In this document: positions 1-64,000 of the stretch, one piece after another
Layout: each line of letters opens with the position of its first letter
Numbering within the stretch: position 1 is the first letter of the stretch
DNA from: a virus
Taxonomy: Duplodnaviria > Caudoviricetes
Virus record (IMG/VR): IMGVR_UViG_3300020577_008668
Location: 1-64,000 of that record
DNA length: 64,000 bases
Strand: one strand, 5' to 3'
Translations under genes and position numbers: made by a program
The notes under the pieces: model-generated
What the model saw: the letters and a program-made list of their open reading frames with translations, nothing else
Told to the model about the DNA's origin: nothing
The model's database searches: none

Positions 1-121
1 GTGTCGGGGTCGAACACGGCGAAAGCCCCGTTGCAGATTGTGAACGCTGCGGTCCAAGCAGCAGCAGACACGTGACGGTCACGACGTTCTCGTTCACGAT
101 CACCCTCGACTACACCGGCCC

Positions 122-556
122 ATGGACACCCTCGGGGTGGCGGCTCGGATGGGGGCTCTCATGACCGTTCTCCTTGCAGCGATCGCAGCCGACACCATCC
201 CAGCCACCGACGGCCGCGTCCTCGTCATCATCGCGACCATCGGCTGCATCGGCACGATCGCGACCGCGTGGATCCCGGTCCGACGCGCCGCTGACCGCGC
301 CAAAGCCGCCCAACAAGGCGTCGACCGCATCGCCGAATCGGTTGGTGAGGTCAACGGCCACGGCACTGTCCAAGACGCGACAGGGCAACTCCTCGACCAG
401 GTCGCCGCCGTCCGCGCCGATGTCCGCTCCATGCACACCACCGTCGAATCGCTCGTGGTTTCAGAGTCGACGATCAGCGACCGGCTGAAGGACCACGACC
501 GCGAGCACGCCGACCACCGGCGCCGCCTCGACAACATCGAGAAGGACCGCACATGA
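122..556 (+). CDS. Membrane protein with coiled-coil C-terminus (type often found beside actinophage lysis genes)
   Basis: 144 aa; two N-terminal hydrophobic stretches, then heptad-like VAAVRADVRSMHTTVESL...HRRRLDNIEK. Confidence 0.65.
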   Translation: MDTLGVAARMGALMTVLLAAIAADTIPATDGRVLVIIATIGCIGTIATAWIPVRRAADRAKAAQQGVDRIAESVGEVNGHGTVQDATGQLLDQVAAVRADVRSMHTTVESLVVSESTISDRLKDHDREHADHRRRLDNIEKDRT

Positions 557-648
557 CCGCTTTCGCGAAACCGAACCGTGACGCCTCGCAGATGGTGTGG
601 GTGCGTGCCCCGATCTCTGGGGCAGCCGCAGACATCGACACACCATAA
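553..648 (+). pseudogene. 31-aa gene remnant (MTAFAKPNRDASQMVWVRAPISGAAADIDTP)
   Basis: ATGA overlap with the previous stop; ends exactly at the GC junction. Confidence 0.35.
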
Positions 649-677
649 ACCACAAAAGAACATTTTCCCCTGACGAG

Positions 678-1040
678 TTATGCGGGTCGATTGTCGTAAT
701 CGGAGTATTTTTCATGCTTTGAAAAATGCAACAAAGCTGCTGCATGGAACATTACAGCGGCCAAATGATTAAATCCTTCTTCGTCGACCATTTCTCCACC
801 CCAAAACTGGTGAGCATGTCGCTGTAACGCAGCATAAGAAAGGCTCCAATCGTAGCCTGCTTCCCAATTTCTAGGATTATACTTTTCGGCCCCTTTCCCA
901 TAATGCTCAGCCATTTCCCACAGTGAATCTACAGGAATAAGATCAAATCTTGCTCTTTTAGTTTCTTTTTCTCCACCAGTTTTGGACTTAACCCGATAAA
1001 CTCCCTCTTGAGAGGGACGGCTCTGCTTGTTCTTTCCCAT
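678..1040 (-). CDS. dATP/dGTP diphosphohydrolase N-terminal-domain protein (DUF5664-like)
   Basis: FDLIP...GAEKY..RNWEAG...YAALQRH...W..GE..D.E..NHLAAV.F.AA motif pattern. Confidence 0.85.
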   Translation of the reverse strand: MGKNKQSRPSQEGVYRVKSKTGGEKETKRARFDLIPVDSLWEMAEHYGKGAEKYNPRNWEAGYDWSLSYAALQRHAHQFWGGEMVDEEGFNHLAAVMFHAAALLHFSKHEKYSDYDNRPA

Positions 1041-1096
1041 AAAAGTTCTCCATCTGTTTAGGTCGTAGTTATCTTAACCGACAAAAGAGGTTCAGT

Positions 1097-2116
1097 ATGC
1101 CAATCACTATCAGAGAGCAACTTGGTGGAAACCCTATCGTTCCTCCCCCTATCCCGCAAGGGTGGAAACCTGACGCCTGTCCCGATTTAAGTTTCTCTCA
1201 AGTTCCTTGGAGCGGGTTTAAAACCCCGTGGTCTATCAGTATTGAAAATGCTACTGTAGATGTGAGCAGAACAGCTTCTTTAACCAGCTTTGATACACCT
1301 TTGGATCTTGGTGTTCCTGACACTGTTTGGCAAGGTTCAGTGTCAGGAATGCCGTTCCATGTACCGGGTGCTGACGCTAAAGCTCAACTTGTTTTAGATA
1401 AAGGTCGCCCACCTGTGGTTCGATATGAGACCCGTCGTTTTCTTTTTTGGGATTTCCAGGTACCAGTTTCAGTACAGCAACCTATTGAAGCTATCACTTT
1501 GCCTCCGGTCCTTCGTCGGGAAGGGGACCCTAATGGGTCTTATGACCGTCACACTTATCTGATTCGTCCTGACGCTGGGCGTCTTGTTGAGATAATTCAA
1601 ATAGAACATTCGTCAATGTTTGGGGCGGAATGGACTGCCGGTTGGGATGGCGGAGGTCCAGGTATTGCTGTGTGGGACACAACCCGCCCTTGGGATGAGG
1701 TAGGTCAACCTGTTGGGGTTTGTGCCGCTGGGGTTCCACAGTTCCCTCATTTTATTCGTTTTGATGAGGTAGCTAATGGGACACTTGACCATGCTGCTTT
1801 TTTTGCTTTACCTAAATATAATCCTGGTAAAACAGGTTACGCTCGTGGTTCTGACGGCAAGGACCCTTCTCATTCTCTGCGAGCAGGGGAAAGAATCCGT
1901 CTTTCTGCAGAAGCTACTAATCGTATTTGCTTAGAACGTGGCCCGAGATCTTTGGAGGCAACTGTTGCCATTGGTTTACGTAAACATGGGGCTATTTTAG
2001 GAGATACTGCTTCTGTTCCTGCTCTTGTAGGTACCCAAGATAGACGGTGGAGAGATCATGGGTGGAAGGGGTTAGGAACTAAGCTAAGCGACTTTGAGGT
2101 CGTAGTTAGCCCCTAA
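1097..2116 (+). CDS. Uncharacterised Pro/Gly-rich protein of a bacterial family
   Basis: 339 aa ORF with SD (AGAGG); GVCAAGVPQFPHFIRFDEV...LDHAAFFALP resembles a bacterial G-x-x-A-x-G-L-P...I-R-x-x-E...I-x-H-A motif recalled from memory. Confidence 0.6.
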   Translation: MPITIREQLGGNPIVPPPIPQGWKPDACPDLSFSQVPWSGFKTPWSISIENATVDVSRTASLTSFDTPLDLGVPDTVWQGSVSGMPFHVPGADAKAQLVLDKGRPPVVRYETRRFLFWDFQVPVSVQQPIEAITLPPVLRREGDPNGSYDRHTYLIRPDAGRLVEIIQIEHSSMFGAEWTAGWDGGGPGIAVWDTTRPWDEVGQPVGVCAAGVPQFPHFIRFDEVANGTLDHAAFFALPKYNPGKTGYARGSDGKDPSHSLRAGERIRLSAEATNRICLERGPRSLEATVAIGLRKHGAILGDTASVPALVGTQDRRWRDHGWKGLGTKLSDFEVVVSP

Positions 2117-2171
2117 CCCCCGTAGAAGGCCCTCTAAGAGGAGTAGTTTATTTTAAGGCACCTTTACCCAT

Positions 2172-3002
2172 TTAGCTCTCAGGGCTTTTAAAGGAGCCCT
2201 GAGGGGCGTTAGAAGCAAATTCGTGCCTGAAGCAGTGCCAACGTTCTCTTGCAAAAGGACCGACAGGGTTTTCTTCTAAATCGGCAGGACGACAAACGTG
2301 CTCTAACGGGCTCCAATGTCCGTGTGTCACAAGACGGGTAAATAATTCAAAATCTTTAGATACGTCTCGTTTTCCATCGTGACTGAGGTATGAAACTCTT
2401 GCACATCGTGCGGCCGAAAGTTTTTTCAAATTTTCTGTGTCAAAGTCTTTTTCGTTTTCTTGAATGTAGGGTAGATGCCATTCGTTTTGTTTGAGAAGTT
2501 TCGGTTCAGAACTTTCGTAAAGTTCTCTCATTTTTTCTGCTGGGATACGAATTTCTGCTTGAGCATCAGAGTTGCAGCGTTGAGTGAAAAAATTTTGAAA
2601 CTCTGACCCTGTGATAATAGCTGTGGTGTAACTGTAAGGTTCCAGTACCCTGTTAACGACCTCTTTTGACACGTTCATGTTTTGAAGAATTGTTGCGTAG
2701 TCTACTGCGGCTGAGGCAGCTTCTATCCAAACATCTAGTGCCTCATTGAGAAGGTCTCCCTCAAGAGGAGGACCGGCCTGCATCCCCGGTTGAGCTGTTC
2801 CCCATACGAGCGGAACAGCTATGTCGTCACACACCGAGTCGATAACCTTTTGTATAGGGCGGGCTCGTGAACTGGCAGCGTTTCTAGCAAAAACTCGGTG
2901 AGTAAGGAATTCACTCCAAATGTAGCGGTGAACTTTTATTTCAAAAGTAGTGAGTCTTTCCCCGTACTGATTAACCGAGTCTGAAATGATCCTTGCTGGC
3001 AT
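2172..3002 (-). CDS. thyX: FAD-dependent thymidylate synthase ThyX/Thy1
   Basis: EFLTHRVFARNAASSRARP and SAARCARVSY...HWSPLEH. Confidence 0.93.
   Translation of the reverse strand: MPARIISDSVNQYGERLTTFEIKVHRYIWSEFLTHRVFARNAASSRARPIQKVIDSVCDDIAVPLVWGTAQPGMQAGPPLEGDLLNEALDVWIEAASAAVDYATILQNMNVSKEVVNRVLEPYSYTTAIITGSEFQNFFTQRCNSDAQAEIRIPAEKMRELYESSEPKLLKQNEWHLPYIQENEKDFDTENLKKLSAARCARVSYLSHDGKRDVSKDFELFTRLVTHGHWSPLEHVCRPADLEENPVGPFARERWHCFRHEFASNAPQGSFKSPES
2178..2203. terminator. Possible bidirectional terminator between convergent genes
   Basis: 9-bp perfect stem CTCAGGGCT / AGCCCTGAG overlapping the thyX 3' end. Confidence 0.35.
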
Positions 3003-3006
3003 TTTT

Positions 3007-3495
3007 TTAGTTTCCTATCTTAAGTTTCTGTAAGTCTACTTTTGCTTTAGCTAAAAAGTCGTCCACTGTAGCAGTGTTTACCCTATGTTCTTCAACTAAA
3101 CAAACAATTGTTTTTATCCCAGCTGAAGCAATGCTTTTAGCGCAAGTAAGACAAGGCTCTCCGTTTACGTACAGTGTAGCACCGTGGAACCTGTCCCCGT
3201 CACCGTGAGCTAAGGCATTTATCTCAGCATGACTAGAGAAACAAAGCCCCGGCCCGGAATCGTATGGGGTTCCTGACGGAACATCATTTAACGCTCTTGG
3301 GCATCCCCCGTCAACACAGTCAACCATCCCACTTGGTAACCCGTTATAGCCTGTTCCAGCTACCTTTCCGTACTTGTCGATGATGAAACAAAAGAACGCT
3401 TTTTTCTGACAGCGGCGAAAAATCTCTGCGTTGGCTACACATGCACGTAACCATTGCAAATGTTTTCTAGTCAACTTATTGGTTTCGTCAAGCAT
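3007..3495 (-). CDS. dCMP deaminase
   Basis: GYNG, HAEINAL and EPCLTCAKSI zinc-deaminase motifs. Confidence 0.92.
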   Translation of the reverse strand: MLDETNKLTRKHLQWLRACVANAEIFRRCQKKAFFCFIIDKYGKVAGTGYNGLPSGMVDCVDGGCPRALNDVPSGTPYDSGPGLCFSSHAEINALAHGDGDRFHGATLYVNGEPCLTCAKSIASAGIKTIVCLVEEHRVNTATVDDFLAKAKVDLQKLKIGN

Positions 3496-3766
3496 TTTCT
3501 AATGTTTCAACTTCGAGCTGTTTCATACGTGAGATAACCTCACTCCACCCCAAAACGGTTAATTCTTTGATTATTTTTCCATCAAAGAATTTATTAACAG
3601 AGTTGCAGATTGTAGCGAACTCATCAGAGTTAATGTTCAAATGTTTGGTTTTTCCAAACTGATCTGAGATGTAAGCATGATTAGCTTCACAAGGGATGAT
3701 TCTACTAGCGTCTCCTGATGGCTGAAATACAGCAACTTTTTTGTTTTTAGGGGCACCCATTGTCAT
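3488..3766 (-). CDS. Hypothetical protein
   Basis: 92 aa ORF overlapping both neighbours in an operon-like way. Confidence 0.6.
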   Translation of the reverse strand: MTMGAPKNKKVAVFQPSGDASRIIPCEANHAYISDQFGKTKHLNINSDEFATICNSVNKFFDGKIIKELTVLGWSEVISRMKQLEVETLENA

Positions 3767-4160
3767 CTCTTTCTTGTAGGTAACGAAATGCTAGTTTTTC
3801 TAACTGTATCGAGTTGGCCCGGATACGCGAATCCGAGTGTAGCAGTCTCACGGGGAAGGTTGTGTAACCAAGGTCTACGCAGGCGGCGAGACGATGGTAC
3901 CCGTCTTGGAATCTTAGATTAATCCCATCACTATAACAGGTCCCTGGCTCTTGCAACCCTACCCCTTGGATTGATAATAGTAATTCAATAAACCCTGTAT
4001 CAGAACGGGCTTTTGCTACTAGGCGACTTTCAGCTATTTCCAACATCAACCCTATAGGAATGTAAATTCCTTCAAGACGGAACGATTCGGTGGTTTGCCC
4101 ATACGCCCCGTCATCAAAGAATTCCCCACCCCAATTTAAGCTTGTTTTGTGGTCAGCCAA
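3747..4160 (-). CDS. ParB/Srx-like N-terminal domain protein
   Basis: QDGYHRLAACVDLGYTTFPV matches the DGxHRxxA ParB-like motif. Confidence 0.65.
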   Translation of the reverse strand: MADHKTSLNWGGEFFDDGAYGQTTESFRLEGIYIPIGLMLEIAESRLVAKARSDTGFIELLLSIQGVGLQEPGTCYSDGINLRFQDGYHRLAACVDLGYTTFPVRLLHSDSRIRANSIQLEKLAFRYLQERDDNGCP

Positions 4161-4188
4161 GTTGGTCCCCTTGATAGGATTCGCCGTT

Positions 4189-4551
4189 ATGAATACGTCT
4201 TTTGGTGTTCAAGTTTTCTGTTACTCATGTGGCGAAGGTTGGTCGGAGTATACCATCCCTACCAATTGTGTTGGTTGTGGAAAGTCCTCTCAGTTGGGTT
4301 ACTCCAGGTCGTTACTCAACCAAGACGATTTCATCGGGGTGATTGAATCACCTGCTCAAAACTTAATGTTTCTTGAGCAAAGTGTTAAAGACCATCATGT
4401 GACTAAAGTTTTTTATGTTCCACTTCCCTTAAATTTGTACACTTTAGATTCGTTCATCTTTAACTGGGACCAGGCCCAGGTGTATAGTTTAGATTTCAGT
4501 TTTTTATGCTCTATTGAGTTTTACTACAAGGAACTTTTCGGGTTTTCATGA
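4189..4551 (+). CDS. Zn-ribbon hypothetical protein
   Basis: CYSC...CVGC; ATG 4189 preferred to the upstream start that overlaps the ParB-like gene. Confidence 0.55.
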   Translation: MNTSFGVQVFCYSCGEGWSEYTIPTNCVGCGKSSQLGYSRSLLNQDDFIGVIESPAQNLMFLEQSVKDHHVTKVFYVPLPLNLYTLDSFIFNWDQAQVYSLDFSFLCSIEFYYKELFGFS

Positions 4552-4754
4552 TTTTCTGTACCGAATGTGATATGGACATTGATGACATGTCCGTTAGTTG
4601 TTGTTGTCATGATTTTTTAAACTGGTCGGTTTTTAATAACACTGAGGTACCTGAGTTTTCTTTAGTTTTGCCTCGTAACCAGTATTTTTTAAACTTTGAC
4701 TTGGAACAAATCTTTTATTTAGACAACGATCGTGCCATTGTACTCAATGAGTAG
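4548..4754 (+). CDS. Small Cys-rich hypothetical protein
   Basis: CTEC...CCC; ATGA overlap with the previous gene. Confidence 0.5.
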   Translation: MIFCTECDMDIDDMSVSCCCHDFLNWSVFNNTEVPEFSLVLPRNQYFLNFDLEQIFYLDNDRAIVLNE

Positions 4755-5172
4755 CAAACTGTTAAGGGAACAGATGACCTCTTGGTTAGTTCAGATGAAC
4801 CAAATTTCTAGCACAGCTAGATTCATCAACAAATGTGATGTTATTGACATTCAGTTCGATAACGGTCATTCAAGAGAAGTTTATTTGGTTACTAGTATCG
4901 AAGATAGGCAACGGGGGTTGTCTCATCTTCCGTCACTGGAAACGGACGGAATGCTTTTTGCATTCGCTGCCCCGTCTTTGGTTCCTTTTAACATGTCAGA
5001 CATGTTGTTTGATGTTGATATCGCTTGGTATGATTATCAGGGGAATCTTTTGAAAATGACTTCTTGTTCAGCTGGGCTTACTACCCCAGTTTGTTCCCCT
5101 GAAGCGTTTTCTTACGTTTTAGAAGCACCTGTGGGAACTATTCCAACTACCAACTTGAAAGTAAGGTATTGA
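4747..5172 (+). CDS. DUF192-domain protein
   Basis: RQRGLSH...DGMLFAF...FNMSDMLFDVDIAWYD...YVLEAP. Confidence 0.85.
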   Translation: MSSKLLREQMTSWLVQMNQISSTARFINKCDVIDIQFDNGHSREVYLVTSIEDRQRGLSHLPSLETDGMLFAFAAPSLVPFNMSDMLFDVDIAWYDYQGNLLKMTSCSAGLTTPVCSPEAFSYVLEAPVGTIPTTNLKVRY

Positions 5173-5336
5173 TGGCATCTAATTGGGTTGACTGGATGGA
5201 TGAAGATGAGGCTTGTTCTAATTGTGGAGAAGTGTTCTTCCATCAGTCTAAAACTTTAGGAATTTGTTTGGAGTGTGCCAGTGAACTTCTTGCAAGATCT
5301 TTTCAAGATAATGAAAGTTTCGAAACCGTCTTGTGA
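5172..5336 (+). CDS. 54-aa Zn-finger protein (not in ORF track)
   Basis: MASNWVDWMDEDEACSNCGEVFFHQSKTLGICLECASELL...; TGATG coupling to the DUF192 gene. Confidence 0.55.
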   Translation: MASNWVDWMDEDEACSNCGEVFFHQSKTLGICLECASELLARSFQDNESFETVL

Positions 5337-5337
5337 A

Positions 5338-5460
5338 ATGATTCGCATTGTTGATGCGATAACCCACAAGTTACCCATCCCTGCCTCTGTTCAGGGATGG
5401 GTTTGCAATTTGTACGACGAAAGTTTACGCAAAGAAGTAAACTTCAGCCAGTTAGATTAG
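5338..5460 (+). CDS. 40-aa hypothetical protein
   Basis: Starts 1 nt after the previous stop and fills the gap to the convergent ligase. Confidence 0.35.
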   Translation: MIRIVDAITHKLPIPASVQGWVCNLYDESLRKEVNFSQLD

Positions 5461-5463
5461 TTA

Positions 5464-6486
5464 TCATTTTTCTTTCGTCAAATATTTATTTGAAATCACT
5501 TTGATGTTTCGATGGTTATCTAGGGGACTTCCGTCAAGGTGACGCCACACAACGCCTTCTGCTAAACAACCAGGGTTTAGAGTGGATTTCATTCCGTCAA
5601 CTTGCCCAAGGGCTTCTTCTAGGCTCTGAGGGGATTTAAGGGGTAGTTGGGGGACTGTTGGTAGACCAAAGTTGCGTACGAAAGTCCACGGTTGTGGGAC
5701 ACCACCAATGTCTACGTTGAACAAACCAAACCGATGACCTTTTAACTTTAGGCGATTTCCGTTGATCCCTTCACCGTAAAGTTCCCCCTGAGCAACAATG
5801 GGGGTCTTATTAAGGTTGAGCATATCAGACCAACCTCTTAACACGGTTTCTATGTCAAGAGATTTTGCTATTTTCCAAAACGGGTTTGTGTCGGACTCAG
5901 CAAGGTCAACGTTATGAGAACAGACATGGAAGACTCCTTCTGAATCTAGTCCGAAGGAGGCAGAACTTCCGTCTATTTTTTCACTACAAACGACTTCCCC
6001 TTCAAGGGGGAAAAGGTGATTAACGTTCTGCGCTCGTTCAGCCCCAGTTTTCCAGACCCAAGAGGGACGCAGCCCGACAGATATTCCCAACAGAGACGTT
6101 GGAACAGGGGGTTCCCATCTGAGAACCCCTAATATGTCTGTAACATCAGACCGTACGGGTAGTTCTGCAAGTTCAGGGAACTCTGATAATGGTAAGGCTA
6201 ACCCTTGTGAATAGGTTCCTCTTAAGCGGATCGTTTTAAGTACGTGACCTTGATTCCCTGAGGCGTCTGTTCGGACACCTCTTGGTTTAAGGAAACTAAA
6301 CCGTGGATCTTCCACATCCAGCATGGAGTCTATTTCAAAGTAGCAACATTTGTCCCCTGTTGTGAAGTTTCCTTTGCCGCTAACAACTTCCCATCCTCGG
6401 ATTCCGACAACTTCGATTTGGTCGGCGTCGGGGATGGGGCGAGTGTGGGTTACAGTTTCAATGGTTGCAAGTGAACGTTCAGTCAT
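5464..6486 (-). CDS. ATP-dependent RNA ligase, DRB0094 family (N-terminal OB-like domain plus Rnl2-type core)
   Basis: IPDADQIEVVGIRGWEVV...YFEIDS...LRGTYSQGL; motif I EKIDGSS; QGELYG; EGVV; KVISNKYL. Confidence 0.9.
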   Translation of the reverse strand: MTERSLATIETVTHTRPIPDADQIEVVGIRGWEVVSGKGNFTTGDKCCYFEIDSMLDVEDPRFSFLKPRGVRTDASGNQGHVLKTIRLRGTYSQGLALPLSEFPELAELPVRSDVTDILGVLRWEPPVPTSLLGISVGLRPSWVWKTGAERAQNVNHLFPLEGEVVCSEKIDGSSASFGLDSEGVFHVCSHNVDLAESDTNPFWKIAKSLDIETVLRGWSDMLNLNKTPIVAQGELYGEGINGNRLKLKGHRFGLFNVDIGGVPQPWTFVRNFGLPTVPQLPLKSPQSLEEALGQVDGMKSTLNPGCLAEGVVWRHLDGSPLDNHRNIKVISNKYLTKEK

Positions 6487-6557
6487 CTCTCCATGCTAGC
6501 AGAGGTGATGGCTTTAGTCAACGTTTGTTGATGCGTTGATCTTTTCTCTTGTCTGAC

Positions 6558-6848
6558 TCATTCATCTTCATCCTCTTCATCGTAGTATGGGGAGAAGATG
6601 ATGGACCCGTTTGTGGCAACGGTGACGGGTGGGGAGAGAAGGGAGAGGGTTTCTGTGATGTCAGCCAAAAGTGATTTGACAAGAAACATGGGTGCGCCCC
6701 CAAAGTCAATTACTGGATCAAACTTTTCATGATCAACAGTGATAGTTATGACATACAGTCCAGGATCGGGAAGATCCTCGACTGATACTTCTTCTTCTGT
6801 TAGTTCAGATTCGTCTAACTCTAGTTCTAAATCATACTCTTCATTCAT
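6558..6848 (-). CDS. Highly acidic hypothetical protein
   Basis: 96 aa, D/E-rich at both ends. Confidence 0.65.
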   Translation of the reverse strand: MNEEYDLELELDESELTEEEVSVEDLPDPGLYVITITVDHEKFDPVIDFGGAPMFLVKSLLADITETLSLLSPPVTVATNGSIIFSPYYDEEDEDE

Positions 6849-6921
6849 GAAGATCCCCTTACTCTAGGCAACTACCCTGTTGGGGGTTATAGTAATTCAA
6901 CGCCCTTTAATGTCTGATTGG

Positions 6922-7631
6922 TTAAAGATTGCTGTACAGCATCTCTTTTCGCCGCCTATCCTTACCATCTTTTGACAGAGATAATTGCTGATCCTTTACA
7001 GCAAGAAGGGTCAAAAAGGTTGGGAGGGAACATCCTTGTCCCGCCGACACAAATACATGTGCATCCGTAGAGCACCATCTCTCTAGTGTCTCATAAAACT
7101 TTGGGGTGTCCCAATTTTTCACAGCTGAATACTTGGTAGTTTCATCGTAGGGTGGATCAAGATACATAACAGCAGATGATGGAATTTCTATATCTTTATA
7201 ATCAATGCATGAAATGGAAGACGCTGTCTGTTGCAATGCCGCTTTCTTTTTCATAAGTCCTTTGGCAGCACTGAGAGCGTAGTTGTCATGATCTTGATTA
7301 ACAGCGTATCCCCCAAACCACTTGCCACCGAAAGAGCACCCGAACCCAGCGAAGGCTCTCATTGCTGAAGGTTTCGCCTTACGTAGACTTTCATACTCTT
7401 CTCTGGAAAGCTCATGGGGGGGGTTCCATCCATCTAGTAGAGCATTGTATAATAGAACTAAATCAGGAACAATATCTGACCCTAAATATTTATCAAAATG
7501 TGGGGCTAGTGCTTGAGCCATCCAAGCTCCACCTATGATGGTTCGACAAGAACCTCTCGTCGAGGGGTAGCGTCTAAGATAGTTTGACTTAACCATCTAC
7601 TAGCTCTAGCTTTTCCTCCCAAGTATTGCAT
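6922..7631 (-). pseudogene. N6-adenine DNA methyltransferase (D12/Dam class) with a 1-nt frameshift at about 7538
   Basis: ATG 7631 gives MQYLGGKARASRWLSQTILDATPRREVLVEP, then a stop. Adding one base restores EPFIGGAW in frame with the downstream part containing FGGKWFGGY and YLDPPY. Confidence 0.85.
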
Positions 7632-7633
7632 TG

Positions 7634-8998
7634 TTAATACATCCCGTTCTTATCAGCTGAAGAAATAAAACTTATCCCCCTGTAGAAAGCAGACCCGTTT
7701 TCGATGTCAACGGTCTCTACCCATGTACGTTGCGCCCCTTTTGGTTCGTACCAGAAAACAAAAATTCCTTGATGCCAGTTTTCTGAGTGCCCCGTTTGAC
7801 CTTGTTTTCCTGAGGATTTAATTCCTGTCTTGGCTGAGGGAACAAGACCATCAGTCCGACAAAGGCACCCAGGTGACCCTGCGAAGATCATTCTTGATCC
7901 TTTTTTAGTGTTCACTCTTTTGTACACCAACTCACGACGATGAACGTGACCATGCATGGTCGAAACCCCTGATGAGAGATGATTGGCTGCTGTAGCACCT
8001 GGAGCTGACCTGGCTACAGATCCATGTTCGAATCTGAGATAGTCGTTAGCCCAGTATTCTCCATCAGGGTAAGCTTCAATGTAGTTGATTTTGTATTCTT
8101 CCATGTTCAACAGGTATGGGACTGACACAATTGGGGTGCGTTTTGGATCGTTTTCTTTTGAAAGCCCAACTAGTCCAGGCATTTTGTCGGTAAGATTATT
8201 GATTAATCGGGCTTCATGATTATTTCCAAGCCACACTTGTTTGGCGTTTGGGGCTAGTTTTCTGCTAGTTGCACAAATTGTTCCTGCTCTATCTATTGTT
8301 AATTGAGTGTTCCCCATGTATCCGGGTGCTGAACGATGTGAACTGAACTCGGGAAAATCAATGTTGTCCCCAGCGAAAACAACTAGATCAACTCCACCTT
8401 CTTCTTTATAAGTTTCGTTCAAGTATCCTGTTACCTGAAAAGCAACATCTATTGCTTGTTCATCATGAATTGCCGTGAGAGCCCCCTGGGTGTCCCTGTG
8501 GTAACCGATCTGCATATCTGGGAGGAATACCCCCAGACGGGCGTTACTCGGCTTAGAGAGGCCCACAGGGGCCTCTAAGGGCAAGTGAATGTGAATGTCG
8601 GGAACTGAGGCAGGAACAAAAGTAGGAACTGGGCGGATTTCGGCTGTAAGCGTAGTTGTTTCTTTATCTACCAACACTCCTTGCTCAAGCCGCGGAGAAG
8701 TTTGTTTCCTGAAAGAAAACTTGTTGACCGTTCCAACACTGTTATCTGAAAGAGATTTAGCTAAATTCGCTAAATCCTCAATCGGCCCCTCAAACTCAAC
8801 AACTTCTCTCTCAGTCCAAAACCTTTGGCCGTACCTCCCAATAGTGTTAGCTGACAAAGGAGGGTAATCGTTTTCTTCTAGAAAAGAAACGAGAGCTTTA
8901 CCGCGCTGTCCGGCTTCCCACATTTCCTGAAGAACAAATCTTGCAGGATGATCCGCAACCCCTTTAGGGTTATCTGAAAGCTCAGTTTGTTTTGCCAT
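7634..8998 (-). CDS. Calcineurin-like metallophosphoesterase with N-terminal extension
   Basis: PDMQIG, GDNID, GNNHE, FEHG and HGHVHR motifs. Confidence 0.85.
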   Translation of the reverse strand: MAKQTELSDNPKGVADHPARFVLQEMWEAGQRGKALVSFLEENDYPPLSANTIGRYGQRFWTEREVVEFEGPIEDLANLAKSLSDNSVGTVNKFSFRKQTSPRLEQGVLVDKETTTLTAEIRPVPTFVPASVPDIHIHLPLEAPVGLSKPSNARLGVFLPDMQIGYHRDTQGALTAIHDEQAIDVAFQVTGYLNETYKEEGGVDLVVFAGDNIDFPEFSSHRSAPGYMGNTQLTIDRAGTICATSRKLAPNAKQVWLGNNHEARLINNLTDKMPGLVGLSKENDPKRTPIVSVPYLLNMEEYKINYIEAYPDGEYWANDYLRFEHGSVARSAPGATAANHLSSGVSTMHGHVHRRELVYKRVNTKKGSRMIFAGSPGCLCRTDGLVPSAKTGIKSSGKQGQTGHSENWHQGIFVFWYEPKGAQRTWVETVDIENGSAFYRGISFISSADKNGMY

Positions 8999-9099
8999 GT
9001 AGAACTCTCCGTAATTTTGCTTCTTAGAAGATAATCTGAGAAAGAAACAGTACCTTCAAGAGGACGGTCGTCAGCGTACAAGGCTTTCTACGGTGAGTT

Positions 9100-9560
9100 G
9101 TCATAAAACCTTTCGCCGCGGATGAATTCTTGAAACTGAGAAAAAAAATAACACTCACAGGGCGGCTTTTTTTTGAACTTCTTTTTTCAAATTTGAAAAG
9201 AAAGGTTAAGTTAAAACATTTAAGTTTAAACATATTTTAAAACGCAAAAGTGCTTAATGCCTTACCACGTCGACGAGTCGACGAGGCTAAGTCGATCGAC
9301 TTCGCTTTCTCGAATACTTTTCTTACTTACCTACTTGCTTTCTCAGCTTCTCGTTTTTCTCGTTCTTACTTTTTTATTTATTCTTTACTTACTTCTTTAC
9401 TTACTTACTCTCCTTCTCTTAGTTTTTTTAAGTTTTTTAATATTTAAGATACTTACTATCTTGTCTTCTCAGCTTCTCGTTTCTTATTTTTTTAAGATTT
9501 TAAGATACTTACCTTCTCGTTCTCTTCTTCTTTCTCAGCCTGTCGTTTTGTCCTCCAAGC
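9100..9560. other. Candidate replication origin / divergent regulatory region
   Basis: Coding-strand switch; AT-rich 9130-9250; 16-bp palindrome 9184-9199; GTCGACGA x2 (9269-9284) and GTCGATCGAC (9291-9300); direct repeats TTCTCAGCTTCTCGTTT (9340, 9466) and TTTAAGATACTTAC (9443, 9499); strongly pyrimidine-rich + strand. Confidence 0.45.
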
Positions 9561-9850
9561 TAAACGAGAGTACTAGAAAACCCCCTCTCGGTTTGCCACA
9601 CACCGAGTCCCGAGCCTTTTATTCTGAATGCTCATCAGGTTGACCTTGGTCGGTCGGAAACAACAACTTTCACTTCAAGTCCCCTTCGGGGATATGAGCA
9701 TCCCGGCGTATTCCGCCAATCTCTCCCCCAACAGACAATTGGGGTCAGGCTGGGATCGTTCCTCCCCAGCAAGGGGTGTACCTGGATGAGTTGTGATCTC
9801 AGCTTACCATGCCGTCCGTCCCGGCTACTCACAGTCGATTCTGTGACAGA
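9560..9850 (+). ncRNA. Candidate structured non-coding RNA (family not recognised)
   Basis: About 10 hairpins or helices in 290 nt (see findings). Strand is tentative, based on G.U pairs and CUUG/UUCG loops. Confidence 0.45.
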
Positions 9851-9906
9851 GAACGAACCCTTGACATGATAGGCTCTCTTCTAAGAACGACGGTCCGTTT
9901 CTCTTT

Positions 9907-10695
9907 TTGAATCAGAACCAGGATGAAAGATTAGAAAAGGATAAAATGGTTAACAGAACAGTCGATAGAACGAGGTTGTGGGAGAACTACAACTCTACTA
10001 GAAGTTCTGAAAACCTGTTCGCTCTAGTTGAATACTATCAGTCCTTTTTGAAAGACATTGCTGTTTCAGTTTCCTACGGGTTGCCGAACCACATCGATCT
10101 TGATGACCTTGTGTCTGAAGGACAGTTTGGTCTCATCTCAGCTATTGAACGATACGAGGACCGCGGGTACAAGTTCGAAACTTATGCTTCTTTTAGAATT
10201 CGTGGACAGATTCTCGACAAGTTACGAAGCGCAGATTGGGCTCCTCGTTCTTTAAGAACTGCTTTAAAAAATATTGAAGAGGCGGAACTTCTCTTAGAGT
10301 CTTCTCTTCAAAGACTTCCAACTGATCAAGAGGTTGCTACTTTTCTTGGTCTCAGCTTAGAGAAGTTACATGAGACCAGAGGTAAGGGGTCTCTGGTACT
10401 TGTCGGTCATTTGGACGAGGTTGCTACTTTTGAACAGGAAATAGTTCGTGTTATTGACCTTGTTCCTGATTCAACTATTGGTTCAGATGAGGAAGATTTA
10501 ACTCCCGTAAGAGAACGTGTTGCTCATGTTCTTTCTCAGATTGACGACGTTGAGTCATCTCTTCTTGTTTTGTACTACATCTATTCTTTATCTTTGAAGG
10601 AGATAGGGGTAGAGTTGGGTGTTACTGAAAGTCGGGTGTGTCAGCTTCATGTGAAGGCTCTCACTTCGATCAGGGAAGCTTGTTTAACTATCTAA
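9907..10695 (+). CDS. FliA/WhiG (sigma-28)-family RNA polymerase sigma factor
   Basis: DLVSEGQFGLISAIERY, KFETYASFRIRGQILDKLRSADWAPRSLR, region 4 LSLKEIGVELGVTESRVCQLH. Confidence 0.93.
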   Translation: MNQNQDERLEKDKMVNRTVDRTRLWENYNSTRSSENLFALVEYYQSFLKDIAVSVSYGLPNHIDLDDLVSEGQFGLISAIERYEDRGYKFETYASFRIRGQILDKLRSADWAPRSLRTALKNIEEAELLLESSLQRLPTDQEVATFLGLSLEKLHETRGKGSLVLVGHLDEVATFEQEIVRVIDLVPDSTIGSDEEDLTPVRERVAHVLSQIDDVESSLLVLYYIYSLSLKEIGVELGVTESRVCQLHVKALTSIREACLTI

Positions 10696-10741
10696 CCAAA
10701 AAATAAAAAGTTAGCTACCTTATTTTAACTAGCTCTCTTTT

Positions 10742-10748
10742 GCCGTTA
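10742..10748 (+). promoter_or_regulatory. Putative phage-sigma -10 element GCCGTTA (one of several intergenic copies)
   Basis: Similar KYCGTWR copies at 33228, 34128, 36548, 37212, 43572, 13789, 27626, 40988, 1062 and 9894, all intergenic. Confidence 0.45.
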
Positions 10749-10764
10749 TTTCTTTTGTCCACAC

Positions 10765-13700
10765 ATGGAGGTTGACGTGACCGATTTTCTTTCTTTTCAT
10801 CTCAGCGATAGTTTTATCGAACCGTACCAAGACAAGCCCGTCGATTGGGGTTTCCCCATCGGAGGAGGCAACAGTCTCAGTGAGCTAACTTTCGTTTTGA
10901 AATACTCAAGGAAGAAAGAAGATGGTACCAAAGAACAGTGGTGGGAAGTTTGCCGTCGATGCGTAGAAGGTATGTACTCGATCCTCAAGGATCATGCCAA
11001 ACATTACGGAACCACCTGGAACGAGTTCAAGGCACAAAAGTCCGCCCAAGATGCATTCGACCGCATGTTCCACTTCAAATGGACCCCACCCGGTCGCGGA
11101 ATGCAACACATGGGGACCCGAAACATTATCGAACAGCGCAACATGGCTAGATTGGTGAACTGTCTTGCTGGTGAAACCGAAGTTGTTACCCGAAACGGGA
11201 TCTTCCCCATCAAAGAGCTTGCAGGAGGTACGCACACCCTACTAACAACTAGTGGCTGGGTGAATGCGCCCGTTTTATCTTTTGGGTCTCAAGAGTTGTA
11301 CGAAATTGAGATGACCAAATCTGGTGTTTCAAAAACAATTAGGGCTACAGCAGACCATCGCTGGTTCGTCAAGGACAGAAGGAACACTAGTCAGAAAAAT
11401 AAATTCAGAGAGGTTCTTACCAGAGACTTAGTTGGCGGAGTTCATCAGTTCAAGTCCATTACGGCTAACGCCATAAAGCTAACGCACCTTTCTCCAGTGG
11501 GTGTGGCTGCTGGGTTCTTTGTTGGAGACAGTTCTCTGACTGAGATTGACTCTTATTCAAATAGGGTTAGGCTCTGCGGTGACAAGAAACAAGATCTGAT
11601 GCCATTTTTTGCAGCTCACCGAACTCAGCCTATCACTGGTAGTGATGATGTGTTCGTGCTGGATTGTCCTAATTACTTCAAGGACGTTCCGTCGTTAACG
11701 GAAACAGCTTCGTATCTTTTCGGATGGGTTGCTGGGTTATTCGCTGCGGATGGAAATGTGAGTAATAAGGGAGCTTGTATAGCCAGTGCTAACAGAGAAT
11801 TTTTAGAGAGGGTTAAGTCAATTTGTAGCATTATTGGTATCGGAGTCGGTCCCATACAGAAAAATTCGTATGTTTCAAATTTGACAAACCGTGAGGCCAC
11901 TAGTTATAAGCTGCCAGTAGATAGAAAAACCCTAACAAGGGACTTCTTTATTAGAAGGTCACATAGAGACATATTTGATCAGTACCTCACTAAGAAGACT
12001 AGTAAAGTAAAGCGCTCCGAGAATCGTTGGTACGTTAAAAGTGTTACGGCGACAGGTGTTTTAGAGGAAGTGTATTGTGCTGTAGTGGACGGAGTGGGAA
12101 ACTTCGCTCTGGCAGACGGTTTGTTGACCGGGAACTGTGCAGCTCTCGGGTCCGAGAAAATTTCTACACATTCAGCCTACCGTGCCACAATGCCATTTGT
12201 TCGATTTATGGAAATGAGCATGAATGGTGTGGGTGTTGGGGTTAATACTGCTGGGGCTGGAAAAATCACTCTGCATCAGCCAAATGATGAAGTTGATGTA
12301 GTTGTCGTCCCTGATACAAGGGAAGGCTGGGCTGCTTCTCTTGGGGTGTTGCTTGAATCTTTCTTTTTCAAGGACCGTAATACTGTTCAGTTTGATTACA
12401 GTGAGATCCGTCCCGAGGGGACTGAGCTTCATTCTTTTGGAGGGGTAGCTTCAGGTCATCGTCCTCTCAAGAAGATGCATGAGAGGATCTCAGAACGTCT
12501 CTCAGGACGTGAGGGTGAGCTTCTGACAAGTCGGGATATCGCTGACATTGTCAACTTGGCTGGAAAAGCTTGTACTGCCGGAGGAACGAGACGTAGTGCA
12601 ACTATTTTGTTCGGCGAAAAAGATGACGAAGATTATGTTAATCTGAAGAATTGGAATCTGCCAGAGAACGATTACCGTACTGGGACAGATGGATTTGCTT
12701 GGGCATCTAACAACAGTGTTGTGGTTAACGTTTCTGATGACTTGGATGACCTTATTGACCTTGTGGCAGTTAATGGCGAACCGGGGTTTCTTTGGGTTGA
12801 TATGATTCAAAAGTACGGCCGTCTTGCTGATGTCCCTGACTATAAGGACTATAGGGCAACTCTTAGCAATCCATGTGGTGAAATTGCTTTGGAGGGTCAA
12901 GGGGAACTATGTAACCTGAGTGAAGTATATCCAACTAATCATGAAACTTACGAAGATTTTATTGGAACACTGAAACATGCTTACATGTACACTAAGGTAG
13001 TTACTTTGTTAACTACGCCTTGGCCTGAAACTAACGAGGTAAATCTCCGTAACCGTCGTATTGGTATTTCTATGACAGGGTTAGCTCTTTTTGTTGAAAC
13101 TCGTGGTTGGTCACTTTTATCAGAGTGGCAGGATGGGGGCTACAAGGAGCTTAGGCGACTTGATCAAAAGTATTCTGAATGGCTTGGTGTTCGCGAATCT
13201 ATTCGTTTGACGACTGTTAAGCCCGCGGGGTCGACCAGTTTAGTGACTTCCGTCACACCAGGAGTGCATTGGCCCACCACGTCAAATTACCATCTTCGAC
13301 GTATTCGTTTCCTTCACACTGATCCTTTGGTAAATATTCTAGAAAAAGCTGGGTATCATGTTGAGCCGGATCAGGGGGACCCTGACTCAACTGTTGTGGT
13401 TACCTTCCCAACTGAAGGTGTTAACATTAGATCTGAACGTGAGGTGTCAGTTTGGGAAAAGGCCGCTTTGGCTGTTTCTTGCCAAAGGTATTGGAGTGAC
13501 AACATGGTTTCTTGCACGTTGTCTTTCCTTCCCCATGAAGTGAAAGAGCTTTCTCCACTTCTGTCATCGTACAGCGGACAGATGAAGAGTGCTAGCTTCC
13601 TCCCGATTGATGAATCTGGGACAACTTACGCTCAGGCTCCTTACGAACCTGTATCTGAAGAGGATGCTCTCAAATGGATGGCTGAGATTAAACCTATCAG

Positions 13701-13788
13701 TAAGACTGAGTTGTATGGAGATTCAATAAGTGATTTTATTGAAGATAAGTTCTGTACTACAGACTCTTGTGAGATCCCTCAAAGATAA
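10765..13788 (+). CDS. nrdJ: Class II (B12-dependent) ribonucleoside-triphosphate reductase, intein-containing
   Basis: WTPPGRG, NC at the intein site, AGGTRRSA, GEPG, NPCGEI, LCNLSE, RRIG, TTVKPAGS, C-terminal FCTTDSCEIP. Confidence 0.95.
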   Translation: MEVDVTDFLSFHLSDSFIEPYQDKPVDWGFPIGGGNSLSELTFVLKYSRKKEDGTKEQWWEVCRRCVEGMYSILKDHAKHYGTTWNEFKAQKSAQDAFDRMFHFKWTPPGRGMQHMGTRNIIEQRNMARLVNCLAGETEVVTRNGIFPIKELAGGTHTLLTTSGWVNAPVLSFGSQELYEIEMTKSGVSKTIRATADHRWFVKDRRNTSQKNKFREVLTRDLVGGVHQFKSITANAIKLTHLSPVGVAAGFFVGDSSLTEIDSYSNRVRLCGDKKQDLMPFFAAHRTQPITGSDDVFVLDCPNYFKDVPSLTETASYLFGWVAGLFAADGNVSNKGACIASANREFLERVKSICSIIGIGVGPIQKNSYVSNLTNREATSYKLPVDRKTLTRDFFIRRSHRDIFDQYLTKKTSKVKRSENRWYVKSVTATGVLEEVYCAVVDGVGNFALADGLLTGNCAALGSEKISTHSAYRATMPFVRFMEMSMNGVGVGVNTAGAGKITLHQPNDEVDVVVVPDTREGWAASLGVLLESFFFKDRNTVQFDYSEIRPEGTELHSFGGVASGHRPLKKMHERISERLSGREGELLTSRDIADIVNLAGKACTAGGTRRSATILFGEKDDEDYVNLKNWNLPENDYRTGTDGFAWASNNSVVVNVSDDLDDLIDLVAVNGEPGFLWVDMIQKYGRLADVPDYKDYRATLSNPCGEIALEGQGELCNLSEVYPTNHETYEDFIGTLKHAYMYTKVVTLLTTPWPETNEVNLRNRRIGISMTGLALFVETRGWSLLSEWQDGGYKELRRLDQKYSEWLGVRESIRLTTVKPAGSTSLVTSVTPGVHWPTTSNYHLRRIRFLHTDPLVNILEKAGYHVEPDQGDPDSTVVVTFPTEGVNIRSEREVSVWEKAALAVSCQRYWSDNMVSCTLSFLPHEVKELSPLLSSYSGQMKSASFLPIDESGTTYAQAPYEPVSEEDALKWMAEIKPISKTELYGDSISDFIEDKFCTTDSCEIPQR
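11161..12135 (+). mobile_element. Intein with LAGLIDADG homing endonuclease (325 aa)
   Basis: Starts CLAGETEVVT, block B TADHRWF, LAGLIDADG-like VAAGFFVGDS and WVAGLFAADG, ends VYCAVV...LLTGN followed by Cys+1. Confidence 0.92.
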
Positions 13789-13802
13789 GTCGTTGATATT
13801 GT

Positions 13803-14126
13803 ATGTCTAAACGTCCGCGGTATGAAACAGTCCCTGACTGGGTTCCTCCTTTTCAGCGCGACCGTGAAGAGTTGTATCGAATTATCTTCGATCACTGTGA
13901 TCGACATATGTGCCTACTAGTTACCCAACAGGAACTGGTAGAACCCATGAGTATGGGGTATCAGGCAATCTCTGTTGTGCTTAAAGAGTTTCAAGAGTTA
14001 GGATTAGTAGTGAAGGAGGGTAAGGTGTTTAGGTTGCTTTACACTCCTGATCAGATCCCCTGGGGTGAAACTTTTGATAATTTACGTAAACAATATCGTC
14101 AATCCATTTTAAGGAGTTCAAAATGA
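13803..14126 (+). CDS. Winged-helix DNA-binding protein
   Basis: TQQELVEPMSMGYQAISVVLKEFQELGLVVKEGKVFRL. Confidence 0.65.
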   Translation: MSKRPRYETVPDWVPPFQRDREELYRIIFDHCDRHMCLLVTQQELVEPMSMGYQAISVVLKEFQELGLVVKEGKVFRLLYTPDQIPWGETFDNLRKQYRQSILRSSK

Positions 14127-14431
14127 AAATTGATGCACTAGCTGTAACCTTTATCTTGTCACTAGTCCTACCTCTTGTGGTTGGCATCGTTACTAAGGCT
14201 TCAGCGTCTACACAATTAAAGCAAGTTACCTTGCTGGTAGCAACAGGTGTTGCTACTTTGATCAACACTCATCTCACTGATACGGGTGACGCTATTCTTT
14301 CTTGGAACACTGTTGCTTATTGGGGGATTGCTCTAGTTGCAACGATCGCGTCGTACCTTGGTTTCTATAAGCCTTACGATGCCAACAGTCACCTAGCTCC
14401 CAGTACGGGACTGGGCACCTCTGAGAATTGA
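14123..14431 (+). CDS. Holin
   Basis: 102 aa with about 3 TM segments, just upstream of the lysin; LPLVVGIVTK...K...LL pattern of actinophage holins. Confidence 0.75.
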   Translation: MKIDALAVTFILSLVLPLVVGIVTKASASTQLKQVTLLVATGVATLINTHLTDTGDAILSWNTVAYWGIALVATIASYLGFYKPYDANSHLAPSTGLGTSEN

Positions 14432-14446
14432 AAGGGTAACGGCGAC

Positions 14447-14659
14447 GTGGCCGCAGAACCAGCAGGGGATGAACCTGTTTCGGACAAAGAGGTTAGCGAT
14501 GTTGTCGCTGGATCTCTCATCTTAGAAGATACTGATAAAACCCCGTCACAGGCTGACGGTGATCAACCTGTAGCTCCTCCGTCTTGGAACGATGATGAGC
14601 CTGAGTCAGCTATTTCAGCTGAGGCCGCTACAATCTGGACCCAGTCTGGGGGTAGCTGA
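14447..14659 (+). CDS. Acidic hypothetical protein
   Basis: 70 aa, D/E/P-rich; stop abuts the lysin start. Confidence 0.5.
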   Translation: MAAEPAGDEPVSDKEVSDVVAGSLILEDTDKTPSQADGDQPVAPPSWNDDEPESAISAEAATIWTQSGGS

Positions 14660-15475
14660 GTGACTATTTCAGCAAACGTTGAGCAAGTTATTGCTACCTT
14701 CAGGTCCCAGTTAGGGTATTCGGAATCCCCTCCTGGTTCTAATCGGACGAAGTACGGTCAGTGGTTTGGTCTGAACGGTCAACCTTGGTGCTTTATTGGT
14801 CTTAGTTGGATGTTCGCCCATGCAGGCTTCCCTTTGCCCAACATGGGCTCCCCTAAAGGAGGGTCTTATTGTCCTGCTGCTTTAGATTACGCTAAACGAA
14901 CTAAAACTTGGAAGGGGACGAATAATCCTAAGCGGGGGGATATTGTTCTGTTTAGTTTTGGTGGGTCTCGTGCTGATCATATTGGTTTGGTTCAGAATGT
15001 TATTCCTGGTGGGGTAAATACTTTGGAGTGTAATACTGGGGGTCATGGTGGGTCTGTTTTGGAGCAGAATCGCCGGTCGAAGATTTTGGGTTACATTGAT
15101 GTGACGAACGTTGGATCTTCTCCTCAGTCTACTTTTGTTAAGCCTTCTAGCAGTGCTGGTATTGATTGGGCCGCTGTGCGGCGGATGGCTGCAGCACAGG
15201 TTTTGGAAACTCTGGGAAAGTGTCCTAATGTTTCTCCTCGGGAATCAAGTCTGTATGTCTCGGTTTATAAGACGGCTTTGAATCTGGTTGCTAATACTAC
15301 CCTAGATCCTAAGAATACAACTTATGACCTAACTATGGTAGCTGCTGTTTTGAACTTTAAACGATGGATGAATTCCTTGGGGGCTAATATCCCAGATCCT
15401 GACGGGTACGCCCGCGAGGGGGTTCGTTGGTGGCTGTGCGTGGCGCTGAAGAATATCGTAGAGGGCAAAGCGTAA
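14660..15475 (+). CDS. Endolysin, CHAP domain plus unrecognised C-terminal domain
   Basis: NRTKYGQWFG..GQPWC, RGDIVLF, DHIGLV, TLECNT. Confidence 0.88.
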   Translation: MTISANVEQVIATFRSQLGYSESPPGSNRTKYGQWFGLNGQPWCFIGLSWMFAHAGFPLPNMGSPKGGSYCPAALDYAKRTKTWKGTNNPKRGDIVLFSFGGSRADHIGLVQNVIPGGVNTLECNTGGHGGSVLEQNRRSKILGYIDVTNVGSSPQSTFVKPSSSAGIDWAAVRRMAAAQVLETLGKCPNVSPRESSLYVSVYKTALNLVANTTLDPKNTTYDLTMVAAVLNFKRWMNSLGANIPDPDGYAREGVRWWLCVALKNIVEGKA

Positions 15476-15505
15476 AAGATCTTCCTATTTTGGATTTCTC
15501 GATGG

Positions 15506-15534
15506 AGGCCGAGGCTTGACGCCTCGGCCTTTTT
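15506..15534 (+). terminator. Intrinsic terminator after the lysis genes
   Basis: AGGCCGAGGC-ttgac-GCCTCGGCCT followed by TTTT. Confidence 0.8.
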
Positions 15535-15542
15535 CGTTTAAG

Positions 15543-15893
15543 ATGACGGTCATGGAAGCGATTTTGAGTGACCTAACAAATCAAGTTATTTCACTTCTAG
15601 AGAAGAAAGGTCTCTACGCTGTAGAGTGGAATTTTGATGTTATGTCGGATAATGAAGAAGTTATAGAAAAAGTAATGAATGGTGAGCTTTCTGATGAGGG
15701 AGCTATCAAGTCTGGTTTGGCGAATCTTCACATGTCAGTGCTTGCAAGGATTGGGGATGTGGCATGGTCTGATCGTGTCCTGAATCCTGAGGTTTGCCAG
15801 GAGCGCCGGGAGTTTGACTTGATCGTTCCTGAGGCTAAGGATGTTGATTTAGATGAGATTCGTCGTGAAATGGATGAGTGGAAGGACAAATGA
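15543..15893 (+). CDS. Hypothetical protein
   Basis: ATG 15543 chosen because the ORF-track TTG start lies inside the terminator stem-loop. Confidence 0.65.
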   Translation: MTVMEAILSDLTNQVISLLEKKGLYAVEWNFDVMSDNEEVIEKVMNGELSDEGAIKSGLANLHMSVLARIGDVAWSDRVLNPEVCQERREFDLIVPEAKDVDLDEIRREMDEWKDK

Positions 15894-15968
15894 GACCGAC
15901 CGCCGAACAGATGGGGCGAATGAACTGGGCTGTGCGTCCGTCTGCAACCAATCGAACCGAAAGAGATC

Positions 15969-16554
15969 AACCATGGTCCGACCATCCCGACTGCGCTTCC
16001 CCTGTCATCGGTGACTTTCTCCGCTCATGGAACGACGGTCTCGACGGTGACACCCGGCAGCAGTTGAAGCGGTACATTCCCCGCCTGGTCGGCTCGAAGG
16101 GCACTACAGCGCAGGAAGATCATCGAGCGTGGATGGCGGTCGACTGGTACAGGCCCCGGCGTGGTTGCGTCTGGCTGGGATGGTCGATCAAGCGAATCTG
16201 CTCGCCGGGTTGGACGTAGTCTCTGTTGAGACGTATGTGTCGATTGAACCGACGTTGCGGGCGGTACGACGCTACGCTGTGACTACTTCGTCCGCTGTAG
16301 TGGACGAAGTCGTGGACGCTGCTTCGGACGCTGCTGTCTCCGCTGCTGTACCTGCTGCTTTGAATGCCGCTTCGTCCGCTGGAGTGCCCGCTGCTCGGAA
16401 TGCTGCAACGGTCGCTGCTTTGGACGCTGCTTGTTTCGCTACCGTGTCCGCTGGTGAGTCACCGTCCGCTTTGCAACCCACCGTGATCGAACTGCAAGCA
16501 TCCGCCCATGATCTTATTGACCGAATGTTTGCCGTCACCGAGGCCGCAGCGTGA
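15969..16554 (+). pseudogene. Degenerate paralog of the Ala-repeat protein at 17768-18583
   Basis: Lacks the first ~36 aa and is frameshifted at about 16147 (DW...VQAPAW versus DWLVRVHTPAW). Confidence 0.8.
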
Positions 16555-16607
16555 CCCGCCCCGTTCTCTACATCGCCGGTCACCCCACATGCGGAGTCGA
16601 CCGATGA
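16551..16607 (+). pseudogene. Remnant MTRPVLYIAG... (start of a DUF4406/DUF1937-like gene)
   Basis: Same start as 18583; truncated after YIAG. Confidence 0.55.
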
Positions 16608-16786
16608 CCGCCTACCTGATCCCCGAAATCTGGTGCGACAACTGTGGGACAAGAGCTCAAGCAGACGACGAGTGCACGACACGGGGCCTGCGTCAGCACT
16701 TGAGCGAGGACCGAGAATGGGTGCGTCGCCGAATCTCCGGGGAACTACATGACATCTGCGGACGTTGCGTCGAGGGCGACCAATGA
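16604..16786 (+). CDS. Small Zn-finger protein
   Basis: CDNC...DICGRC; ATGA coupling. Confidence 0.6.
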   Translation: MTAYLIPEIWCDNCGTRAQADDECTTRGLRQHLSEDREWVRRRISGELHDICGRCVEGDQ

Positions 16787-17034
16787 GCGTTGAGCAACGC
16801 ACCGCCGTCCGTATCACCTGCGACGCACACCGTTGCCCTGCCACATGCCCACCCGTCGGACACGGTCCCGAATGGTGGGTGCAGAACGACCAGGCGGAAT
16901 CGGAAGCGATCGCTGAGATGGTCGCAACCGGGTCCGGGTGGCAGGTGCAACCTCTCGGCCCGTGGTCGGTGCTACATTTCTGCCCCGATCATTCATCACA
17001 CATCAATGACCAAGAAGAAGGAGAACAGTTATGA
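16783..17034 (+). CDS. Small Zn-finger protein
   Basis: ITCDAHRC...HFCPDH; ATGA coupling. Confidence 0.6.
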   Translation: MSVEQRTAVRITCDAHRCPATCPPVGHGPEWWVQNDQAESEAIAEMVATGSGWQVQPLGPWSVLHFCPDHSSHINDQEEGEQL

Positions 17035-17339
17035 CCGAGTCAATCATGGTGGACGGCGTCAAGTTCGTCCCGGAGGCCGTCACGTCAAGCGGGGTGCGCA
17101 TCGTTGTCTTGCAACGGGGCTGGGTCGTCGTCGGCGCCTACTCCGAGGATGGCGACGAGGTGCTGGTGACATCGGCGAAGGTGATCCGCCGCTGGGGGAC
17201 CACCCAGGGGATCGGGGAACTGGTTGATGGTCCGACCAAGGACACTGTGTTGGATCTGGCTGGGACGGTGCGGGCGCACCGGTTGGGCGTGTTGTTCACG
17301 CTGGATTGTGATGGCGATGCCTGGCGGGATCACCTGTGA
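17031..17339 (+). CDS. Conserved small phage protein (DUF6948-like, tentative)
   Basis: RIVVLQRGWVVVG...VIRRWGTT.GIGEL; SD AAGGAG; precedes a GYG-repeat gene, an arrangement recalled from other phages. Confidence 0.65.
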   Translation: MTESIMVDGVKFVPEAVTSSGVRIVVLQRGWVVVGAYSEDGDEVLVTSAKVIRRWGTTQGIGELVDGPTKDTVLDLAGTVRAHRLGVLFTLDCDGDAWRDHL

Positions 17340-17578
17340 TGGTGGCCGTGATGTCGTTCGGTGAGGACGCTCACGCTGCTATCGGCATCGGCTACGGCCA
17401 CGGCTACGGCTACGGCACCGGCTACGGTGACGGCTACGGCGACGGCTACGGCCGCGGGGATGGCTACGGCTACGGCCACGGCTACGGCTACGGCACCGGC
17501 TACGGTGACGGCTACGGCTACGGCTACGGCCACGGCTACGGCTACGGCTACGGCTACGGCTCCGGTTGCGGGTGGTGA
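17336..17578 (+). CDS. Gly-Tyr repeat protein (GYGDGYG)
   Basis: 80 aa, almost entirely GY/GD/GH. Confidence 0.6.
   Translation: MMVAVMSFGEDAHAAIGIGYGHGYGYGTGYGDGYGDGYGRGDGYGYGHGYGYGTGYGDGYGYGYGHGYGYGYGYGSGCGW
17390..17560 (+). repeat. GGCTAC-based tandem repeat
   Basis: Directly visible hexamer array. Confidence 0.9.
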
Positions 17579-17730
17579 CCGTGATGTTGTTCGGTGAGGA
17601 CGCTCACGCTGCTATCGGCATCGGTGATGGCTACGGCTACGGCTACGGTGATGTCGCTCCGAGAAACCAACCCATGACCGCACCTGTGTTCCAACATTTC
17701 TGCCCCGACTATCACACCGAGGAACCCTGA
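17575..17730 (+). pseudogene. Fusion of remnants: GYG-gene head plus HFCPD-gene tail
   Basis: MTVMLFGEDAHAAIGIGDGYGYGYGD...QHFCPDYHTEEP; 17581-17624 repeats 17348-17391 (44 nt, 1 mismatch). Confidence 0.55.
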
Positions 17731-17767
17731 TGACTGACCGACCTTTGTCCCCGAAGGAGAACGATAA

Positions 17768-18583
17768 GTGACCACCCGAACTCTTGATCTTGACACGCTT
17801 GTCCTCGCCGTTGGAGCCCATTCAGCGACGAAAGACGACATGTGTGTCATGGAGGCTGTAGCGTTCATCGCTGGCGAACCATGGTCCGACCATCCCGACT
17901 GCGCTTCCCCTGTCATCGGAGCGTTCCTCCGCACCTGGAACGACTCACTTCCCGACGCCGACCGTCAGACGTTGAAGCAGTACATCCCGCGCCTCGTCGG
18001 CTCGAAGGGCACCACAGCGCAGGAAGATCATCGAGCGTGGATGGCGTTGGATTGGTTGGTGCGGGTGCACACTCCGGCGTGGTTGCGGTTGGCGGGTTTG
18101 GTCGATCAGGCGGATCTGCTCGCTGGTCTCGCTGAGGTGGATGCGGGGACGTGTCCGTCGATCAAGCCGATGTTGGAAGCGGTGCGCATGGACGCTGCCG
18201 CCGCTTGGGCCGTCGTTCGGGCCGTCGCTTGGGCCGTCGCTCGGGACGCCGCTCGGGATGCCGCTTGGGACGCCGCTCGGGACGCCGCTCGGGACGCCGC
18301 TCGGGACGCCGCTCGGGATGCCGCTTGGGACGCCGCTGGGGACGCCGCTTGGGCCGTCGCTGGGGATGCCGCTCGGGGCGCCGCTCGGGGCGCCGCTCGG
18401 GATGCCGCTGGGGCCGTCGCTTGGGCCGTCGCTGGGGATGCCGCTCGGGGCGCCGCTCGGGATGCCGCTCGGGACGCCGCTCGGGATGCCGCTCGGGACG
18501 CCCTCGCTCCCACCGTGACCGAACTCCAAACCTCAGCGCATGACCTCATCGACCGGATGCTCGCCGTCACCGAAACAGCATAA
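17768..18583 (+). CDS. Phage protein with AARD/AAWD tetrapeptide repeats
   Basis: 271 aa, SD GAAGGAG; CVMEAVA...PWSDHPDCASPV...WND N-domain, then AAxx repeats. Confidence 0.85.
   Translation: MTTRTLDLDTLVLAVGAHSATKDDMCVMEAVAFIAGEPWSDHPDCASPVIGAFLRTWNDSLPDADRQTLKQYIPRLVGSKGTTAQEDHRAWMALDWLVRVHTPAWLRLAGLVDQADLLAGLAEVDAGTCPSIKPMLEAVRMDAAAAWAVVRAVAWAVARDAARDAAWDAARDAARDAARDAARDAAWDAAGDAAWAVAGDAARGAARGAARDAAGAVAWAVAGDAARGAARDAARDAARDAARDALAPTVTELQTSAHDLIDRMLAVTETA
18200..18502 (+). repeat. 12-nt tandem repeat GCCGCTCGGGAY / GCCGCTTGGGNC
   Basis: Directly visible; it also generates the spurious overlapping ORFs here. Confidence 0.9.
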
Positions 18584-18696
18584 TGACCCGCCCTGTCCTC
18601 TACATCGCCGGGCCGTACACCGCGCCGGACCCATCACAACGTGCACAAGGCGGTGATGTTCGCTTCCCACTCAATGGGGAATTATGGTCTAGGTAA
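18583..18696 (+). pseudogene. Remnant MTRPVLYIAGPYTAPD... running across the island's right junction
   Basis: YIAGPY start typical of DUF4406/DUF1937-like proteins; frame lost after PDP. Confidence 0.55.
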
Positions 18697-18705
18697 CAAA
18701 AGCGG

Positions 18706-19095
18706 ATGTTATCATCCGCTATGGATTTTGACGGGGTTACCCTAACTTGCACACTAGAAACTTGGACTCCAGAAATTTTTTTTAGTAACAGGAAGAAGTG
18801 CTATCAACAAGTGAAACAGTCTAGGGAAATTTTTGACCATCTACCTCACGACAATAAAGAGGCAGTCCTCGATATGATTAAGCGAGCCCTTTTTCTAGCG
18901 GCGGACGAAGTTGAGCTATGGGTTCCTTCAGCTTTTTCATCCGATAGGATTTCGGATACTTTAGTTGTTCAGTTGAAACTTTCAGCATCTCAAGTCGATG
19001 CAGCTATTGCTGATCGGAAAAAATACACATCTAAACGACTAGCTGAGATAATTGCTGAAGTAGAAGCTGACTTAGACGAGTTTGATGTTTCATGA
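18706..19095 (+). CDS. Hypothetical protein
   Basis: 129 aa with backbone codon style; ATGA-coupled to the resolvase. Confidence 0.6.
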   Translation: MLSSAMDFDGVTLTCTLETWTPEIFFSNRKKCYQQVKQSREIFDHLPHDNKEAVLDMIKRALFLAADEVELWVPSAFSSDRISDTLVVQLKLSASQVDAAIADRKKYTSKRLAEIIAEVEADLDEFDVS

Positions 19096-19484
19096 AACCC
19101 TCAACGGCTAAGGCGAAAGGGCGTGAATGTGAAAAGGCTTGGGTTAATTTCCTGAAAGAGAATGGTGTTCCTAACGCCGAACGACGACGACTCAACGGAG
19201 TCGAGGATCGTGGAGACATTTCGGGCTGGAATTCATCGGAGGCTCAGGAACATGGTGGATGGCGGATTTGTTCCGAGGTGAAATCGGGTGGAGTAATTAA
19301 AACAGCTGAATGGTTGAGAGAGCTAAAGGCAGAGATCACAAACGATAATTCTGACTCTGGTCATATCGTTGTGCGTCCCAAGGGGAAGCCTCGGGTTGAG
19401 GATTGGTTCGTGATCATGGACGTTCTCGGCTTTATGGATTTAATGAGTCGAGCCGGTTTCATCCCATGGCAGCCAGATGATTGA
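19092..19484 (+). CDS. Holliday junction resolvase-like PD-(D/E)xK nuclease
   Basis: KAKGRECEK...ERRRLNGVEDRGDI...SEVK. Confidence 0.8.
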   Translation: MKPSTAKAKGRECEKAWVNFLKENGVPNAERRRLNGVEDRGDISGWNSSEAQEHGGWRICSEVKSGGVIKTAEWLRELKAEITNDNSDSGHIVVRPKGKPRVEDWFVIMDVLGFMDLMSRAGFIPWQPDD

Positions 19485-19710
19485 CGCATTTGGTCAGGAG
19501 CTTTATGAGGGTGATAAAGTTGTAGCAATTGCTACTATGAAATCTACGCAGACCTTGTATAAGGGAACTGTCGTAGGTTTTTCTGGTTCTTGTGTTAATG
19601 TGAGAATGGATGAGATGTCTAACTGTGATACTTTTTGGTTTGATATCTATCAGCCTGAACAGGGAGAAGAAAAGCGCATCTGCGTGTCTCATAGATTGGC
19701 AAAGATATGA
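19477..19710 (+). CDS. Small SH3/KOW-like hypothetical protein
   Basis: DAFGQELYEGDKVV...GTVVGF. Confidence 0.6.
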   Translation: MIDAFGQELYEGDKVVAIATMKSTQTLYKGTVVGFSGSCVNVRMDEMSNCDTFWFDIYQPEQGEEKRICVSHRLAKI

Positions 19711-20426
19711 AGCTCGTTGTAGGGTGTCCTGTGTCAAATCGGAACTGGATTCTTCCTGAGTGGAATCAGCATGTTCTTTCATCTGTGTTTGATCTGGTAG
19801 AGAGAGATAGTAGAGACTGGGACCTAGAGTACGCTTTTGTTGTTCCATCTGGAGACACTGAAACGCTTTCTGTTTTATCTTCTTTTGATACCTCCACCTT
19901 TACTTTGACGAGAGATGAGCCTGAAGTTGCTGTTCGTCGTCGTTGGGGGCCTGATCGTTATCAGAATATGGTAGAATCAAGAAATGCTCTTTTGGGGCTT
20001 GTTAGGGAACTTTCTCCTGATTTTTTCCTTTCACTGGATTCAGATATTCTTTTGCATCCTACTGCCATTTCAAAAGCTTTAGAATTATTCAGGGATGGGG
20101 TTTGGGCAGTAGGATTAGCAACGTACTTAACTCCCCGAGGGAATACTGTTCCTAATATGGGAAGTTGGTTGGATCAATCCTATATTAGATACTCTCGAAA
20201 AGATTACCCTGAAGCTACAACCTGTGATATTCTGATGGCAGCTAAGTTAATGAAACCTGAAGCATACCAAGTCGATTACGAGTATCACCGCTCAGGAGAA
20301 GACTTGGGTTGGTCTAGGGCTCTGAAAAGGGCAGGTGGTAAAGTTATGTGGGATGGTAGGGTGAAGAATAAGCATGTGATGGAGCCTGAGCATCTCTCTC
20401 AGGTAGATGAGAGGGTCGGGTTCTGA
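19707..20426 (+). CDS. GT-A fold glycosyltransferase (GT2-like)
   Basis: SRNALL...LSLDSDILL (DxD)...GEDLGWS...KH. Confidence 0.8.
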   Translation: MKLVVGCPVSNRNWILPEWNQHVLSSVFDLVERDSRDWDLEYAFVVPSGDTETLSVLSSFDTSTFTLTRDEPEVAVRRRWGPDRYQNMVESRNALLGLVRELSPDFFLSLDSDILLHPTAISKALELFRDGVWAVGLATYLTPRGNTVPNMGSWLDQSYIRYSRKDYPEATTCDILMAAKLMKPEAYQVDYEYHRSGEDLGWSRALKRAGGKVMWDGRVKNKHVMEPEHLSQVDERVGF

Positions 20427-21196
20427 TGGATTTACAACTTATAGTGGTGAACTATCACACCTACCCTCTGCTTCAGCAGTTTATTGATTCTTATGAGGAG
20501 TTTAAGCCATCCATTAATTCAAGCCTGTTGATCTATGATGTAGAGTCTACTCCCGAGATTCATGATATCCGCAAATATGGGAATGAATTGATTAGAGATG
20601 CAAAAAATTGCGGGTACGCTAGGGCCTGTAACTATGGTACCTTCTTAAGTGGTAGGGCTAGAAACTTTGCTTTCTTCAATGCTGATACTCGATTCAATAA
20701 TGAGAGTTGTGTGGATTATTGTGTGGACTTTCTGGATAGTAATGATAATGTGGCTGTTGTTGGGCCTTTGCAGTATTCCTCCAGCGGGAAGACGACTCAT
20801 GGTGGGATATTTGGTAGCAACGAGAAACCGGCCTTTCGGCACTGGAACAAACCTGTCTCTGACTCTGTAAGAGATAATAGGGAGGCTGTGACTGTCTCAG
20901 GGTCAGCCTATTTTGTAAAGGGGATGGTGTGGAGAGAAATGAGGAATTGTCCGGTATTTCGGCATGCTTTTCCTTCTGCTATAGGGGGTTTCCCTGACCT
21001 TCCTCACGGGTATGAAGAAACATTGTTTTCTTACCACAGCAGAGCACATGGTTACGAAGTTTGGTATTTGGGTAAAGCAGAAATGGAGCATGACTGGCAT
21101 CAGTCCTCTCCGGTGGGGTCTCAGTCAGATAAGTTCAAAGAGGGACGAGAGCGGTTTAGATCGTTCTGTAGAGCACATGGGATAGAATGTGATTGA
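20426..21196 (+). CDS. GT2 glycosyltransferase
   Basis: IVVNY, NCGYARACNYG, FFNADT, VSGS, YEET, H.W..S. Confidence 0.88.
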   Translation: MDLQLIVVNYHTYPLLQQFIDSYEEFKPSINSSLLIYDVESTPEIHDIRKYGNELIRDAKNCGYARACNYGTFLSGRARNFAFFNADTRFNNESCVDYCVDFLDSNDNVAVVGPLQYSSSGKTTHGGIFGSNEKPAFRHWNKPVSDSVRDNREAVTVSGSAYFVKGMVWREMRNCPVFRHAFPSAIGGFPDLPHGYEETLFSYHSRAHGYEVWYLGKAEMEHDWHQSSPVGSQSDKFKEGRERFRSFCRAHGIECD

Positions 21197-21833
21197 TGTA
21201 GTTATTGCCTGGAACCCTCGAACCACTGATCCTTGGAGATGTCGCTCCAGGGAATTTGTGCTTTCTATGTGGGAGTCTTACGGGTACACTGTGATATGGG
21301 GACTGGATGATTCTGAGCCCTTTAACATTTCTAAGGCTAAGAATAACGGGGTTCGTCAAGCTTCATCTAGTAAAGTTGTCATAGCTGACGCTGATGTTGT
21401 CATTAGCAAGCAGCAGGTTGAAGAGGCTCTTGCTAAAGAGCATTGGGTTATTCCGTACGAAACTTATTTCAACTTAACTCAAGCCCATACGAAAGAATTT
21501 CTTGACGGCGTTCGGGAACTAGGTGATTGCCAGTGGGATCATCGCATACTTTCTTGGGCTGGCATGATGGTTGTTGAAAGGCAAGCCTACTGGGATGTTG
21601 GTGGGCATGATGAAAACTTTAGTGGATGGGGATGGGAAGATGTAGCCTTGCGGTTGGCTCTAGATAATCTTTACTTTCAGCATGAAAGGGTAGCTGGGGG
21701 TATTTATCATCTGTGGCATCCTGTTTCTGAAGTTGAGACTTTCGGATCAGATGATTGTGCTCGAAACAAAGCTCTCTTTAAAAAAGAGTATAAGGATAGG
21801 TATAACTGGAGAGATGAGAGGTTAAAGTGGTAA
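21189..21833 (+). CDS. GT2 / galactosyltransferase-C-domain glycosyltransferase
   Basis: FNISKAKNNG, IADADV, GGHDENFSGWGWED, YHLWH. Confidence 0.88.
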   Translation: MIDVVIAWNPRTTDPWRCRSREFVLSMWESYGYTVIWGLDDSEPFNISKAKNNGVRQASSSKVVIADADVVISKQQVEEALAKEHWVIPYETYFNLTQAHTKEFLDGVRELGDCQWDHRILSWAGMMVVERQAYWDVGGHDENFSGWGWEDVALRLALDNLYFQHERVAGGIYHLWHPVSEVETFGSDDCARNKALFKKEYKDRYNWRDERLKW

Positions 21834-22645
21834 TCTATCTTGACAAATTTGTTGGTCGGTTGGGCAATCAGCTTTTCCAAATAGCTTCCACGGTTGGAAT
21901 TGCCCGACTGAGGGGGCTTGAGCCGCGTTTTCCTGAATGGGATTATGCTCCAGTTTTCAATATTCCTGAAGAGTTCTTTGAGTCGTTCGATGATGAGCTT
22001 AGAATGAATGTTCTAGATTGCGCTAGTGAGTTGGATGAACGTGAACGAGTTTACTTACAGAACGTACAGTACTTTGATCATGTAAGAGAAGAGATCCTTC
22101 AAATGTTTTCACCATCTTCTGCTGCTGAAGATATTATTGATCCATCTGTGAGAACTTTGCGGGAAATTTCACAAACAGGATCAGTTCTTTCAATTCATGT
22201 CCGTCGAGGTGACATTCTTTCTCATCCTGAGTATCATCCTGTTCGTAGCATCCAGTATTATGCTGATGCTCTCGAAGAGGTTGGTTCTTATGACTCGGTT
22301 GCTGTTTTTTCTGATGACGTAGAATGGTGTGCTAAAGTTCTTGCTCCTAAGCTCGGTCTGAGGGTGGATTTTTATGGGTCAGGGATTTCTCGTTCCCCTA
22401 TCCCCTCTCAGTATGAGAAGGATGGGCCAGTTGATTGGCAGGATTTATTTTTAATGAAAGCCTGTTCTTCTCATGTCATTTCTAATTCCACTTACGCTTG
22501 GTGGGGGGCGTATCTTTCAGAGGATAAGCATCCGATCTATCCCTCTAACTGGTTTGGTCGTGAGCTACAAAATCAGGCTCATCCTGAGTTGCTTTTTCCC
22601 GATTTGTGGATTCAGGTGCATGATGACACGCAGGGAGGCATTTGA
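21827..22645 (+). CDS. GT11 alpha-1,2-fucosyltransferase-like glycosyltransferase
   Basis: GRLGNQLFQ, SIHVRRGD, VFSDDVEW, DLFLM..C..HVISNSTYAWWGAYL. Confidence 0.92.
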   Translation: MVIYLDKFVGRLGNQLFQIASTVGIARLRGLEPRFPEWDYAPVFNIPEEFFESFDDELRMNVLDCASELDERERVYLQNVQYFDHVREEILQMFSPSSAAEDIIDPSVRTLREISQTGSVLSIHVRRGDILSHPEYHPVRSIQYYADALEEVGSYDSVAVFSDDVEWCAKVLAPKLGLRVDFYGSGISRSPIPSQYEKDGPVDWQDLFLMKACSSHVISNSTYAWWGAYLSEDKHPIYPSNWFGRELQNQAHPELLFPDLWIQVHDDTQGGI

Positions 22646-23271
22646 TGCTGTTCGAATGGGGTGATGTTACCAAATATTTTCAAAAGACAATTACGGGTGT
22701 TCTTCATGTAGGAGCCCATTTAGCTGAAGAAGCTCCTCTTTACGAGGACTTGGGGGTTTCTAATGTTTGGTGGGTTGAAGGTAATCCTTCGGTCATGGTT
22801 AAGCTGGATCACATTTTAAGAAGCTATCCTTCTCATCGGTACGTCCAAGCTCTCGTCTTTGAAGAAGATGGGGTTGAGCTAGATTTCCATGTGACGAATA
22901 TTGACGGAATGAGTTCTTCTATTTACGAATTCGGGACTCATACTCAGTTTAGTCCAGACATTGAATTTGTTCAGCATTTCAAGCTTTTAACGAAGACCAT
23001 TGATACAATTGTTGAGGAAAATAACATAGAGGACATCAACCTTATCAACTTGGATCTCCAAGGGGCGGAGTTGCCTGCTCTTAAGGGTGCTTCAAAACTT
23101 CTCGAAGGAGTTGATTACATTTTGACTGAGGTTAATAAAGCTGAGGTTTATAAGGGGTGCACTAAGATTCAGGAACTTGGTGAGTTCTTGGAGGATTTCG
23201 TTAGAGTTGAGACTCATTGGGTAGCTAACCAAGGGTGGGGCGACGCTCTATTTGTTAGGCGGGAGTCGTGA
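22642..23271 (+). CDS. FkbM-family SAM methyltransferase
   Basis: LHVGAH, SSSI, TKTID, NLDLQGAELPALKG, TEVN. Confidence 0.9.
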   Translation: MMLFEWGDVTKYFQKTITGVLHVGAHLAEEAPLYEDLGVSNVWWVEGNPSVMVKLDHILRSYPSHRYVQALVFEEDGVELDFHVTNIDGMSSSIYEFGTHTQFSPDIEFVQHFKLLTKTIDTIVEENNIEDINLINLDLQGAELPALKGASKLLEGVDYILTEVNKAEVYKGCTKIQELGEFLEDFVRVETHWVANQGWGDALFVRRES

Positions 23272-24008
23272 CTAACATTCATGTTTTGATCCCTTCATAT
23301 AATTGTGCTCAGTGGGTTGAGCGGGCTTTAGATTCTGTAGAGGATCAGTCTTTCCAGCCTAAAAGTGTCCTACTGATAGATGATTGTTCAGACGAGCCAA
23401 ACTATTCGCAGTTAGCTTTACAACAGTGTCAAAATAGAGGGTACTCTTATCTTCGAAATAATGTGAACGAAAAATGTCCTTATAATCTTTGGATGGGAGT
23501 GAAAGTCCTCAATCCAGATCCTGAGGATGTTATTTTCTTACTTGATGGGGATGATTTTCTTCCCGCCCCAGGAACTTTAGCTAGAATAGCTGAGGTGTAT
23601 GCAGATCCGAATGTGTGGCTTACGTATGGCAACTATGAGCCGTACCCGGTAAATACTGGTCAGGTAGCTGCTTCTTCCTACGACATAGATGTCATTCAGG
23701 AAAGAAATTTTCGTCAATCAGGGAATTTTTTCAATCATCCAATAACTTTTCGGCGGTTCTTGTTCGACGAGATCAGGGATGAGGACCTGAAAACAAACGA
23801 TGGTAGATGGTTTCGTGGAGGTTACGACTTTGCTATAATGATGCCAATGTTAGAGATGTGTGGTCAAGAGCACTTTTGTTTTATCGACGAAGTTTTGTAC
23901 ATCTATAATGCCATCAACCCTATTTCCGATTCTCATGTCAATGTGAAGTTGATTAATGAAACGGATCAGCTTCGTAAACGCCCTAAGAGGGAAAGGTTGA
24001 TTAGATGA
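23268..24008 (+). CDS. GT2 glycosyltransferase
   Basis: IPSYN...LDSV..Q, IDDCSD, LLDGDD. Confidence 0.88.
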   Translation: MTNIHVLIPSYNCAQWVERALDSVEDQSFQPKSVLLIDDCSDEPNYSQLALQQCQNRGYSYLRNNVNEKCPYNLWMGVKVLNPDPEDVIFLLDGDDFLPAPGTLARIAEVYADPNVWLTYGNYEPYPVNTGQVAASSYDIDVIQERNFRQSGNFFNHPITFRRFLFDEIRDEDLKTNDGRWFRGGYDFAIMMPMLEMCGQEHFCFIDEVLYIYNAINPISDSHVNVKLINETDQLRKRPKRERLIR

Positions 24009-24715
24009 TCTCATTCACTCAACATTGTCAGGCAGAAAGTCCGATGAACGTCTTCTCTCAAAATGGGGAAGATGGGGTTATTCAGGCTATTTTTGACTTG
24101 ATTAAGCCTGAGACTATGACATGCATGGAATTCGGAGCCGCCGACGGGTTCTTTTGCTCAAATACAGCTTATCTTTGGAGTAGGTGTGGGTGGGAGGCTA
24201 CTTTAGTAGAGTCAGATAATGTCCTTTTTAAGGGGCTAGAACAAGCAACTAAGCGAAGTGATAAAGTCAGATCATTTCATGACATGGTTACTAACCCAGA
24301 CGATTTCTGCCCAGAAGTTTTGGATCTGATCTCCATAGATGTAGATGGGGAAGATTTTAACATTTGGGAACGATCAAAGGTTCGTCATAGGGTTGTTGTT
24401 ATTGAGCATAATCCTACTTTCCCTCCTCATGTGGAGATGCACGCCGGACAGTGGGTCGGGGCATCAGCAGCTTCCTTGGTGCGATTGGGTGAGTTGAAGG
24501 GGTATAGTTTCCTTATGGCAACTAAAACAAACTGCTTCTTTGTGAGAAACGAAGATGCTGAAGTGTTTGACCGGTTTGACTGTTCCTTAAGAAATAACTT
24601 CGAGTCCTCTAGTCTTAACTATGTTGTCACTGATTATCATGGAAACTTTGACGTAGTGGGTTCCCTCCCCTATGGGATGAACTGGAAAGTAGAGTTTGGA
24701 ATGCATTATGAGTGA
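24005..24715 (+). CDS. FkbM-like methyltransferase
   Basis: FSQNGEDGVI, EFGAADG, SIDVDGED, VVIEHNP. Confidence 0.8.
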   Translation: MISFTQHCQAESPMNVFSQNGEDGVIQAIFDLIKPETMTCMEFGAADGFFCSNTAYLWSRCGWEATLVESDNVLFKGLEQATKRSDKVRSFHDMVTNPDDFCPEVLDLISIDVDGEDFNIWERSKVRHRVVVIEHNPTFPPHVEMHAGQWVGASAASLVRLGELKGYSFLMATKTNCFFVRNEDAEVFDRFDCSLRNNFESSSLNYVVTDYHGNFDVVGSLPYGMNWKVEFGMHYE

Positions 24716-25325
24716 GTTCCGTGCTGACTTTTTGGCCTGGGTAGATGCTGAGTTAGAGACACCAAAGGCGTCTGTCCCCGAAGAAGTGAAGTGGGGACTT
24801 CTTCTTGAATTGGCCGAAGAGTACCATTTGCGGACTTTAATCGAAACTGGCACAGCTGTCGGGGACACTATCCTTCATATTCAAAATCACTTCGAAGAAA
24901 TCCATTCTTTTGAAATCATGGAAACCTACTATGAGGTTGCTGCTCGGAACACGGAAGGCCTTCTTCACGTTACCTTGTACAATTCGTCGTCAGCTTCGTC
25001 GGAATTTAGGGAGCTAGTGAATAAGCAGCCTGATGCTTGCTTAATCTACTTGGACGCTCATTACTCAGGTGAGGGAACGGGGAAAGACCTTACTCTTATT
25101 ACTCCAGACGTTCCCATTCGCCAGGAACTTGACGTGATCCTTCAGTCGAATGTTGATCATGTTATTGTTATTGATGATGCTAGGTGTTTTAAGGGGGAGG
25201 CTTTTTACACTGATGAGTATTTGGGGTACCCTTCACGCAGCGAAATTCAGGAGCAGGTGGCTGAGTTTTATGATGTTGCTCATGTAGCAGATGCTTTTGT
25301 TCTTCACCCGAAAGGATGGGATTGA
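24708..25325 (+). CDS. Class I SAM methyltransferase-like protein
   Basis: LIETGT..GD, SFEI, YLDAHYSG, P...EL, IVIDDAR. Confidence 0.75.
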   Translation: MSEFRADFLAWVDAELETPKASVPEEVKWGLLLELAEEYHLRTLIETGTAVGDTILHIQNHFEEIHSFEIMETYYEVAARNTEGLLHVTLYNSSSASSEFRELVNKQPDACLIYLDAHYSGEGTGKDLTLITPDVPIRQELDVILQSNVDHVIVIDDARCFKGEAFYTDEYLGYPSRSEIQEQVAEFYDVAHVADAFVLHPKGWD

Positions 25326-25327
25326 GA

Positions 25328-26287
25328 ATGACGACTGTAGCAGTAAGTGGTGGTGGTGGGTTCATCGCAGGTCATTTAATTAAGAGACTTTTAGAAGAGG
25401 GTTTTGATGTAGTTACCGCAGACATTAAACCCCTAGATGAGTGGCACCAGATTTTTGAGGGGGTTCCCTCCTTAAGTTCTTTTGATTTATCTGTCACTGA
25501 AAATGCTGAAAGTTTTCTAGATTTCGACGTGGATCAGGTTTATCATTTAGCCGCTGACATGGGTGGCATGGGTTTCATTAGTCAACATGAGGTTGAAACT
25601 GTTCATAGTTTTGATATAACTTCGAGACTTTTAAAAGCGACTGACGGACAAAGGTTCTTTTTTTCTAGTAGTGCTTGTACTTATCCTGAATATAAGCAGC
25701 TAACCTCTGAAGAGGTTTCTCTTAAAGAATCTGACGCTTATCCGGCTGATTGCGATACTTCGTATGGGTGGGAAAAATTATATGGAGAACAGGCTTTAGC
25801 TGCTTATCAGCGTGCTGATCTATTGGAAACTCGGGTAGCTCGGTTTCATAACATTTTTGGACCTCAGGGAACTTGGGACGGTGGGCGAGAAAAGGCTCCA
25901 GCTGCTATTTGCCGGAAGGTTGCTACAGCTTTAAAAACGGGTATTCATGAGATTGAGATTTGGGGGGACGGGGAGCAGACTCGTAGCTTCTTGTATGTGG
26001 ATGAATGTGTTGAGGGTATTCGTCGCATTATGGATTCGGATTTTTCAGAGCCTCTGAATCTTGGATCGGATGAGTGTGTTTCTATTAATCAGCTTGTTTC
26101 AATGGTTGAGGAAATCGCTGGGGTGAGCTTAAGCCGAATCTACAATCTTGATGCACCCCAAGGTGTGCGCGGGCGGAATTCAAACAATACTTTGATTAAA
26201 GAAGTTCTTGGTTGGGCTCCGTCAGCAAAATTGTATGATGGACTAGAAAGAACGTATGCATGGGTTTACGACCAAGTTTCAGTGTAA
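25328..26287 (+). CDS. NAD-dependent epimerase, GDP-mannose 3,5-epimerase-like
   Basis: GGGGFIA, HLAADMGGMGFI, SSACTYP, YGWEK, RFHNIFGP.GTWDGGREKAPAAICRKV, GVRGRNS. Confidence 0.88.
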   Translation: MTTVAVSGGGGFIAGHLIKRLLEEGFDVVTADIKPLDEWHQIFEGVPSLSSFDLSVTENAESFLDFDVDQVYHLAADMGGMGFISQHEVETVHSFDITSRLLKATDGQRFFFSSSACTYPEYKQLTSEEVSLKESDAYPADCDTSYGWEKLYGEQALAAYQRADLLETRVARFHNIFGPQGTWDGGREKAPAAICRKVATALKTGIHEIEIWGDGEQTRSFLYVDECVEGIRRIMDSDFSEPLNLGSDECVSINQLVSMVEEIAGVSLSRIYNLDAPQGVRGRNSNNTLIKEVLGWAPSAKLYDGLERTYAWVYDQVSV

Positions 26288-26865
26288 TCATCGCCACCTA
26301 TGGAGATCCCTCATGGAGAACTTTGGCGGAAAGGGCTGCTCGTTCTGTGGAAGAACAGTCAGTCCAGCCAGATAGTTTGATTCTATCACATGCTGATACT
26401 CTTCATGAGGCTAGGAATAATCCAGTAAAGAGTCTCACTAGCGATTGGCTTGTTTTTCTTGACGCCGATGACCAGTTGGATTACCACTACATTAAGTCAA
26501 TGAGGGATAGGTCTATCGAGATAGGAAATGAGGATTTTTTGATTCAGCCAAGTACGCTTGGCGTCCAAAATGGAATCGAAGATGATTTTCCAACTTTTAT
26601 TCCTGAACGAGACATTCAGCTAGGGAACTGGATGGTTATCGGGACAGCCGTGAAGAGGGATACCTTTTTGCGAGCTGGGGGGTTTCCCGACCTTCCCTGC
26701 TGGGAGGATTGGGCTCTTTGGGCTCAGTGCGTTCATAACGGAGCTAGTACGACTATCGCCCCTGGGGCGGTTTATCGCGTTACGGTCAATAAGAACAGTA
26801 GGAATAATCCAACTCGATCAGATGCTGCTACAGCCGCTCGTTTTGTGAGGAGGATCTTTCAGTGA
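26260..26865 (+). CDS. GT2 glycosyltransferase
   Basis: VIIATY, ARNN, FLDADD, GGF..LPCWEDW. Confidence 0.85.
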   Translation: MGLRPSFSVIIATYGDPSWRTLAERAARSVEEQSVQPDSLILSHADTLHEARNNPVKSLTSDWLVFLDADDQLDYHYIKSMRDRSIEIGNEDFLIQPSTLGVQNGIEDDFPTFIPERDIQLGNWMVIGTAVKRDTFLRAGGFPDLPCWEDWALWAQCVHNGASTTIAPGAVYRVTVNKNSRNNPTRSDAATAARFVRRIFQ

Positions 26866-27617
26866 AAATCCATGGCCTTTCAGTTATGAGAAATGAAGCA
26901 GACAGGTATCTTGCAGATTGTCTGCAATGGAACCTACCTTTTTTTGATGATTGGTTTATCTGGGACGATAGGTCTACTGATGGGTCTGTTGATCTTGCTG
27001 AGACTTTGAGTGAGAAAATCACTGTAGGTGTTAGGGGGATGACTGATCTTTCTTTTATGGAACATGAAGGCCGGTTTCGTCAGGATGGTTGGGAGGCTTT
27101 CGAGAAGGCTATTCGACCTGAACATAAGGATGTCGTTGTTGCTGTCGATTTAGATGAGTTTATTACCTTAAAAGAGTCTTGTGATCCAGCTTATGTGAGG
27201 TCTGCTTTTGAGTCTTTTGCAGCGAAGGCAGGTGGGTATGTCTCGCAAGAGATTTCTTTTGTGGAGGTTTTTGATGTAGACCTTAGAGGGGTTCCTTCTT
27301 TCCGCACAGATGGGTTTTGGGGGAATATTTCGGGTAAGCGACTTTTTTCATACAAGGTTGGTGGAAAATTCCCTGATCGACCTATGGGGTGTGGGTCTGC
27401 TCCTGAGTATGTTTTGAAGACGTCCGCCTTAGGTGCTCATCCAGAGTTAAGGTTCCTTCATTATGGTTATGCTGTTTTTGAGGATAGGGTTGACAAGTTT
27501 GATCGGTATTCTTCTTTGGGAAATTCTGGGCATCATTCTTCCCATATTAATAGTATTTTGACTCTTCCCACATTACACCAGTGGGCAGGCCCACATCCCT
27601 TTTTGTCTGAAAAGTAA
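26862..27617 (+). CDS. GT2-like glycosyltransferase
   Basis: MRNEA..L, DDRSTDGS, VDLDEF, LHYGY. Confidence 0.82.
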   Translation: MKIHGLSVMRNEADRYLADCLQWNLPFFDDWFIWDDRSTDGSVDLAETLSEKITVGVRGMTDLSFMEHEGRFRQDGWEAFEKAIRPEHKDVVVAVDLDEFITLKESCDPAYVRSAFESFAAKAGGYVSQEISFVEVFDVDLRGVPSFRTDGFWGNISGKRLFSYKVGGKFPDRPMGCGSAPEYVLKTSALGAHPELRFLHYGYAVFEDRVDKFDRYSSLGNSGHHSSHINSILTLPTLHQWAGPHPFLSEK

Positions 27618-27655
27618 AGACGGATGTCGTAGAGTTTTTATGGAGGTTAGTTCAT

Positions 27656-28330
27656 ATGCCAGCTAAGAAAAATCCAGAGTTTGATATCGCTGATCTAATT
27701 GAAGACAGCTCTTCTCTACAAGAGGCTCCTGTTTACGTGGAGGGGCCATCAGGGTCCAGGTATCAGGTGCTTAACCAGTTTGAGGCTGATCACTACAAGT
27801 CTTTATCTGAAAGATATCAGGAAGATAACGTTCTAGAGAATGTTTCTGATGTCCAGGAACTCGATCGTATTCTCATGATGGAACTGATGATGTACCGCTG
27901 GGGGCTTTGGTTGATCCAAGAGAAAGACTATGATGATAAGAGGGTTAATCCTTCTGAGTTGCAAAAAAGCATCTCTTCTTACTCTAAGGAGATTCGTGAG
28001 ATCAAAAAAGATCTAGGAATGGATAAGAGCACCAGGGATAAGGATCAAGGTGAATCCCTATCGGGTTACATTCAGAACCTTTTGAGAAGGGCTGAGGAAT
28101 TTGGTATTTCTCGTAATGATCAGGCGGTTGAGGCGATTAATACGCTCATGGAGCTGAGGGGGTACATTACCCTTTACCGAAATTCAAATGATGCTGAACG
28201 CAAAGAATTTCACGTCACATTAGAAGAGATCATTCAGTGGTGCGAAAAGAGTTTCGAAAAATTTGATGAGATTGATGCGGCCTTGAGAGAAAATCAAAAA
28301 TACTGGATTCACGACATTTCTAAGGTGTGA
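27656..28330 (+). CDS. Helical protein, candidate terminase small subunit
   Basis: SD GGAGG; position upstream of terL; function inferred from position only. Confidence 0.45.
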   Translation: MPAKKNPEFDIADLIEDSSSLQEAPVYVEGPSGSRYQVLNQFEADHYKSLSERYQEDNVLENVSDVQELDRILMMELMMYRWGLWLIQEKDYDDKRVNPSELQKSISSYSKEIREIKKDLGMDKSTRDKDQGESLSGYIQNLLRRAEEFGISRNDQAVEAINTLMELRGYITLYRNSNDAERKEFHVTLEEIIQWCEKSFEKFDEIDAALRENQKYWIHDISKV

Positions 28331-28334
28331 CGAT

Positions 28335-28865
28335 ATGGCAACACGGAAAAGTTGGGATGATAAATTTGAGGAAATCGCTAAAGAATTTCCCTTGGTTAGA
28401 AGGTTTAATTGGGAAACAGCTATTCTGAATGATTCAGATTTATTTACTACCTTGCTGGCTGATGTTATAAAGTCCGGGCGTAAGTTAAAAAAACCGGGGA
28501 AACGCCCAAGTTTGTCACGTAAGGACTCTGAGGAGAAATTAAGTCAGCTTGCTGCTGAGGACTTTAGTGAGTTAGAGTTCAAAGATGCTTTCATTGCTCT
28601 TTCTTCTAATCGAAGTATCCGGCACACTGCTAGTAAGACTGGGTTAGATAGAAATATTGTTTACGGCTTATTGAATGGAACCCGACTTCCTTCATTCAGG
28701 GAGATGGAGCAAATTGCTTCTTCGTTCGGGAAAGACCCAAGTTTCTTTTTGGAGTATAGGATTGGGTTTGTTCTTTCTAAAATGAATCAGTTTCTTTTTT
28801 CCTCGCCGGAAACAGCGGCATTTTGGTACAAGAACTTTAAGTCTGATGTGATTACGATTTCATAA
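28335..28865 (+). CDS. XRE-type HTH protein
   Basis: SIRHTASKTGLDRNIVYGLLNGTRLPSFREMEQIASSFG. Confidence 0.75.
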   Translation: MATRKSWDDKFEEIAKEFPLVRRFNWETAILNDSDLFTTLLADVIKSGRKLKKPGKRPSLSRKDSEEKLSQLAAEDFSELEFKDAFIALSSNRSIRHTASKTGLDRNIVYGLLNGTRLPSFREMEQIASSFGKDPSFFLEYRIGFVLSKMNQFLFSSPETAAFWYKNFKSDVITIS

Positions 28866-28877
28866 GAGGACGGGTTT

Positions 28878-30944
28878 ATGAGCAAGGTTTTGACTAACTT
28901 AACCGAACAGGAACGGTACTTGGTATCACTGCTCACTGATCGTTCAGGGATAGATCAGTTTGAGTTCATGATTTATGACCCAGCTTTCCGAGAAAATGAC
29001 GGGCTTTTTAGGGCTTGGCCTTTTCAGTATCACTGGTTCCGATGTAAGGACCCTTTGGTCATTAGCCAGGGTAGTCGAAGTGCTGGGAAGAGTCAGTCGG
29101 CTGTGCTGTCGGCTTTAGCTTTCCCGTTCACTTATCCTGGACAAGAGATGGTTATTACAGCCCCAGAGTCTGTTCATTTGCAGGCTTTAACTGATAAGAT
29201 CGAAACAATGTTTGTGAACAACAGGCTTCCTAGGGACATGCTGGTTAGGGGAGCTGCGGGTATTAAGCATAAGCCTTTTTTGTGTAATTTCAAAAATGGG
29301 GCCAGGATCATGGGGCGGATTCCTCAAAGAGATGGTCGTGGAATGAAGGGTTGCCCTAAGGCCGATACTCCTATTCTGACAGATGCTGGAATTAAGAGAG
29401 CTGATGAGGTTCTTGTTGGAGATAGGGTGGTTAATCATCGGTTGGAGTGGGCTGATGTCACTCAGGTGATTCATGATACGAATACATGCTATGAGGTAAC
29501 TGATATTGAAGGAAACTCTATCACTGTTTCTTGGGAGCATCGTTTTTACGGAGCAGCCAAGGAGGCTTCTGGGTTTTCTGAAATGTACTTTGAGGAAGTA
29601 GATTATCTTTTAGAAGATAATTTTTTTTGGGCTATCCCGGTTGGTGAGTATGAGGGCGACCAAGTTCATGAGGAACGGAATGGGTATTTTCTTGTAGAAG
29701 TTGTTTCTGTAAGAGATGTTGGTGTTCAGTCTATTACTAATATTATTGTTAAAGATGGGCATAGTGTTCTTACGGGAAACATCATGTCTCACAATGTCCA
29801 TCCAACAGTTCTTCTACTTGATGAGGGACAGGACTATAGTCAGCAGGGTTTCGAGGAGCTTATCGAAACAGTTCTTCAGGGAGTAGAGGGAGCCCAGTGG
29901 AAGGTGTTTGGGGTAACTCGCGGTGTTCGGGATAAGTTCTATGAGTACACTCATTCTGAGGCTTGGACAGTGTTTCGTCTTCCTGCCATGTTTCGTCCTA
30001 CGTGGAATGATGCGGAACGGGCTTTGAAAGAAAGCCAGTATGGTAAACCAGATTCACCTGGCTACCGCAGAAACGTTCTTGGCTTACACGGGGACCAAAA
30101 TTCGAGCATTTTTGTCCTGTCGCGATTGATGGCCTGTTGTGACACAAGTCACTCCAGCTTTTACAATGAAAATGAATACTGGAATATCGAATTCGATGAT
30201 TCTGACGTTGAGGAAGCTGGTGACATCATTAGTCTAATTGATCCACCAGGCACTCACGCTAAGTATAAGAACTTTTGGATTGGGTCTGACATTGGATGGA
30301 CTTTAGCCCCGACAGTGATTGTTATTTTTGCGGAAATTGCAGAAAAAGGGAAGGAACCCTCACTGAAACTATTGGGTCGGATCACTATGCGTCGAATTAA
30401 GACGATTGATCAGGCAGACGTTTTTATACACCTTATCAATACGTATAGACCTTTGGCTTTTGCTATGGACTCTACCGGGGCGGGGTTTCCTCTTCTAGAA
30501 CTGATCCAGGAAAAGGCTAGAACTCATGATGAGCTATATAGCGTTGTGGAAAGGATTAAGGGCTATAATTTTAGCGAGAAGGTTGTAGCCGAGTTTGATG
30601 ATACAGTGGAAATTGACGAGGATGATCCTGAGGGATACAAGAGGGCTGAGATTAGAAAGCCAGTTCTAGTTTGGGCTACCGATGTGCTTAGGATGCTTGT
30701 TGATGAAAAGAGACTTATCCTTCCGTGGGATAAGGAGCTTATTGGTGAGTTTCAGGGTCAAACTGTTACTTATGCAAAGGATGCGTTAGATCCATATGGG
30801 CGAAAAAGACTCTACTCATTTGGTTACTTCCACTCGTTGGATGCATGTCGAATGGCTGCTTTGGCTTTTAAGCAGAACGCTATCGAACAGTTTATTAAGA
30901 ATCAGGAAGATAGTTGGGAGGCCCCGTCAGCTATCTTCTTGTAA
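28878..30944 (+). CDS. terL: Terminase large subunit with a Hint insertion
   Basis: Walker A SRSAGKS, Walker B LLLDEG, coupling motif FGVT, nuclease IGSDIG, AMDSTGAG, HSLDA. Confidence 0.9.
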   Translation: MSKVLTNLTEQERYLVSLLTDRSGIDQFEFMIYDPAFRENDGLFRAWPFQYHWFRCKDPLVISQGSRSAGKSQSAVLSALAFPFTYPGQEMVITAPESVHLQALTDKIETMFVNNRLPRDMLVRGAAGIKHKPFLCNFKNGARIMGRIPQRDGRGMKGCPKADTPILTDAGIKRADEVLVGDRVVNHRLEWADVTQVIHDTNTCYEVTDIEGNSITVSWEHRFYGAAKEASGFSEMYFEEVDYLLEDNFFWAIPVGEYEGDQVHEERNGYFLVEVVSVRDVGVQSITNIIVKDGHSVLTGNIMSHNVHPTVLLLDEGQDYSQQGFEELIETVLQGVEGAQWKVFGVTRGVRDKFYEYTHSEAWTVFRLPAMFRPTWNDAERALKESQYGKPDSPGYRRNVLGLHGDQNSSIFVLSRLMACCDTSHSSFYNENEYWNIEFDDSDVEEAGDIISLIDPPGTHAKYKNFWIGSDIGWTLAPTVIVIFAEIAEKGKEPSLKLLGRITMRRIKTIDQADVFIHLINTYRPLAFAMDSTGAGFPLLELIQEKARTHDELYSVVERIKGYNFSEKVVAEFDDTVEIDEDDPEGYKRAEIRKPVLVWATDVLRMLVDEKRLILPWDKELIGEFQGQTVTYAKDALDPYGRKRLYSFGYFHSLDACRMAALAFKQNAIEQFIKNQEDSWEAPSAIFL
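29352..29795 (+). mobile_element. Mini-intein / Hint domain (148 aa) with non-nucleophilic +1 Val
   Basis: CPKADTPILTDAG, VGDRV, block B TVSWEHRFY, block F/G ITNIIV..GHSVLTGNIMSHN, then GTC (Val). Confidence 0.85.
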
Positions 30945-30954
30945 CTTCCGCTGC

Positions 30955-31251
30955 ATGTTTTGTGGGAGTAGGGCAGTTTTCCCCATTTCTAAGCACGGGA
31001 TTGAGTTTGTGATTTGTGGACCGTGTGCTCTTCGGACGGAGATATATGCCTTACTTAGCGGAAGCTCAGAGCGTGGTGTTTTTGTTGAGCTGAGGTGCGG
31101 TAAGAGTGTGATAAAGTTTGGTCCGATGATTTATTCCGACATTGTCGGGTTGATGATCGAACTTCGATTTTATGGCACGTTGAACGGCAAGAAAGGTTCT
31201 GAAAAATGGCTCCTGACGACCCTATTAAAGTCTGGCGCGAAGAACTCGTAG
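30955..31251 (+). CDS. Possible hypothetical protein
   Basis: Fills the terL-downstream gap; no SD; weak support. Confidence 0.3.
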   Translation: MFCGSRAVFPISKHGIEFVICGPCALRTEIYALLSGSSERGVFVELRCGKSVIKFGPMIYSDIVGLMIELRFYGTLNGKKGSEKWLLTTLLKSGAKNS

Positions 31252-31499
31252 GTTATCTAGAGGATTACTATAGTTACAGGGAGTTAGATCAACCTGCGGA
31301 GATACTTAAAAGACTTTCTGCTTACTCAGCTAGAGCCAGGTATATGCGTAACGTCTGTATTAGGTCAGGTAATAAGATCGCTTCTTCCTTTAGACTGGAA
31401 GAGATTGATCCTTTCTTGAACGAAACCGAATTCCAGTTCAAAATATGGTCAAGGGTTGCTTCCATTAGCAGCCAAGAGTGGGAGATGTCGAGAGGGTGA
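31206..31499 (+). CDS. Hypothetical protein
   Basis: 97 aa helical ORF before the portal. Confidence 0.65.
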   Translation: MAPDDPIKVWREELVGYLEDYYSYRELDQPAEILKRLSAYSARARYMRNVCIRSGNKIASSFRLEEIDPFLNETEFQFKIWSRVASISSQEWEMSRG

Positions 31500-31505
31500 C
31501 GTATT

Positions 31506-33227
31506 GTGATTGAAGAAGAGTACGATTCTGAATTAGGTTCTGTTCTGGTTGTCAATGAATCTGGATTACCTGATGACGTGGTTCTTAGCGAGGTAAGGTC
31601 TCAAGTAAGGTCCCCTGAGATAGCTTCTTTAAGTCGGTGGACTATTGAGAACACAGGGTATAACAGAACAAATAATTCAAACATCTTCAATCGTGATCGT
31701 TACGTAATTCCTCGTGGGCTTTTTGATAAGTTCCGTATGGCCGCTGATGCTGCCCGTGCTGATGATGTTGTTGCTGGGGTTTGCGAGACGACTGAGCAAT
31801 TGGCTTTTAAGCGCATCGTCGTTGAGTGTGATGACGATCAGCAGTATGATATTTGGAATCAGATATCTGAAGACCTTGACACCCCTCAGAGAATGAGGGA
31901 AATTTGGCGAGAAATTTTCACCATTAATCAGTGCTACCCCGCCTTGCTGTGGACTAGAAAAACTTACAAGGTTAGAGGGAAAGCTTCAGGTGGACGGAAG
32001 TCAAAGAAGGAATTCAAAGACGTTATCGTCCCTCGCGGCATCACTTTACTTGATCCTTGTAAGGTGGTTCCCTTGGGGGACCTTATGTTCGGTAATGAAA
32101 AATTGGTTTACTTGGCTTCTTCTTCTGAAGCTGAGGCTTTTGACCGGGTGATTGCCGGGGCGAACACTTCTGACCTTGTTGTTACTCAGCTTATTGTGGG
32201 TAGGTATGAGCCTACAAGAAAAGAGAAGTCGCTCATTCAGGAGCTAACAGGTGACAGTATCGCTTCAGACACCTACCTTCTTGATCCTGATAAAGTTTGG
32301 CGGATAACGTCAACTAGGCCAGATTATCAGCGATTTGCTGATGTGCGGATGGAATCCGTTTTTGAGCTTCTGGATATGAAGCATCAGCTTCGAGCAATGG
32401 ACCGCATGTCCCTTCTGGCTTCTACAAATGCCATTATTCTCGTAAAGAAGGGCTCTGACGATAAGCCTGCCAAGCAGCAGGAATTGGACCTTCTACAAAC
32501 CCAAATCGGTGGGACTTCTCGTCAGCCGATCATCATCTCAGATCATCGTATTGAGATTGAGATCATTACCCCTAAGCTAGATAAGACTTTGGCCCCTGAG
32601 CGTTACAATGGGATTGATTCACGTATCTCAGCTCGGCTTTACCAGCTTTTAACGACCGGTAATTATAGTGCTGGGACGGCGGCAGATAACTCTTTGAAAC
32701 TTTTCCAAGTCATCTCTGCGTCCATGGAGGCCCGTAGGGACTCTATTCGGGACAGTATCTTTAAGCATGTCTTTAAGAAAATTCAGGAGAAGAACGATCA
32801 TCTCTTTACCGAAGATGTGAAGTTGCAGTTTTATCCTCGTCGTATTGCTTTGGCTTTTGATCCGAACCTGGCTACTTTCATGATGGACCTGAGAGACGCA
32901 AATGACCTTTCTAGGGACACCATGTTGCAAGAGTTGGATATTTCAGAAGAAGACGAAGCCATTAAGGTTGAGCGGGAAAATGAACGGTTCAATAAGATAT
33001 TTGACCAACCTGCGTTAGATAGGCAAGCGGCTCAGCTTGAACTTCAGCAAATGTCGTCTCCTTCAGATCAACCCGCTCAGCCGACTTTAGAGGACCCAAA
33101 TTCACCAAAGGGAGCTACTCCGCGAGTGGGAGGTAGACGTGGGGGTGGTAGAAAGAATGGGGGAGGAATGAATCGCGACTCTCAAAGGTCGAATCCTCCC
33201 CGTGGTGAACAAAAGGAAACTAATTAA
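31506..33227 (+). CDS. Portal protein
   Basis: 573 aa between terL and the head genes; portal-like length with a low-complexity C-tail. Confidence 0.7.
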   Translation: MIEEEYDSELGSVLVVNESGLPDDVVLSEVRSQVRSPEIASLSRWTIENTGYNRTNNSNIFNRDRYVIPRGLFDKFRMAADAARADDVVAGVCETTEQLAFKRIVVECDDDQQYDIWNQISEDLDTPQRMREIWREIFTINQCYPALLWTRKTYKVRGKASGGRKSKKEFKDVIVPRGITLLDPCKVVPLGDLMFGNEKLVYLASSSEAEAFDRVIAGANTSDLVVTQLIVGRYEPTRKEKSLIQELTGDSIASDTYLLDPDKVWRITSTRPDYQRFADVRMESVFELLDMKHQLRAMDRMSLLASTNAIILVKKGSDDKPAKQQELDLLQTQIGGTSRQPIIISDHRIEIEIITPKLDKTLAPERYNGIDSRISARLYQLLTTGNYSAGTAADNSLKLFQVISASMEARRDSIRDSIFKHVFKKIQEKNDHLFTEDVKLQFYPRRIALAFDPNLATFMMDLRDANDLSRDTMLQELDISEEDEAIKVERENERFNKIFDQPALDRQAAQLELQQMSSPSDQPAQPTLEDPNSPKGATPRVGGRRGGGRKNGGGMNRDSQRSNPPRGEQKETN

Positions 33228-33254
33228 GCCGTTAGCTTTTTTGGAGGTTATTCT

Positions 33255-34091
33255 ATGTCTATAATGTTAGAGACAGATAGTACAGTTTTTTTTGCTGGAA
33301 TAGCCTCTCTCTTTGATGACGAACGTGATGTTGCATCTGATTGGGCTGGTCAGCACATCAAGACCAATAAGTACATAAAGTGGGTTATCGGTAAGTACGT
33401 TGAGGCTGACAAAGTTAACAACAATGGTCAGTATTGGACTTTGAAAGACCTTCAGAATAAGCACACTACTGTAGACCATACGCCTATGAACATGGGGCAT
33501 CGTCCTCATGACATTGTTGGTACAGTTGTCGCTTCTGAAATGATTTATCCTGATCGTTCGGACATGAATCCATACGTAGAAACTGTTGCCGCTTTTTGGA
33601 AGTGGTATCGACCTGAGGAATTGAAAAAGCTAGAAGAAGCTTATAGCACAGGGAATGCTTGGCAGTCGATGGAAGCAGTGTCCGACACTGTGACGTGCGT
33701 CGGTCCTGAAGGTTGTGGTGAAACCTTTGATTATGCTGGCCCTAATTCTGACACGTATTGTTCTTGCATTCAGAATCATCGTGGGCATAAGCAGTTAGAC
33801 AATCCTCATTTTCTTGGATCAGGGTTGATTATTCCACCTGATCGTCCTGGTTGGTCTAACGCTGATATTAATAGCATTGCACGTCATACGACGGATGAGC
33901 AGAAGCATGAGATGCTTGTCGCTATTGCTGACGCCGCTCCTCACTTAAGCTCCTCTGAGTGGGAAAAGGTGATGTGGACTTTGCAGTTTGAAGCTTTTTC
34001 TAACGAGAATGCCGTTGTTGAATCTAAGAAAACATCTAGCGAGATTGCCCAGGTTGTAGCTAGTCAATTCCTAGCATCATCTAGGTACTAA
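33255..34091 (+). CDS. Prohead protease-like / capsid maturation protein
   Basis: NNNGQYW, PMNMGH...IVG, SMEA, F.GSGLI.PP..PGW..A resemble HK97-type protease elements; position. Confidence 0.6.
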   Translation: MSIMLETDSTVFFAGIASLFDDERDVASDWAGQHIKTNKYIKWVIGKYVEADKVNNNGQYWTLKDLQNKHTTVDHTPMNMGHRPHDIVGTVVASEMIYPDRSDMNPYVETVAAFWKWYRPEELKKLEEAYSTGNAWQSMEAVSDTVTCVGPEGCGETFDYAGPNSDTYCSCIQNHRGHKQLDNPHFLGSGLIIPPDRPGWSNADINSIARHTTDEQKHEMLVAIADAAPHLSSSEWEKVMWTLQFEAFSNENAVVESKKTSSEIAQVVASQFLASSRY

Positions 34092-34164
34092 TTTTTGTCT
34101 TTCGGATCTTTATCTTTTTTAAAGTGTTCCGTTAAGTTTTTCAGACACCTGAAGGGATTATTCT

Positions 34165-34866
34165 ATGAGTTCACTCAAAGAGCAGCATGATAAACTACTT
34201 GCTGAAAAACCGGATGATGTCGAACACGACACAGCAAACTGTGTGATATGTACACCTAATACAATCACTACAAATCCCGGAGGGGGTGACATGAAGACTT
34301 ACACCGAAGATGAATTTACTGCTGCTGTTCAAGAAGCTGTTGCCTCCCTTCAATCTATCAATGATACGAAGGTAGCTGATCTTCAGACTAAGGTTGATGA
34401 ACTGACTGCAAAGTTGGAACTAGACGAGTTTGAAAGTCAGATTGCCGACATGCAGGCAAAACTTGATCTGGCAGAAGCAGCTACCGCTGTAGCTGTGAAA
34501 GAAACTGTAGATCTGGTTGCGTATCTGGAAGGTCTTGAGGTCGAGGCTGCTGAGGCGGCTCGTCTTGAGACTATTAAGACAGATCGTCGTGCAGCTATCG
34601 CTGAGGCAACCGCTTTTAGTGATGAGCAGATCGACGCCAAGATCGACCGATGGGTTGCAATGGACGAAGATATGTTCAATGCAATTCTTGAAGACCTTAA
34701 AGCTGTTGCAGCTCCTGTTTCTGTTGAGACTGAAGCTGTGTCGACTGAGTCGACTGAGACAGCAATGGAAAATGTCCGTGATGTTGAACATTCAGCACCC
34801 TCACCTATGGCTGGCATCCTGGATGCCCGTAGTCGGGGTCTAGATGTTCGAGATCTCCATATCTGA
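34165..34866 (+). CDS. Scaffolding protein
   Basis: Acidic coiled-coil upstream of the capsid genes. Confidence 0.65.
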   Translation: MSSLKEQHDKLLAEKPDDVEHDTANCVICTPNTITTNPGGGDMKTYTEDEFTAAVQEAVASLQSINDTKVADLQTKVDELTAKLELDEFESQIADMQAKLDLAEAATAVAVKETVDLVAYLEGLEVEAAEAARLETIKTDRRAAIAEATAFSDEQIDAKIDRWVAMDEDMFNAILEDLKAVAAPVSVETEAVSTESTETAMENVRDVEHSAPSPMAGILDARSRGLDVRDLHI

Positions 34867-34887
34867 TTTTAGAAAGGAGGGGTGAGT

Positions 34888-35460
34888 ATGTCCTCATATG
34901 GTCGTAATTTTGATTTTCGAGTGACACCGAAAGGTGGACAGCGTCAGGGTCGTTACTACAACGACGACACCATCGCTATTCCTATCGGTGCACCTGTTGT
35001 TACTAGCGGTCACAATGACGGTCTCGGTCGTCAGGGTCTTGTTCTTGCAAAGACCGCTCAAAACAAGCCTCTTCCCGGCAAGGGTGGCATCATTGTTTAC
35101 GAGTACGCTCCCGCAGCGTTTGCTGGGCACGATCCTGTGTCCACTACGTACTCAGACCTTGATACAGCCCCTAAGGGTAAGGCTGCACAGCTGATTCACG
35201 GTATCGACGTTAAGGTCGTGCTGAAGAACACTACCATTAACTCTTTTGGCGGGCGGACTGGTTACCCGACAACTCGGAAGATGGTCGCTGGGATTGGTCA
35301 GGCTACTCCAACAGTCGCTGTAGGTGACATGCTCACCCCTGGTGTCGGTTCCGACTCTGGTGGGTATTGGGCTGAAACCTCAAACGTTGCTGAGGCTTGG
35401 CTCATCGTTACTTCTGTCAACAACGACACGGGCGAAGTTGAAGCCCGTCTGAACTTCTGA
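34888..35460 (+). CDS. Capsid decoration/accessory protein
   Basis: Strong SD AAGGAGG; highly biased codons; between scaffold and MCP. Confidence 0.55.
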   Translation: MSSYGRNFDFRVTPKGGQRQGRYYNDDTIAIPIGAPVVTSGHNDGLGRQGLVLAKTAQNKPLPGKGGIIVYEYAPAAFAGHDPVSTTYSDLDTAPKGKAAQLIHGIDVKVVLKNTTINSFGGRTGYPTTRKMVAGIGQATPTVAVGDMLTPGVGSDSGGYWAETSNVAEAWLIVTSVNNDTGEVEARLNF

Positions 35461-35474
35461 GGGAGGTGTTTTAA

Positions 35475-36434
35475 ATGGCTAGATACACTATTGAAAAGCA
35501 GTTCTCTCGTGAAGAGGAAAAAGCTCTAGGTCGTCAGCTTCAGGCTCTCAATGATGAGGCAAAAGTCCAGCTGAACAGCGCCAACGCTGAGCAGTGGCTT
35601 TCTGAGCGTGCTCAGGAAATGACTGACGCAATCTACGAGGGGTTCAAGCATGAGAATCTGATTTCTCTGTTCTCGAACGTTGTCAATGTTCCTTGGGAGC
35701 AGCGGGTCACATGGTCCGAGGTTCGGGGCATGAAGGCTTATTGGCTGGCTCGCGGTGGTTACATTGAGGCTAGCTCGGTTCATAAGGAAGTAGCGGAAGT
35801 CGAACGTGACATCGTTGGGTTCCATGTCTACGAATTCCTTGAGAAGCTGGAAGCGAACTTTGGCGAAACTGCTTCAACTCTGATTGATCTTGGTACTGAA
35901 CGTCTTGATGCTGAGATTAACTCTCGTTTCTTCACTATGGTGCAAGAGGCTGTGGGGGTTGGTCACCAGAACTACCATACTGGTTCCGGTATTTCACTGG
36001 CAACAGTGAACGAGGCGATTGGTGCGGTACGTGACGCATCCAAGCAGCAGAATGTTGCTATTGTTGGTCGAGCTGGGGTACTTAACTCTCTCATGTTCGA
36101 ACTGATGGGAACTTCTCTTAACGGAAGCGGTTTCCTTCCTTCGACGAACGAGCAGATCATTCGTGATGGTATTCTGGGTACTTACCTGGGCGCACCTCTG
36201 GTACCTCTCGTTAATTATCTTGATGATAATGATGAGAGCTACTTCCCTGCGAATGAGATGTATGTGATTGCTCCTGATGCATCCAAGTGGGTGTTCTGGG
36301 GTAGTTCACGGTCTTCGTCTTGGGTTGAGGATGATGCTGATTACTGGCATTTCCGCCTCAAGAAAGAGACCGGTGGCGTGATCCATCACAGCAATCGTAT
36401 CGCCCGGCTTGTGGATACCTCGGTTGCTCCTTGA
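35475..36434 (+). CDS. Major capsid protein
   Basis: 319 aa, SD GGAGG, strong codon bias, followed by a terminator; HK97-like G.LGTYLGAPLV. Confidence 0.75.
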   Translation: MARYTIEKQFSREEEKALGRQLQALNDEAKVQLNSANAEQWLSERAQEMTDAIYEGFKHENLISLFSNVVNVPWEQRVTWSEVRGMKAYWLARGGYIEASSVHKEVAEVERDIVGFHVYEFLEKLEANFGETASTLIDLGTERLDAEINSRFFTMVQEAVGVGHQNYHTGSGISLATVNEAIGAVRDASKQQNVAIVGRAGVLNSLMFELMGTSLNGSGFLPSTNEQIIRDGILGTYLGAPLVPLVNYLDDNDESYFPANEMYVIAPDASKWVFWGSSRSSSWVEDDADYWHFRLKKETGGVIHHSNRIARLVDTSVAP

Positions 36435-36472
36435 TAGCTAGCTTTCTACGATAGTTAGTTTTCTACCTAGGA

Positions 36473-36506
36473 AGGGGGGCTCGCTTCGGCGGGTCCCCCT
36501 TTTTTT
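36473..36506 (+). terminator. Intrinsic terminator after the MCP
   Basis: GGGGGGCTCGC-TTCG-GCGGGTCCCCC followed by T7. Confidence 0.88.
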
Positions 36507-36559
36507 GTGTTCGGAAGGTGACATAATGTGGGTAAACTTTGCTTTGTTCCGTTAATAAA

Positions 36560-36705
36560 ATATCTTGGATAACTTTGTGGTCGGGTTATCCTAAGAATGA
36601 CCCATTCGTGCGGTCCGCAAACTCCTCCGTCTCTCCCACGGGCGGGGGAGTTTGTGTTTTTCCCATAGAAAGTCTGGTATACTACCGTTGTTTCTATAGG
36701 ACTAA
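36560..36705 (+). ncRNA. Candidate small RNA or attenuator leader
   Basis: Downstream of TCCGTTA; alternative hairpins, then a 15-bp stem with a U-tract. Confidence 0.4.
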
Positions 36706-36722
36706 AGTAAAATGGAGTTAGC

Positions 36723-37208
36723 ATGGAAAAGGAAACTTGGGAAAATCCTACCCGATCGAACATTTGGATTAAGACGTTCGATCCGCAGCACAATCTTCGT
36801 TCTGAGCGAATTAAACCACAGGGAAAGATCGCTCTTTCTGTTGAGGAACGTCTCATTAATCAAGATTTGGCGTGGGACTCTAAGGACGACATTTTTAAGA
36901 ATGGAACACTGGTACCTATGCGACTGATTGAATCTGCTGAGGATTATGCTGAACACGCTAATAATCCTAATAACCTGTCGGAATCTGACATGGTTGCTCT
37001 ATTTAAACTAACTGCTGCAAAGTTCAAGGCTCGGTTGGAAGAGATTGAAAATGTGGCGGCTTTGGATCGTATTGTGAAGCTGTCTGAAACAGATGACGTT
37101 GGTGCCACGATGGCTCAGGTAAAAGCGGCCGCTGCTCGTTTGAATGAGGTAAGTCCTTCTCGGGTAGGTAAGCCTATCTTTAAAGAGGAGAAGATTACTC
37201 CCGGCTAA
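36723..37208 (+). CDS. Hypothetical protein (head region)
   Basis: 161 aa, SD GGAG. Confidence 0.7.
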   Translation: MEKETWENPTRSNIWIKTFDPQHNLRSERIKPQGKIALSVEERLINQDLAWDSKDDIFKNGTLVPMRLIESAEDYAEHANNPNNLSESDMVALFKLTAAKFKARLEEIENVAALDRIVKLSETDDVGATMAQVKAAAARLNEVSPSRVGKPIFKEEKITPG

Positions 37209-37255
37209 TGGGTCGTTAATAACCTGATTTATAGTTTCGTTTGGTAGGAGTAGGT

Positions 37256-37756
37256 ATGGCTTCTGTTGATTTAGCTGATTTAGTTCCCTCGTTAGAGTCC
37301 TCTTTGAGTATTCCCGGTTCTACTTCTCCGTACGCTAACGCTTCAGAGTCAGAATGGGTAGCTAAGCTGGTTAATGGATTTTGGGCTGCTGTATTAGATC
37401 AGGTCATTATAGGGTATACCTCTGATGAGGACGGAATGGTTTCTCAGGTTGATGGGGATGAGACCCTTTCGGGGGAACTGCAATATCTGATTGTCTTGTA
37501 TGCTTCGATGAATATTATTCGCAACCAGTTGATGCAGTTGAAAACAGTATTTAGGGCTAAGGCTGGTCCTGTGGAGTATGAGACTCAGCAGTCTGCTCAA
37601 GTTCTTAAGACTCTTTTGGATCAGTATATGGCTCAGAGGGATACTATTTTAGACAACTTAGCTAACAGTGCTCAGGTTTCCACCTATTATATTGATGCGG
37701 TACGTGCTAGAGACTACGCTATTCGTGATGGTATCTCTGCTTGGGCTGGTTACTGA
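37256..37756 (+). CDS. Head-to-tail adaptor candidate
   Basis: Helical, ...KAGPVEYE...; position. Confidence 0.55.
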   Translation: MASVDLADLVPSLESSLSIPGSTSPYANASESEWVAKLVNGFWAAVLDQVIIGYTSDEDGMVSQVDGDETLSGELQYLIVLYASMNIIRNQLMQLKTVFRAKAGPVEYETQQSAQVLKTLLDQYMAQRDTILDNLANSAQVSTYYIDAVRARDYAIRDGISAWAGY

Positions 37757-38214
37757 TGGCAACTCCTACTGATACTTCTTTCGGGTCTGATTTCGATGCA
37801 GCGTTGTTTCGAAGCGCTATTACTTCTACGATGGAGATGGGTTTACCGGGATCTTCTGAGCGGGCAACGTTTCTTTGGAAACCTGAACGAGACTTTGATA
37901 TAGAAGATAATGCTGGGAATCCTTACGACTGGACGTCTACTCCTACCTCTGAGGTGAACCATCCTGAGGTTCAAATCCCTGTGGCTGTTCAGCTTTCTAC
38001 TCGGGGAACGTTGTTCGATGGGACCCCGGTGGGGGAATTCAATCAGTTGAGGTTGTCTGTTACGGTTCTTGATGTTCATTACCCTCAGGTAGCTGATGCT
38101 GATGCTATCCGTTTCGATGATGCTATTTACGACATTTCTTTTTGGGAACCACCTCAAGGTTTGTTTGATGTAACGATTTATACTGCGCGGTGCGTAGCTC
38201 GGGACGAAAGCTGA
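37756..38214 (+). CDS. Head-tail stopper candidate
   Basis: Beta-rich, TGATG-coupled; position. Confidence 0.5.
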   Translation: MATPTDTSFGSDFDAALFRSAITSTMEMGLPGSSERATFLWKPERDFDIEDNAGNPYDWTSTPTSEVNHPEVQIPVAVQLSTRGTLFDGTPVGEFNQLRLSVTVLDVHYPQVADADAIRFDDAIYDISFWEPPQGLFDVTIYTARCVARDES

Positions 38215-38219
38215 TTTAT

Positions 38220-38741
38220 ATGTACGTTGGTGGTACACTTCACCGATTGGTCACTGATAACTTATTCAATATGGTCAATGACTCAATGAGGGACATTGGC
38301 TGGTTCAGTCCTGGTCGTAAGCATCAGTCCGTTAAGATGGTAGCTGAGTCAGTTGAGAATCGTGAAACTGTTGATTTTAACACTGTGGCTTTGAGCGATG
38401 AAGAGATTGACGGGGAGGATGTTGAGCTTGGTTCCACTTTGGAAGAGGTTCGATTTTCTTATTTTTGGGATATTTACGCTGAGTCTCGTGCGGTGGGTCA
38501 GCATCTTGCGGGGGATATTAGGGATATTCTAAAGGGGCGGTTTGGGACCATTGGCCGTGATAGTCCAACTTTGACAGTTTTGGATTTGACCCAAGCTTCT
38601 CCTATGGAGCTGTTTGTTGCTCAGATTGAGGATGTTGTGCAGGATCGAGCCCGAGTGTTTTTGAAACCGTTTCAGTCGAACTACTATACGGTAAGTTGTA
38701 GTGTGTTTTACGAGTATGAGTCTGATATTTTCGGTTACTGA
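38220..38741 (+). CDS. Tail terminator candidate
   Basis: WDIYAES...LAGDIRDILKG pattern; position. Confidence 0.5.
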   Translation: MYVGGTLHRLVTDNLFNMVNDSMRDIGWFSPGRKHQSVKMVAESVENRETVDFNTVALSDEEIDGEDVELGSTLEEVRFSYFWDIYAESRAVGQHLAGDIRDILKGRFGTIGRDSPTLTVLDLTQASPMELFVAQIEDVVQDRARVFLKPFQSNYYTVSCSVFYEYESDIFGY

Positions 38742-38756
38742 CAGGATTTTTGTGGG

Positions 38757-39917
38757 ATGCAGAAGTTTAGGTTTCACCTTTTAACTCTTCCTCATGTTTC
38801 AACAACCCGCAAGTTTACGCTTTGTGCTTACGAGAGTAAGTGTAGGCGGTTTGCTGACATGATGTCGGGTATGGGGCATGATGTCTTTTTGTATGGTGGT
38901 CCAGAAAATGATGCCCAGGTTACTGAGCACATTGTGGTCGCCTCCCAAAAGGATCAGGAAGAGTGGTTCGGTGACTATGATTGGAAGAGGGATTTTTTCA
39001 ATATTTCCTGGAATCCGAATGATGAGCACTGGAAAATAACTAACCAGCGTACTGTAGAAGAGATTAAGAAAAGAATTAAACCTAGAGACATCATTTTAGT
39101 TACAGCAGGTCTTTGTCAGAAGTCGGTGGCTGACGCTTTCCCTAATCACATTAGTACTGAGTGGACTATCGGGTATACGGGGACGTTCTCTAAGTATAGG
39201 GTGTTTGAGTCTTACCCTCATATGGCATATTGCTCAGGTTTAGCTAATGATGATAATGGATCTTTTTTCGATACGGTCATTCCTAACTTTTTCGATCCTG
39301 ACGAGTTTTCTACTCAGGAAGAGAAGGATGATTACTTTTTATTCATTGGTAGACTGATTCCACGTAAGGGTCCTGAGATCGCTGTAGAGGTCACTAAGCG
39401 TCTTGGGGCTAAACTTGTGATGGCAGGTCAGGGCGTCGCTTATACGGACCCTGGGAGGGTTGTGGCGACTGATGGGACAGTTTACGAGGGTGACCATATT
39501 GAGCATATTGGTTCCGTGGGGATAAGGGAACGGGCTGAATTGATGGGTAAGGCTCGTGCTACTTTTGTCCCAACCACCTATTTAGAGCCGTTTGGTGGGG
39601 TAAGTATTGAGTCTTTAATGTGTGGGACCCCGGTTATTGCCTCAAATTTCGGCTGCTTCCCAACAACTATTCAGCACGGACTGGATGGGTTTTTGTTTAG
39701 TACCATTGGTGAGGCTGTGTGGGCTGCTAAAAATGTTGAGTCTTTGAACTTTAAAGATATTGCTATTCGTGCCCGCAGGAATTATTCAACAGATCGAGTG
39801 AAGTGGCTCTATCAGTCATATTTCGAACAGTTGTTCACTTTATGGGATGATGGTTTTTACTCTGATTGGGATAACGGGATAAGGGAATATAGTAGGTATG
39901 TGAGGGATTATGGATAA
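38757..39917 (+). CDS. GT4 (GT-B) glycosyltransferase inside the neck module
   Basis: FLFIGRLIPRKG, EPFGGVSIESLMCGTPVIASNFG (EX7E). Confidence 0.92.
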   Translation: MQKFRFHLLTLPHVSTTRKFTLCAYESKCRRFADMMSGMGHDVFLYGGPENDAQVTEHIVVASQKDQEEWFGDYDWKRDFFNISWNPNDEHWKITNQRTVEEIKKRIKPRDIILVTAGLCQKSVADAFPNHISTEWTIGYTGTFSKYRVFESYPHMAYCSGLANDDNGSFFDTVIPNFFDPDEFSTQEEKDDYFLFIGRLIPRKGPEIAVEVTKRLGAKLVMAGQGVAYTDPGRVVATDGTVYEGDHIEHIGSVGIRERAELMGKARATFVPTTYLEPFGGVSIESLMCGTPVIASNFGCFPTTIQHGLDGFLFSTIGEAVWAAKNVESLNFKDIAIRARRNYSTDRVKWLYQSYFEQLFTLWDDGFYSDWDNGIREYSRYVRDYG

Positions 39918-40161
39918 GAGAAGTTTTTTAGGAAAACGTCGAGATAGGGCTATTGCTATCCTTCTTTCTTTTAAGGAAAAAGAAGTCGACCAGTTTCTTC
40001 CTGACGATGTTTCGTCTAAGTTGCGGCGTGAGATTTTAGATCAGTTTAATGAGGTTGTGGATACAGCATTCGATCTAATGTCTTCAGAGTCCGTATATAA
40101 TGAAGAGTTTATGACTCGATTTAATGATTTGTACAATTTCCTTATTGAGGAAGATGTGTAG
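39910..40161 (+). CDS. Hypothetical protein
   Basis: 83 aa, overlaps the GT4 stop. Confidence 0.65.
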   Translation: MDKRSFLGKRRDRAIAILLSFKEKEVDQFLPDDVSSKLRREILDQFNEVVDTAFDLMSSESVYNEEFMTRFNDLYNFLIEEDV

Positions 40162-40179
40162 TAGATCAATGGAGTCTTA

Positions 40180-40965
40180 ATGGCAGGGTATGATGACGTT
40201 TACTTTTCGAACATTGTTAATCTTGATGCCATTTTTGAAGAGGTTTTGAACGACGCCAAGTTTAAGTCATCTAAAGCTTTTCGTGCGTTTACTGAAGATT
40301 TTGCTTCTTCTGCTAAGAAACAGAAGTTAATGAAAGCAGTAAACCGTGATGTTGCTAAAAAGGCTCAGGATGCTGTTGTCGCAGCATACGATGCGTCTCA
40401 TCGGGGTAACCCTTCTTACCGGCATAACGACCCTAAGAGCAGAAGGCGTTCTAATGGGCGGATGAGGCGGGCTTTGACGCACAATAGGTTTGTTCAGTTT
40501 GATGAGCGGGGAATCTACTTTGCTTCTATTTCTCATTTGGACGAGCAGGCTGCTCAGTGGTATCGGTTGAACTTCGGAACTAAGCCTCGGAGTCAGAAGC
40601 GTGCTCCTGGGGTTGGGACCATGAAATTTTTCGGAAGAAAGGTTTCTGAAAGTGTTTCCCTTCGGGGGTATGGTCCTTCTGAGGCTTTCTCTATTCCTGG
40701 GACGATGATGTTTTCTTCTGAGTTTGTAGGTGGGGGCCGACCAGGGAAGTTTGTCGCTGCCGATGTGGGTCGTCGTGGTTTAGATGCTTTGTACTTTAGA
40801 AGAAGAACTGGAACGCTTTCTTCTCTGAGCCGAAAGGGCCTTTCAGCCGGAATTAGGGGTAGTCGATTTTTGGATGCTGGTCCTAAGTACATCAATGATC
40901 ATTATGGGCCGGAGGTGTCGAATGTTATTCGAACTTGGTTTGCTGAGGCTAAAAAGAAAATGTGA
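40180..40965 (+). CDS. Basic neck/tail-completion protein candidate
   Basis: Arg/Lys-rich, RGSRFLDAG end; upstream of the major tail gene. Confidence 0.5.
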   Translation: MAGYDDVYFSNIVNLDAIFEEVLNDAKFKSSKAFRAFTEDFASSAKKQKLMKAVNRDVAKKAQDAVVAAYDASHRGNPSYRHNDPKSRRRSNGRMRRALTHNRFVQFDERGIYFASISHLDEQAAQWYRLNFGTKPRSQKRAPGVGTMKFFGRKVSESVSLRGYGPSEAFSIPGTMMFSSEFVGGGRPGKFVAADVGRRGLDALYFRRRTGTLSSLSRKGLSAGIRGSRFLDAGPKYINDHYGPEVSNVIRTWFAEAKKKM

Positions 40966-41092
40966 TCATTTAATTTCTCGTTTTGTATCCGTAGTTTATT
41001 TAGGATACACACGACTAACAGTGTGTATATGATTTTACACACTGCCTCCGGGTAGTTGGAAATAAGAAAAGCTCTAACTATAGGAGGATTCC

Positions 41093-42361
41093 ATGAGTAT
41101 TCGTGGTTCACAAATTTTACATGACGTCAATGGTTTCGTCGTAGACCGCATTCAGACCGCAGGTCCGGGTGCTCTGAACATTCCTGAAGAGAAGGTTTAC
41201 GAGCTGGGTAACTTTGAGACTCTTGCCACTGTGCGAGATATTCCTGACCTAACGTTCTCGTTAAACAGCTTCGATGTTTCTTGCGAATTTGAGGCTCTTC
41301 TCAATGGTCTTAACCCTACTGCTCTTACAGCTAATCAGGAAATTGACTTTACTCATCACGTTCCGATCGACGTAATCTCTCCGTTCAAGTCTCGACGAGG
41401 GGCTTTTAACATCGTTAAGGGTGTCGCTGTTCCTTATCTCACCCTAGAGAAAGCTAGTTACACATACGGTCTTCGTCAGAACGCCGCCCAGGAGTTCAGT
41501 CTTCGCGGCGACTCCATTTATTACACCCAAGGCCAGCCTTACTACAAGGAGTTCAATAACACCGTAAATGGTGTCGGCCCCTACAACTTCGGGATGACTG
41601 CTGACGTTTACACTGAGGGAGCGAACACCCTTTACGCCCTGTGTGTTGTTCTCGTTAACTCTACAACTGGAGCCTACAAGCGTCTCTTCTATGATGCTTC
41701 AGGTGACTCTGGGTACAGCAACACTTCCACCTCAGTTACTCTAGCGACGAACGAATCAGCCGCTTACGACATCTGTCGCATCGTGTGGTCTTCGTCCTCT
41801 ACTACTGGCTCGTACACTCAGAATGGCAACAACCCTAACGGTCATGATGTTCATCAGAATGTGTCGGTGAAACCTGCTGCTGTTCGCCCGAAGGATATTG
41901 ACGTGTACATCGGCACCGCTGGAGCAACCCCAGTGTTTACCCGAATGAACTCAGTTCAGTCAGCCCAGGTGGATTGGTCAGTTACTCTTGAGAACGATGA
42001 AGAGTTTGGTAATGCACACTATGTCGTTTCAGACTATGACGTTCCTGAAGTAACCGGAACTATCGGGATCAAGCCTTTTGATCCTGCGGATCTTTTCCAT
42101 AAACTGGCTCAGATTACTGGTGTTCCTAGCAACGAAGTGATCGGACCGGAACTGACTACCCCGGTTCCTCTTGAAGTTCGGATCAACCACCCTGATACGG
42201 GTGCCCGCCTGAAGACGATCTATGTTCCTGACGCCCGATTCCAGGTGCCTGGTATGCAGGGTCAGGTTCAGACGAAGCTAGAGAACACCTTCAACTTCAC
42301 TTCTGATACGGGTGTTATGAAGGTTTACAACGGGAACGGTCCTGGAGGGGCTAACGCCTGA
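41093..42361 (+). CDS. Major tail (tube) protein
   Basis: 422 aa, SD GGAGG, biased codons, followed by a terminator, TAC and TMP. Confidence 0.75.
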   Translation: MSIRGSQILHDVNGFVVDRIQTAGPGALNIPEEKVYELGNFETLATVRDIPDLTFSLNSFDVSCEFEALLNGLNPTALTANQEIDFTHHVPIDVISPFKSRRGAFNIVKGVAVPYLTLEKASYTYGLRQNAAQEFSLRGDSIYYTQGQPYYKEFNNTVNGVGPYNFGMTADVYTEGANTLYALCVVLVNSTTGAYKRLFYDASGDSGYSNTSTSVTLATNESAAYDICRIVWSSSSTTGSYTQNGNNPNGHDVHQNVSVKPAAVRPKDIDVYIGTAGATPVFTRMNSVQSAQVDWSVTLENDEEFGNAHYVVSDYDVPEVTGTIGIKPFDPADLFHKLAQITGVPSNEVIGPELTTPVPLEVRINHPDTGARLKTIYVPDARFQVPGMQGQVQTKLENTFNFTSDTGVMKVYNGNGPGGANA

Positions 42362-42377
42362 TCGGCGTAGGTGGTGG

Positions 42378-42418
42378 GCCACTAGCGGGGAGGACGATCC
42401 TCTCCGCTAGTGGCTTTT
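42378..42418 (+). terminator. Intrinsic terminator after the major tail gene
   Basis: GCCACTAGCGG...CCGCTAGTGGC followed by TTTT. Confidence 0.8.
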
Positions 42419-42473
42419 AGCAGGGTTAGTGGTGTTATACTTTGGAGAAATCCATTAGGGCACAGGAGTTATC

Positions 42474-43265
42474 ATGGCTAATGTTCGTACTTTGAAGCGT
42501 CGTCGTCTTTCTGATCTTTATGTCACAGGTACAGAGGTGTCTGTAGGTGACGGTCAGGGGGAAGATGTGAAGGTTTGGGTTTCTAAGATATCTCCGATGG
42601 AGCGTCGGATTGCGGTAGAAGAAGCCGCTAAGCCTAGAGCTAAGACTTTAGCTTTGAAGAAGCTTCCAGATGAGTCACCTGAAAAGCTTCGGTTTATTGA
42701 TCAGATTAACGATTACGTGGGTGAAGATCGTGATGGTCTTGTTTCTTTCCTTATGGGTCCTCGCCTTTATGAGCTTGAGGTCTCAGCTCAGGAACGCATT
42801 GCTGCTGAAGATAAGTGGGCTGAGAAAGATTATCTAACTGGCCTTAATCAGGCGTGGCGTGACGAGATGTATGACCGTTACATGGCTGATAATGACGATA
42901 AGGAAGCTAAGCGAGTTTTTGAAGAACTTAAGGCGTTTACTGACGAAGTAGACGCTTCTCTCGAAGAAGAAAAAGAGTCCCTGAAGGAAACGTTTGACGT
43001 CTTCTCTGATGAGGAACTTAACTCCAAGGCTCTCAACCAGTTGATTGATACTGAAGCTGATTTCGTTTGGATGAATGAGCTGCGTCGACAAGAACTTTTC
43101 TTTGCTGTGCGTGAACCTGAAGATCATAAGAAGCGTTACTTTGAAGACCGTGAAGAGGTCGATATGATCGAGGAAGAGGTGTTTACGCAGCTTCTAACAG
43201 CCTACCTTGAAGTAAGTGTAGATACAGTTGAGGGAAAAGACTCGGAGGAGACCCCCAGTTCGTAA
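42474..43265 (+). CDS. Tail assembly chaperone (G)
   Basis: Acidic, between the tail tube gene and TMP; slippery site near its end. Confidence 0.8.
   Translation: MANVRTLKRRRLSDLYVTGTEVSVGDGQGEDVKVWVSKISPMERRIAVEEAAKPRAKTLALKKLPDESPEKLRFIDQINDYVGEDRDGLVSFLMGPRLYELEVSAQERIAAEDKWAEKDYLTGLNQAWRDEMYDRYMADNDDKEAKRVFEELKAFTDEVDASLEEEKESLKETFDVFSDEELNSKALNQLIDTEADFVWMNELRRQELFFAVREPEDHKKRYFEDREEVDMIEEEVFTQLLTAYLEVSVDTVEGKDSEETPSS
43232..43238 (+). promoter_or_regulatory. -1 programmed frameshift site G GGA AAA
   Basis: X XXY YYZ pattern in frame; the -1 frame stays open through 43570. Confidence 0.85.
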
Positions 43266-43570
43266 GGGCGGTCTCTTTAGATAAGCATAGTTTTTTTCAA
43301 GATAAACCGTTCGATGTTATTGCTGTAGATCTTTTTGAGGCTATCTCTCAGGCTGAACGTATTGCATCTTGGCAGGAAAACCTGATGGATGATGAGATGC
43401 CTCCGCGGTGGATGTGGCATCTTGACTGGGAGCTAGAGCAGCATTTTGCTTTAGTGAAGTCAAGGCGTGCCGCAAAGTACAGTAGTAGTCCTGATGAGGA
43501 AGAGTACGAGAATACGGATGAGAACTCCTCTTGGAATGAGAACGTTTTTGCTAGTAGATTCCAGGAGTAA
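43238..43570 (+). CDS. Tail assembly chaperone GT extension (frameshift product)
   Basis: -1 frame reads RLGGDPQFVRAVS...WQENLMDDEMPPRWMWHLD... Confidence 0.75.
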   Translation, partial: RLGGDPQFVRAVSLDKHSFFQDKPFDVIAVDLFEAISQAERIASWQENLMDDEMPPRWMWHLDWELEQHFALVKSRRAAKYSSSPDEEEYENTDENSSWNENVFASRFQE

Positions 43571-43609
43571 TTCCGTTATCTAATATAGCTGAAGGAATTG
43601 CGAGGGGTT

Positions 43610-46600
43610 ATGGCCGAAGATTTTCTAATCAGAGTTGGTGTTGATTATTCTGCGGCTGTTAGAGATACTCGACGGTTTCAAAAAGAGATTGAAGGCATTC
43701 TTGCTCGCACAGCTTCTTCTCAGGGTCGTCCGGCTACAGCTCAGATAGCTGCGCAGTCACAGGCTGCGGGGTCCAACTATTCTCGTGAACTTGCTGGGAT
43801 TCAACGTTCTCTTGAAACGTTAGTTACTCAATCTGCTCGGCAGCAGGATCGTCTTTTTGCTGTCTTGTCAACAAGTTCACGTAACCAACCTGTTGTGCAG
43901 GTTGTTCAGTCTCGTGTTCAGACGGCTTCTATTCCTCCTCGATCTGCTCCACCTACCCCTGTGGGGGGTGCTGTTTCTGTGTCAGCGATCGGTGCGGGTG
44001 ACCGAGCGTTGCGTCGCCAGCAGTCGGCTATTGAGCGGGCTGCTGTTATTGCTGAGACAAGGAATGTTCAGGCGTCAGCTTTTGCAGCTCGTGAACAGAA
44101 ACTTCAGAACGAGATTCTTCGGGCTCGGGCTATCGAATTGCAGGGTATCCAGCAACGCATAACGGAAAATGCCGTTTCTCAACCTGTTACGGCTTCTATC
44201 CCTCGTGTGGCTCAGGTGGCTCATTCTGCCCCTGTTCCAGTTATTCCTCAGGCTCCATCTGCTCCGATGGTAGTCCCTCGGGCTCCTGTGGTCAGGGCTT
44301 TGCCTGCCGCTCCTCAAAGTCGCCCTATTCTAGATTTCTCTGTTCAACTAGCGGCTATTCAAAAGCAATTTTTAGCTAACCAACAACAGCTAGTTCAGTC
44401 TGGTTCGTCCCAGGTTAGGTCTCGTGTTCATCAACCCGGATTTTTTGATGCTGAACCTGAGCTTCCTAAGAGATTAGGTGATCCGCAATTTCTTGGCTAT
44501 CCTTCTGTGCCGAGGGGCCAGCCTCTGTCTCTGCAACAGCGGCTAGATGTCCAGTTGGATCGGTCGAGAATTTATCGCTCTAACCTTCCCCACATTGAAG
44601 GTCTTCTTAATACCCCTGAATTCAGGGAGTCATTTACTGCTCCGATGAGAGGTTTGTTTAAGGGGCTTTTCAACTTTTTCCCTCAAGCAGTTTCTAACGT
44701 TAACGCCATTACAGCTCGTCCGTCTTCTTCATCAGGTACCTATGATGACGTGAGTGGGGTTTTGAACGTCGATCCGAGAATGTCTGTTCATGGGTCTAGA
44801 ACGACAGTAGAAGAGTCTCTAGCAGGAACGTTGCGGACAGTTCAGGCGTTTGCGACTAAGGATATTTTTGGAACAGCTGTTCATGAATTCGGCCATGCTG
44901 TTGATTCTTTAAGGAGAAGCGGGGCAAGGTCTGACCAGTCTCTTGCTCGTCTGCTTCATTTGCCTGCCTTTACGGATTCGATTCGTGGCAGTATATCTGG
45001 GTACGCTACTACGAATCCGGGTGAGCTTTTTGCTGAATCCTTTGCCTCTGTACTGAGGGGCGCTGGTAGTCCGATGGCTTTCAGGGCTGTGCAAGATAAC
45101 CTTGGTCCTCAAGATGATCGGTTGTTAGCTCGTCGTCGTCAGGCGTTGGATGATTTGATTCATCGTCAGCGGGTTGAGATTTCTTCCCCTCCTTCTTCTC
45201 CTAAGATTTTTGATTGGGCAGAGGACGTGTCTGGTCTAGCTAGACGTCAACGGCCGATAGGTCAGGGCACTGCTACTGGTGGGTCTAGCGGACTTCCTCC
45301 GATTCCTCCCCGAACTGATGTTGGTGCTGGTAGTGGGGATGATGACGAAATCCGTCGTCAAAAGCAGCAGTACCTAAGCTACTTGAGGCAGCTCACAGAG
45401 CAAACAAAACGAGCCTTGGTAGCGGGTGAGGATACTACGCCTCATCTTTCGAAGCTGAAGAGACTGGTTGATGCGGCGGAGGCCCATGCGGCAGGTAATC
45501 TCACAGGGTTCCGTCAGAACGTTATGTCCGTTATTCCTCCAGGGAATGAACGGGCTAAGTACATGCTTAGCAAAGCTCCTTTTGGTAGAGAAGGGTGGGA
45601 TCAGTCACTAGTAAGGGACATTGTTCAGCAACGTAGGGCGCTTTCGGCTGCACCTGTACCGATCGCTATAGGTGGACCGGTATGGAGTAGCGTAGAAAGA
45701 AATCGTCGTTCTTCGAGAGATGCTGTTCAGAGGCTTATTCCTCCGGGGAAGATTCGAACAAAGTATCTACTTGGAAAAGATCCATTTAAGTTAGGATCTT
45801 TAGATAATAACATAGAGCATCCTAAGGGAGCGGCGAACGAAGAAGCTCGTGCTGCTATAGCTACAGAGCAGATTCGCAGAGACCTTCAAGAGAATCTGGT
45901 CCCTGAGCTTCCAGCCTCAAGTCCCTATAGGGGGGCACAGTATGAGCGGGGGGTTCGTTCCCGTGAGAAGCAGGCTGCTATTGCTGACTTGCGGCGTGAA
46001 CGTCAAGAGCAGCTTCGGTTAAGTCAGGTAGCCGAAGCTCAGGCTGAAGAAACAGACTTTACTTGGAAAAAAATCGGGGAAGGGAAACACGGTGTACTTT
46101 ACAAAGGTGAACCTATTCCTGGTGTGCGAGTTCGTCGGGTTTACGATGAGGAAGGGAACGTTTCAGGAACAGCCCTAGACTCCCCTGAGGGCACTCGGGT
46201 CTTTAGCGGAAGAAATACAGTTGGTCAAGCTAAGCGTGTTGCTGAACAACTATCTTCTACTTTTGATTCTGTAGGAAAAATACAAGAGGGGTTAACTCAA
46301 AAAGCTGAGCGGGTAGCTAGTTTTAAGTCTGATACTAGTGAGGTTGCGGAAGCTGCTCTTAAACGTGTTAGCGGAGGAAGGTTTGCCGCTGACATAGATC
46401 AGCATGTATTGGGAAACAAGACTCTTCAGGGTTCCGAGACTGTAAGCGACGCTGATCGTAAAATCGCCGCTGAAGCTAGACGCCGAAATGCTGAGCAGGA
46501 GTTAATTAATAGAGGCCGGTTGGACTTGATCCCGAAGTCGCGCAGAGCTTCGTATGGTATTGGGGAAGAGTCTGGTAACCTAACTTCATCTGAACAGTTG

Positions 46601-49600
46601 AAGGTTTTGGAGTCTCGGGCTGCAGCGGTACAGAGGCAGCTTAAAAACCTAGGAAAGGTTTCTTTAGATACTAAGGATGGGCAGAAGGCCCTTGCTGACC
46701 TAGAGAAAGAAGCTAAGTCTGTTAAAAAGGGACTAGATGAATTTGCTCCTGGAAAAACAGGTGAAGCCCCTCGGAAGGTTATAGCTCAGAGTAGTGCCGA
46801 CGCTTCTATTGCTGAGGTTTTGTACAGAAAGCGTAATCCCCAGCCTGGGTCTCTCTCTGAACATGAAGCAAAAGAACAGAAAGCTAAGAGCAAATCTGAC
46901 TCTAAGGGAGCTAAGAGTGAAAGGGAAGAAAAAGATAGGATCAGTCAGTTCAAGAATCCTTCTGATCTACTCGCCGGGTTACGCAGTCAGATCGCTAAGG
47001 TTAGGGTTGATCCTGATACGTCTCAAGCCAAAGCTAAATTTGAGGCCTTACTTGCCTTACTGAAGGAACTTGATGCTGTAGCTGAGTCTATCAATATCAG
47101 GAATCCTGATGGGAGCTTGAACGCTGATTCGTTCAAGAGGGCAAGTAAGCTACAGGAAGGTGTAGCTAAAGCTAAGGCTGAGATGACGACCTTGGGAGCT
47201 GGGTTGTTCCCTGCGGAGGGGGTTGAGGTCGCTCGTGTAAGACAGCAGAGGTCTAGTACTCGTCGCGCTTGGGATTGGTTATGGGGAAATCAGTCTCCTG
47301 AAGCCGGGGATTCTGGTGGGTCTGGGGGTTCTGGTCCTGGCGGTCCCGGTTCGGGCGGTCCCGGTTCGGGGGGTTCTGGTCTTGGAGGTCCTGAGGGCGG
47401 GGGTTGGTTTAGTAAGCTTCGTCGTAGGCTGTATAAAGATGATGGTATTGGTGGGTTCTTTGGTGGTGGGGCTCTTTCTACGTTGCGTTATGGTATTCCA
47501 TCTATGGTCATGTACGGGGCCATGTCTGGAATTTCTGAAAGTGTCAAAGAGGCTGAAGAGTTCCAGTTTACGATGGAGAAAGTCAAAGCTCAGCTTCAGG
47601 ACACTTTTGGGGATGGGGCTGATCCTATTTTCGAAAGTTTCAAGGGGCACATCCTTGACCTAGCGAAGCAAACAGGTGTTCAAGCAGACGTCTTAGCTGA
47701 CGTTGGCATGCAGTACCAGGGGGCTTTCGGGAAGGCATCTGTTGGAGGCCTTTCAGGGCAAGAACTAGTGAAGTCTCAGTTGATAGCGTCAGCTAAGCTT
47801 TCGCAGGTTACTCACATTCCTGTCCCAGAATTGAATGATGGATTAACTGCTGCGTCGTTTGGATTCAACGCTACTAACGAGGAAATCTCCAATGTAGCTC
47901 TTAGACTAGAGTCCCTTTCTGGGGTTACTGCCAAAGAGACTATTGGCTTTATTGGTGACATCGCTCCTGTAGCTAAGGAAGCAGGGTTTTCTCTTTCAGA
48001 GTTTGCCTCGCTAGCGGCGGTTGCTCAGCAAAAGTCAGGTCGTTCTGGGACGGCGTTAGCTGAATCGTTTGGCAGAATTATTCCTGCTATTTCTCAGAGC
48101 AAGGATCAGCTGCTTCAGCTAGCTGCCGCTGATGATAATTTACGGACTCCTGAATTCATTAAAGCAGTAAGTAGTAATGATATTAAGGGAACGTTCCTTT
48201 CCTTACTTCAAAACTTTCAGTCCCTGAATAAGGAGTCTCAGGACTTCATCGTTAACCTTTTAGGTGGACGACGTGAAGCTCAGGTTCTTCTGGCTGCTAT
48301 AGGTGATAAGGGTCAGCTAGCTGAGTACACTGCGGCAGCTAACGACTCTAAGGGGACACTTGATAGTCGTTTCGAGTCAGCGCAGCAGACCCTGACGAAC
48401 CAGATGGCTCGGTTGCGTCAAGAGTTTAACCTTTTCGCAGCTGCCCTAATTGAATCTGGGCTTGGAGACGCTCTCTCTGGTATGATTGGGACAGTCGGTC
48501 TGTTTGTTAAGGGCCTCGAAGGGATTCTTAAAGTTAGTGGCGCTATCAACAGTTTCTTCGGTGGGCTACCTGGCAAGATCATAGGAGTAACTGCCGCACT
48601 GATTGCTATGAGGGCAGCTGTTAACTTCTTAAGCAATAAGGGTCAGCTTGCTCTTGGTATTGAAGATGGCAGTTCGATTTTAGCTAATCTCGGAGGTAGG
48701 GCTGGTCGTAGGATCGGAGCTATGCGAGCAGCTGCGTCTGTTGGTGCAGCAGGAGCTGCTTCTGAGGGGTTCTTCGATCTAGCTGGGCCGGGTGCTGTGG
48801 CGGGCGGGAGGATAGCTTCTGCCCGTGCAGCGTATGGGGCGGCTTCGGTTGCTGCAGGTGGTGGCGCATCTGGAGCTATGAGCGGAGTGGGTGCAGCGGC
48901 TACAGCCCTTACGGGGGTATCTACCACTATGCTTTTGGCTGGTGGAGCGGCTATTGCTGCCATTGGGGGAACTTACCTTCTTCTGAAACATGGCTTGGAT
49001 GATTACCGCAAAGAGATGGAGAGAAACACCTCTTGGGCACTAGATGCGCATACTTCAGCTAAAGATGTTGAGGATTTAATTAAGTCTTCTGCGTCGGACG
49101 GGGGTCCAGGGAACCTGGCTAGGATAGGGTCTTTCTTTACGGGGGAAAGGCTGCTGGGAGAGAGGGATCAGCTGAAATCTTCTCTTTACACGAAGAACCT
49201 TTCTAAGCAAGATTTAGAGACTTGGGCTGTAATTGATCCTAAAGACGCTACAAGGACTTTCCAGGGAGGCTTCTCTATTAAGGAGGAGGAGATTCCTAAG
49301 GGGATAGATGTACGAGATCGTCGCGGGGCCGAGATTCGGGCCAAGAAGGAAGCTGAAGAGGAAAAGCGTCGACTCTTAAAAGAGGTTCATGATAAAAGGT
49401 GGAGTACGTTAAATAGACCTGATAGTGGAAAGGATCTCGTCAAGTTTAAGGAAATTAGAGATAATTTCAGCAACAAGCTGGGTCTAAAAAAGGGAGAGGA
49501 ACTTACTGATCCCGTTATGCACGCCTTGGCTGGTGGAAACATCATCGGGGACTTGACTGGGATAGTTAAGTCACAAACTGATGAGTACACTGAAGTCGAA

Positions 49601-51865
49601 AAGAAGCAAGCTGCTAAAGCTTTAAATGTTGCTCAGAAAAATTCTAATGCAGCTAGGGTTGTGGGGGATTCAGCTAAGCAAACGCAAACCCTCGACACCA
49701 TTCAGAAGAATTACGAGGCTGGAATTACTAGTTTTTCTGCCTATATTGAGGCAGCTAAACGTAATCTTGAAGGGTACCGTAAGGTCATCAACATGTCTGA
49801 GGGTAACCCCGACGTTATTTTGCGGGATTATGCTCAAAGACTTAAAGCTTTCAATATGGAAGTTTCCCGTAAAACCATGCAGGGAACTGAAATCTTCTTG
49901 TCTGGGTTGGAACTTACGGGAGCCAGTCCTTTAGAAACAGCTAGAGCTAAAGTCGAACAATATACCCGCCTGCTGAATAGCGGGAAGTTGTCTGGGGAGC
50001 ATCGCACTCAGATAGCTCAAGCGATGGTTCAGGCTCAGAAGGATGAGGTGCTCGCAGCGGCATCTGCGGCCGGGACGGCTGGTGAAGCTAGCTCTATCCT
50101 TTCTAAGGGATTCAAGATTTCTCCAGAAACACGGATAAACTCTGTTTTGGGAGCGATAAGTCAAATTGTCCCCAACTGGGACTTGGTCTCAGAGACCATG
50201 AATAAAAATACAGGTGTCCGTGGTGGTAAAGTCATCGGAGACATGGTTCGTGGTCTAAGTTCAGGGGCTTTGTCAGGGGCTAATGTTCAGCAGCAGCTTC
50301 AAGAAAAGGTTGCTGAGTATAAGCATATGGCTGAGGTAGCTGGAAGCGTTGGAGCTTCTGACGCTAACATTAAAGCTCTTCAGGAAGTTTCTGCTGCTTG
50401 GCAACAGGTTTTAGAGGAGTTTAATAATACAGGAAAGCTTCCAGGTGATCTTGACTCAGCTAAGATTGCTGCTAAGGAAGCTTATGACGTGACATCTAGA
50501 AAGAATGACCTTGAGGCTCGGCTGAGGACAGCAAAGGCCGGAGGCAATGTTCTTGTTGGGGCCTATCAGGAGTTGGCTGCTGCCCGCAAGAATTTAGCTG
50601 ATGCTGAAAAGGTCGGTGGAGAAACTGAGACAGAAGCTCAGATTAGAGTCTTTGAGGCTGAAAATGGGTTAAAGAAAGTTTTGGCAGACAGAAAGAAGTC
50701 CTTGTTGGCAGTAGCGAAAGCTAAGGCTAATTTCAATAAGGATTCTGTGGCAGGTGCCCAGGTTGACTTAGCTCAGGCTCAGATTGATTACCAGACGGCG
50801 GTTGAAACTTCAGGGGCTGATTCACCGGAGGCTCGGCAAGCCCAAGCGGGGATCATTGACGCTCAGGCTGCGATCAGAGATACACAGAATGCTAGAGTAA
50901 GATCCTTTGTGAATCTACTGAAAACACAAGGGAACCAAGGTTCTGTTGAACAGGCTCAGGCTGACGTGAACATCTCTAAGATGGATTTGAACACGGCTAT
51001 TGGGGATGAAAGGAATGATGCTTTAGCTAAAGTTATCGAGGCTGAGCGGGCATTGGATAAAGCTATCAAGGCTCGTCGAGATAACCTCATTGACTTGTTC
51101 CAGCTAGCAGGACCGGAAGATCCGGTGTGGCAGTCTCAGGGTGACATAAATCAGTTCACTACACAGATTAATGAAGCTAAGACTTTGGATGAGAAAATCG
51201 ATGCTCAGAAATCTTTGCTTTCAGCGCAGAAGGCCCTTCGGGATGCTATGGCTGAGGTTCGTAATTCTCAATATGATCTGCGTCAAGCAGAGTTGGAAAG
51301 CATTGGCGATGAGGTCGGGGCAGCGAATGTGGCTGCTCAGTTGGCTCGTGCCCAGCTGAACGATGCATTAAAACTTGCCTCTGAAGGTAAGTCTCCTGGT
51401 GATGCTGAGATCAATCGACTGAAAGCTTCAGTTGTTAGGGCTGATAAATCTGCCGCTGATACAGCCTTCAGTGAGAAGAAAGATGACTTAGAGTGGATGT
51501 ACCAGATGGGTACACTCACTAAGCAGGAATATATTGGGTATCTTGAGGGGCTTAAGAGTACCGTCCTTCCTGGAACTAAGCAGTTTAAGGATCTGGAGCT
51601 TCAGATTCGTCAGTTGAAAGATGATGTTGGTTCCGGTTTGCAAATGAACTTACCAACTTCCTTGGCTTTACCTACCCTTTATGAGGTTCGTCGGCTCGAT
51701 CAGAGTGTAAACTCAAATGGTTCCGCCGCAGGTTACGTGGATAACCGTCAGCAGAGTATTACTATCAATTTGAATAATGGGACTACTCAAGCTGACCTGA
51801 TTAATGCTTTAAACGCAGCTTTGGGAACGAATACGACGGCACAGGGTAGTACGAGATTGTACTAA
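43610..51865 (+). CDS. Tape measure protein with a long N-terminal cargo region including an HExxH peptidase-like domain
   Basis: About 2750 aa after the TAC; TMP core from about aa 1290 (SVKEAEEFQFTMEKV...); helical C-terminal half. Confidence 0.9.
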   Translation: MAEDFLIRVGVDYSAAVRDTRRFQKEIEGILARTASSQGRPATAQIAAQSQAAGSNYSRELAGIQRSLETLVTQSARQQDRLFAVLSTSSRNQPVVQVVQSRVQTASIPPRSAPPTPVGGAVSVSAIGAGDRALRRQQSAIERAAVIAETRNVQASAFAAREQKLQNEILRARAIELQGIQQRITENAVSQPVTASIPRVAQVAHSAPVPVIPQAPSAPMVVPRAPVVRALPAAPQSRPILDFSVQLAAIQKQFLANQQQLVQSGSSQVRSRVHQPGFFDAEPELPKRLGDPQFLGYPSVPRGQPLSLQQRLDVQLDRSRIYRSNLPHIEGLLNTPEFRESFTAPMRGLFKGLFNFFPQAVSNVNAITARPSSSSGTYDDVSGVLNVDPRMSVHGSRTTVEESLAGTLRTVQAFATKDIFGTAVHEFGHAVDSLRRSGARSDQSLARLLHLPAFTDSIRGSISGYATTNPGELFAESFASVLRGAGSPMAFRAVQDNLGPQDDRLLARRRQALDDLIHRQRVEISSPPSSPKIFDWAEDVSGLARRQRPIGQGTATGGSSGLPPIPPRTDVGAGSGDDDEIRRQKQQYLSYLRQLTEQTKRALVAGEDTTPHLSKLKRLVDAAEAHAAGNLTGFRQNVMSVIPPGNERAKYMLSKAPFGREGWDQSLVRDIVQQRRALSAAPVPIAIGGPVWSSVERNRRSSRDAVQRLIPPGKIRTKYLLGKDPFKLGSLDNNIEHPKGAANEEARAAIATEQIRRDLQENLVPELPASSPYRGAQYERGVRSREKQAAIADLRRERQEQLRLSQVAEAQAEETDFTWKKIGEGKHGVLYKGEPIPGVRVRRVYDEEGNVSGTALDSPEGTRVFSGRNTVGQAKRVAEQLSSTFDSVGKIQEGLTQKAERVASFKSDTSEVAEAALKRVSGGRFAADIDQHVLGNKTLQGSETVSDADRKIAAEARRRNAEQELINRGRLDLIPKSRRASYGIGEESGNLTSSEQLKVLESRAAAVQRQLKNLGKVSLDTKDGQKALADLEKEAKSVKKGLDEFAPGKTGEAPRKVIAQSSADASIAEVLYRKRNPQPGSLSEHEAKEQKAKSKSDSKGAKSEREEKDRISQFKNPSDLLAGLRSQIAKVRVDPDTSQAKAKFEALLALLKELDAVAESINIRNPDGSLNADSFKRASKLQEGVAKAKAEMTTLGAGLFPAEGVEVARVRQQRSSTRRAWDWLWGNQSPEAGDSGGSGGSGPGGPGSGGPGSGGSGLGGPEGGGWFSKLRRRLYKDDGIGGFFGGGALSTLRYGIPSMVMYGAMSGISESVKEAEEFQFTMEKVKAQLQDTFGDGADPIFESFKGHILDLAKQTGVQADVLADVGMQYQGAFGKASVGGLSGQELVKSQLIASAKLSQVTHIPVPELNDGLTAASFGFNATNEEISNVALRLESLSGVTAKETIGFIGDIAPVAKEAGFSLSEFASLAAVAQQKSGRSGTALAESFGRIIPAISQSKDQLLQLAAADDNLRTPEFIKAVSSNDIKGTFLSLLQNFQSLNKESQDFIVNLLGGRREAQVLLAAIGDKGQLAEYTAAANDSKGTLDSRFESAQQTLTNQMARLRQEFNLFAAALIESGLGDALSGMIGTVGLFVKGLEGILKVSGAINSFFGGLPGKIIGVTAALIAMRAAVNFLSNKGQLALGIEDGSSILANLGGRAGRRIGAMRAAASVGAAGAASEGFFDLAGPGAVAGGRIASARAAYGAASVAAGGGASGAMSGVGAAATALTGVSTTMLLAGGAAIAAIGGTYLLLKHGLDDYRKEMERNTSWALDAHTSAKDVEDLIKSSASDGGPGNLARIGSFFTGERLLGERDQLKSSLYTKNLSKQDLETWAVIDPKDATRTFQGGFSIKEEEIPKGIDVRDRRGAEIRAKKEAEEEKRRLLKEVHDKRWSTLNRPDSGKDLVKFKEIRDNFSNKLGLKKGEELTDPVMHALAGGNIIGDLTGIVKSQTDEYTEVEKKQAAKALNVAQKNSNAARVVGDSAKQTQTLDTIQKNYEAGITSFSAYIEAAKRNLEGYRKVINMSEGNPDVILRDYAQRLKAFNMEVSRKTMQGTEIFLSGLELTGASPLETARAKVEQYTRLLNSGKLSGEHRTQIAQAMVQAQKDEVLAAASAAGTAGEASSILSKGFKISPETRINSVLGAISQIVPNWDLVSETMNKNTGVRGGKVIGDMVRGLSSGALSGANVQQQLQEKVAEYKHMAEVAGSVGASDANIKALQEVSAAWQQVLEEFNNTGKLPGDLDSAKIAAKEAYDVTSRKNDLEARLRTAKAGGNVLVGAYQELAAARKNLADAEKVGGETETEAQIRVFEAENGLKKVLADRKKSLLAVAKAKANFNKDSVAGAQVDLAQAQIDYQTAVETSGADSPEARQAQAGIIDAQAAIRDTQNARVRSFVNLLKTQGNQGSVEQAQADVNISKMDLNTAIGDERNDALAKVIEAERALDKAIKARRDNLIDLFQLAGPEDPVWQSQGDINQFTTQINEAKTLDEKIDAQKSLLSAQKALRDAMAEVRNSQYDLRQAELESIGDEVGAANVAAQLARAQLNDALKLASEGKSPGDAEINRLKASVVRADKSAADTAFSEKKDDLEWMYQMGTLTKQEYIGYLEGLKSTVLPGTKQFKDLELQIRQLKDDVGSGLQMNLPTSLALPTLYEVRRLDQSVNSNGSAAGYVDNRQQSITINLNNGTTQADLINALNAALGTNTTAQGSTRLY

Positions 51866-51874
51866 GGGGTTCGG

Positions 51875-54800
51875 ATGAGAAAGAATAAGAGAGAATTCGA
51901 GGCGGTCTCTTCGGGTCGAATGATCGGAGACAAGAGACCTTCTGTGCGGGTTACTGTTGAGCCAGATTGGAAGTTAGAGACAACCGTTCAAACTTACGCT
52001 AATACTCTTCGTGGGCCATACAGATATTATGTAGACAATGCTGATACTCGTGTAGAGGTTGAGGTTCCTCAAATTAAAAGTGTCCAGATTGACAGGACCC
52101 TATCTCAAGATGTGGCAACGTGTAAGATCACGATGTACAATCAGTCCCACAATGGGAACACTCTGGTCCCAGAGTTGGGCGATCAGTTAGGGAAACCTGG
52201 GTATTTCTGGCCGAAACGAGGGGTCTCGTCTGAGTCTCATCTGCTATGGAATCAGACAGCGGCAACGGGAGCTAAGTACCGGAACGGAACGTGGGACTCT
52301 AATTTTGAGTGGACTAACGTTCTTATTCCGAATGGGTTGATTAGAACTTACGCTGGTCATGCTAAAGGCACTGCTTCCATTGATCAGGATGTCACTGACG
52401 GAAAGATTATGTTGACGGGGGTATGGTTAATTGACCGTATTTCCGGTGGAGCGGATGGAACTCTACTTATTGAATGCAGAGATGTTGGCCGGTTACTTCT
52501 GGAACAGATTATTTACCCTCCTCTTGTTCCCAATGACTTGTATCCGCTAGCGTATTTTCCTCCGGGGAAATCGAAATTCGATTCATCTTTTGATGCCCGT
52601 CCTGTTACGGGTGTTGGTAGGGTGTCTCAGGCTGAGGTGCGATGCGTTGCCTATTCCACTAGTTTCGGAATGGGAGATGTTTCTGGTCACTCAGCGTCTG
52701 AAGCTGCTGATATGAATCGAACAAATTGGTCATGGAGCCCAGCTAGGGCTACTCCTACGTCTGGTAGTTTGTTTGATTGGTGGGAGTTCGTTCCTATTGC
52801 TGGAGGTCAGCAGGTTATTGATGCTGTTGACTTCAGGCCGTGGGCTGGCGGGTACACGGCGTACATCTCTGTGAATAGTGGCGGCGTTTGGCAGGGTTCT
52901 GAAACTATCCCAGATTCTGCAGGTGGGGGTGGGTTGAAATACCTAAAGAAGGTTCAGGTCCCGTATAATATTCCGAACGGTGACGAGGGCGAGATTCACG
53001 TTCAGCTAGATGCTCCTATTAACATGAGTTTTATTAGGATTACATTGGGGCCAACGTATCACTATTCGGGAGTCGCTCAGTCTGGAATGTATTATCGTTC
53101 GGGGTTGAGGACGGTAATGGCTTCTAGGATTGGTGCTGTGGTGCCACCATATGATGCTCCATTCAATCAGTCTTTGTGGGCGTTTGCGATGGCGTCTCAT
53201 CCCGTTCGCGGCTATTGGGTGGCTGATAAGGACGGTTGGGTGTACGGGTTTGGGGATGCCGCCGACTATGATTCTTCCACTTATGGACAGGTTCCCCTAG
53301 CGTATGTTCCTGGAATTAATGGGGAAAATTACACCCAAGTATCAGATATTGCAGCTCATCCTTCGGGGCGTGGATATTGGGTTCTAACTAACGATGGTTA
53401 TGTTAGGGCTTATGGGGCAGCGACGTTTTACGGGGACGGTTACGTGGGTGTAAATACTCACATGGATGGACCTACAGCTATTTCTATTGCTGAAACATTC
53501 ACCGGCAACGGGTACTGGGTTGCTTACAGTAATGGGATAATCAGAGGGTTTGGTGACGCCAGCCCTTCATACGTGACGTTGCCATATACTGCTTTAACTA
53601 ACTACATGATTAACCATGGTCCTTCTTATCAGTATTTGATCCCTGACAGTAATCCTTTGGGGTTACTTGTTCAGACTGCCCCACCTAGTGCGTACGCTCA
53701 TACGTATCGTTGTAGGGGAATTTCTGGACATCCTCGCCAAATGGGATTTGTGGCTACAGATGGTAGTGGTCAAGTTTTTAGTTACAATGGTGGTTGGTTT
53801 GGAGAGCTAACTAATCGTGTTTTTAATCCGGGTGCTGCGAACCAGTTTTTCTTGTGGCCGAAAGAGTACGCTAACTGCATTGAGTACACTCAGTCAGGGA
53901 ACGGTTATTGGATAAATTTCCTATCAGGACACATTGCTGCATTTGGTGATGCAATTAATCAGGGGACCTCGTATGTGTATGAGGGGAATAGTCAGTTAAG
54001 CGCAAGCGGGCTTGCTTCTGATCTTCAGCTGTACAAGATGTTAACTCAGAAAATTGCTAGAGACCCTGATGGGACAGGCTTTTGGGTTCTTGTAGCTGAT
54101 GGTTCTGTACTGCATTATAACGCTGATTGGTGGGGGCAACCTGGGTGGGCTAATAGGCAGGGTTACCGTTGGCATGACGGAAACTGCACAGATTACAGTA
54201 GGGCTGTCCAAGATATGTTAGCTTGGGCTGGGTTTACCTATTATAACTCTAATAGCTGGGATGGGTCAGCCTACGTTACTGGACATGACCGCCCTCCTGT
54301 ATTGGGGAACATTGAGTCTACAGGTATCCCCACTACCACTGTTTTAGACGGGGACAAGTGGGACAAGCGAACTGTTATGGACTGCATCAACGAGTTAAAG
54401 AACGTTACCGGGTACAATTTCTTCATTGATGACGAGGGGTTGCCTCGTTTCGAAAGTCCAAATTTTTGGAGAGCTGGGAACCGGGATAGTTTTGGGCAAA
54501 GAATATTTGCTAAATACGAAACTGACGGCTCTTGGGCTTTCGTTGATGAGTCTATTCCGGGGGCCGAACCTTTTATCCCTGATATCCATGAGGCTGTTGA
54601 TTTGATTAACTACACTGCCTCGTTAGATGGGGAAGCTGTTCGTTCTGAAATTATCATCGGTTCAGATATGCCCGATTTGAACGACCCAACTCGAACACAA
54701 TTTGTTCGGTTCACTCCACCTTCAGCGGTTGAAGAGGTTCGTCCTGGTGTTCCAGCCTTGCGGAACATCAACCGTCCGGCCGCTTGGGTGAACACTAATT

Positions 54801-55201
54801 TTGAAAATCCGTCAGAGAACCTTCTGATGGCTGAGCTGATCGCTTTGAGGATATGGTTTTCTCAGCGAACAAGTTCTGCTACCATCGTGTATAATGCTAA
54901 CTTGTCTATAGGGGATCAGATCCGGTTGATTGAACGGAACACTTCAGAAACGGCGATTCATATTATTAACAGTATTTCCTCTACTATTGACTTGGATGCG
55001 GGTACGGCTATCTCTACGATTAACACAAACTGGCTAGGTGACGCTAACGATTGGGTTATCACGTCAGACAACACGTATAACCCTATTACCCATGTGGGGG
55101 TTTCTGAGAGGGTGGACCGGTGGCAGCTTGCGCTGAACAAAGGTTTAGCGTTCCACGGTGATGGGATGTCTACACCTACTTTGAGTGGGGGGTTTAACTG
55201 A
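51875..55201 (+). CDS. Tail hub/tip protein with inserted GYW...DG...FGDA repeats
   Basis: Follows the TMP; six repeats at about 53190-54130. Confidence 0.75.
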   Translation: MRKNKREFEAVSSGRMIGDKRPSVRVTVEPDWKLETTVQTYANTLRGPYRYYVDNADTRVEVEVPQIKSVQIDRTLSQDVATCKITMYNQSHNGNTLVPELGDQLGKPGYFWPKRGVSSESHLLWNQTAATGAKYRNGTWDSNFEWTNVLIPNGLIRTYAGHAKGTASIDQDVTDGKIMLTGVWLIDRISGGADGTLLIECRDVGRLLLEQIIYPPLVPNDLYPLAYFPPGKSKFDSSFDARPVTGVGRVSQAEVRCVAYSTSFGMGDVSGHSASEAADMNRTNWSWSPARATPTSGSLFDWWEFVPIAGGQQVIDAVDFRPWAGGYTAYISVNSGGVWQGSETIPDSAGGGGLKYLKKVQVPYNIPNGDEGEIHVQLDAPINMSFIRITLGPTYHYSGVAQSGMYYRSGLRTVMASRIGAVVPPYDAPFNQSLWAFAMASHPVRGYWVADKDGWVYGFGDAADYDSSTYGQVPLAYVPGINGENYTQVSDIAAHPSGRGYWVLTNDGYVRAYGAATFYGDGYVGVNTHMDGPTAISIAETFTGNGYWVAYSNGIIRGFGDASPSYVTLPYTALTNYMINHGPSYQYLIPDSNPLGLLVQTAPPSAYAHTYRCRGISGHPRQMGFVATDGSGQVFSYNGGWFGELTNRVFNPGAANQFFLWPKEYANCIEYTQSGNGYWINFLSGHIAAFGDAINQGTSYVYEGNSQLSASGLASDLQLYKMLTQKIARDPDGTGFWVLVADGSVLHYNADWWGQPGWANRQGYRWHDGNCTDYSRAVQDMLAWAGFTYYNSNSWDGSAYVTGHDRPPVLGNIESTGIPTTTVLDGDKWDKRTVMDCINELKNVTGYNFFIDDEGLPRFESPNFWRAGNRDSFGQRIFAKYETDGSWAFVDESIPGAEPFIPDIHEAVDLINYTASLDGEAVRSEIIIGSDMPDLNDPTRTQFVRFTPPSAVEEVRPGVPALRNINRPAAWVNTNFENPSENLLMAELIALRIWFSQRTSSATIVYNANLSIGDQIRLIERNTSETAIHIINSISSTIDLDAGTAISTINTNWLGDANDWVITSDNTYNPITHVGVSERVDRWQLALNKGLAFHGDGMSTPTLSGGFN

Positions 55202-57012
55202 TGCCACGATTTGATGGGTCTTACCCTAACTTCGGGTTAGAATACAGTCCTTCTGTTTCTGTAGCTAAAGTCGCTGTGCCTCAAGCACAATCTTCTTTTG
55301 TTGGGGTTCCTGACGGTAACCTTGCTTCGTTAACTTCTACAGGTTCTCGTTCGTTAGATCCGGTAGGGTTTGTTGACCTTGTTGGGGATTTATCAGGTGG
55401 GGTGACTGCAACTGTTGCGGGCGGACTGTTTGGAACTGACCCTAACCACCCGATGGGGTTTACTTGCCCTGATCTTATTCTTCGCTCGTCAGGGTCGGGG
55501 ATGAGGCTGACGGTTCAGCCAAGCCCTGGCGCTGGGTGGTGGATTGAGGTTCAGTTTTTGGAAGGTGGAAACGGGTATTGTGCTCGTTTGGAGTCTAACT
55601 CGTTGAAGATTTGTCGTGTTGATGCTGGTGTTTCTACTGTGTTGAAGTCTACCCCTGTGGGGGCTACTAGTAGCGACGTGTTTTCGTTTGTGTGGGATGG
55701 AAATCAAAGGTATCAGGCCTTTTGGGGAAACGTTTACGTTTCGGAGGTGGATGACTCTTATTCTGGTTTAGGATCTCAGATGAGGGTTGTTTCTCAGGGT
55801 GGGAAGGTAAGTGAGTTCATCGGTGGGGTTGTCAAAAAGGCTGATTTTGATGCTGTTGATGCACCTTACCGGAATGTTTTCTTCACTAATATCCTTTATT
55901 ATGATGGGGTGGATTTCCCTTGGGTTGCTGATTCTGGCACTGCCTTTAATGCTGCCCTTCAGGCTGTAACTGGGATCAACACTGTTCCTTTTGTTACTTT
56001 AGCTTATTGTAAGCCATCCTTTTTAGATGGGGCTACCCCTGGTGTTGCTCCATCTAAAGATGCTTTGACTGATATTGTCGCTGATTGGGGGCAGCTAGTT
56101 GATGATCATCCTAGTCTTTCTCATTTCATTGTGTGGAAAGATAATCAGGGGTTTGAATGTGGAGCTGATGGATCTTCTAGTTTCTATGACGCTACTCCAG
56201 GGTGTATGTTAGGGGACTGGGATTATCCCAGGTATAGGGATTTGTTCCAGGCAACTTCTGAAGGTTTGCGCTCTCAGAGTTCTGGTATTTCTGTTTATGG
56301 TCCTAACTGTCATTTGTCTGCCCGTGGTGAAGGGTTTGACACCCTGTATGGTGGGGTGACTGTTGACTCCCGTGACATGGGCTTTCTTCAGTTCTTTCTT
56401 GATGATTGTTTTGCCGCCACGCCTTTGTTTACCGCTGATGGTCTGGCTATCTCAGGGTCTTTTACTTCATCTGAGTGGGAATTGTTGATCCCTTATCTCA
56501 AAGACCTGTGTGCACCGTTGCCTTTGATTGTGACATCTCCTGATCTTCCAGCTACCCCAACCCAGTCTAACGCTGATGATTACGTTAGCGTGATGAATGA
56601 TTTTTTGGATGAAGGAGATGTTGTTTTTTACAATTATGGAACAGACTTCTTCTTTCACTCTCCTCGTTTGGTTTTCACTGAGTATGACTGGACTTTTACA
56701 GCCACCTTATCTCTTCCTAGTACAATGATGAACGCCCGTTTGAAAGTTGTTGGGATTTCTGATAAAGTGCTTCGTAATGGTGCCGTCACTATTATTAGTG
56801 ATGGAGCTACCCCCTATCATTTTGCTGACGAGCTACCTGTAGGTAATGGTTTTCTCCAGTTAGGCGATTTAGAGGCAGGGGTTTACTCTATTACAGTTTT
56901 TGGAGATAAAGGACAGAACGGGAATGCGATGTTGCGTATAGGGATTTACAGTGATAACTTTGATGTTCTAACTTTAGCAGATACCCGATTTTTAGGGAGT
57001 CCCAGTGAGTGA
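55201..57012 (+). CDS. Tail protein with lectin-like N-domain and GH39-like barrel
   Basis: PFVTLAYC, HFIVWKDNQGF, WDYPRY..L, VYGP, DSRD. Confidence 0.6.
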   Translation: MPRFDGSYPNFGLEYSPSVSVAKVAVPQAQSSFVGVPDGNLASLTSTGSRSLDPVGFVDLVGDLSGGVTATVAGGLFGTDPNHPMGFTCPDLILRSSGSGMRLTVQPSPGAGWWIEVQFLEGGNGYCARLESNSLKICRVDAGVSTVLKSTPVGATSSDVFSFVWDGNQRYQAFWGNVYVSEVDDSYSGLGSQMRVVSQGGKVSEFIGGVVKKADFDAVDAPYRNVFFTNILYYDGVDFPWVADSGTAFNAALQAVTGINTVPFVTLAYCKPSFLDGATPGVAPSKDALTDIVADWGQLVDDHPSLSHFIVWKDNQGFECGADGSSSFYDATPGCMLGDWDYPRYRDLFQATSEGLRSQSSGISVYGPNCHLSARGEGFDTLYGGVTVDSRDMGFLQFFLDDCFAATPLFTADGLAISGSFTSSEWELLIPYLKDLCAPLPLIVTSPDLPATPTQSNADDYVSVMNDFLDEGDVVFYNYGTDFFFHSPRLVFTEYDWTFTATLSLPSTMMNARLKVVGISDKVLRNGAVTIISDGATPYHFADELPVGNGFLQLGDLEAGVYSITVFGDKGQNGNAMLRIGIYSDNFDVLTLADTRFLGSPSE

Positions 57013-57397
57013 ACTGGAGCTTTTTCGACGCCGCCTAAATTTAGCTAAGGCTAATGCTGAAGGATTTAGGGACATTTCAGCTGGACCTACTCGCTGTTCA
57101 GGGCAGTTTATGGTTGATTCCTCAGGCGAGCTTGAGGCACAGATCTTGTTTCCTGTGAAATTTTCTCAAAAGCCTCTGCTCTCTTACGCTGGTGAGCTGA
57201 AAGAGGGGGATATGTTGACCTCTTCAAGGATGCCGACTCTGCGGATGGTTGTTTTGAGTTGGATTTTGGAAGATAAACCTCCTTTCCAGTCTTTGTATAC
57301 TGGTGCAGTGTTGGGGGTTGTGTTGGATGGTCCTCCTGGTCAGCGTATGCTTGCTACTTGGCATATGGATGGCGTAGCGTTTTCTAACCCGGTGTGA
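57005..57397 (+). CDS. Minor tail protein
   Basis: Overlapping ORF in the tail operon. Confidence 0.6.
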   Translation: MSELELFRRRLNLAKANAEGFRDISAGPTRCSGQFMVDSSGELEAQILFPVKFSQKPLLSYAGELKEGDMLTSSRMPTLRMVVLSWILEDKPPFQSLYTGAVLGVVLDGPPGQRMLATWHMDGVAFSNPV

Positions 57398-57404
57398 GGC
57401 ACTG

Positions 57405-57833
57405 ATGCCACGTAAGGACTTAAGGTTGGTGCAGTCCAGGGACACGTCAGTGTTCACCTCTTCTTCTCGCGTTCAAGAAGAAGAAATCCAAGTTTTCAAT
57501 CTTCCTGGTGAGGTGTCTGATTCAATTTCGGGCCATTGGTCACCTCAGAGAGACGTCGTCTTAACGTCTTGGACGGTAACTTCTTCGACTAGAGGAACTG
57601 GGGGATTGTGGGTTGTGCTTCTAGTCGGGGATCACGCTTTTAATGTGGAGGGTGACGGGGTTGGCGTTATGATTTTGCCCGCTGCCAACCTGGCTCTTTC
57701 TAGTAAAATTACGTTGACTAACAGTATCTATAATTATGCTACTGTTACGACCAATCAGTGGATGGCTATTCAGCTCGGTGGGTCCACTGGTCATTCTGAC
57801 GTAACAGTTCAATTGTATGGGAAGTATCTCTAA
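57405..57833 (+). CDS. Minor tail protein
   Basis: Beta-rich ORF in the tail operon. Confidence 0.6.
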   Translation: MPRKDLRLVQSRDTSVFTSSSRVQEEEIQVFNLPGEVSDSISGHWSPQRDVVLTSWTVTSSTRGTGGLWVVLLVGDHAFNVEGDGVGVMILPAANLALSSKITLTNSIYNYATVTTNQWMAIQLGGSTGHSDVTVQLYGKYL

Positions 57834-58219
57834 TGTCTAGAATCCCTTGGTCCTTGGAGACGCTAGATGGATTAGATGTCCTAGTTTTTGAAGTCAATCC
57901 TAAGTCTGACTCTGGTTCTTTTGGGGTCAATAAGGGGATTTCTTACTCTGTGGCGGCAGGGCCGTCAAACTCATCGGTGATTCATGAGACGACTGATGAG
58001 GCTCAGCAAGTCTCTTATTCGGGGGTTTTGCTGTCTTCCACTCAGTATGATGCTCTAGACCTATGGTTCTCTAAGGAGGAGCCTGTGATTTTAACCGATG
58101 ATCTTGGTAGATCTACCCTTGTCTATCTAGATTCATTAGAGTACTCTAGGGCTCCGAAGCGACATTATCCTTTCCGACATGATTTCTCTTTCACTGCTTT
58201 TGTGTTGGAGAAACTATGA
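57833..58219 (+). CDS. Minor tail protein (distal-tail-like)
   Basis: NP...G.L...Q...L..W...LTDDLG pattern; paralog of the C-terminus of the next gene. Confidence 0.6.
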   Translation: MSRIPWSLETLDGLDVLVFEVNPKSDSGSFGVNKGISYSVAAGPSNSSVIHETTDEAQQVSYSGVLLSSTQYDALDLWFSKEEPVILTDDLGRSTLVYLDSLEYSRAPKRHYPFRHDFSFTAFVLEKL

Positions 58220-61200
58220 CAACGATTGATTGCAATGTCATTTGGCAAGATACTTCAGGGAATCCAATTTCTTCAGCTTTAGTGGGAGAAGAGATCTGCA
58301 TTCTAATTCAATTTGAATCTAATCCGACATCATCTTTAAATGATTGGGCAGGGTATCTTTCAGAACTACCCGGTTCCTTTGTTCCAACGGGATGGTTTAA
58401 GACGGGGGGGTCACCTTCATTTATTGAGCCGATGCTTCCACTTTATTCTAACTTCCCTGATGTAGCTCCTGATGGGGCGACGAGTGGGTTTTGGGGGATC
58501 GTAGGAAGCTTTTCCTTTGCTCAGTCCTTAGTTTCTGACTATTTAAGTTTTAGCGTTTCCGCTGAGGATCATACCGTTTTTTCCAGTTCAACCAATTACG
58601 AGACTTTGAATGTTACTGGCTGGGGTGGGTTTAGTGGAGTGATGCCATCTGGGGAAAGCTCTCCCCCTGAGTTTCTTTTAGGACAGTCGATCTTTTTCAC
58701 AGATATTCGAGGTGGAGAGGATGATTCGGGAGTAATTATTGAGCTTCTGAGTATGGGTGATGATTTGATTTCATTACCTGTTGACATGATGGGAGCGGAG
58801 TGGCCTGCTGCTATCGCTACTACAGTCAATGACATAGAGGAATGGGTTGGGTTTTCGGGGGAAGGGTCAACTCATAATTTCGGCGCTTTGGTAGCAGATA
58901 ATGGAGACGTGGCGGGGGTAGTTCTTAAGGGGCTATCGAACTCCGTTGGCAGTAAGTCTGTTACGTTAGAGTATTCCACGGGGTCACATGGGACTATTAC
59001 CCCAAGTCTAGATTATACCGTTATTAACTCTAGGCTTAAGGCCGGTACTAGAGTTTATGCTTATGGGATTGATCCGGTCGCTACCCCTATTGAAGTTAAC
59101 GATGAAGTATCCGTTTACGCTCTTGTTGATTTTGACCATTTTGATGCGTCCATTACTTGTCTGCATGTCCCCGATAGCTTTGTGGTGACAAATGCTGTTT
59201 ATGGTTTAGAAGATTATCCATCAAGCTGGACCACTCCGTGGTCCTTTTCTGGTAATGGATCTTCTCACACATTTACGACAGAAGCATCTGGGAACGCTAC
59301 TGACGTTGGCGTTATGCTTACAGGGCATTTCACTCAAGGTGGATCATACGATTTTATTTTTGAGGGATCTTCAACCTATAGACGAACTACAGTCAGGCAT
59401 CAAACATTCAAAGTTAATGGAGCTGGAGCGACCCCAGAGGTCTTTCCAACCAGTGTCGCTCAATGGTATGCGGACGATAACTTAACTCCTATTTCCACAA
59501 CGGAGAATGGAGAAGATGCGGTGCTTCATGTGGGGGCTGTGTGCATTGGATCTGAGGTTACTGTAACGGTTGAAGATATTTCTCCTAATTTGATCCTGAA
59601 TTCAGTTAGTGTTCTAACTCAGCATCTCAACGGAACTACAGCTACTAGTAGTTGGGGTGATTTCTCTGGAGAGGGGGATAGTCTTACTTTTTTGAACTTA
59701 GGAAACTTTGATGGGGATAATGATGGCAGAGTGACCCTTGTTTTCGACTGTTCAACTGTAAGTCCTGGAACTGGACTGATTGAGGTAAGCTTTGACGCTA
59801 CGTCTCCTGATGGTTCGGCAACTTACCTTCCCTTGGTTTTGTCCCCAGAACTTGAGATTACGAGTGGAAACATTTCTCCTACTGCGAGCATTTCAGCCGC
59901 TTCATCTAGTTTCACGGGGGTGAGTGTAGGGTTCAGTTCGACGGGTTCAACCGACCCGGATGGCACAATTACATCTTATGCTTGGGATTTTGGTGATGGA
60001 GGAACAAGTTCTCTAGCTTCTCCATCACATACATTTTCTTCTCCGGGAAACTATAACGTTATATTAACCGTAACTGATAACTTGGGGGCTACAGGTTCTA
60101 ATACCCATAGCATATCCATAGTAGATGGGTCACCTATTGCGGTCATCGGAGCTTCAGGAACGGGAACTTTGAGGGTGTCTAAGGGATTCACAGGAATTAA
60201 CTCTACGGACCCCAATGGGAGCATCGTCTCATATTCTTGGGATTTTGGTGATGGTAATACGGCTACTATCGCTAGTCCTTATCACACCTTCACCTCAGTA
60301 GGGACTTATCCTGTTACTTTAACTGTTACAGATAATCATGGTTTGACAGGTCAGACTACTTTAAATGTGGTCGTAACAGCAATTAACCCTCACGCTGTGA
60401 TTACGGGACCGACGAGTGGAGTTAGGGCTACTTCGATCTCCTTTAGTTCAGCATCTTCAACCGGCACAATTACATCTTATGCTTGGGATTTTGGTGATGG
60501 GACGACTAGTGCTATGGCTAATCCCCCACATGTGTTTAATACTGTTGGTTCCTTCTTGGTTTCATTAACTCTCAGTGACCCAGATGGAGATATAAGTGTT
60601 GATACTCATTTGATCTCTATCATTTCAGATACCCCTGTCGCAATAATTACCGGCCCATCCCATGGGGTATTGAATCAATCGCTTGGGTTTAGCTCAGTCG
60701 GCTCTCTGGCACCAAGCGGAGCGATAGTTTCACTGGTTTGGGATTTTGGGGATGGAGGAACCTCTACAGCAATAAACCCTTCGCACACGTTCACCTCCCT
60801 TGGAGTTTTTTTAGTCACATTGTCGGTGACAGACAGTCACGGGAATACAGCAAATACCATCCATTCAGTCACCGTTTCTGAATTAGAGGAAATTATGGTA
60901 GGTGAAAGAGTTCCTTGGGTTTTCTATGATCCAGTTTCTGGACAAGCATATAGTCTTAGGGCTAATCCTCAGTCTTTCAAGGTGGTTAAGCGTAAGAAAA
61001 ATATTGCGGCTGATAAAACCACGGCTGGTCAGTCCGTGTTTTCAGAGGGAAGGAGTCTGGTTCCCACTTTGAGTTTTAGTGGAGTGACTTTATCCGAGGA
61101 TCAGTTAGAGACAATCCAACTTTTATCAAGTATGAGGCATCAGATTCGGCTATCCGATGATCTTGGACATACTTATTGGTTTTATATTACAAGTCTACAG

Positions 61201-61278
61201 TTGTCTAGGCAGTTAAAACGCCAGAGCCCGTGGTACCATACCTACTCTATTGATGCTGTTATTCTAGATTGGGTCTAA
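58216..61278 (+). CDS. Ig-like/PKD-repeat tail protein with a C-terminal distal-tail-like domain
   Basis: Four WDFGDG...P.H.F...G...V.LTV.D PKD repeats. Confidence 0.85.
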   Translation: MTTIDCNVIWQDTSGNPISSALVGEEICILIQFESNPTSSLNDWAGYLSELPGSFVPTGWFKTGGSPSFIEPMLPLYSNFPDVAPDGATSGFWGIVGSFSFAQSLVSDYLSFSVSAEDHTVFSSSTNYETLNVTGWGGFSGVMPSGESSPPEFLLGQSIFFTDIRGGEDDSGVIIELLSMGDDLISLPVDMMGAEWPAAIATTVNDIEEWVGFSGEGSTHNFGALVADNGDVAGVVLKGLSNSVGSKSVTLEYSTGSHGTITPSLDYTVINSRLKAGTRVYAYGIDPVATPIEVNDEVSVYALVDFDHFDASITCLHVPDSFVVTNAVYGLEDYPSSWTTPWSFSGNGSSHTFTTEASGNATDVGVMLTGHFTQGGSYDFIFEGSSTYRRTTVRHQTFKVNGAGATPEVFPTSVAQWYADDNLTPISTTENGEDAVLHVGAVCIGSEVTVTVEDISPNLILNSVSVLTQHLNGTTATSSWGDFSGEGDSLTFLNLGNFDGDNDGRVTLVFDCSTVSPGTGLIEVSFDATSPDGSATYLPLVLSPELEITSGNISPTASISAASSSFTGVSVGFSSTGSTDPDGTITSYAWDFGDGGTSSLASPSHTFSSPGNYNVILTVTDNLGATGSNTHSISIVDGSPIAVIGASGTGTLRVSKGFTGINSTDPNGSIVSYSWDFGDGNTATIASPYHTFTSVGTYPVTLTVTDNHGLTGQTTLNVVVTAINPHAVITGPTSGVRATSISFSSASSTGTITSYAWDFGDGTTSAMANPPHVFNTVGSFLVSLTLSDPDGDISVDTHLISIISDTPVAIITGPSHGVLNQSLGFSSVGSLAPSGAIVSLVWDFGDGGTSTAINPSHTFTSLGVFLVTLSVTDSHGNTANTIHSVTVSELEEIMVGERVPWVFYDPVSGQAYSLRANPQSFKVVKRKKNIAADKTTAGQSVFSEGRSLVPTLSFSGVTLSEDQLETIQLLSSMRHQIRLSDDLGHTYWFYITSLQLSRQLKRQSPWYHTYSIDAVILDWV
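59962..60500 (+). repeat. 38-nt exact direct repeat between PKD repeats 1 and 3 (59962-59999 and 60463-60500)
   Basis: GGCACAATTACATCTTATGCTTGGGATTTTGGTGATGG occurs twice. Confidence 0.9.
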
Positions 61279-61279
61279 A

Positions 61280-62503
61280 ATGAAACTACCTTATAATTAT
61301 AGTTTCCCTTGGGTTAAAGACTCTTTTAACTATAACGCTACCCCTTTTTTTTATGATACGGGTTCCCCTTGGGGATACAATGGAGCGTGGGGCGGCAGTG
61401 CTCCTTACCGTCCCGTTGAGTCAGAGGGCTCTCTAACTCCGATTCCCTCTCCTCGCCACTGGTATTGGGAAAGATTGCAGTCGAGTGGTTCTAGTGCCTC
61501 CGCTTACACTTCTGGTGGTCGACTGCAGGGAGGTTTATCGGGGTCATCTGATTTAGGGTATCTACGAATGCAGCCTAGGACATTTCCTGAAACTTCGGCA
61601 GCAGTTTTTGCTGAATCTTTTGATTTTGTACGTCTTATTCTAGGAACTTCTTTCGTGAGAGAAATAGGCGTAAGATGTGGTCCTCTTCTCGATAGTCCAG
61701 GTTTGGCCCCTTTTTCAACAGAGTTGGATTTTTCTTTTATTGCTTTAGATACCTTTGAAGGTATTAGTCCTTCGTACACTACCTTAATGCTTTATGCAGC
61801 GGAACATGGTGGAGTTGTTACTCCTGATATGATTTCGCTAGTTAACGGGGTTACGGTCGCAGTGTTTCTTCCTTCTGTGAATATTAAATTTCACCTAAAT
61901 GTATCTCAGTCTGATATTGATAGTAATGTAGCTTTAGGGAATAGTCTGGGATCAGAATACCCTATCGAAGGGTTACCTCCTAACCTTGGAACTATGACGT
62001 ATGGGGGTTTGAACGAGGGGGATTCATTCGCTCAGGTTGGTTGTATGGTTGAGGGTAGTGTAACTCGTTACAGTGCTGATTTGACAGCCTTTGGGGCGTC
62101 TTTTGCTGGGTATGGGATTAAGGTCTTTAGGGTAGAGGATACCTTCGACTGCAATATTGGGACATTTAGGGATCGAAAAAATTATAGAACTGTTATAGAG
62201 AATCTAAATGGTGAACTTCTAAGTGGTTATAGTGTGGCTTTTTTTAGTCCTACTGGAGGGAGTAGGTACGGAAGGTACTTGGGGACAGATCCTTCTTTCA
62301 TTCCTTTTAAGGATATTATGAATGAGGCTCTTACTGCTGCTGGGGCTTCAGCGGGGAAAGTTGATTATACTTCTTCTATTTTTCAGGGTAATGGTGCCGG
62401 GTACCTCGGATTTTACACAGGCTACAATTCATTAGATTTTTACAACCACGGATTTTACCTACCCGATCGTAGTGGATTTAATATTGGACGAATAGGGATG
62501 TAG
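61280..62503 (+). CDS. Last gene of the tail operon; candidate receptor-binding protein
   Basis: 407 aa, aromatic- and Gly-rich; no motif recognised. Confidence 0.55.
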   Translation: MKLPYNYSFPWVKDSFNYNATPFFYDTGSPWGYNGAWGGSAPYRPVESEGSLTPIPSPRHWYWERLQSSGSSASAYTSGGRLQGGLSGSSDLGYLRMQPRTFPETSAAVFAESFDFVRLILGTSFVREIGVRCGPLLDSPGLAPFSTELDFSFIALDTFEGISPSYTTLMLYAAEHGGVVTPDMISLVNGVTVAVFLPSVNIKFHLNVSQSDIDSNVALGNSLGSEYPIEGLPPNLGTMTYGGLNEGDSFAQVGCMVEGSVTRYSADLTAFGASFAGYGIKVFRVEDTFDCNIGTFRDRKNYRTVIENLNGELLSGYSVAFFSPTGGSRYGRYLGTDPSFIPFKDIMNEALTAAGASAGKVDYTSSIFQGNGAGYLGFYTGYNSLDFYNHGFYLPDRSGFNIGRIGM

Positions 62504-62768
62504 AGTTTTCATTCATGCCCTTTCCTTGTTTACCTTACCTCCTTTCCCCTACTCGTAGGTACCACTTCTCTTACCCCTGGCGTCACGAGTTTCAGTGTTC
62601 TGCTTCAGCCCTTGACTGGGGATGAGTTTAAGCCGACCCATTTTTCGTCTTTGAGAAACCCTGTCGTGTCGACCCGGTGTCGGCCTGTGCTACTATGGCT
62701 GGACAGCGAATGTTCACTTCGGTCGATTCGGCAAATAGTTGATGAAATTATTTGCATTCTGTTTCGGA

Positions 62769-62797
62769 TTGCTATATACCTCACTTCGAGGTAGAAT
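62769..62797 (+). promoter_or_regulatory. Housekeeping-sigma-type promoter with an internal inverted repeat
   Basis: TTGCTA-N17-TAGAAT; TACCTC-acttc-GAGGTA lies between the two boxes. Confidence 0.5.
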
Positions 62798-62806
62798 GGA
62801 GACTTT

Positions 62807-62965
62807 GTGGATAAAAAGCTTTTACGGGATGGTTTTGCTATAGCGGCCACCTGCCTTTTTTATGGGGCTATCGGAATTGTAGGCTTGCTGGTGTCAGCAA
62901 TTGTTATTCTATGGCTTGTGTGGGCTGTTGTTGGAATGTGGCAAGCGATCGGGGCACTGTTATGA
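62807..62965 (+). CDS. 52-aa membrane peptide (not in ORF track)
   Basis: MDKKLLRDGFAIAATCLFYGAIGIVGLLVSAIVILWLVWAVVGMWQAIGALL; ATGA-coupled to the next gene. Confidence 0.55.
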   Translation: MDKKLLRDGFAIAATCLFYGAIGIVGLLVSAIVILWLVWAVVGMWQAIGALL

Positions 62966-63330
62966 TGGGTACTGCTACTAGTGATTTGACGTTGGCTGAT
63001 CGGCTTTATGATGACGGGGTATTTAACGATCTGTGTTCTGTTATCGGTCAACATTGTGGTTCCGATGGCACCGATGATGATCACAATGATTGGATTAGCG
63101 ATCTAGCAAACGCTGTCGTTGTGCTTTTTACTCCGTCATTGCTGAAACTTGATCGACTTGAAGCAGTTTTTGCTGATTGGCCTTCGGACGAGGTGCGCTA
63201 TGCTGCAAATCATACAGACGACAGTGGGGCTGGGGACGAATTGTCAGACTTGCTTCGCAAACTTGCTGATGCCTTAGATGTAGAGGAGAGAGCTAGTGAC
63301 GGTTTATCCAGTCACCCCCAGTCAGTTTAA
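62962..63330 (+). CDS. Acidic hypothetical protein
   Basis: ATG 62962 is coupled to the upstream peptide. Confidence 0.55.
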   Translation: MMGTATSDLTLADRLYDDGVFNDLCSVIGQHCGSDGTDDDHNDWISDLANAVVVLFTPSLLKLDRLEAVFADWPSDEVRYAANHTDDSGAGDELSDLLRKLADALDVEERASDGLSSHPQSV

Positions 63331-63880
63331 GAAGGTAACTGGACGACCCCCTAAGGGGGAAAGGGGAAGAATAGCTGTGATCCACGAGGTAGCCTCCCTG
63401 CTCCCTCAGTTTATAGCTAACAACAGCGGAAGGGCTTTGGGTGTAGATATAAAAGATGGAGTTTATTCTGAAAAGAGGAATATGCATGGCTCCAGGGCTA
63501 AAATACAATCTTGGATTGAGAGTAATGAGGGCGATCTTCTTGTTAAGAAATGTGTTGCTTTCTTCCATTCCAAGCAGTTAGACTCCTCGGATCTAGATGT
63601 GAAAAGCTTGTTTGATCCGATTCTAGTATCTCCCTGTTATTTTACTATTCATTACATCCTAACTAAGCGCATTTCTGACGAATTAATGGGGCAGCTTGAA
63701 GATAATCTTCTTCTACTTAAAGAAACGAGAAAACAGGTAACTAAAGAGAAAAGGCGCAAAAAAGCAGAAATTCGCTCTCAAACAAAGTATAAGAGTGAGG
63801 CCGAAGATGTTGCTCAAGCTGTTCTGCTGCTGAAACAACATGGGCTAGATGTTGTTTCTATTGCGAAAGGAAAACCTTAA
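63296..63880 (+). CDS. Hypothetical protein
   Basis: 194 aa with a basic coiled C-terminus. Confidence 0.6.
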   Translation: MTVYPVTPSQFKKVTGRPPKGERGRIAVIHEVASLLPQFIANNSGRALGVDIKDGVYSEKRNMHGSRAKIQSWIESNEGDLLVKKCVAFFHSKQLDSSDLDVKSLFDPILVSPCYFTIHYILTKRISDELMGQLEDNLLLLKETRKQVTKEKRRKKAEIRSQTKYKSEAEDVAQAVLLLKQHGLDVVSIAKGKP

Positions 63881-64000
63881 TGTGGAATGCGTTGAGGAAC
63901 CTTTTTGTTGATGAGCATAAGTGGGATTATCGGTGGGTGAAGAGGATGAATTCTTCTCAGGTACCATACTATTCGCTCATATTGCAACTCCGACATTTGG

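Follow-up and report, generated by a model that had tools for sequence, protein, structure and literature searches.

What does a large tailed phage glycosylate with a long series of glycan genes placed directly against its packaging genes? We examined this question in a window of 64 kb, the first part of a 79.6-kb IMG/VR viral contig (67% complete) from an uncultured large tailed phage. An earlier note on this DNA had described a complete glycan biosynthesis operon and proposed that it decorates the virion. The enzyme families, solubility, conservation and modularity of the block could be established. The reading best supported by genomic context, to which we give about an even chance, is that of a long-resident, phage-encoded, cytoplasmic glycan-assembly operon that glycosylates the virion.

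Gene content and organization of the operon

The operon (positions 19707–27617, Table 1) consists of 11 co-directional genes, designated g1–g11. All 10 junctions between them overlap, by 1–28 nt in the ORF list, which agrees with the earlier description of consecutive, mostly overlapping genes. The gene counts given at that time were also reproduced by family assignment: six GT-A-type glycosyltransferases (GTs), one of which is GT25-like, a GT11 enzyme, three SAM methyltransferases and a GDP-mannose 3,5-epimerase (GME). Three small ORFs, which had no match in Pfam and whose homologs occupy the equivalent place in relatives, overlap into g1, and the physical operon therefore begins at 18706 and not at g1. 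All virion genes are co-directional with the operon, which adjoins the structural/late block. As had been claimed, the operon lies immediately upstream of the terminase unit. A gap of 38 nt separates it from the pre-terminase gene, and a candidate promoter-like motif inside this gap makes co-transcription with the terminase genes no more than a possibility.

Table 1. Features of the glycan operon and of the neighboring virion genes.
Feature	Position	Strand	Basis of assignment
Three small overlapping ORFs (129, 130 and 77 aa)	18706..19710	+	lead into g1
g1, GT-A glycosyltransferase, GT25-like, core	19707..20426	+	profile match to GT25
g2, GT2-like glycosyltransferase, core	20426..21196	+	Pfam Glycos_transf_2, E 3.6e-4, under cut-off
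g3, GT-A glycosyltransferase, first accessory-module gene	21189..21833	+	Pfam Glyco_tranf_2_2 and Glyco_transf_7C
g4, GT11 glycosyltransferase (alpha-1,2-fucosyltransferase family)	21827..22645	+	Pfam PF01531
g5, FkbM-family SAM methyltransferase	22642..23271	+	PF05050, E 1.5e-13; TIGR01444
g6, GT2 glycosyltransferase	23268..24008	+	Pfam PF00535, E 2.6e-14
g7, class I SAM methyltransferase (FkbM-like)	24005..24715	+	AlphaFold model and Foldseek
g8, class I SAM methyltransferase	24696..25325	+	profile match and atlas lead
g9, GDP-mannose 3,5-epimerase	25316..26287	+	full-length similarity to characterised GME
g10, GT2-like glycosyltransferase, core	26260..26865	+	weak Pfam GT2 match
g11, GT-A glycosyltransferase of GT2 type (Glyco_tranf_2_4), core	26862..27617	+	PF13704, 30.9 bits (cut-off 27.5)
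Packaging unit: 224-aa pre-terminase gene, 176-aa HTH protein, large terminase with intein	27656..30944	+	
Major capsid protein (HK97 fold), candidate acceptor	35475..36434	+	AlphaFold and Foldseek
GT4 (GT-B) glycosyltransferase, neck/tail module, accessory	38757..39917	+	Pfam Glycos_transf_1, phrog_3408
Probable major tail protein, candidate acceptor	41093..42361	+	position alone

Among the GTs, g1 had no match in Pfam or in cultured phages. A profile of its homologs matched GT25 procollagen galactosyltransferase (E 3e-5) in a region that surrounds an invariant DSD motif, and the protein atlas placed g1 among viral GT25/Anp1/GT2_4 clusters at 0.98–0.99. Homologs of g2 and g10 in one relative (L003) passed Glyco_tranf_2_3 and three GT2 models, respectively. 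The g3 protein matched phrog_1721, a 'galactosyl transferase' family (E 7.5e-29), and 290 mycobacteriophage records contained homologs of it, among them Corndog-type gene 34 and Omega-type gene 19. GT11 membership of g4 was evident from its PF01531 match (71.1 bits, cut-off 23.9, profile positions 121–269 of 298); g4 also matched phrog_2644 and, in addition, 103 phage records, mostly cyanomyoviruses.

With regard to the methyltransferases, the AlphaFold model of g7 (pLDDT 84) had class I SAM methyltransferases as all of its top Foldseek matches, and its match to Pfam FkbM was weak and sub-threshold. The g8 protein matched the SAM-binding region of class I methyltransferases in a profile search (E 3e-4), with an atlas lead of 0.97. 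By sequence, g9 is a clear GDP-mannose 3,5-epimerase, whose predicted activity yields GDP-L-galactose and GDP-L-gulose. It matched Arabidopsis GME (2c59) with E 1.4e-89 over residues 8–321 (next SDR family, 1e-23), and the catalytic segments SSAC (Cys), YGxEK and GGREKAPAA (Lys) were conserved.

The earlier note had seen no transmembrane segment, signal peptide, flippase, polymerase or lipid-carrier transferase, and this was confirmed. The highest 19-residue Kyte-Doolittle mean was 1.2 among the 11 proteins and the GT4 protein, and no Pfam family of lipid-carrier initiating transferase, flippase, polymerase or GtrA/GtrB was detected among the operon proteins. Calling the pathway complete was an overstatement: the block contains no sugar-nucleotide synthase, and donors such as GDP-mannose must therefore come from the host.

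Conservation and modularity in related viruses

Codon usage of the operon is backbone-like, as the earlier note had stated: its RSCU values correlated with those of the structural genes at r = 0.90, compared with r = -0.17 for the adjacent GC-rich island. Synteny was also found in relatives, so that the proposed long residence stood and a recent insertion of the operon was rejected. In one relative (L009), all 11 genes were present in identical order with 51–76% amino acid identity, the structural genes of this virus being 58–74% identical. The lineage is environmental and non-actinophage, with 44% GC and genomes of about 120–145 kb.

We compared related loci using the conserved 224-aa pre-terminase gene as the lineage anchor. 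At least three GT genes were located directly upstream of this common gene in 23 of 36 related IMG/VR viral loci, and three MAG contigs had homologs of g1, g2 and g11. The identity of g1, g2, g11 and g9 tracked that of the probable portal gene (r = 0.78–0.97). A core of four GTs was widespread among related loci, comprising g1 (21 loci), g2 (20 loci), g10 (17 loci) and g11 (20 loci); g2 and g11 were also present in GX15bay, a phage of the same lineage discussed below. The other seven genes (g3–g9, including GT11 and the epimerase) form an accessory module, each gene of which occurred in 7–12 loci at varying positions. Thus, the block is modular, and the relatives kept and reshuffled its gene set.

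A GT4 gene embedded in the neck module had been counted with the glycan system. The gene is real, but it is not a fixed or core part of the system, because its distribution is sporadic. It was absent from four of five relatives searched and from GX15bay; the closest relative with all 11 genes and two near-complete relatives (96% and 89%) lacked it. This GT4 is ~38% identical to cyanomyovirus genes located beside tail genes.

Possible acceptors of the glycan

As to which donors and acceptors the enzymes use, in what order and when they act, and the virion target, we infer the following scheme. The epimerase would convert host GDP-mannose to GDP-L-galactose or GDP-L-gulose, and the GT11 enzyme g4 would probably use this product and transfer the L-sugar. 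The six GT-A enzymes would add more sugars from host nucleotide sugars, and the three methyltransferases would O-methylate sugars. The core GTs would probably build an acceptor-linked core, to which the accessory module would then add a variable, methylated outer part. Because no enzyme of the block is membrane-bound, genes for a lipid carrier, flippase or polymerase are absent from it, and virion genes adjoin it, the acceptor would most likely be a cytoplasmically produced phage protein, such as the capsid, the tail tube or a further virion protein.

Two candidate acceptors were considered. The AlphaFold model of the major capsid protein (pLDDT 87) matched phage capsids, including that of Che8, in Foldseek (E 9e-14). 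Its C-terminus is conserved (...VD[TS]S[VLI]x[AP]); however, this Ser/Thr motif is also present in L058, a relative without the operon, and therefore shows no clear link to the presence of GT genes. The probable major tail protein precedes a chaperone-like gene and a 2755-aa tape measure, is 49–83% conserved in relatives and had no match in PHROG. It contains 14 Ser/Thr in 30 residues (209–238) of a variable region, which is the most Ser/Thr-rich stretch among the abundant virion proteins.

Several observations speak against a virion target. Only one of the seven GTs (g3) is related to proven mycobacteriophage enzymes. A shared C-terminal tag was sought in the capsid and tail-tube candidates and none was found, the tail candidate having a Gly/Asn-rich end. 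No recognisable late-promoter motif was found at the operon start, whereas such a motif, in the variant form GTCGTAG, is present at the packaging unit. Finally, the cyanomyovirus homologs of GME and GT11 are usually taken as host-surface ('LPS') genes.

The last point leads to an alternative that we consider unlikely, in which a host cell-surface glycan (LPS, teichoic acid, S-layer or capsule precursors) is remodeled during infection via lipid-linked intermediates, for example for superinfection block or altered recognition, as proposed for cyanomyovirus 'LPS'/cell-wall clusters. The closest cultured-phage relatives of GME (45–47%), GT11 (31%) and GT4 (38%) are indeed found in cyanomyovirus sugar clusters, which were given a host-surface reading (PMC3037559, PMC12801897), and envelope glycan synthesis is the usual role of the GT2 and GT25 families. 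However, all enzymes of the block are soluble, and it encodes neither a membrane-spanning protein of any kind nor an initiating phosphoglycosyl transferase, a flippase, a polymerase or a ligase. In addition, its position beside packaging and head genes is fixed in the lineage, and the phage looks lytic, with its own replication genes and no integrase among the annotated proteins.

Soluble enzymes would also fit a product without a role in the particle, either a glycoconjugate that stays soluble or a non-virion protein that carries the glycan (for example, a host factor or a small molecule made during infection), and FkbM-type methyltransferases and GTs are known from natural-product pathways too. 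This appears improbable, as no aglycone-synthesis genes were found in or near the block, the position against the virion module is fixed across a deep lineage, and a multi-GT chain is unusual in effector-type protein glycosylation.

A glycan on phage DNA bases (hypermodification of the TET/5hmC- or hydroxymethylase-dependent type found near terminase genes) is highly doubtful: GT-A/GT-B enzymes and epimerases do occur near terminase/structural genes in DNA-glycosylating clusters (bioRxiv 10.1101/2023.12.21.572611), and the phage has a ThyX-like gene and dCMP deaminase, but known DNA glycans have 1–3 sugars compared with seven GTs and three methyltransferases here, a normal supply of dTMP accounts for ThyX together with dCMP deaminase, and no match to PF00303, PF00145 or PF12851 was detected on the 79.6-kb contig (67% complete), nor to PF00303 or PF12851 in two operon-bearing relatives (96% and 89% complete), PF12851 being searched without a positive control. 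DNA glycosylation had also received a low rank in the earlier note. An acceptor-base enzyme (ThyA-like, or C5-methyltransferase plus TET/JBP), which in such clusters is usually a neighbor of the GT, was not found on the contig. The phage encodes two DNA N-methylases, and one of the two relatives has a C5-methyltransferase ~15 kb from the operon.

Returning to glycosylation of the virion, to our knowledge such phage-encoded modification is documented for no more than a few mycobacteriophages, in which antibody shielding is the purpose under discussion. A deeply conserved, modular GT/methyltransferase/epimerase block beside packaging genes suggests that self-glycosylation goes back further and is more widespread than published examples indicate; its ecological purpose may be stability, adsorption, or evasion of grazers or defenses. 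More tentatively, it is possible that a strain-variable virion sugar coat exists in this widespread uncultured phage lineage, in which the four-GT core would act on capsid/tail proteins and exchangeable modules would add methylated L-galactose-type sugars, giving viral 'serotypes' by O-antigen-like locus evolution in the environment, where selection cannot be by antibodies. The four-GT core, together with the GME-GT11 branch for L-sugars, which is also found, independently, in cyanophages, offers a candidate system, and the relatives provide a natural series of gene presence and absence.

Comparison with known glycan gene clusters

Virion glycosylation by this operon would parallel that of mycobacteriophages Che8, Corndog and Myrna. 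In Corndog, glycosylation of both capsid and tail tube was shown (summarised in PMC11600133, PMC12363180 and PMC12619734). GTs described as essential for capsid glycosylation are Che8 gp110 and Corndog gp38 (as summarised in PMC12363180), and capsid and tail-tube subunits are reported to carry the glycans C-terminally (summary in PMC12619734). Similar to the operon, the cassettes outlined for these phages (Che8 gp108–110, Corndog-type O-methyltransferase plus GTs, Myrna; Freeman et al. 2023) have soluble GT/methyltransferase genes in or against the virion block of lytic or temperate siphophages. The g3 protein and the Corndog-type (Dylan gene 34) and Omega-type (Minerva gene 19) GTs belong to a common family, phrog_1721, with 27% identity between g3 and Dylan gene 34 (E 4e-14). 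No protein in the window matched Dylan gene 35, the neighboring, second Corndog-type GT. Homology to GTs of these cassettes was found for g3, and the other six GTs are unrelated. The operon also differs in size (11 genes versus 3–6) and in location, being upstream of the terminase and not between portal or capsid genes; Corndog-type and Omega-type cassettes lie among head genes. It further has GME and GT11, its candidate acceptors show no shared C-terminal tag, and its role in glycosylating virions is putative.

Large phage glycan clusters were already published, and the view that this pathway is much larger than known ones was exaggerated: Omega-type mycobacteriophages have five GTs and one methyltransferase among head genes, and cyanomyovirus GT/epimerase clusters are bigger, with up to 13 GTs. 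The 'LPS'/cell-wall clusters of T4-like cyanophages (S-SSM7, P-SSM2, S-CAM9, S-H68, S-SCSM2R) resemble the operon in containing GT2, GT11, GT25, methyltransferases and epimerases. They include homologs of the g9 GME, the g4 GT11 and the GT4 of the window (31–47% identity), and the GME and GT11 homologs are adjacent in the unrelated S-CAM9; the function of these clusters is putative too. In contrast to the operon, they belong to myoviruses, are located near hli03, phoH or tail-fiber genes and include sugar-nucleotide synthesis genes (Rml, UDP-glucose dehydrogenase, Kds), and the core GTs (g1 and others) have no relatives in them. The data on the present lineage could help explain these long-puzzling cyanophage clusters.

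Chloroviruses and mimivirus, which are eukaryotic giant viruses with presumably unrelated enzymes, encode their own soluble GTs, sugar methyltransferases and GDP-sugar enzymes, and with these they make methylated glycans on capsid/fibril proteins independently of the host.

Another published case is within the same lineage. GX15bay (Caudovirales, MK557849), from a mangrove soil virome, has a terminase and a capsid protein 41% and 42% identical, respectively, to those of the present phage. Its sugar genes were treated by the authors as carbon-cycling auxiliary genes (PMC6460857). GX15bay lacks GT11, the epimerase and GT4, and it contains a seven-gene GT/methyltransferase block, with homologs of g2, g10 and g11, in the equivalent place, where it is followed, as in the present phage, by the two small genes and the terminase.

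The operon and its predicted chemistry

The block is filled by eleven plus-strand genes (g1 to g11) that overlap at every junction. All-against-all BLAST detected no paralogy inside it, and profile-profile comparison, which showed no kinship within either pair, ruled out g1/g11 and g8/g5 as recent paralogues. No hydrophobic segment was found in any of the eleven proteins. A Pfam match was absent for g1; a profile of 13 g1 homologues matched GT25 procollagen galactosyltransferase (E 3e-5) around an invariant DSD motif, and in the protein atlas g1 lies among viral GT25/Anp1/GT2_4 clusters. The modeled fold of g7 is that of a class I SAM methyltransferase, and g8 matches class I methyltransferases over the SAM-binding region. 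The g9 product matched Arabidopsis GDP-mannose 3,5-epimerase (GME) with E 1.4e-89, the next-best SDR family reaching 1e-23, and it retains the catalytic Cys, Tyr-x3-Lys and Lys residues; it is a predicted GME. Matches to g9 occurred in 148 cultured-phage records, GME-like genes among them, and the top matches listed bear generic labels such as "UDP-glucose 4-epimerase".

Features of the operon and its surroundings in the window
Feature	Position	Strand	Assignment
Phage sigma factor	9907-10695
Class II ribonucleotide reductase	10765-13788		LAGLIDADG/intein matches
GC-rich island	15890-18700
Hairpin	18701-18720
CGGATGT	18703, 27621
Operon, g1 to g11	19707-27617	+
g2, g6, g10, g11		+	GT2-type
g3		+	matches Glyco_tranf_2_2/GT7C
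g4		+	GT11, 71 bits
g5		+	FkbM methyltransferase
Large terminase	28878-30944
Capsid protein	35475-36434		HK97-fold
GT4 gene	38757-39917
Tape measure protein	43598-51865		2755 aa
Tail protein	58216-61278		1020 aa
Motif [GT][CT]CGT[TA]A	10742, 33228, 34128, 36548, 37212, 43572
Motif variants	27626, 40988

Codon usage of the operon correlated with that of the structural genes (r = 0.90), whereas the GC-rich island just upstream was uncorrelated with the backbone (r = -0.17). At 62% GC, against 44% for the genome, this island has the appearance of foreign or mosaic DNA; the glycosyltransferase block does not. The earlier note had counted eleven genes of these families with a backbone-like codon style. 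Profile, atlas and model evidence bore out the count, and the two correlations bore out the codon style; on both points the earlier note is correct.

In the pathway we propose, g9 would turn host GDP-mannose into GDP-L-galactose or GDP-L-gulose by epimerisation; a search of the contig for sugar-nucleotide synthases found none. The GT11 enzyme g4 would be the natural candidate for transfer of this L-sugar, because the donor of its family, GDP-L-fucose, carries 6-deoxy-L-galactose. In cyanophage S-CAM9 (NC_031922, 146561-148476) the g9 and g4 homologues stand side by side, providing independent support for the GME-GT11 pairing; the GME homologue there is annotated just as a nucleotide-sugar epimerase. 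With six GT-A enzymes and three methyltransferases in the block, the expected product is a methylated glycan of several sugars.

Scans of the sequence for sigma-70 promoters and terminators performed no better than chance. The motif [GT][CT]CGT[TA]A occurs in 28 copies, 8 of them in intergenic DNA (7.8% of the sequence) and mostly ahead of late genes, and is a candidate promoter for use by the phage sigma factor. A variant of this intergenic motif, GTCGTAG, precedes the packaging unit; the motif was not found ahead of the operon. The 7-mer CGGATGT has only two copies in the 64 kb, both intergenic and one at each operon edge, the upstream copy lying within a hairpin that covers the start codon of the first of the small ORFs leading into g1. 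These copies could mark a regulatory or recombination boundary, a post hoc observation that may be due to chance.

The phage lineage and modularity of the block

The window is the initial 64 kb of an IMG/VR viral contig of 79,615 bp (CheckV completeness 67%); contigs of relatives reach 137-145 kb and are 89-96% complete. The window encodes a ThyX-like protein, dCMP deaminase, RNA ligase, Dam methylase, a sigma-70-type factor, a CHAP lysin and a class II ribonucleotide reductase with an intein, and the contig beyond it a primase-helicase, Pol III alpha, RecA and a further DNA methylase. The capsid protein assignment came from a structural model (pLDDT 87; Foldseek E 9e-14), and the length of the tape measure protein implies a very long tail. 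The phage is large, siphovirus-like and probably lytic. Comparison with cultured phages found no relatives, megablast of the operon block against them gave zero matches at the DNA level, and a PHROGs search of portal, tail and neck genes returned no matches; structural labels other than capsid and terminase are positional. The 1020-aa tail protein is 25% Ser/Thr. Both the ribonucleotide reductase and large terminase genes carry insertions, and terminase intein content varies among relatives, tblastn matches being split into separate pieces.

The metagenomic phage GX15bay has a large terminase with 41% identity to the one described here, and a seven-gene glycosyltransferase/methyltransferase block in the same location, preceding its counterparts of the two small genes and the terminase. 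Two public annotations of GX15bay (MK557849; 33831-35048 and 22352-25174) appear mistaken: its "epimerase" is a homologue (46% identity) of the probable major tail protein, and its "PhoH" of the probable portal, a 573-aa gene that follows the terminase.

The conserved 224-aa pre-terminase gene that opens the packaging unit has at least 306 metagenome homologues and was used to collect 52 IMG/VR loci and 3 MAG contigs. The latter (47-149 kb) are phage relatives with core glycosyltransferase genes, binned with two Candidatus Saccharibacteria and one Coxiellaceae; these placements are probably binning noise with no reliable host signal, and we set both taxa aside as hosts. At least three glycosyltransferase genes lie immediately upstream of this anchor in 23 of the 36 loci with usable upstream flank (several being near-duplicates), with partial sets in two more. 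Negative loci comprise one close relative, a locus with truncated upstream flank and a distant sub-clade with probable-portal identity of at most 37%; a Pfam scan of 85 upstream ORFs from negative loci found no glycosyltransferase families.

One relative (L009) has all eleven genes in unchanged order at 51-76% identity (structural genes 58-74%). The block is modular. Its core (g1, g2, g10, g11) is found gene by gene in 17-21 loci and constitutes all that one locus, L028, has of the block, and accessory genes g3 to g9 each occur in 7-12 loci at varying locations relative to the core. Identities of g1, g2, g11 and g9 track that of the probable portal (r = 0.78-0.97; rows are non-independent, so the values are indicative only). 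In two loci, genes g5 to g8 exceed the similarity expected from the backbone, a hint of module exchange, with the same non-independence making this indicative only.

The glycan acceptor

One or more virion proteins are the best-supported acceptor, a reading we hold at about even confidence. It is favored because the enzymes are all soluble and lipid-carrier machinery is absent, because the block stays beside packaging and head genes throughout a deep lineage, and because Corndog-type and Omega-type mycobacteriophages have members of the g3 glycosyltransferase family in cassettes among their head genes. Corndog virions reportedly carry glycans on capsid and tail tube (PMC11600133, PMC12363180, PMC12619734). 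Against it, six of the seven glycosyltransferases here are unrelated to those of the Corndog-type and Omega-type systems, and no common C-terminal tag was found on capsid and tail candidates. Also against it, the motif common ahead of late genes stands, as a variant, before the packaging unit but was not found before the operon.

The capsid C-terminus is kept as ...R-I-V-D-[T/S]-S-[V/L/I]-x-[A/P] in relatives whose capsids are overall just 35-66% identical. Both this Ser/Thr motif and a variable part of the probable tail tube that is rich in Ser/Thr are only leads to putative acceptor sites; relatives negative for glycosyltransferases are few, and one retains the motif.

The earlier note had also drawn attention to a GT4 gene in the neck module. 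The gene is genuine and akin to cyanomyovirus genes adjoining tail genes, but it is not a fixed part of the system: neither GX15bay nor the nearest relative that shares the full eleven-gene operon has it, and searches of three further relatives, two of them near-complete, did not find it either. Given this sporadic distribution, we rejected it as the initiating enzyme or primer; it is an accessory gene.

Remodeling of a host surface glycan is the usual interpretation of homologous cyanophage clusters (PMC3037559, PMC12801897), but the present operon has no membrane component and we consider this unlikely here. Slightly less likely still is a soluble product or glycosylation of a non-virion protein. 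Glycosylation of phage DNA bases, which requires a source of 5hmC or 5hmU, is improbable: ThyA-type hydroxymethylase, C5-methyltransferase and TET/JBP were not found here, nor hydroxymethylase or TET in two near-complete operon-bearing relatives (the TET searches having no positive control). Known DNA glycans, moreover, comprise only 1-3 sugars (bioRxiv 10.1101/2023.12.21.572611).

Comparison with known systems

Large phage sugar clusters have been published for cyanomyoviruses (PMC3037559, PMC12801897) and head-embedded glycosyltransferase/methyltransferase cassettes for actinophages, and the GX15bay block was described as auxiliary metabolism (PMC6460857). New here is a set of core glycosyltransferases with no relatives among cultured phages. 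Also new are the GME-GT11 branch within a terminase-adjacent operon and the core-plus-accessory architecture across the whole lineage.

What the first reader, a model, noticed from the sequence alone, without database searches (positions are those of the whole stretch)
29352..29798. Terminase mini-intein followed by valine: canonical splicing chemistry looks impossible
Seen: ...RDGRGMKG | CPKADT...IMSHN | VHPTVLLLDEG (codons CAC AAT GTC CAT). The Hint domain has intact C1, block B and block G HN, but +1 is Val. It sits just before Walker B of an essential ATPase. Established: inteins need Cys/Ser/Thr at +1; bacterial intein-like (BIL) Hint domains lack it and cleave, or ligate by other routes. 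Removing the insert gives a natural-looking G-M-K-G-V-H-P. Inference: non-canonical splicing, or autocleavage giving a two-chain terminase, or a tolerated Hint that acts as a regulatory switch on packaging.
Basis: partly seen in the sequence, partly recalled or inferred. Interest (0 to 1): 0.8.

Follow-up and report, generated by a model that had tools for sequence, protein, structure and literature searches.

The report
Terminase intein lacking its splicing nucleophile
The only DNA-packaging motor gene of this phage carries a real, selected self-excising insert (intein) followed by valine instead of the Cys/Ser/Thr that every described intein class needs. It belongs to a mobile lineage of about 45 phage inteins that nearly all lack that residue, so they probably rejoin the protein by a chemistry so far shown only for bacterial intein-like domains.

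Summary
ORF 28878-30944 is a divergent large terminase. Residues 159-306 (nt 29352-29795) form a 148-aa HINT mini-intein with Cys1, block B SxxH, block F His and a C-terminal Ser-His-Asn. Codon 29796-29798 is GTC (Val).

It is not a sequencing error. Two other assemblies carry the same intein with Val, one using the synonymous codon GTT. Against that relative dS exceeds 1, while omega is 0.115 for the intein and 0.02-0.03 for the exteins.

Intein-free homologs read KG|[T/I/M/V/L/Q]HP at exactly this point. In an intein tree, 42 of the 45 members of this intein's clade have I/V/L/M at +1. Inteins at seven other sites in the same terminase family all have C/S/T.

One empty/occupied allele pair is 98.5% identical in DNA. 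It shows a precise GGT^ATC insertion and a downstream co-conversion tract, so these inteins are homing now.

Best reading: a true intein excised without a +1 nucleophile, most likely by Cys1 thioester, +1-independent Asn cyclisation, then attack by the freed alpha-amine, as proposed for type A BIL domains. Ligation itself is inferred, and a two-chain terminase is not excluded.

The parts
28878..30944 (+). Large terminase (TerL) precursor gene, 688 aa including the intein. It is the only TerL in the 79.6-kb virus record.
   Evidence: ORF. Foldseek matches to T4 gp17 3CPE, HK97 6Z6D, D6E and Sf6; weak PHROG terminase hits; 41.5% identity to an annotated TerL; single copy in G000.
28878..29351 (+). 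N-extein (aa 1-158), ending in the conserved loop GRIPQRDGRGMKG.
   Evidence: G146, I148, P149, G153, G155, K157 and G158 are invariant in 47 homologs.
29070..29093 (+). Walker A / P-loop, GSRSAGKS (aa 65-72).
   Evidence: Read directly from the sequence. R67, S68, G70, K71 and S72 are nearly invariant.
29352..29795 (+). 148-aa mini-intein (HINT domain) with no endonuclease domain. It runs from Cys1 to Asn148.
   Evidence: omega 0.115 at dS 1.13; it is nested among full-length LAGLIDADG inteins, so the endonuclease was lost secondarily.
29352..29354 (+). Cys1 (TGC), the N-terminal nucleophile for the N-S acyl shift.
   Evidence: Cys in 43 and Ser in 2 of 45 clade members; invariant in alignment A3.
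29487..29489 (+). Cys46, a clade-specific invariant cysteine of unknown role.
   Evidence: Cys in 44/45 clade A inteins, against 2/25 in the other inteins at this site; absent from the second +1-less lineage (Gln/Met at +1).
29529..29540 (+). Block B, S-W-E-H (Ser60...His63). This is the SxxH form also found in gp41-1.
   Evidence: S60 in 45/45 and H63 in 45/45; alignment to gp41-1.
29739..29741 (+). Block F position 4, Asn130, where most class 1 inteins have Asp.
   Evidence: Asn in 37/45 and Asp in 7/45. PMC4031507 states that F:4 is most commonly Asp.
29760..29762 (+). Block F His137 (F:13).
   Evidence: 44/45; invariant in A3.
29787..29795 (+). Block G, Ser146-His147-Asn148. Asn148 is the residue that cyclises.
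   Evidence: S in 43/45, H in 45/45, N in 45/45.
29796..29798 (+). +1 residue Val307 (GTC), which has no side-chain nucleophile.
   Evidence: GTT (Val) in L001. Val in P0123.
29796..30944 (+). C-extein (aa 307-688 plus the stop codon): the rest of the ATPase domain and the nuclease domain.
29808..29825 (+). Walker B, VLLLDE (aa 311-316).
   Evidence: L312, D315 and E316 are nearly invariant; strand E311-315 in the model.

Best explanation
This is a functional mini-intein in the phage's only large-terminase gene. It belongs to a mobile clade of phage TerL inteins that no longer need a Cys/Ser/Thr at +1.

Proposed route:
1. Cys1 makes the usual N-S acyl shift, helped by block B Ser60/His63, giving a thioester at Gly158.
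2. Asn148 cyclises, helped by His137 and His147, whatever the +1 side chain is. This frees the C-extein with Val307 as its new N-terminus.
3. The alpha-amine of Val307, held close because the two terminase halves already pack together, attacks the thioester. This gives the native Gly158-Val307 peptide bond.

This is the route proposed for type A bacterial intein-like domains, here used by a true homing intein.

Shown: the anatomy, the selection, the family-wide lack of a +1 nucleophile and recent homing.

Inferred: that the exteins are ligated rather than only cleaved, and that aminolysis is the ligation step.
For: 1. HINT fold and intein homology.

2. The residues for step 1 (Cys1, Ser60, His63) and for Asn cyclisation (His137, His147, Asn148) are invariant or nearly so in 45 clade members.

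3. Window versus L001: dS is 1.1-1.4, omega is 0.115 for the intein and 0.02-0.03 for the exteins, and the +1 codon changed synonymously from GTC to GTT. The terminase has therefore stayed functional with this intein in place over a long divergence.

4. It is the only TerL in the record.

5. In clade A, +1 is I 28, V 8, L 5, M 1, T 2, S 1. In the other 25 inteins at the same site it is T/S/C in 23 and M in 2.

6. Internal control: inteins at seven other sites of the same TerL family all have C/S/T at +1. About 90 non-TerL inteins found by the same profile have C/S/T, with three exceptions.

7. Empty and occupied alleles:
- P0043 and P0009 exteins are identical at 547/549 aa.
- At DNA level, 24/1650 nt differ, and 21 of those lie 8-225 nt downstream of a precise GGT^ATC insertion. 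That is a co-conversion footprint.
- Three further with/without pairs share the same +1 residue.

8. Precedents for resolving a HINT thioester with an amine:
- Type A BILs splice without a +1 nucleophile (PMC4031507).
- Tetrahymena BIL2 forms an isopeptide bond to a Lys amine (PMC8616854).

9. The nearest solved relative is gp41-1. Its T/S-H-N motif with SxxH block B gives fast C-terminal cleavage that tolerates most +1 residues. T123S keeps that activity, T123H nearly abolishes it, and removing the F:4 Asp increases it (PMC12245125). Clade A has SxxH, S-H-N and Asn at F:4.
Against: No experiment shows ligation. The sequence data demand only that both junction reactions and the exteins are under selection, and a cleaved two-chain terminase would also satisfy that.

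In the tested type A BILs, cleavage products dominate over spliced product (PMC4031507), and one BIL did not splice until +1 was changed to Cys.

After Asn cyclisation the C-extein is no longer tethered to the intein, so efficient aminolysis needs pre-association of the exteins.

Val and Ile are beta-branched and are poor acyl acceptors in uncatalysed ligation (my own knowledge).

The S-H-N correlation is not strict. A second lineage at the same site has Gln/Met at +1 with SHN, QHN or HHN and with Asp at F:4.
Confidence: 0.55

Rival explanations
1. Double autocleavage without ligation. The intein cuts itself out by thioester hydrolysis at the N-junction and Asn cyclisation at the C-junction. 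The terminase then works as two non-covalently associated chains (aa 1-158 and 307-688).
For: It needs the same conserved residues as splicing. Cleavage dominates in the tested type A BILs (PMC4031507). The cut would fall in a surface loop between a strand and the Walker B strand, where a nicked Rossmann-like fold could hold together.
Against: Homing into naive alleles would have to be tolerated at once by a motor that is one chain in 142 intein-free relatives. No naturally split TerL at this point turned up among about 330 family members, though no dedicated search for short forms was made. The exteins of intein-bearing and intein-free alleles show no compensating differences (547/549 identical).
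Confidence: 0.2
2. Ligation by a different, undescribed chemistry. One option is a relay in which the N-extein acyl group moves from Cys1 to an internal nucleophile, such as the clade-specific Cys46 or Ser146 next to the scissile Asn, before transfer to the freed amine. Another is catalysis through the invariant extein His308.
For: Cys46 is present in 44/45 clade A inteins but in only 2/25 of the other inteins at the site. Ser146 is present in 43/45. Class 3 inteins set a precedent for an internal Cys carrying a branched intermediate (PMC2807308; PMC4031507). His308 is nearly invariant.
Against: The second +1-less lineage (Gln/Met at +1) lacks Cys46 and sometimes has His or Gln at the Ser146 position. 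His308 is equally conserved in intein-free terminases, so it is explained by terminase function. gp41-1, a canonical intein, also has Thr at the Ser146 position. No 3-D distances could be measured.
Confidence: 0.15
3. The Hint domain is not removed. It is either a tolerated or regulatory insertion in the loop before Walker B, or the gene is dead and the Val reflects decay or an assembly error.
For: HINT termini lie close together, so a loop insertion is sterically possible. This copy has no endonuclease and cannot home.
Against: Val is confirmed in three assemblies, with a synonymous codon change in one. Extein omega is 0.02-0.03 and intein omega is 0.115, which rules out a pseudogene. Invariance of Cys1, His63, His137, His147 and Asn148 across 45 diverged members is not expected for a passive insert. 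It is the only TerL in the record.
Confidence: 0.05

Closest known systems
Type A bacterial intein-like (BIL) domains, e.g. the Clostridium thermocellum BIL, PDB 2LWY (Dassa et al. 2004; Aranko et al. 2013; as reviewed in PMC4031507)
   Same: HINT fold, N-terminal Cys, C-terminal His-Asn and no Cys/Ser/Thr at +1. The proposed chemistry is the one adopted here: thioester, Asn cyclisation, then attack by the freed alpha-amine. A profile of this family detects 2LWY at E 7e-6, and Foldseek gives E 5e-6.
   Different: From my own knowledge of Amitai et al. 2003, BILs sit in variable regions of non-essential, often secreted bacterial proteins, have no homing endonuclease and are not found as presence/absence alleles.

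This element sits at one precise point of a conserved motif region in an essential phage gene. Its relatives carry LAGLIDADG endonucleases (PF14528) and show a homing footprint. It is closer in sequence to true inteins (gp41-1, E 5e-12). In tested BILs, cleavage dominates, whereas here selection on an essential gene argues for efficient maturation.
gp41-1 intein (cyanophage-like metagenomic split intein; PDB 6QAZ/6RIZ), class 1
   Same: It is the best sequence and structure match. It shares the SxxH block B and a hydroxyl residue before His-Asn (T-H-N versus S-H-N). Its engineered form performs fast C-terminal cleavage that tolerates most +1 residues, and this depends on that hydroxyl (PMC12245125).
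   Different: gp41-1 splices canonically with Ser at +1 and has Asp at F:4. The present intein has Val at +1 and Asn at F:4, and it is contiguous rather than split.
Canonical inteins at the same TerL site (Ser1 or Cys1 ... H-H-N / H-K-N | Thr/Ser), e.g. P0010, P0075, P0112
   Same: They have the same insertion point, KG|xHP, are homologous over blocks A, B, F and G, and most carry an endonuclease.
   Different: 23 of these 25 have T/S/C at +1, against 37% T/S among empty alleles. They mostly have His, not Ser, before His-Asn, and they lack Cys46.
Class 2 (Mja KlbA) and class 3 (mycobacteriophage Bethlehem DnaB) inteins
   Same: Both are accepted examples of inteins that bypass one canonical nucleophile. 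Class 3 is also thought to be of phage origin (PMC2807308; PMC4031507).
   Different: [quoted passage not shown] Here Cys1 is present and the +1 nucleophile is missing. There is no class 3 WCT signature: F:4 is Asn, not Cys.

Membership tests
Intein (class 1, canonical) | HINT fold | tested here: met
   AF2 pLDDT 91.5. Foldseek matches gp41-1, Ssp DnaB, Prp8 and Mxe GyrA at E 1e-8 to 1e-6. The profile hits solved inteins.
Intein (class 1, canonical) | N-terminal Cys/Ser plus block B (T/S)xxH | tested here: met
   Cys1 and S60-W-E-H63. Conserved in 45/45 clade members (Cys 43, Ser 2).
Intein (class 1, canonical) | C-terminal His-Asn and block F His | tested here: met
   H137, H147 and N148, conserved in 44-45 of 45.
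Intein (class 1, canonical) | Cys, Ser or Thr as first C-extein residue (+1) | tested here: not met
   Val307 (GTC) in the window, GTT in L001 and Val in P0123. 42/45 clade members have I/V/L/M.
Intein (class 1, canonical) | In-frame insertion at a conserved site of a host protein, absent from close homologs, with excision restoring the homolog sequence | tested here: met
   142 intein-free homologs are colinear across KG|xHP. P0043 and P0009 exteins are identical at 547/549 aa.
Intein (class 1, canonical) | Mobility through a homing endonuclease | tested here: inconclusive
   This copy is a 148-aa mini-intein without an endonuclease. Its closest full-length relatives carry LAGLIDADG (PF14528), and one shows a co-conversion tract. 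P0096 (210 aa) looks like an intermediate in the loss.
Intein (class 1, canonical) | Protein splicing (extein ligation) actually occurs | not testable with these tools
   Needs expression and mass spectrometry. Here it is only inferred from purifying selection.
Type A bacterial intein-like (BIL) domain | HINT domain with C-terminal His-Asn and no +1 nucleophile | tested here: met
Type A bacterial intein-like (BIL) domain | Located in variable regions of non-conserved bacterial proteins, with no endonuclease and no empty/occupied alleles | tested here: not met
   It has a fixed position in a conserved motif region of an essential phage TerL, endonuclease-bearing relatives and an empty/occupied allele pair. 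The definition of the BIL context comes from my own knowledge of Amitai et al. 2003.
Class 3 intein | No N-terminal nucleophile, and a Trp-Cys-Thr signature with Cys at F:4 | tested here: not met
   Cys1 is present and F:4 is Asn130.
Class 2 intein | Ala1, with direct attack by Cys+1 | tested here: not met
   Cys1 is present and +1 is Val.
Phage large terminase (TerL) | N-terminal ATPase with Walker A and Walker B, a C-terminal nuclease fold, and packaging-gene context | tested here: met
   GSRSAGKS and VLLLDE motifs. Foldseek matches T4 gp17, HK97, D6E and Sf6 TerL. A 573-aa ORF I read as the portal, plus structural genes, lie downstream (those functions were not tested). No Pfam or NCBIfam model reaches threshold.

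The most novel reading that the evidence does not exclude
Clade A would be a fourth mechanistic class of true inteins: mobile, endonuclease-carrying elements in an essential gene that splice efficiently with any residue at +1. Selection would have tuned the active site (SxxH, Asn at F:4, S-H-N, invariant Cys46) to couple +1-independent Asn cyclisation to direct or relayed transfer of the thioester onto the new alpha-amine. Losing the +1 requirement would let the element invade the roughly 63% of terminase alleles that have I/M/V/L/Q at the site. It would also give protein engineers a natural scaffold for scarless ligation at non-Cys/Ser/Thr junctions.
Probability: 0.45. Interest if true: 0.88.

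Novelty: new variant of a known kind. Interest (0 to 1): 0.76.

Why it matters
Every described intein class (1, 2 and 3) requires Cys, Ser or Thr as the first C-extein residue, and this is part of how inteins are recognised and annotated. Ligation without it has been shown only for type A BIL domains, inefficiently and in non-essential proteins.

This lineage has about 45 diverged members, sits in an essential single-copy gene under strong purifying selection, and has a fresh homing footprint into an Ile allele. It is a natural system in which +1-independent maturation must work well.

Three consequences would follow:
- The +1 requirement is the main limit on traceless intein-mediated ligation and tag removal, so such a scaffold has practical value.
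- It would show how a selfish element widens its target range by dropping a chemical constraint.
- Intein surveys that filter on +1 C/S/T would be undercounting. Other notes from this scan on terminase and ribonucleotide reductase inteins point the same way.

The question is directly testable with a small 148-aa construct.

Tried and rejected
- **Sequencing or assembly error at +1:** rejected. Three assemblies have Val, one with a synonymous codon.

- **Shifted junction:** rejected. Intein-free homologs are colinear, and no residue is shared between the ends of the insert and the flanks.

- **Another nearby nucleophile in the C-extein:** rejected. Thr310 of this copy is not conserved (relatives read IHPIWL...), and His308/Pro309 are equally conserved in intein-free proteins.

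- **Class 2 or class 3 mechanism:** rejected, because Cys1 is present and F:4 is Asn.

- **Pfam and NCBIfam on the whole protein:** no hit. Pfam on the intein gave only sub-threshold Hint hits. A single-sequence PDB search was also weak, and only the family profile gave significant hits.

- **Word-based search for longer proteins holding the intein:** it found only three. The exhaustive profile search was needed.

- **S-H-N or Cys46 as the strict determinant of +1 independence:** weakened. A second lineage has Gln/Met at +1 without Cys46, and with HHN or QHN in some members.

- **F:4 Asn as the discriminator:** rejected. The canonical sister inteins also often have Asn.

- **Literature:** eight searches found no paper describing homing inteins without a +1 nucleophile. 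The library lacks most subscription journals, so this is not proof of absence.
Full report
**1. What is in the sequence**

ORF 28878-30944 (+) encodes 688 aa. The junction reads ...RDGRGMKG | CPKADT ... IMSHN | VHPTVLLLDEG, with CAC AAT GTC CAT at 29790-29801.

The insert is aa 159-306 (nt 29352-29795, 148 aa). The next codon, 29796-29798, is GTC (Val).

The record is a 79.6-kb IMG/VR virus contig, and this is its only terminase. Upstream and downstream genes look like a tailed-phage packaging and structural module. I did not test their functions.

**2. Host protein**

Pfam and NCBIfam do not recognise the protein, and PHROGs gives only weak terminase hits. Other evidence identifies it as a large terminase:
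- An AF2 model built on 47 homologs has mean pLDDT 82.6. Its best Foldseek matches are T4 gp17, HK97, D6E and Sf6 large terminases.
- One GenBank phage annotates a 41.5%-identical protein as TerL.
- Walker A is GSRSAGKS (aa 65-72) and Walker B is VLLLDE (aa 311-316).

The insert lies in the loop after the invariant G-x-G-x-K-G, four residues before the Walker B motif.

**3. The insert is an intein-type HINT domain**

- A single-sequence search is weak. A nine-member family profile hits gp41-1 at E 5e-12, Mxe GyrA at 3e-7, the C. thermocellum BIL (2LWY) at 7e-6, and Mtu RecA, DnaB and DnaX inteins.
- The AF2 model of the insert has pLDDT 91.5 and pTM 0.84.
- Foldseek ranks gp41-1 first (E 1e-8, TM 0.70/0.80), followed by more than 40 inteins, Hedgehog and BIL domains.
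- Invariant in the nine-member alignment are C1, T10, G13, G23, H63 (block B), G67, H137 (block F), S146, H147 and N148.

**4. Not an error, and under selection**

Contig L001 comes from another metagenome and its TerL is 91% identical in protein. It has the same 148-aa intein. Nei-Gojobori estimates give dS of 1.1-1.4 in all three segments. Omega is 0.022 for the N-extein, 0.115 for the intein and 0.025 for the C-extein. The +1 codon is GTT in L001 and GTC in the window.

A third contig fragment (P0123) has the identical intein followed by Val.

The terminase has therefore stayed under strong constraint with this intein inside it, and the intein itself is constrained.

**5. The family picture**

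A search of 5.8 billion proteins gave 270 homologs. IMG/VR gave 80 loci. A profile search of 1.84 billion representatives gave 150 listed hits.

Among 220 unique TerL sequences that could be parsed:
- 142 have no insert here. They read KG-xHP with x = T 47, I 33, M 21, V 14, L 13, Q 8, S 5, A 1.
- 71 carry an insert at exactly this point.

In a tree of the Hint parts, this intein falls in a clade of 45 ("clade A"). In that clade +1 is I 28, V 8, L 5, M 1, T 2, S 1. In the remaining 25 inteins at the site, +1 is T/S/C in 23 and M in 2.

The window's intein is nested inside clade A. Its sister is P0003, followed by P0096 (210 aa, with an endonuclease remnant), and then full-length 343-348-aa inteins whose host proteins carry LAGLIDADG (PF14528) hits. 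It is therefore a mini-intein that lost its endonuclease.

**6. Internal controls**

The same terminase family is an intein hot spot. Inteins at seven other insertion points could be read:
- the P-loop, GSR|C..HN|S
- RPFH|C..HN|C
- Walker B, DE[AS]|C..HN|S
- WR|C..SN|C
- HR[LY]|C..HN|T
- GF|C..GN|T
- LY|C..GN|S

All of them have a canonical +1. The roughly 90 non-terminase inteins recovered by the same profile have C/S/T at +1, with three isolated exceptions. The missing nucleophile is thus specific to this site and lineage. It is not an artefact of how junctions were read.

**7. These inteins are mobile now**

In an extein tree, several intein-bearing proteins sit next to intein-free ones that have the same residue at the site.

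P0043 has no intein, and P0009 has a 347-aa intein with +1 Ile. Their exteins are identical at 547/549 aa.

At DNA level (L090 versus L091, from different samples):
- The insertion is exactly between GGT and ATC.
- The +1 codon is identical in both.
- 24 of 1650 extein nucleotides differ, and 21 of these lie 8-225 nt downstream of the insertion point.

That clustering is the classical co-conversion footprint of endonuclease-driven homing. It implies that an intein followed by Ile recently entered, or left, a working terminase gene.

**8. Mechanism**

Conservation shows that the chemistry at both junctions is selected:
- Cys1 with block B for the acyl shift.
- His137, His147 and Asn148 for succinimide formation.

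The simplest route consistent with this is the one proposed for type A BILs: thioester, then Asn cyclisation, then attack of the freed alpha-amine on the thioester.

A second precedent for an amine resolving a HINT thioester is Tetrahymena BIL2, which forms an isopeptide bond (PMC8616854).

A useful lead comes from gp41-1, the closest solved relative. Gu et al. 2025 (PMC12245125) report the following:
- Its T-H-N end, together with its SxxH block B, gives fast C-terminal cleavage that tolerates most +1 residues.
- T123S keeps the activity and T123H nearly abolishes it.
- Removing the F:4 Asp raises both rate and promiscuity.

Clade A has SxxH (45/45), S-H-N (43/45) and Asn rather than Asp at F:4 (37/45). 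The canonical inteins at the same site mostly have H-H-N. This fits Asn cyclisation that does not wait for a +1 nucleophile.

It is a correlation only, and not a strict one. A second lineage at the same site, in a remoter TerL branch, has Gln or Met at +1 with SHN, QHN or HHN and with Asp at F:4.

Clade A also has an invariant Cys46 (44/45, against 2/25 elsewhere). Its role is unexplained. It is absent from the Gln/Met lineage, so it cannot be a general requirement.

**9. What is not shown**

Ligation itself is not shown. A terminase nicked into two chains would satisfy the same constraints. I rank that option lower for three reasons:
- Homing into naive alleles would have to be tolerated at once.
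- No compensating extein changes are seen.
- No split gene at this point turned up among about 330 family members, although I did not run a dedicated search for short forms.

A retained, unprocessed domain, or a dead gene, is contradicted by the selection data and by the invariant catalytic residues.

**10. Comparison and novelty**

By biology, this is an intein: it sits at a precise conserved site in an essential gene, its relatives carry endonucleases, and empty and occupied alleles exist. By the +1 criterion it behaves like a type A BIL.

It fails one defining feature of each family, so I file it as a new variant of a known kind rather than as a member of either.

Eight literature searches found no description of homing inteins that lack the +1 nucleophile. 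The library is incomplete for subscription journals.

This scan has noted the same theme on other DNA. Note e1-5356550 describes a terminase intein with Gln at +1. I saw Gln at +1 at this same site, but I could not compare sequences with that note. Several other notes describe ribonucleotide reductase inteins with Arg or Gly at +1. I did not test those.

**11. Verdict**

- Confidence that the element is a functional intein processed without a +1 nucleophile is about 0.9.
- Confidence that the exteins are ligated by the aminolysis route is about 0.55.

Noticed in passing
TerL family homologs (P0004-P0264); window ORF 28878-30944 for reference: This terminase family is an intein hot spot. Searches show at least ten apparent insertion points, including the P-loop, Walker B and the nuclease domain. 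Single proteins reach 1,600-1,890 aa and carry three or more inteins (e.g. P0124, P0129, P0135).
   Followed up: partly
P0163, P0178, P0256 (metagenomic TerL relatives; not in the window): These are short TerL-like proteins (487-526 aa) with an intein-like domain at the same site. The domain ends in S-K-G or S-M-G instead of S-H-N, followed by SPWLPD/SPFMPD rather than xHP...DE. They may be degenerate inteins, disrupted genes or another arrangement.
   Followed up: no
P0186, P0197, P0237 (non-terminase proteins): These are isolated inteins in other host proteins with Tyr, Lys or Ala after the terminal His-Asn, where relatives have Cys or Ser. I did not check whether they are decayed copies or further +1-less inteins.
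   Followed up: no
L090:49-1698 versus L091:301-2991: This empty/occupied allele pair has 21 of its 24 nucleotide differences packed into about 220 nt just downstream of the intein insertion point. It is a clean co-conversion tract that could define the homing endonuclease's target side.
   Followed up: partly
window 27656-28330 and 28335-28865 (+): Two ORFs of 224 aa and 176 aa directly upstream of TerL keep the same order and size in L001, L002 and L003. The 176-aa ORF has a weak HTH_3 hit in relatives. They are candidates for the small terminase or a DNA-recognition subunit.
   Followed up: no
window 29352-29795: The intein has lower G+C (0.41) than the flanking exteins (0.45-0.46) and the window as a whole (0.465).
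   Followed up: no
window 29487-29489 (Cys46 of the intein): This cysteine is invariant in 44/45 inteins of the +1-less clade and nearly absent from the other inteins at the same site (2/25). Position 61 in block B is also Cys in 33/45 members, but Trp in this copy. It could be a redox or relay residue.
   Followed up: partly
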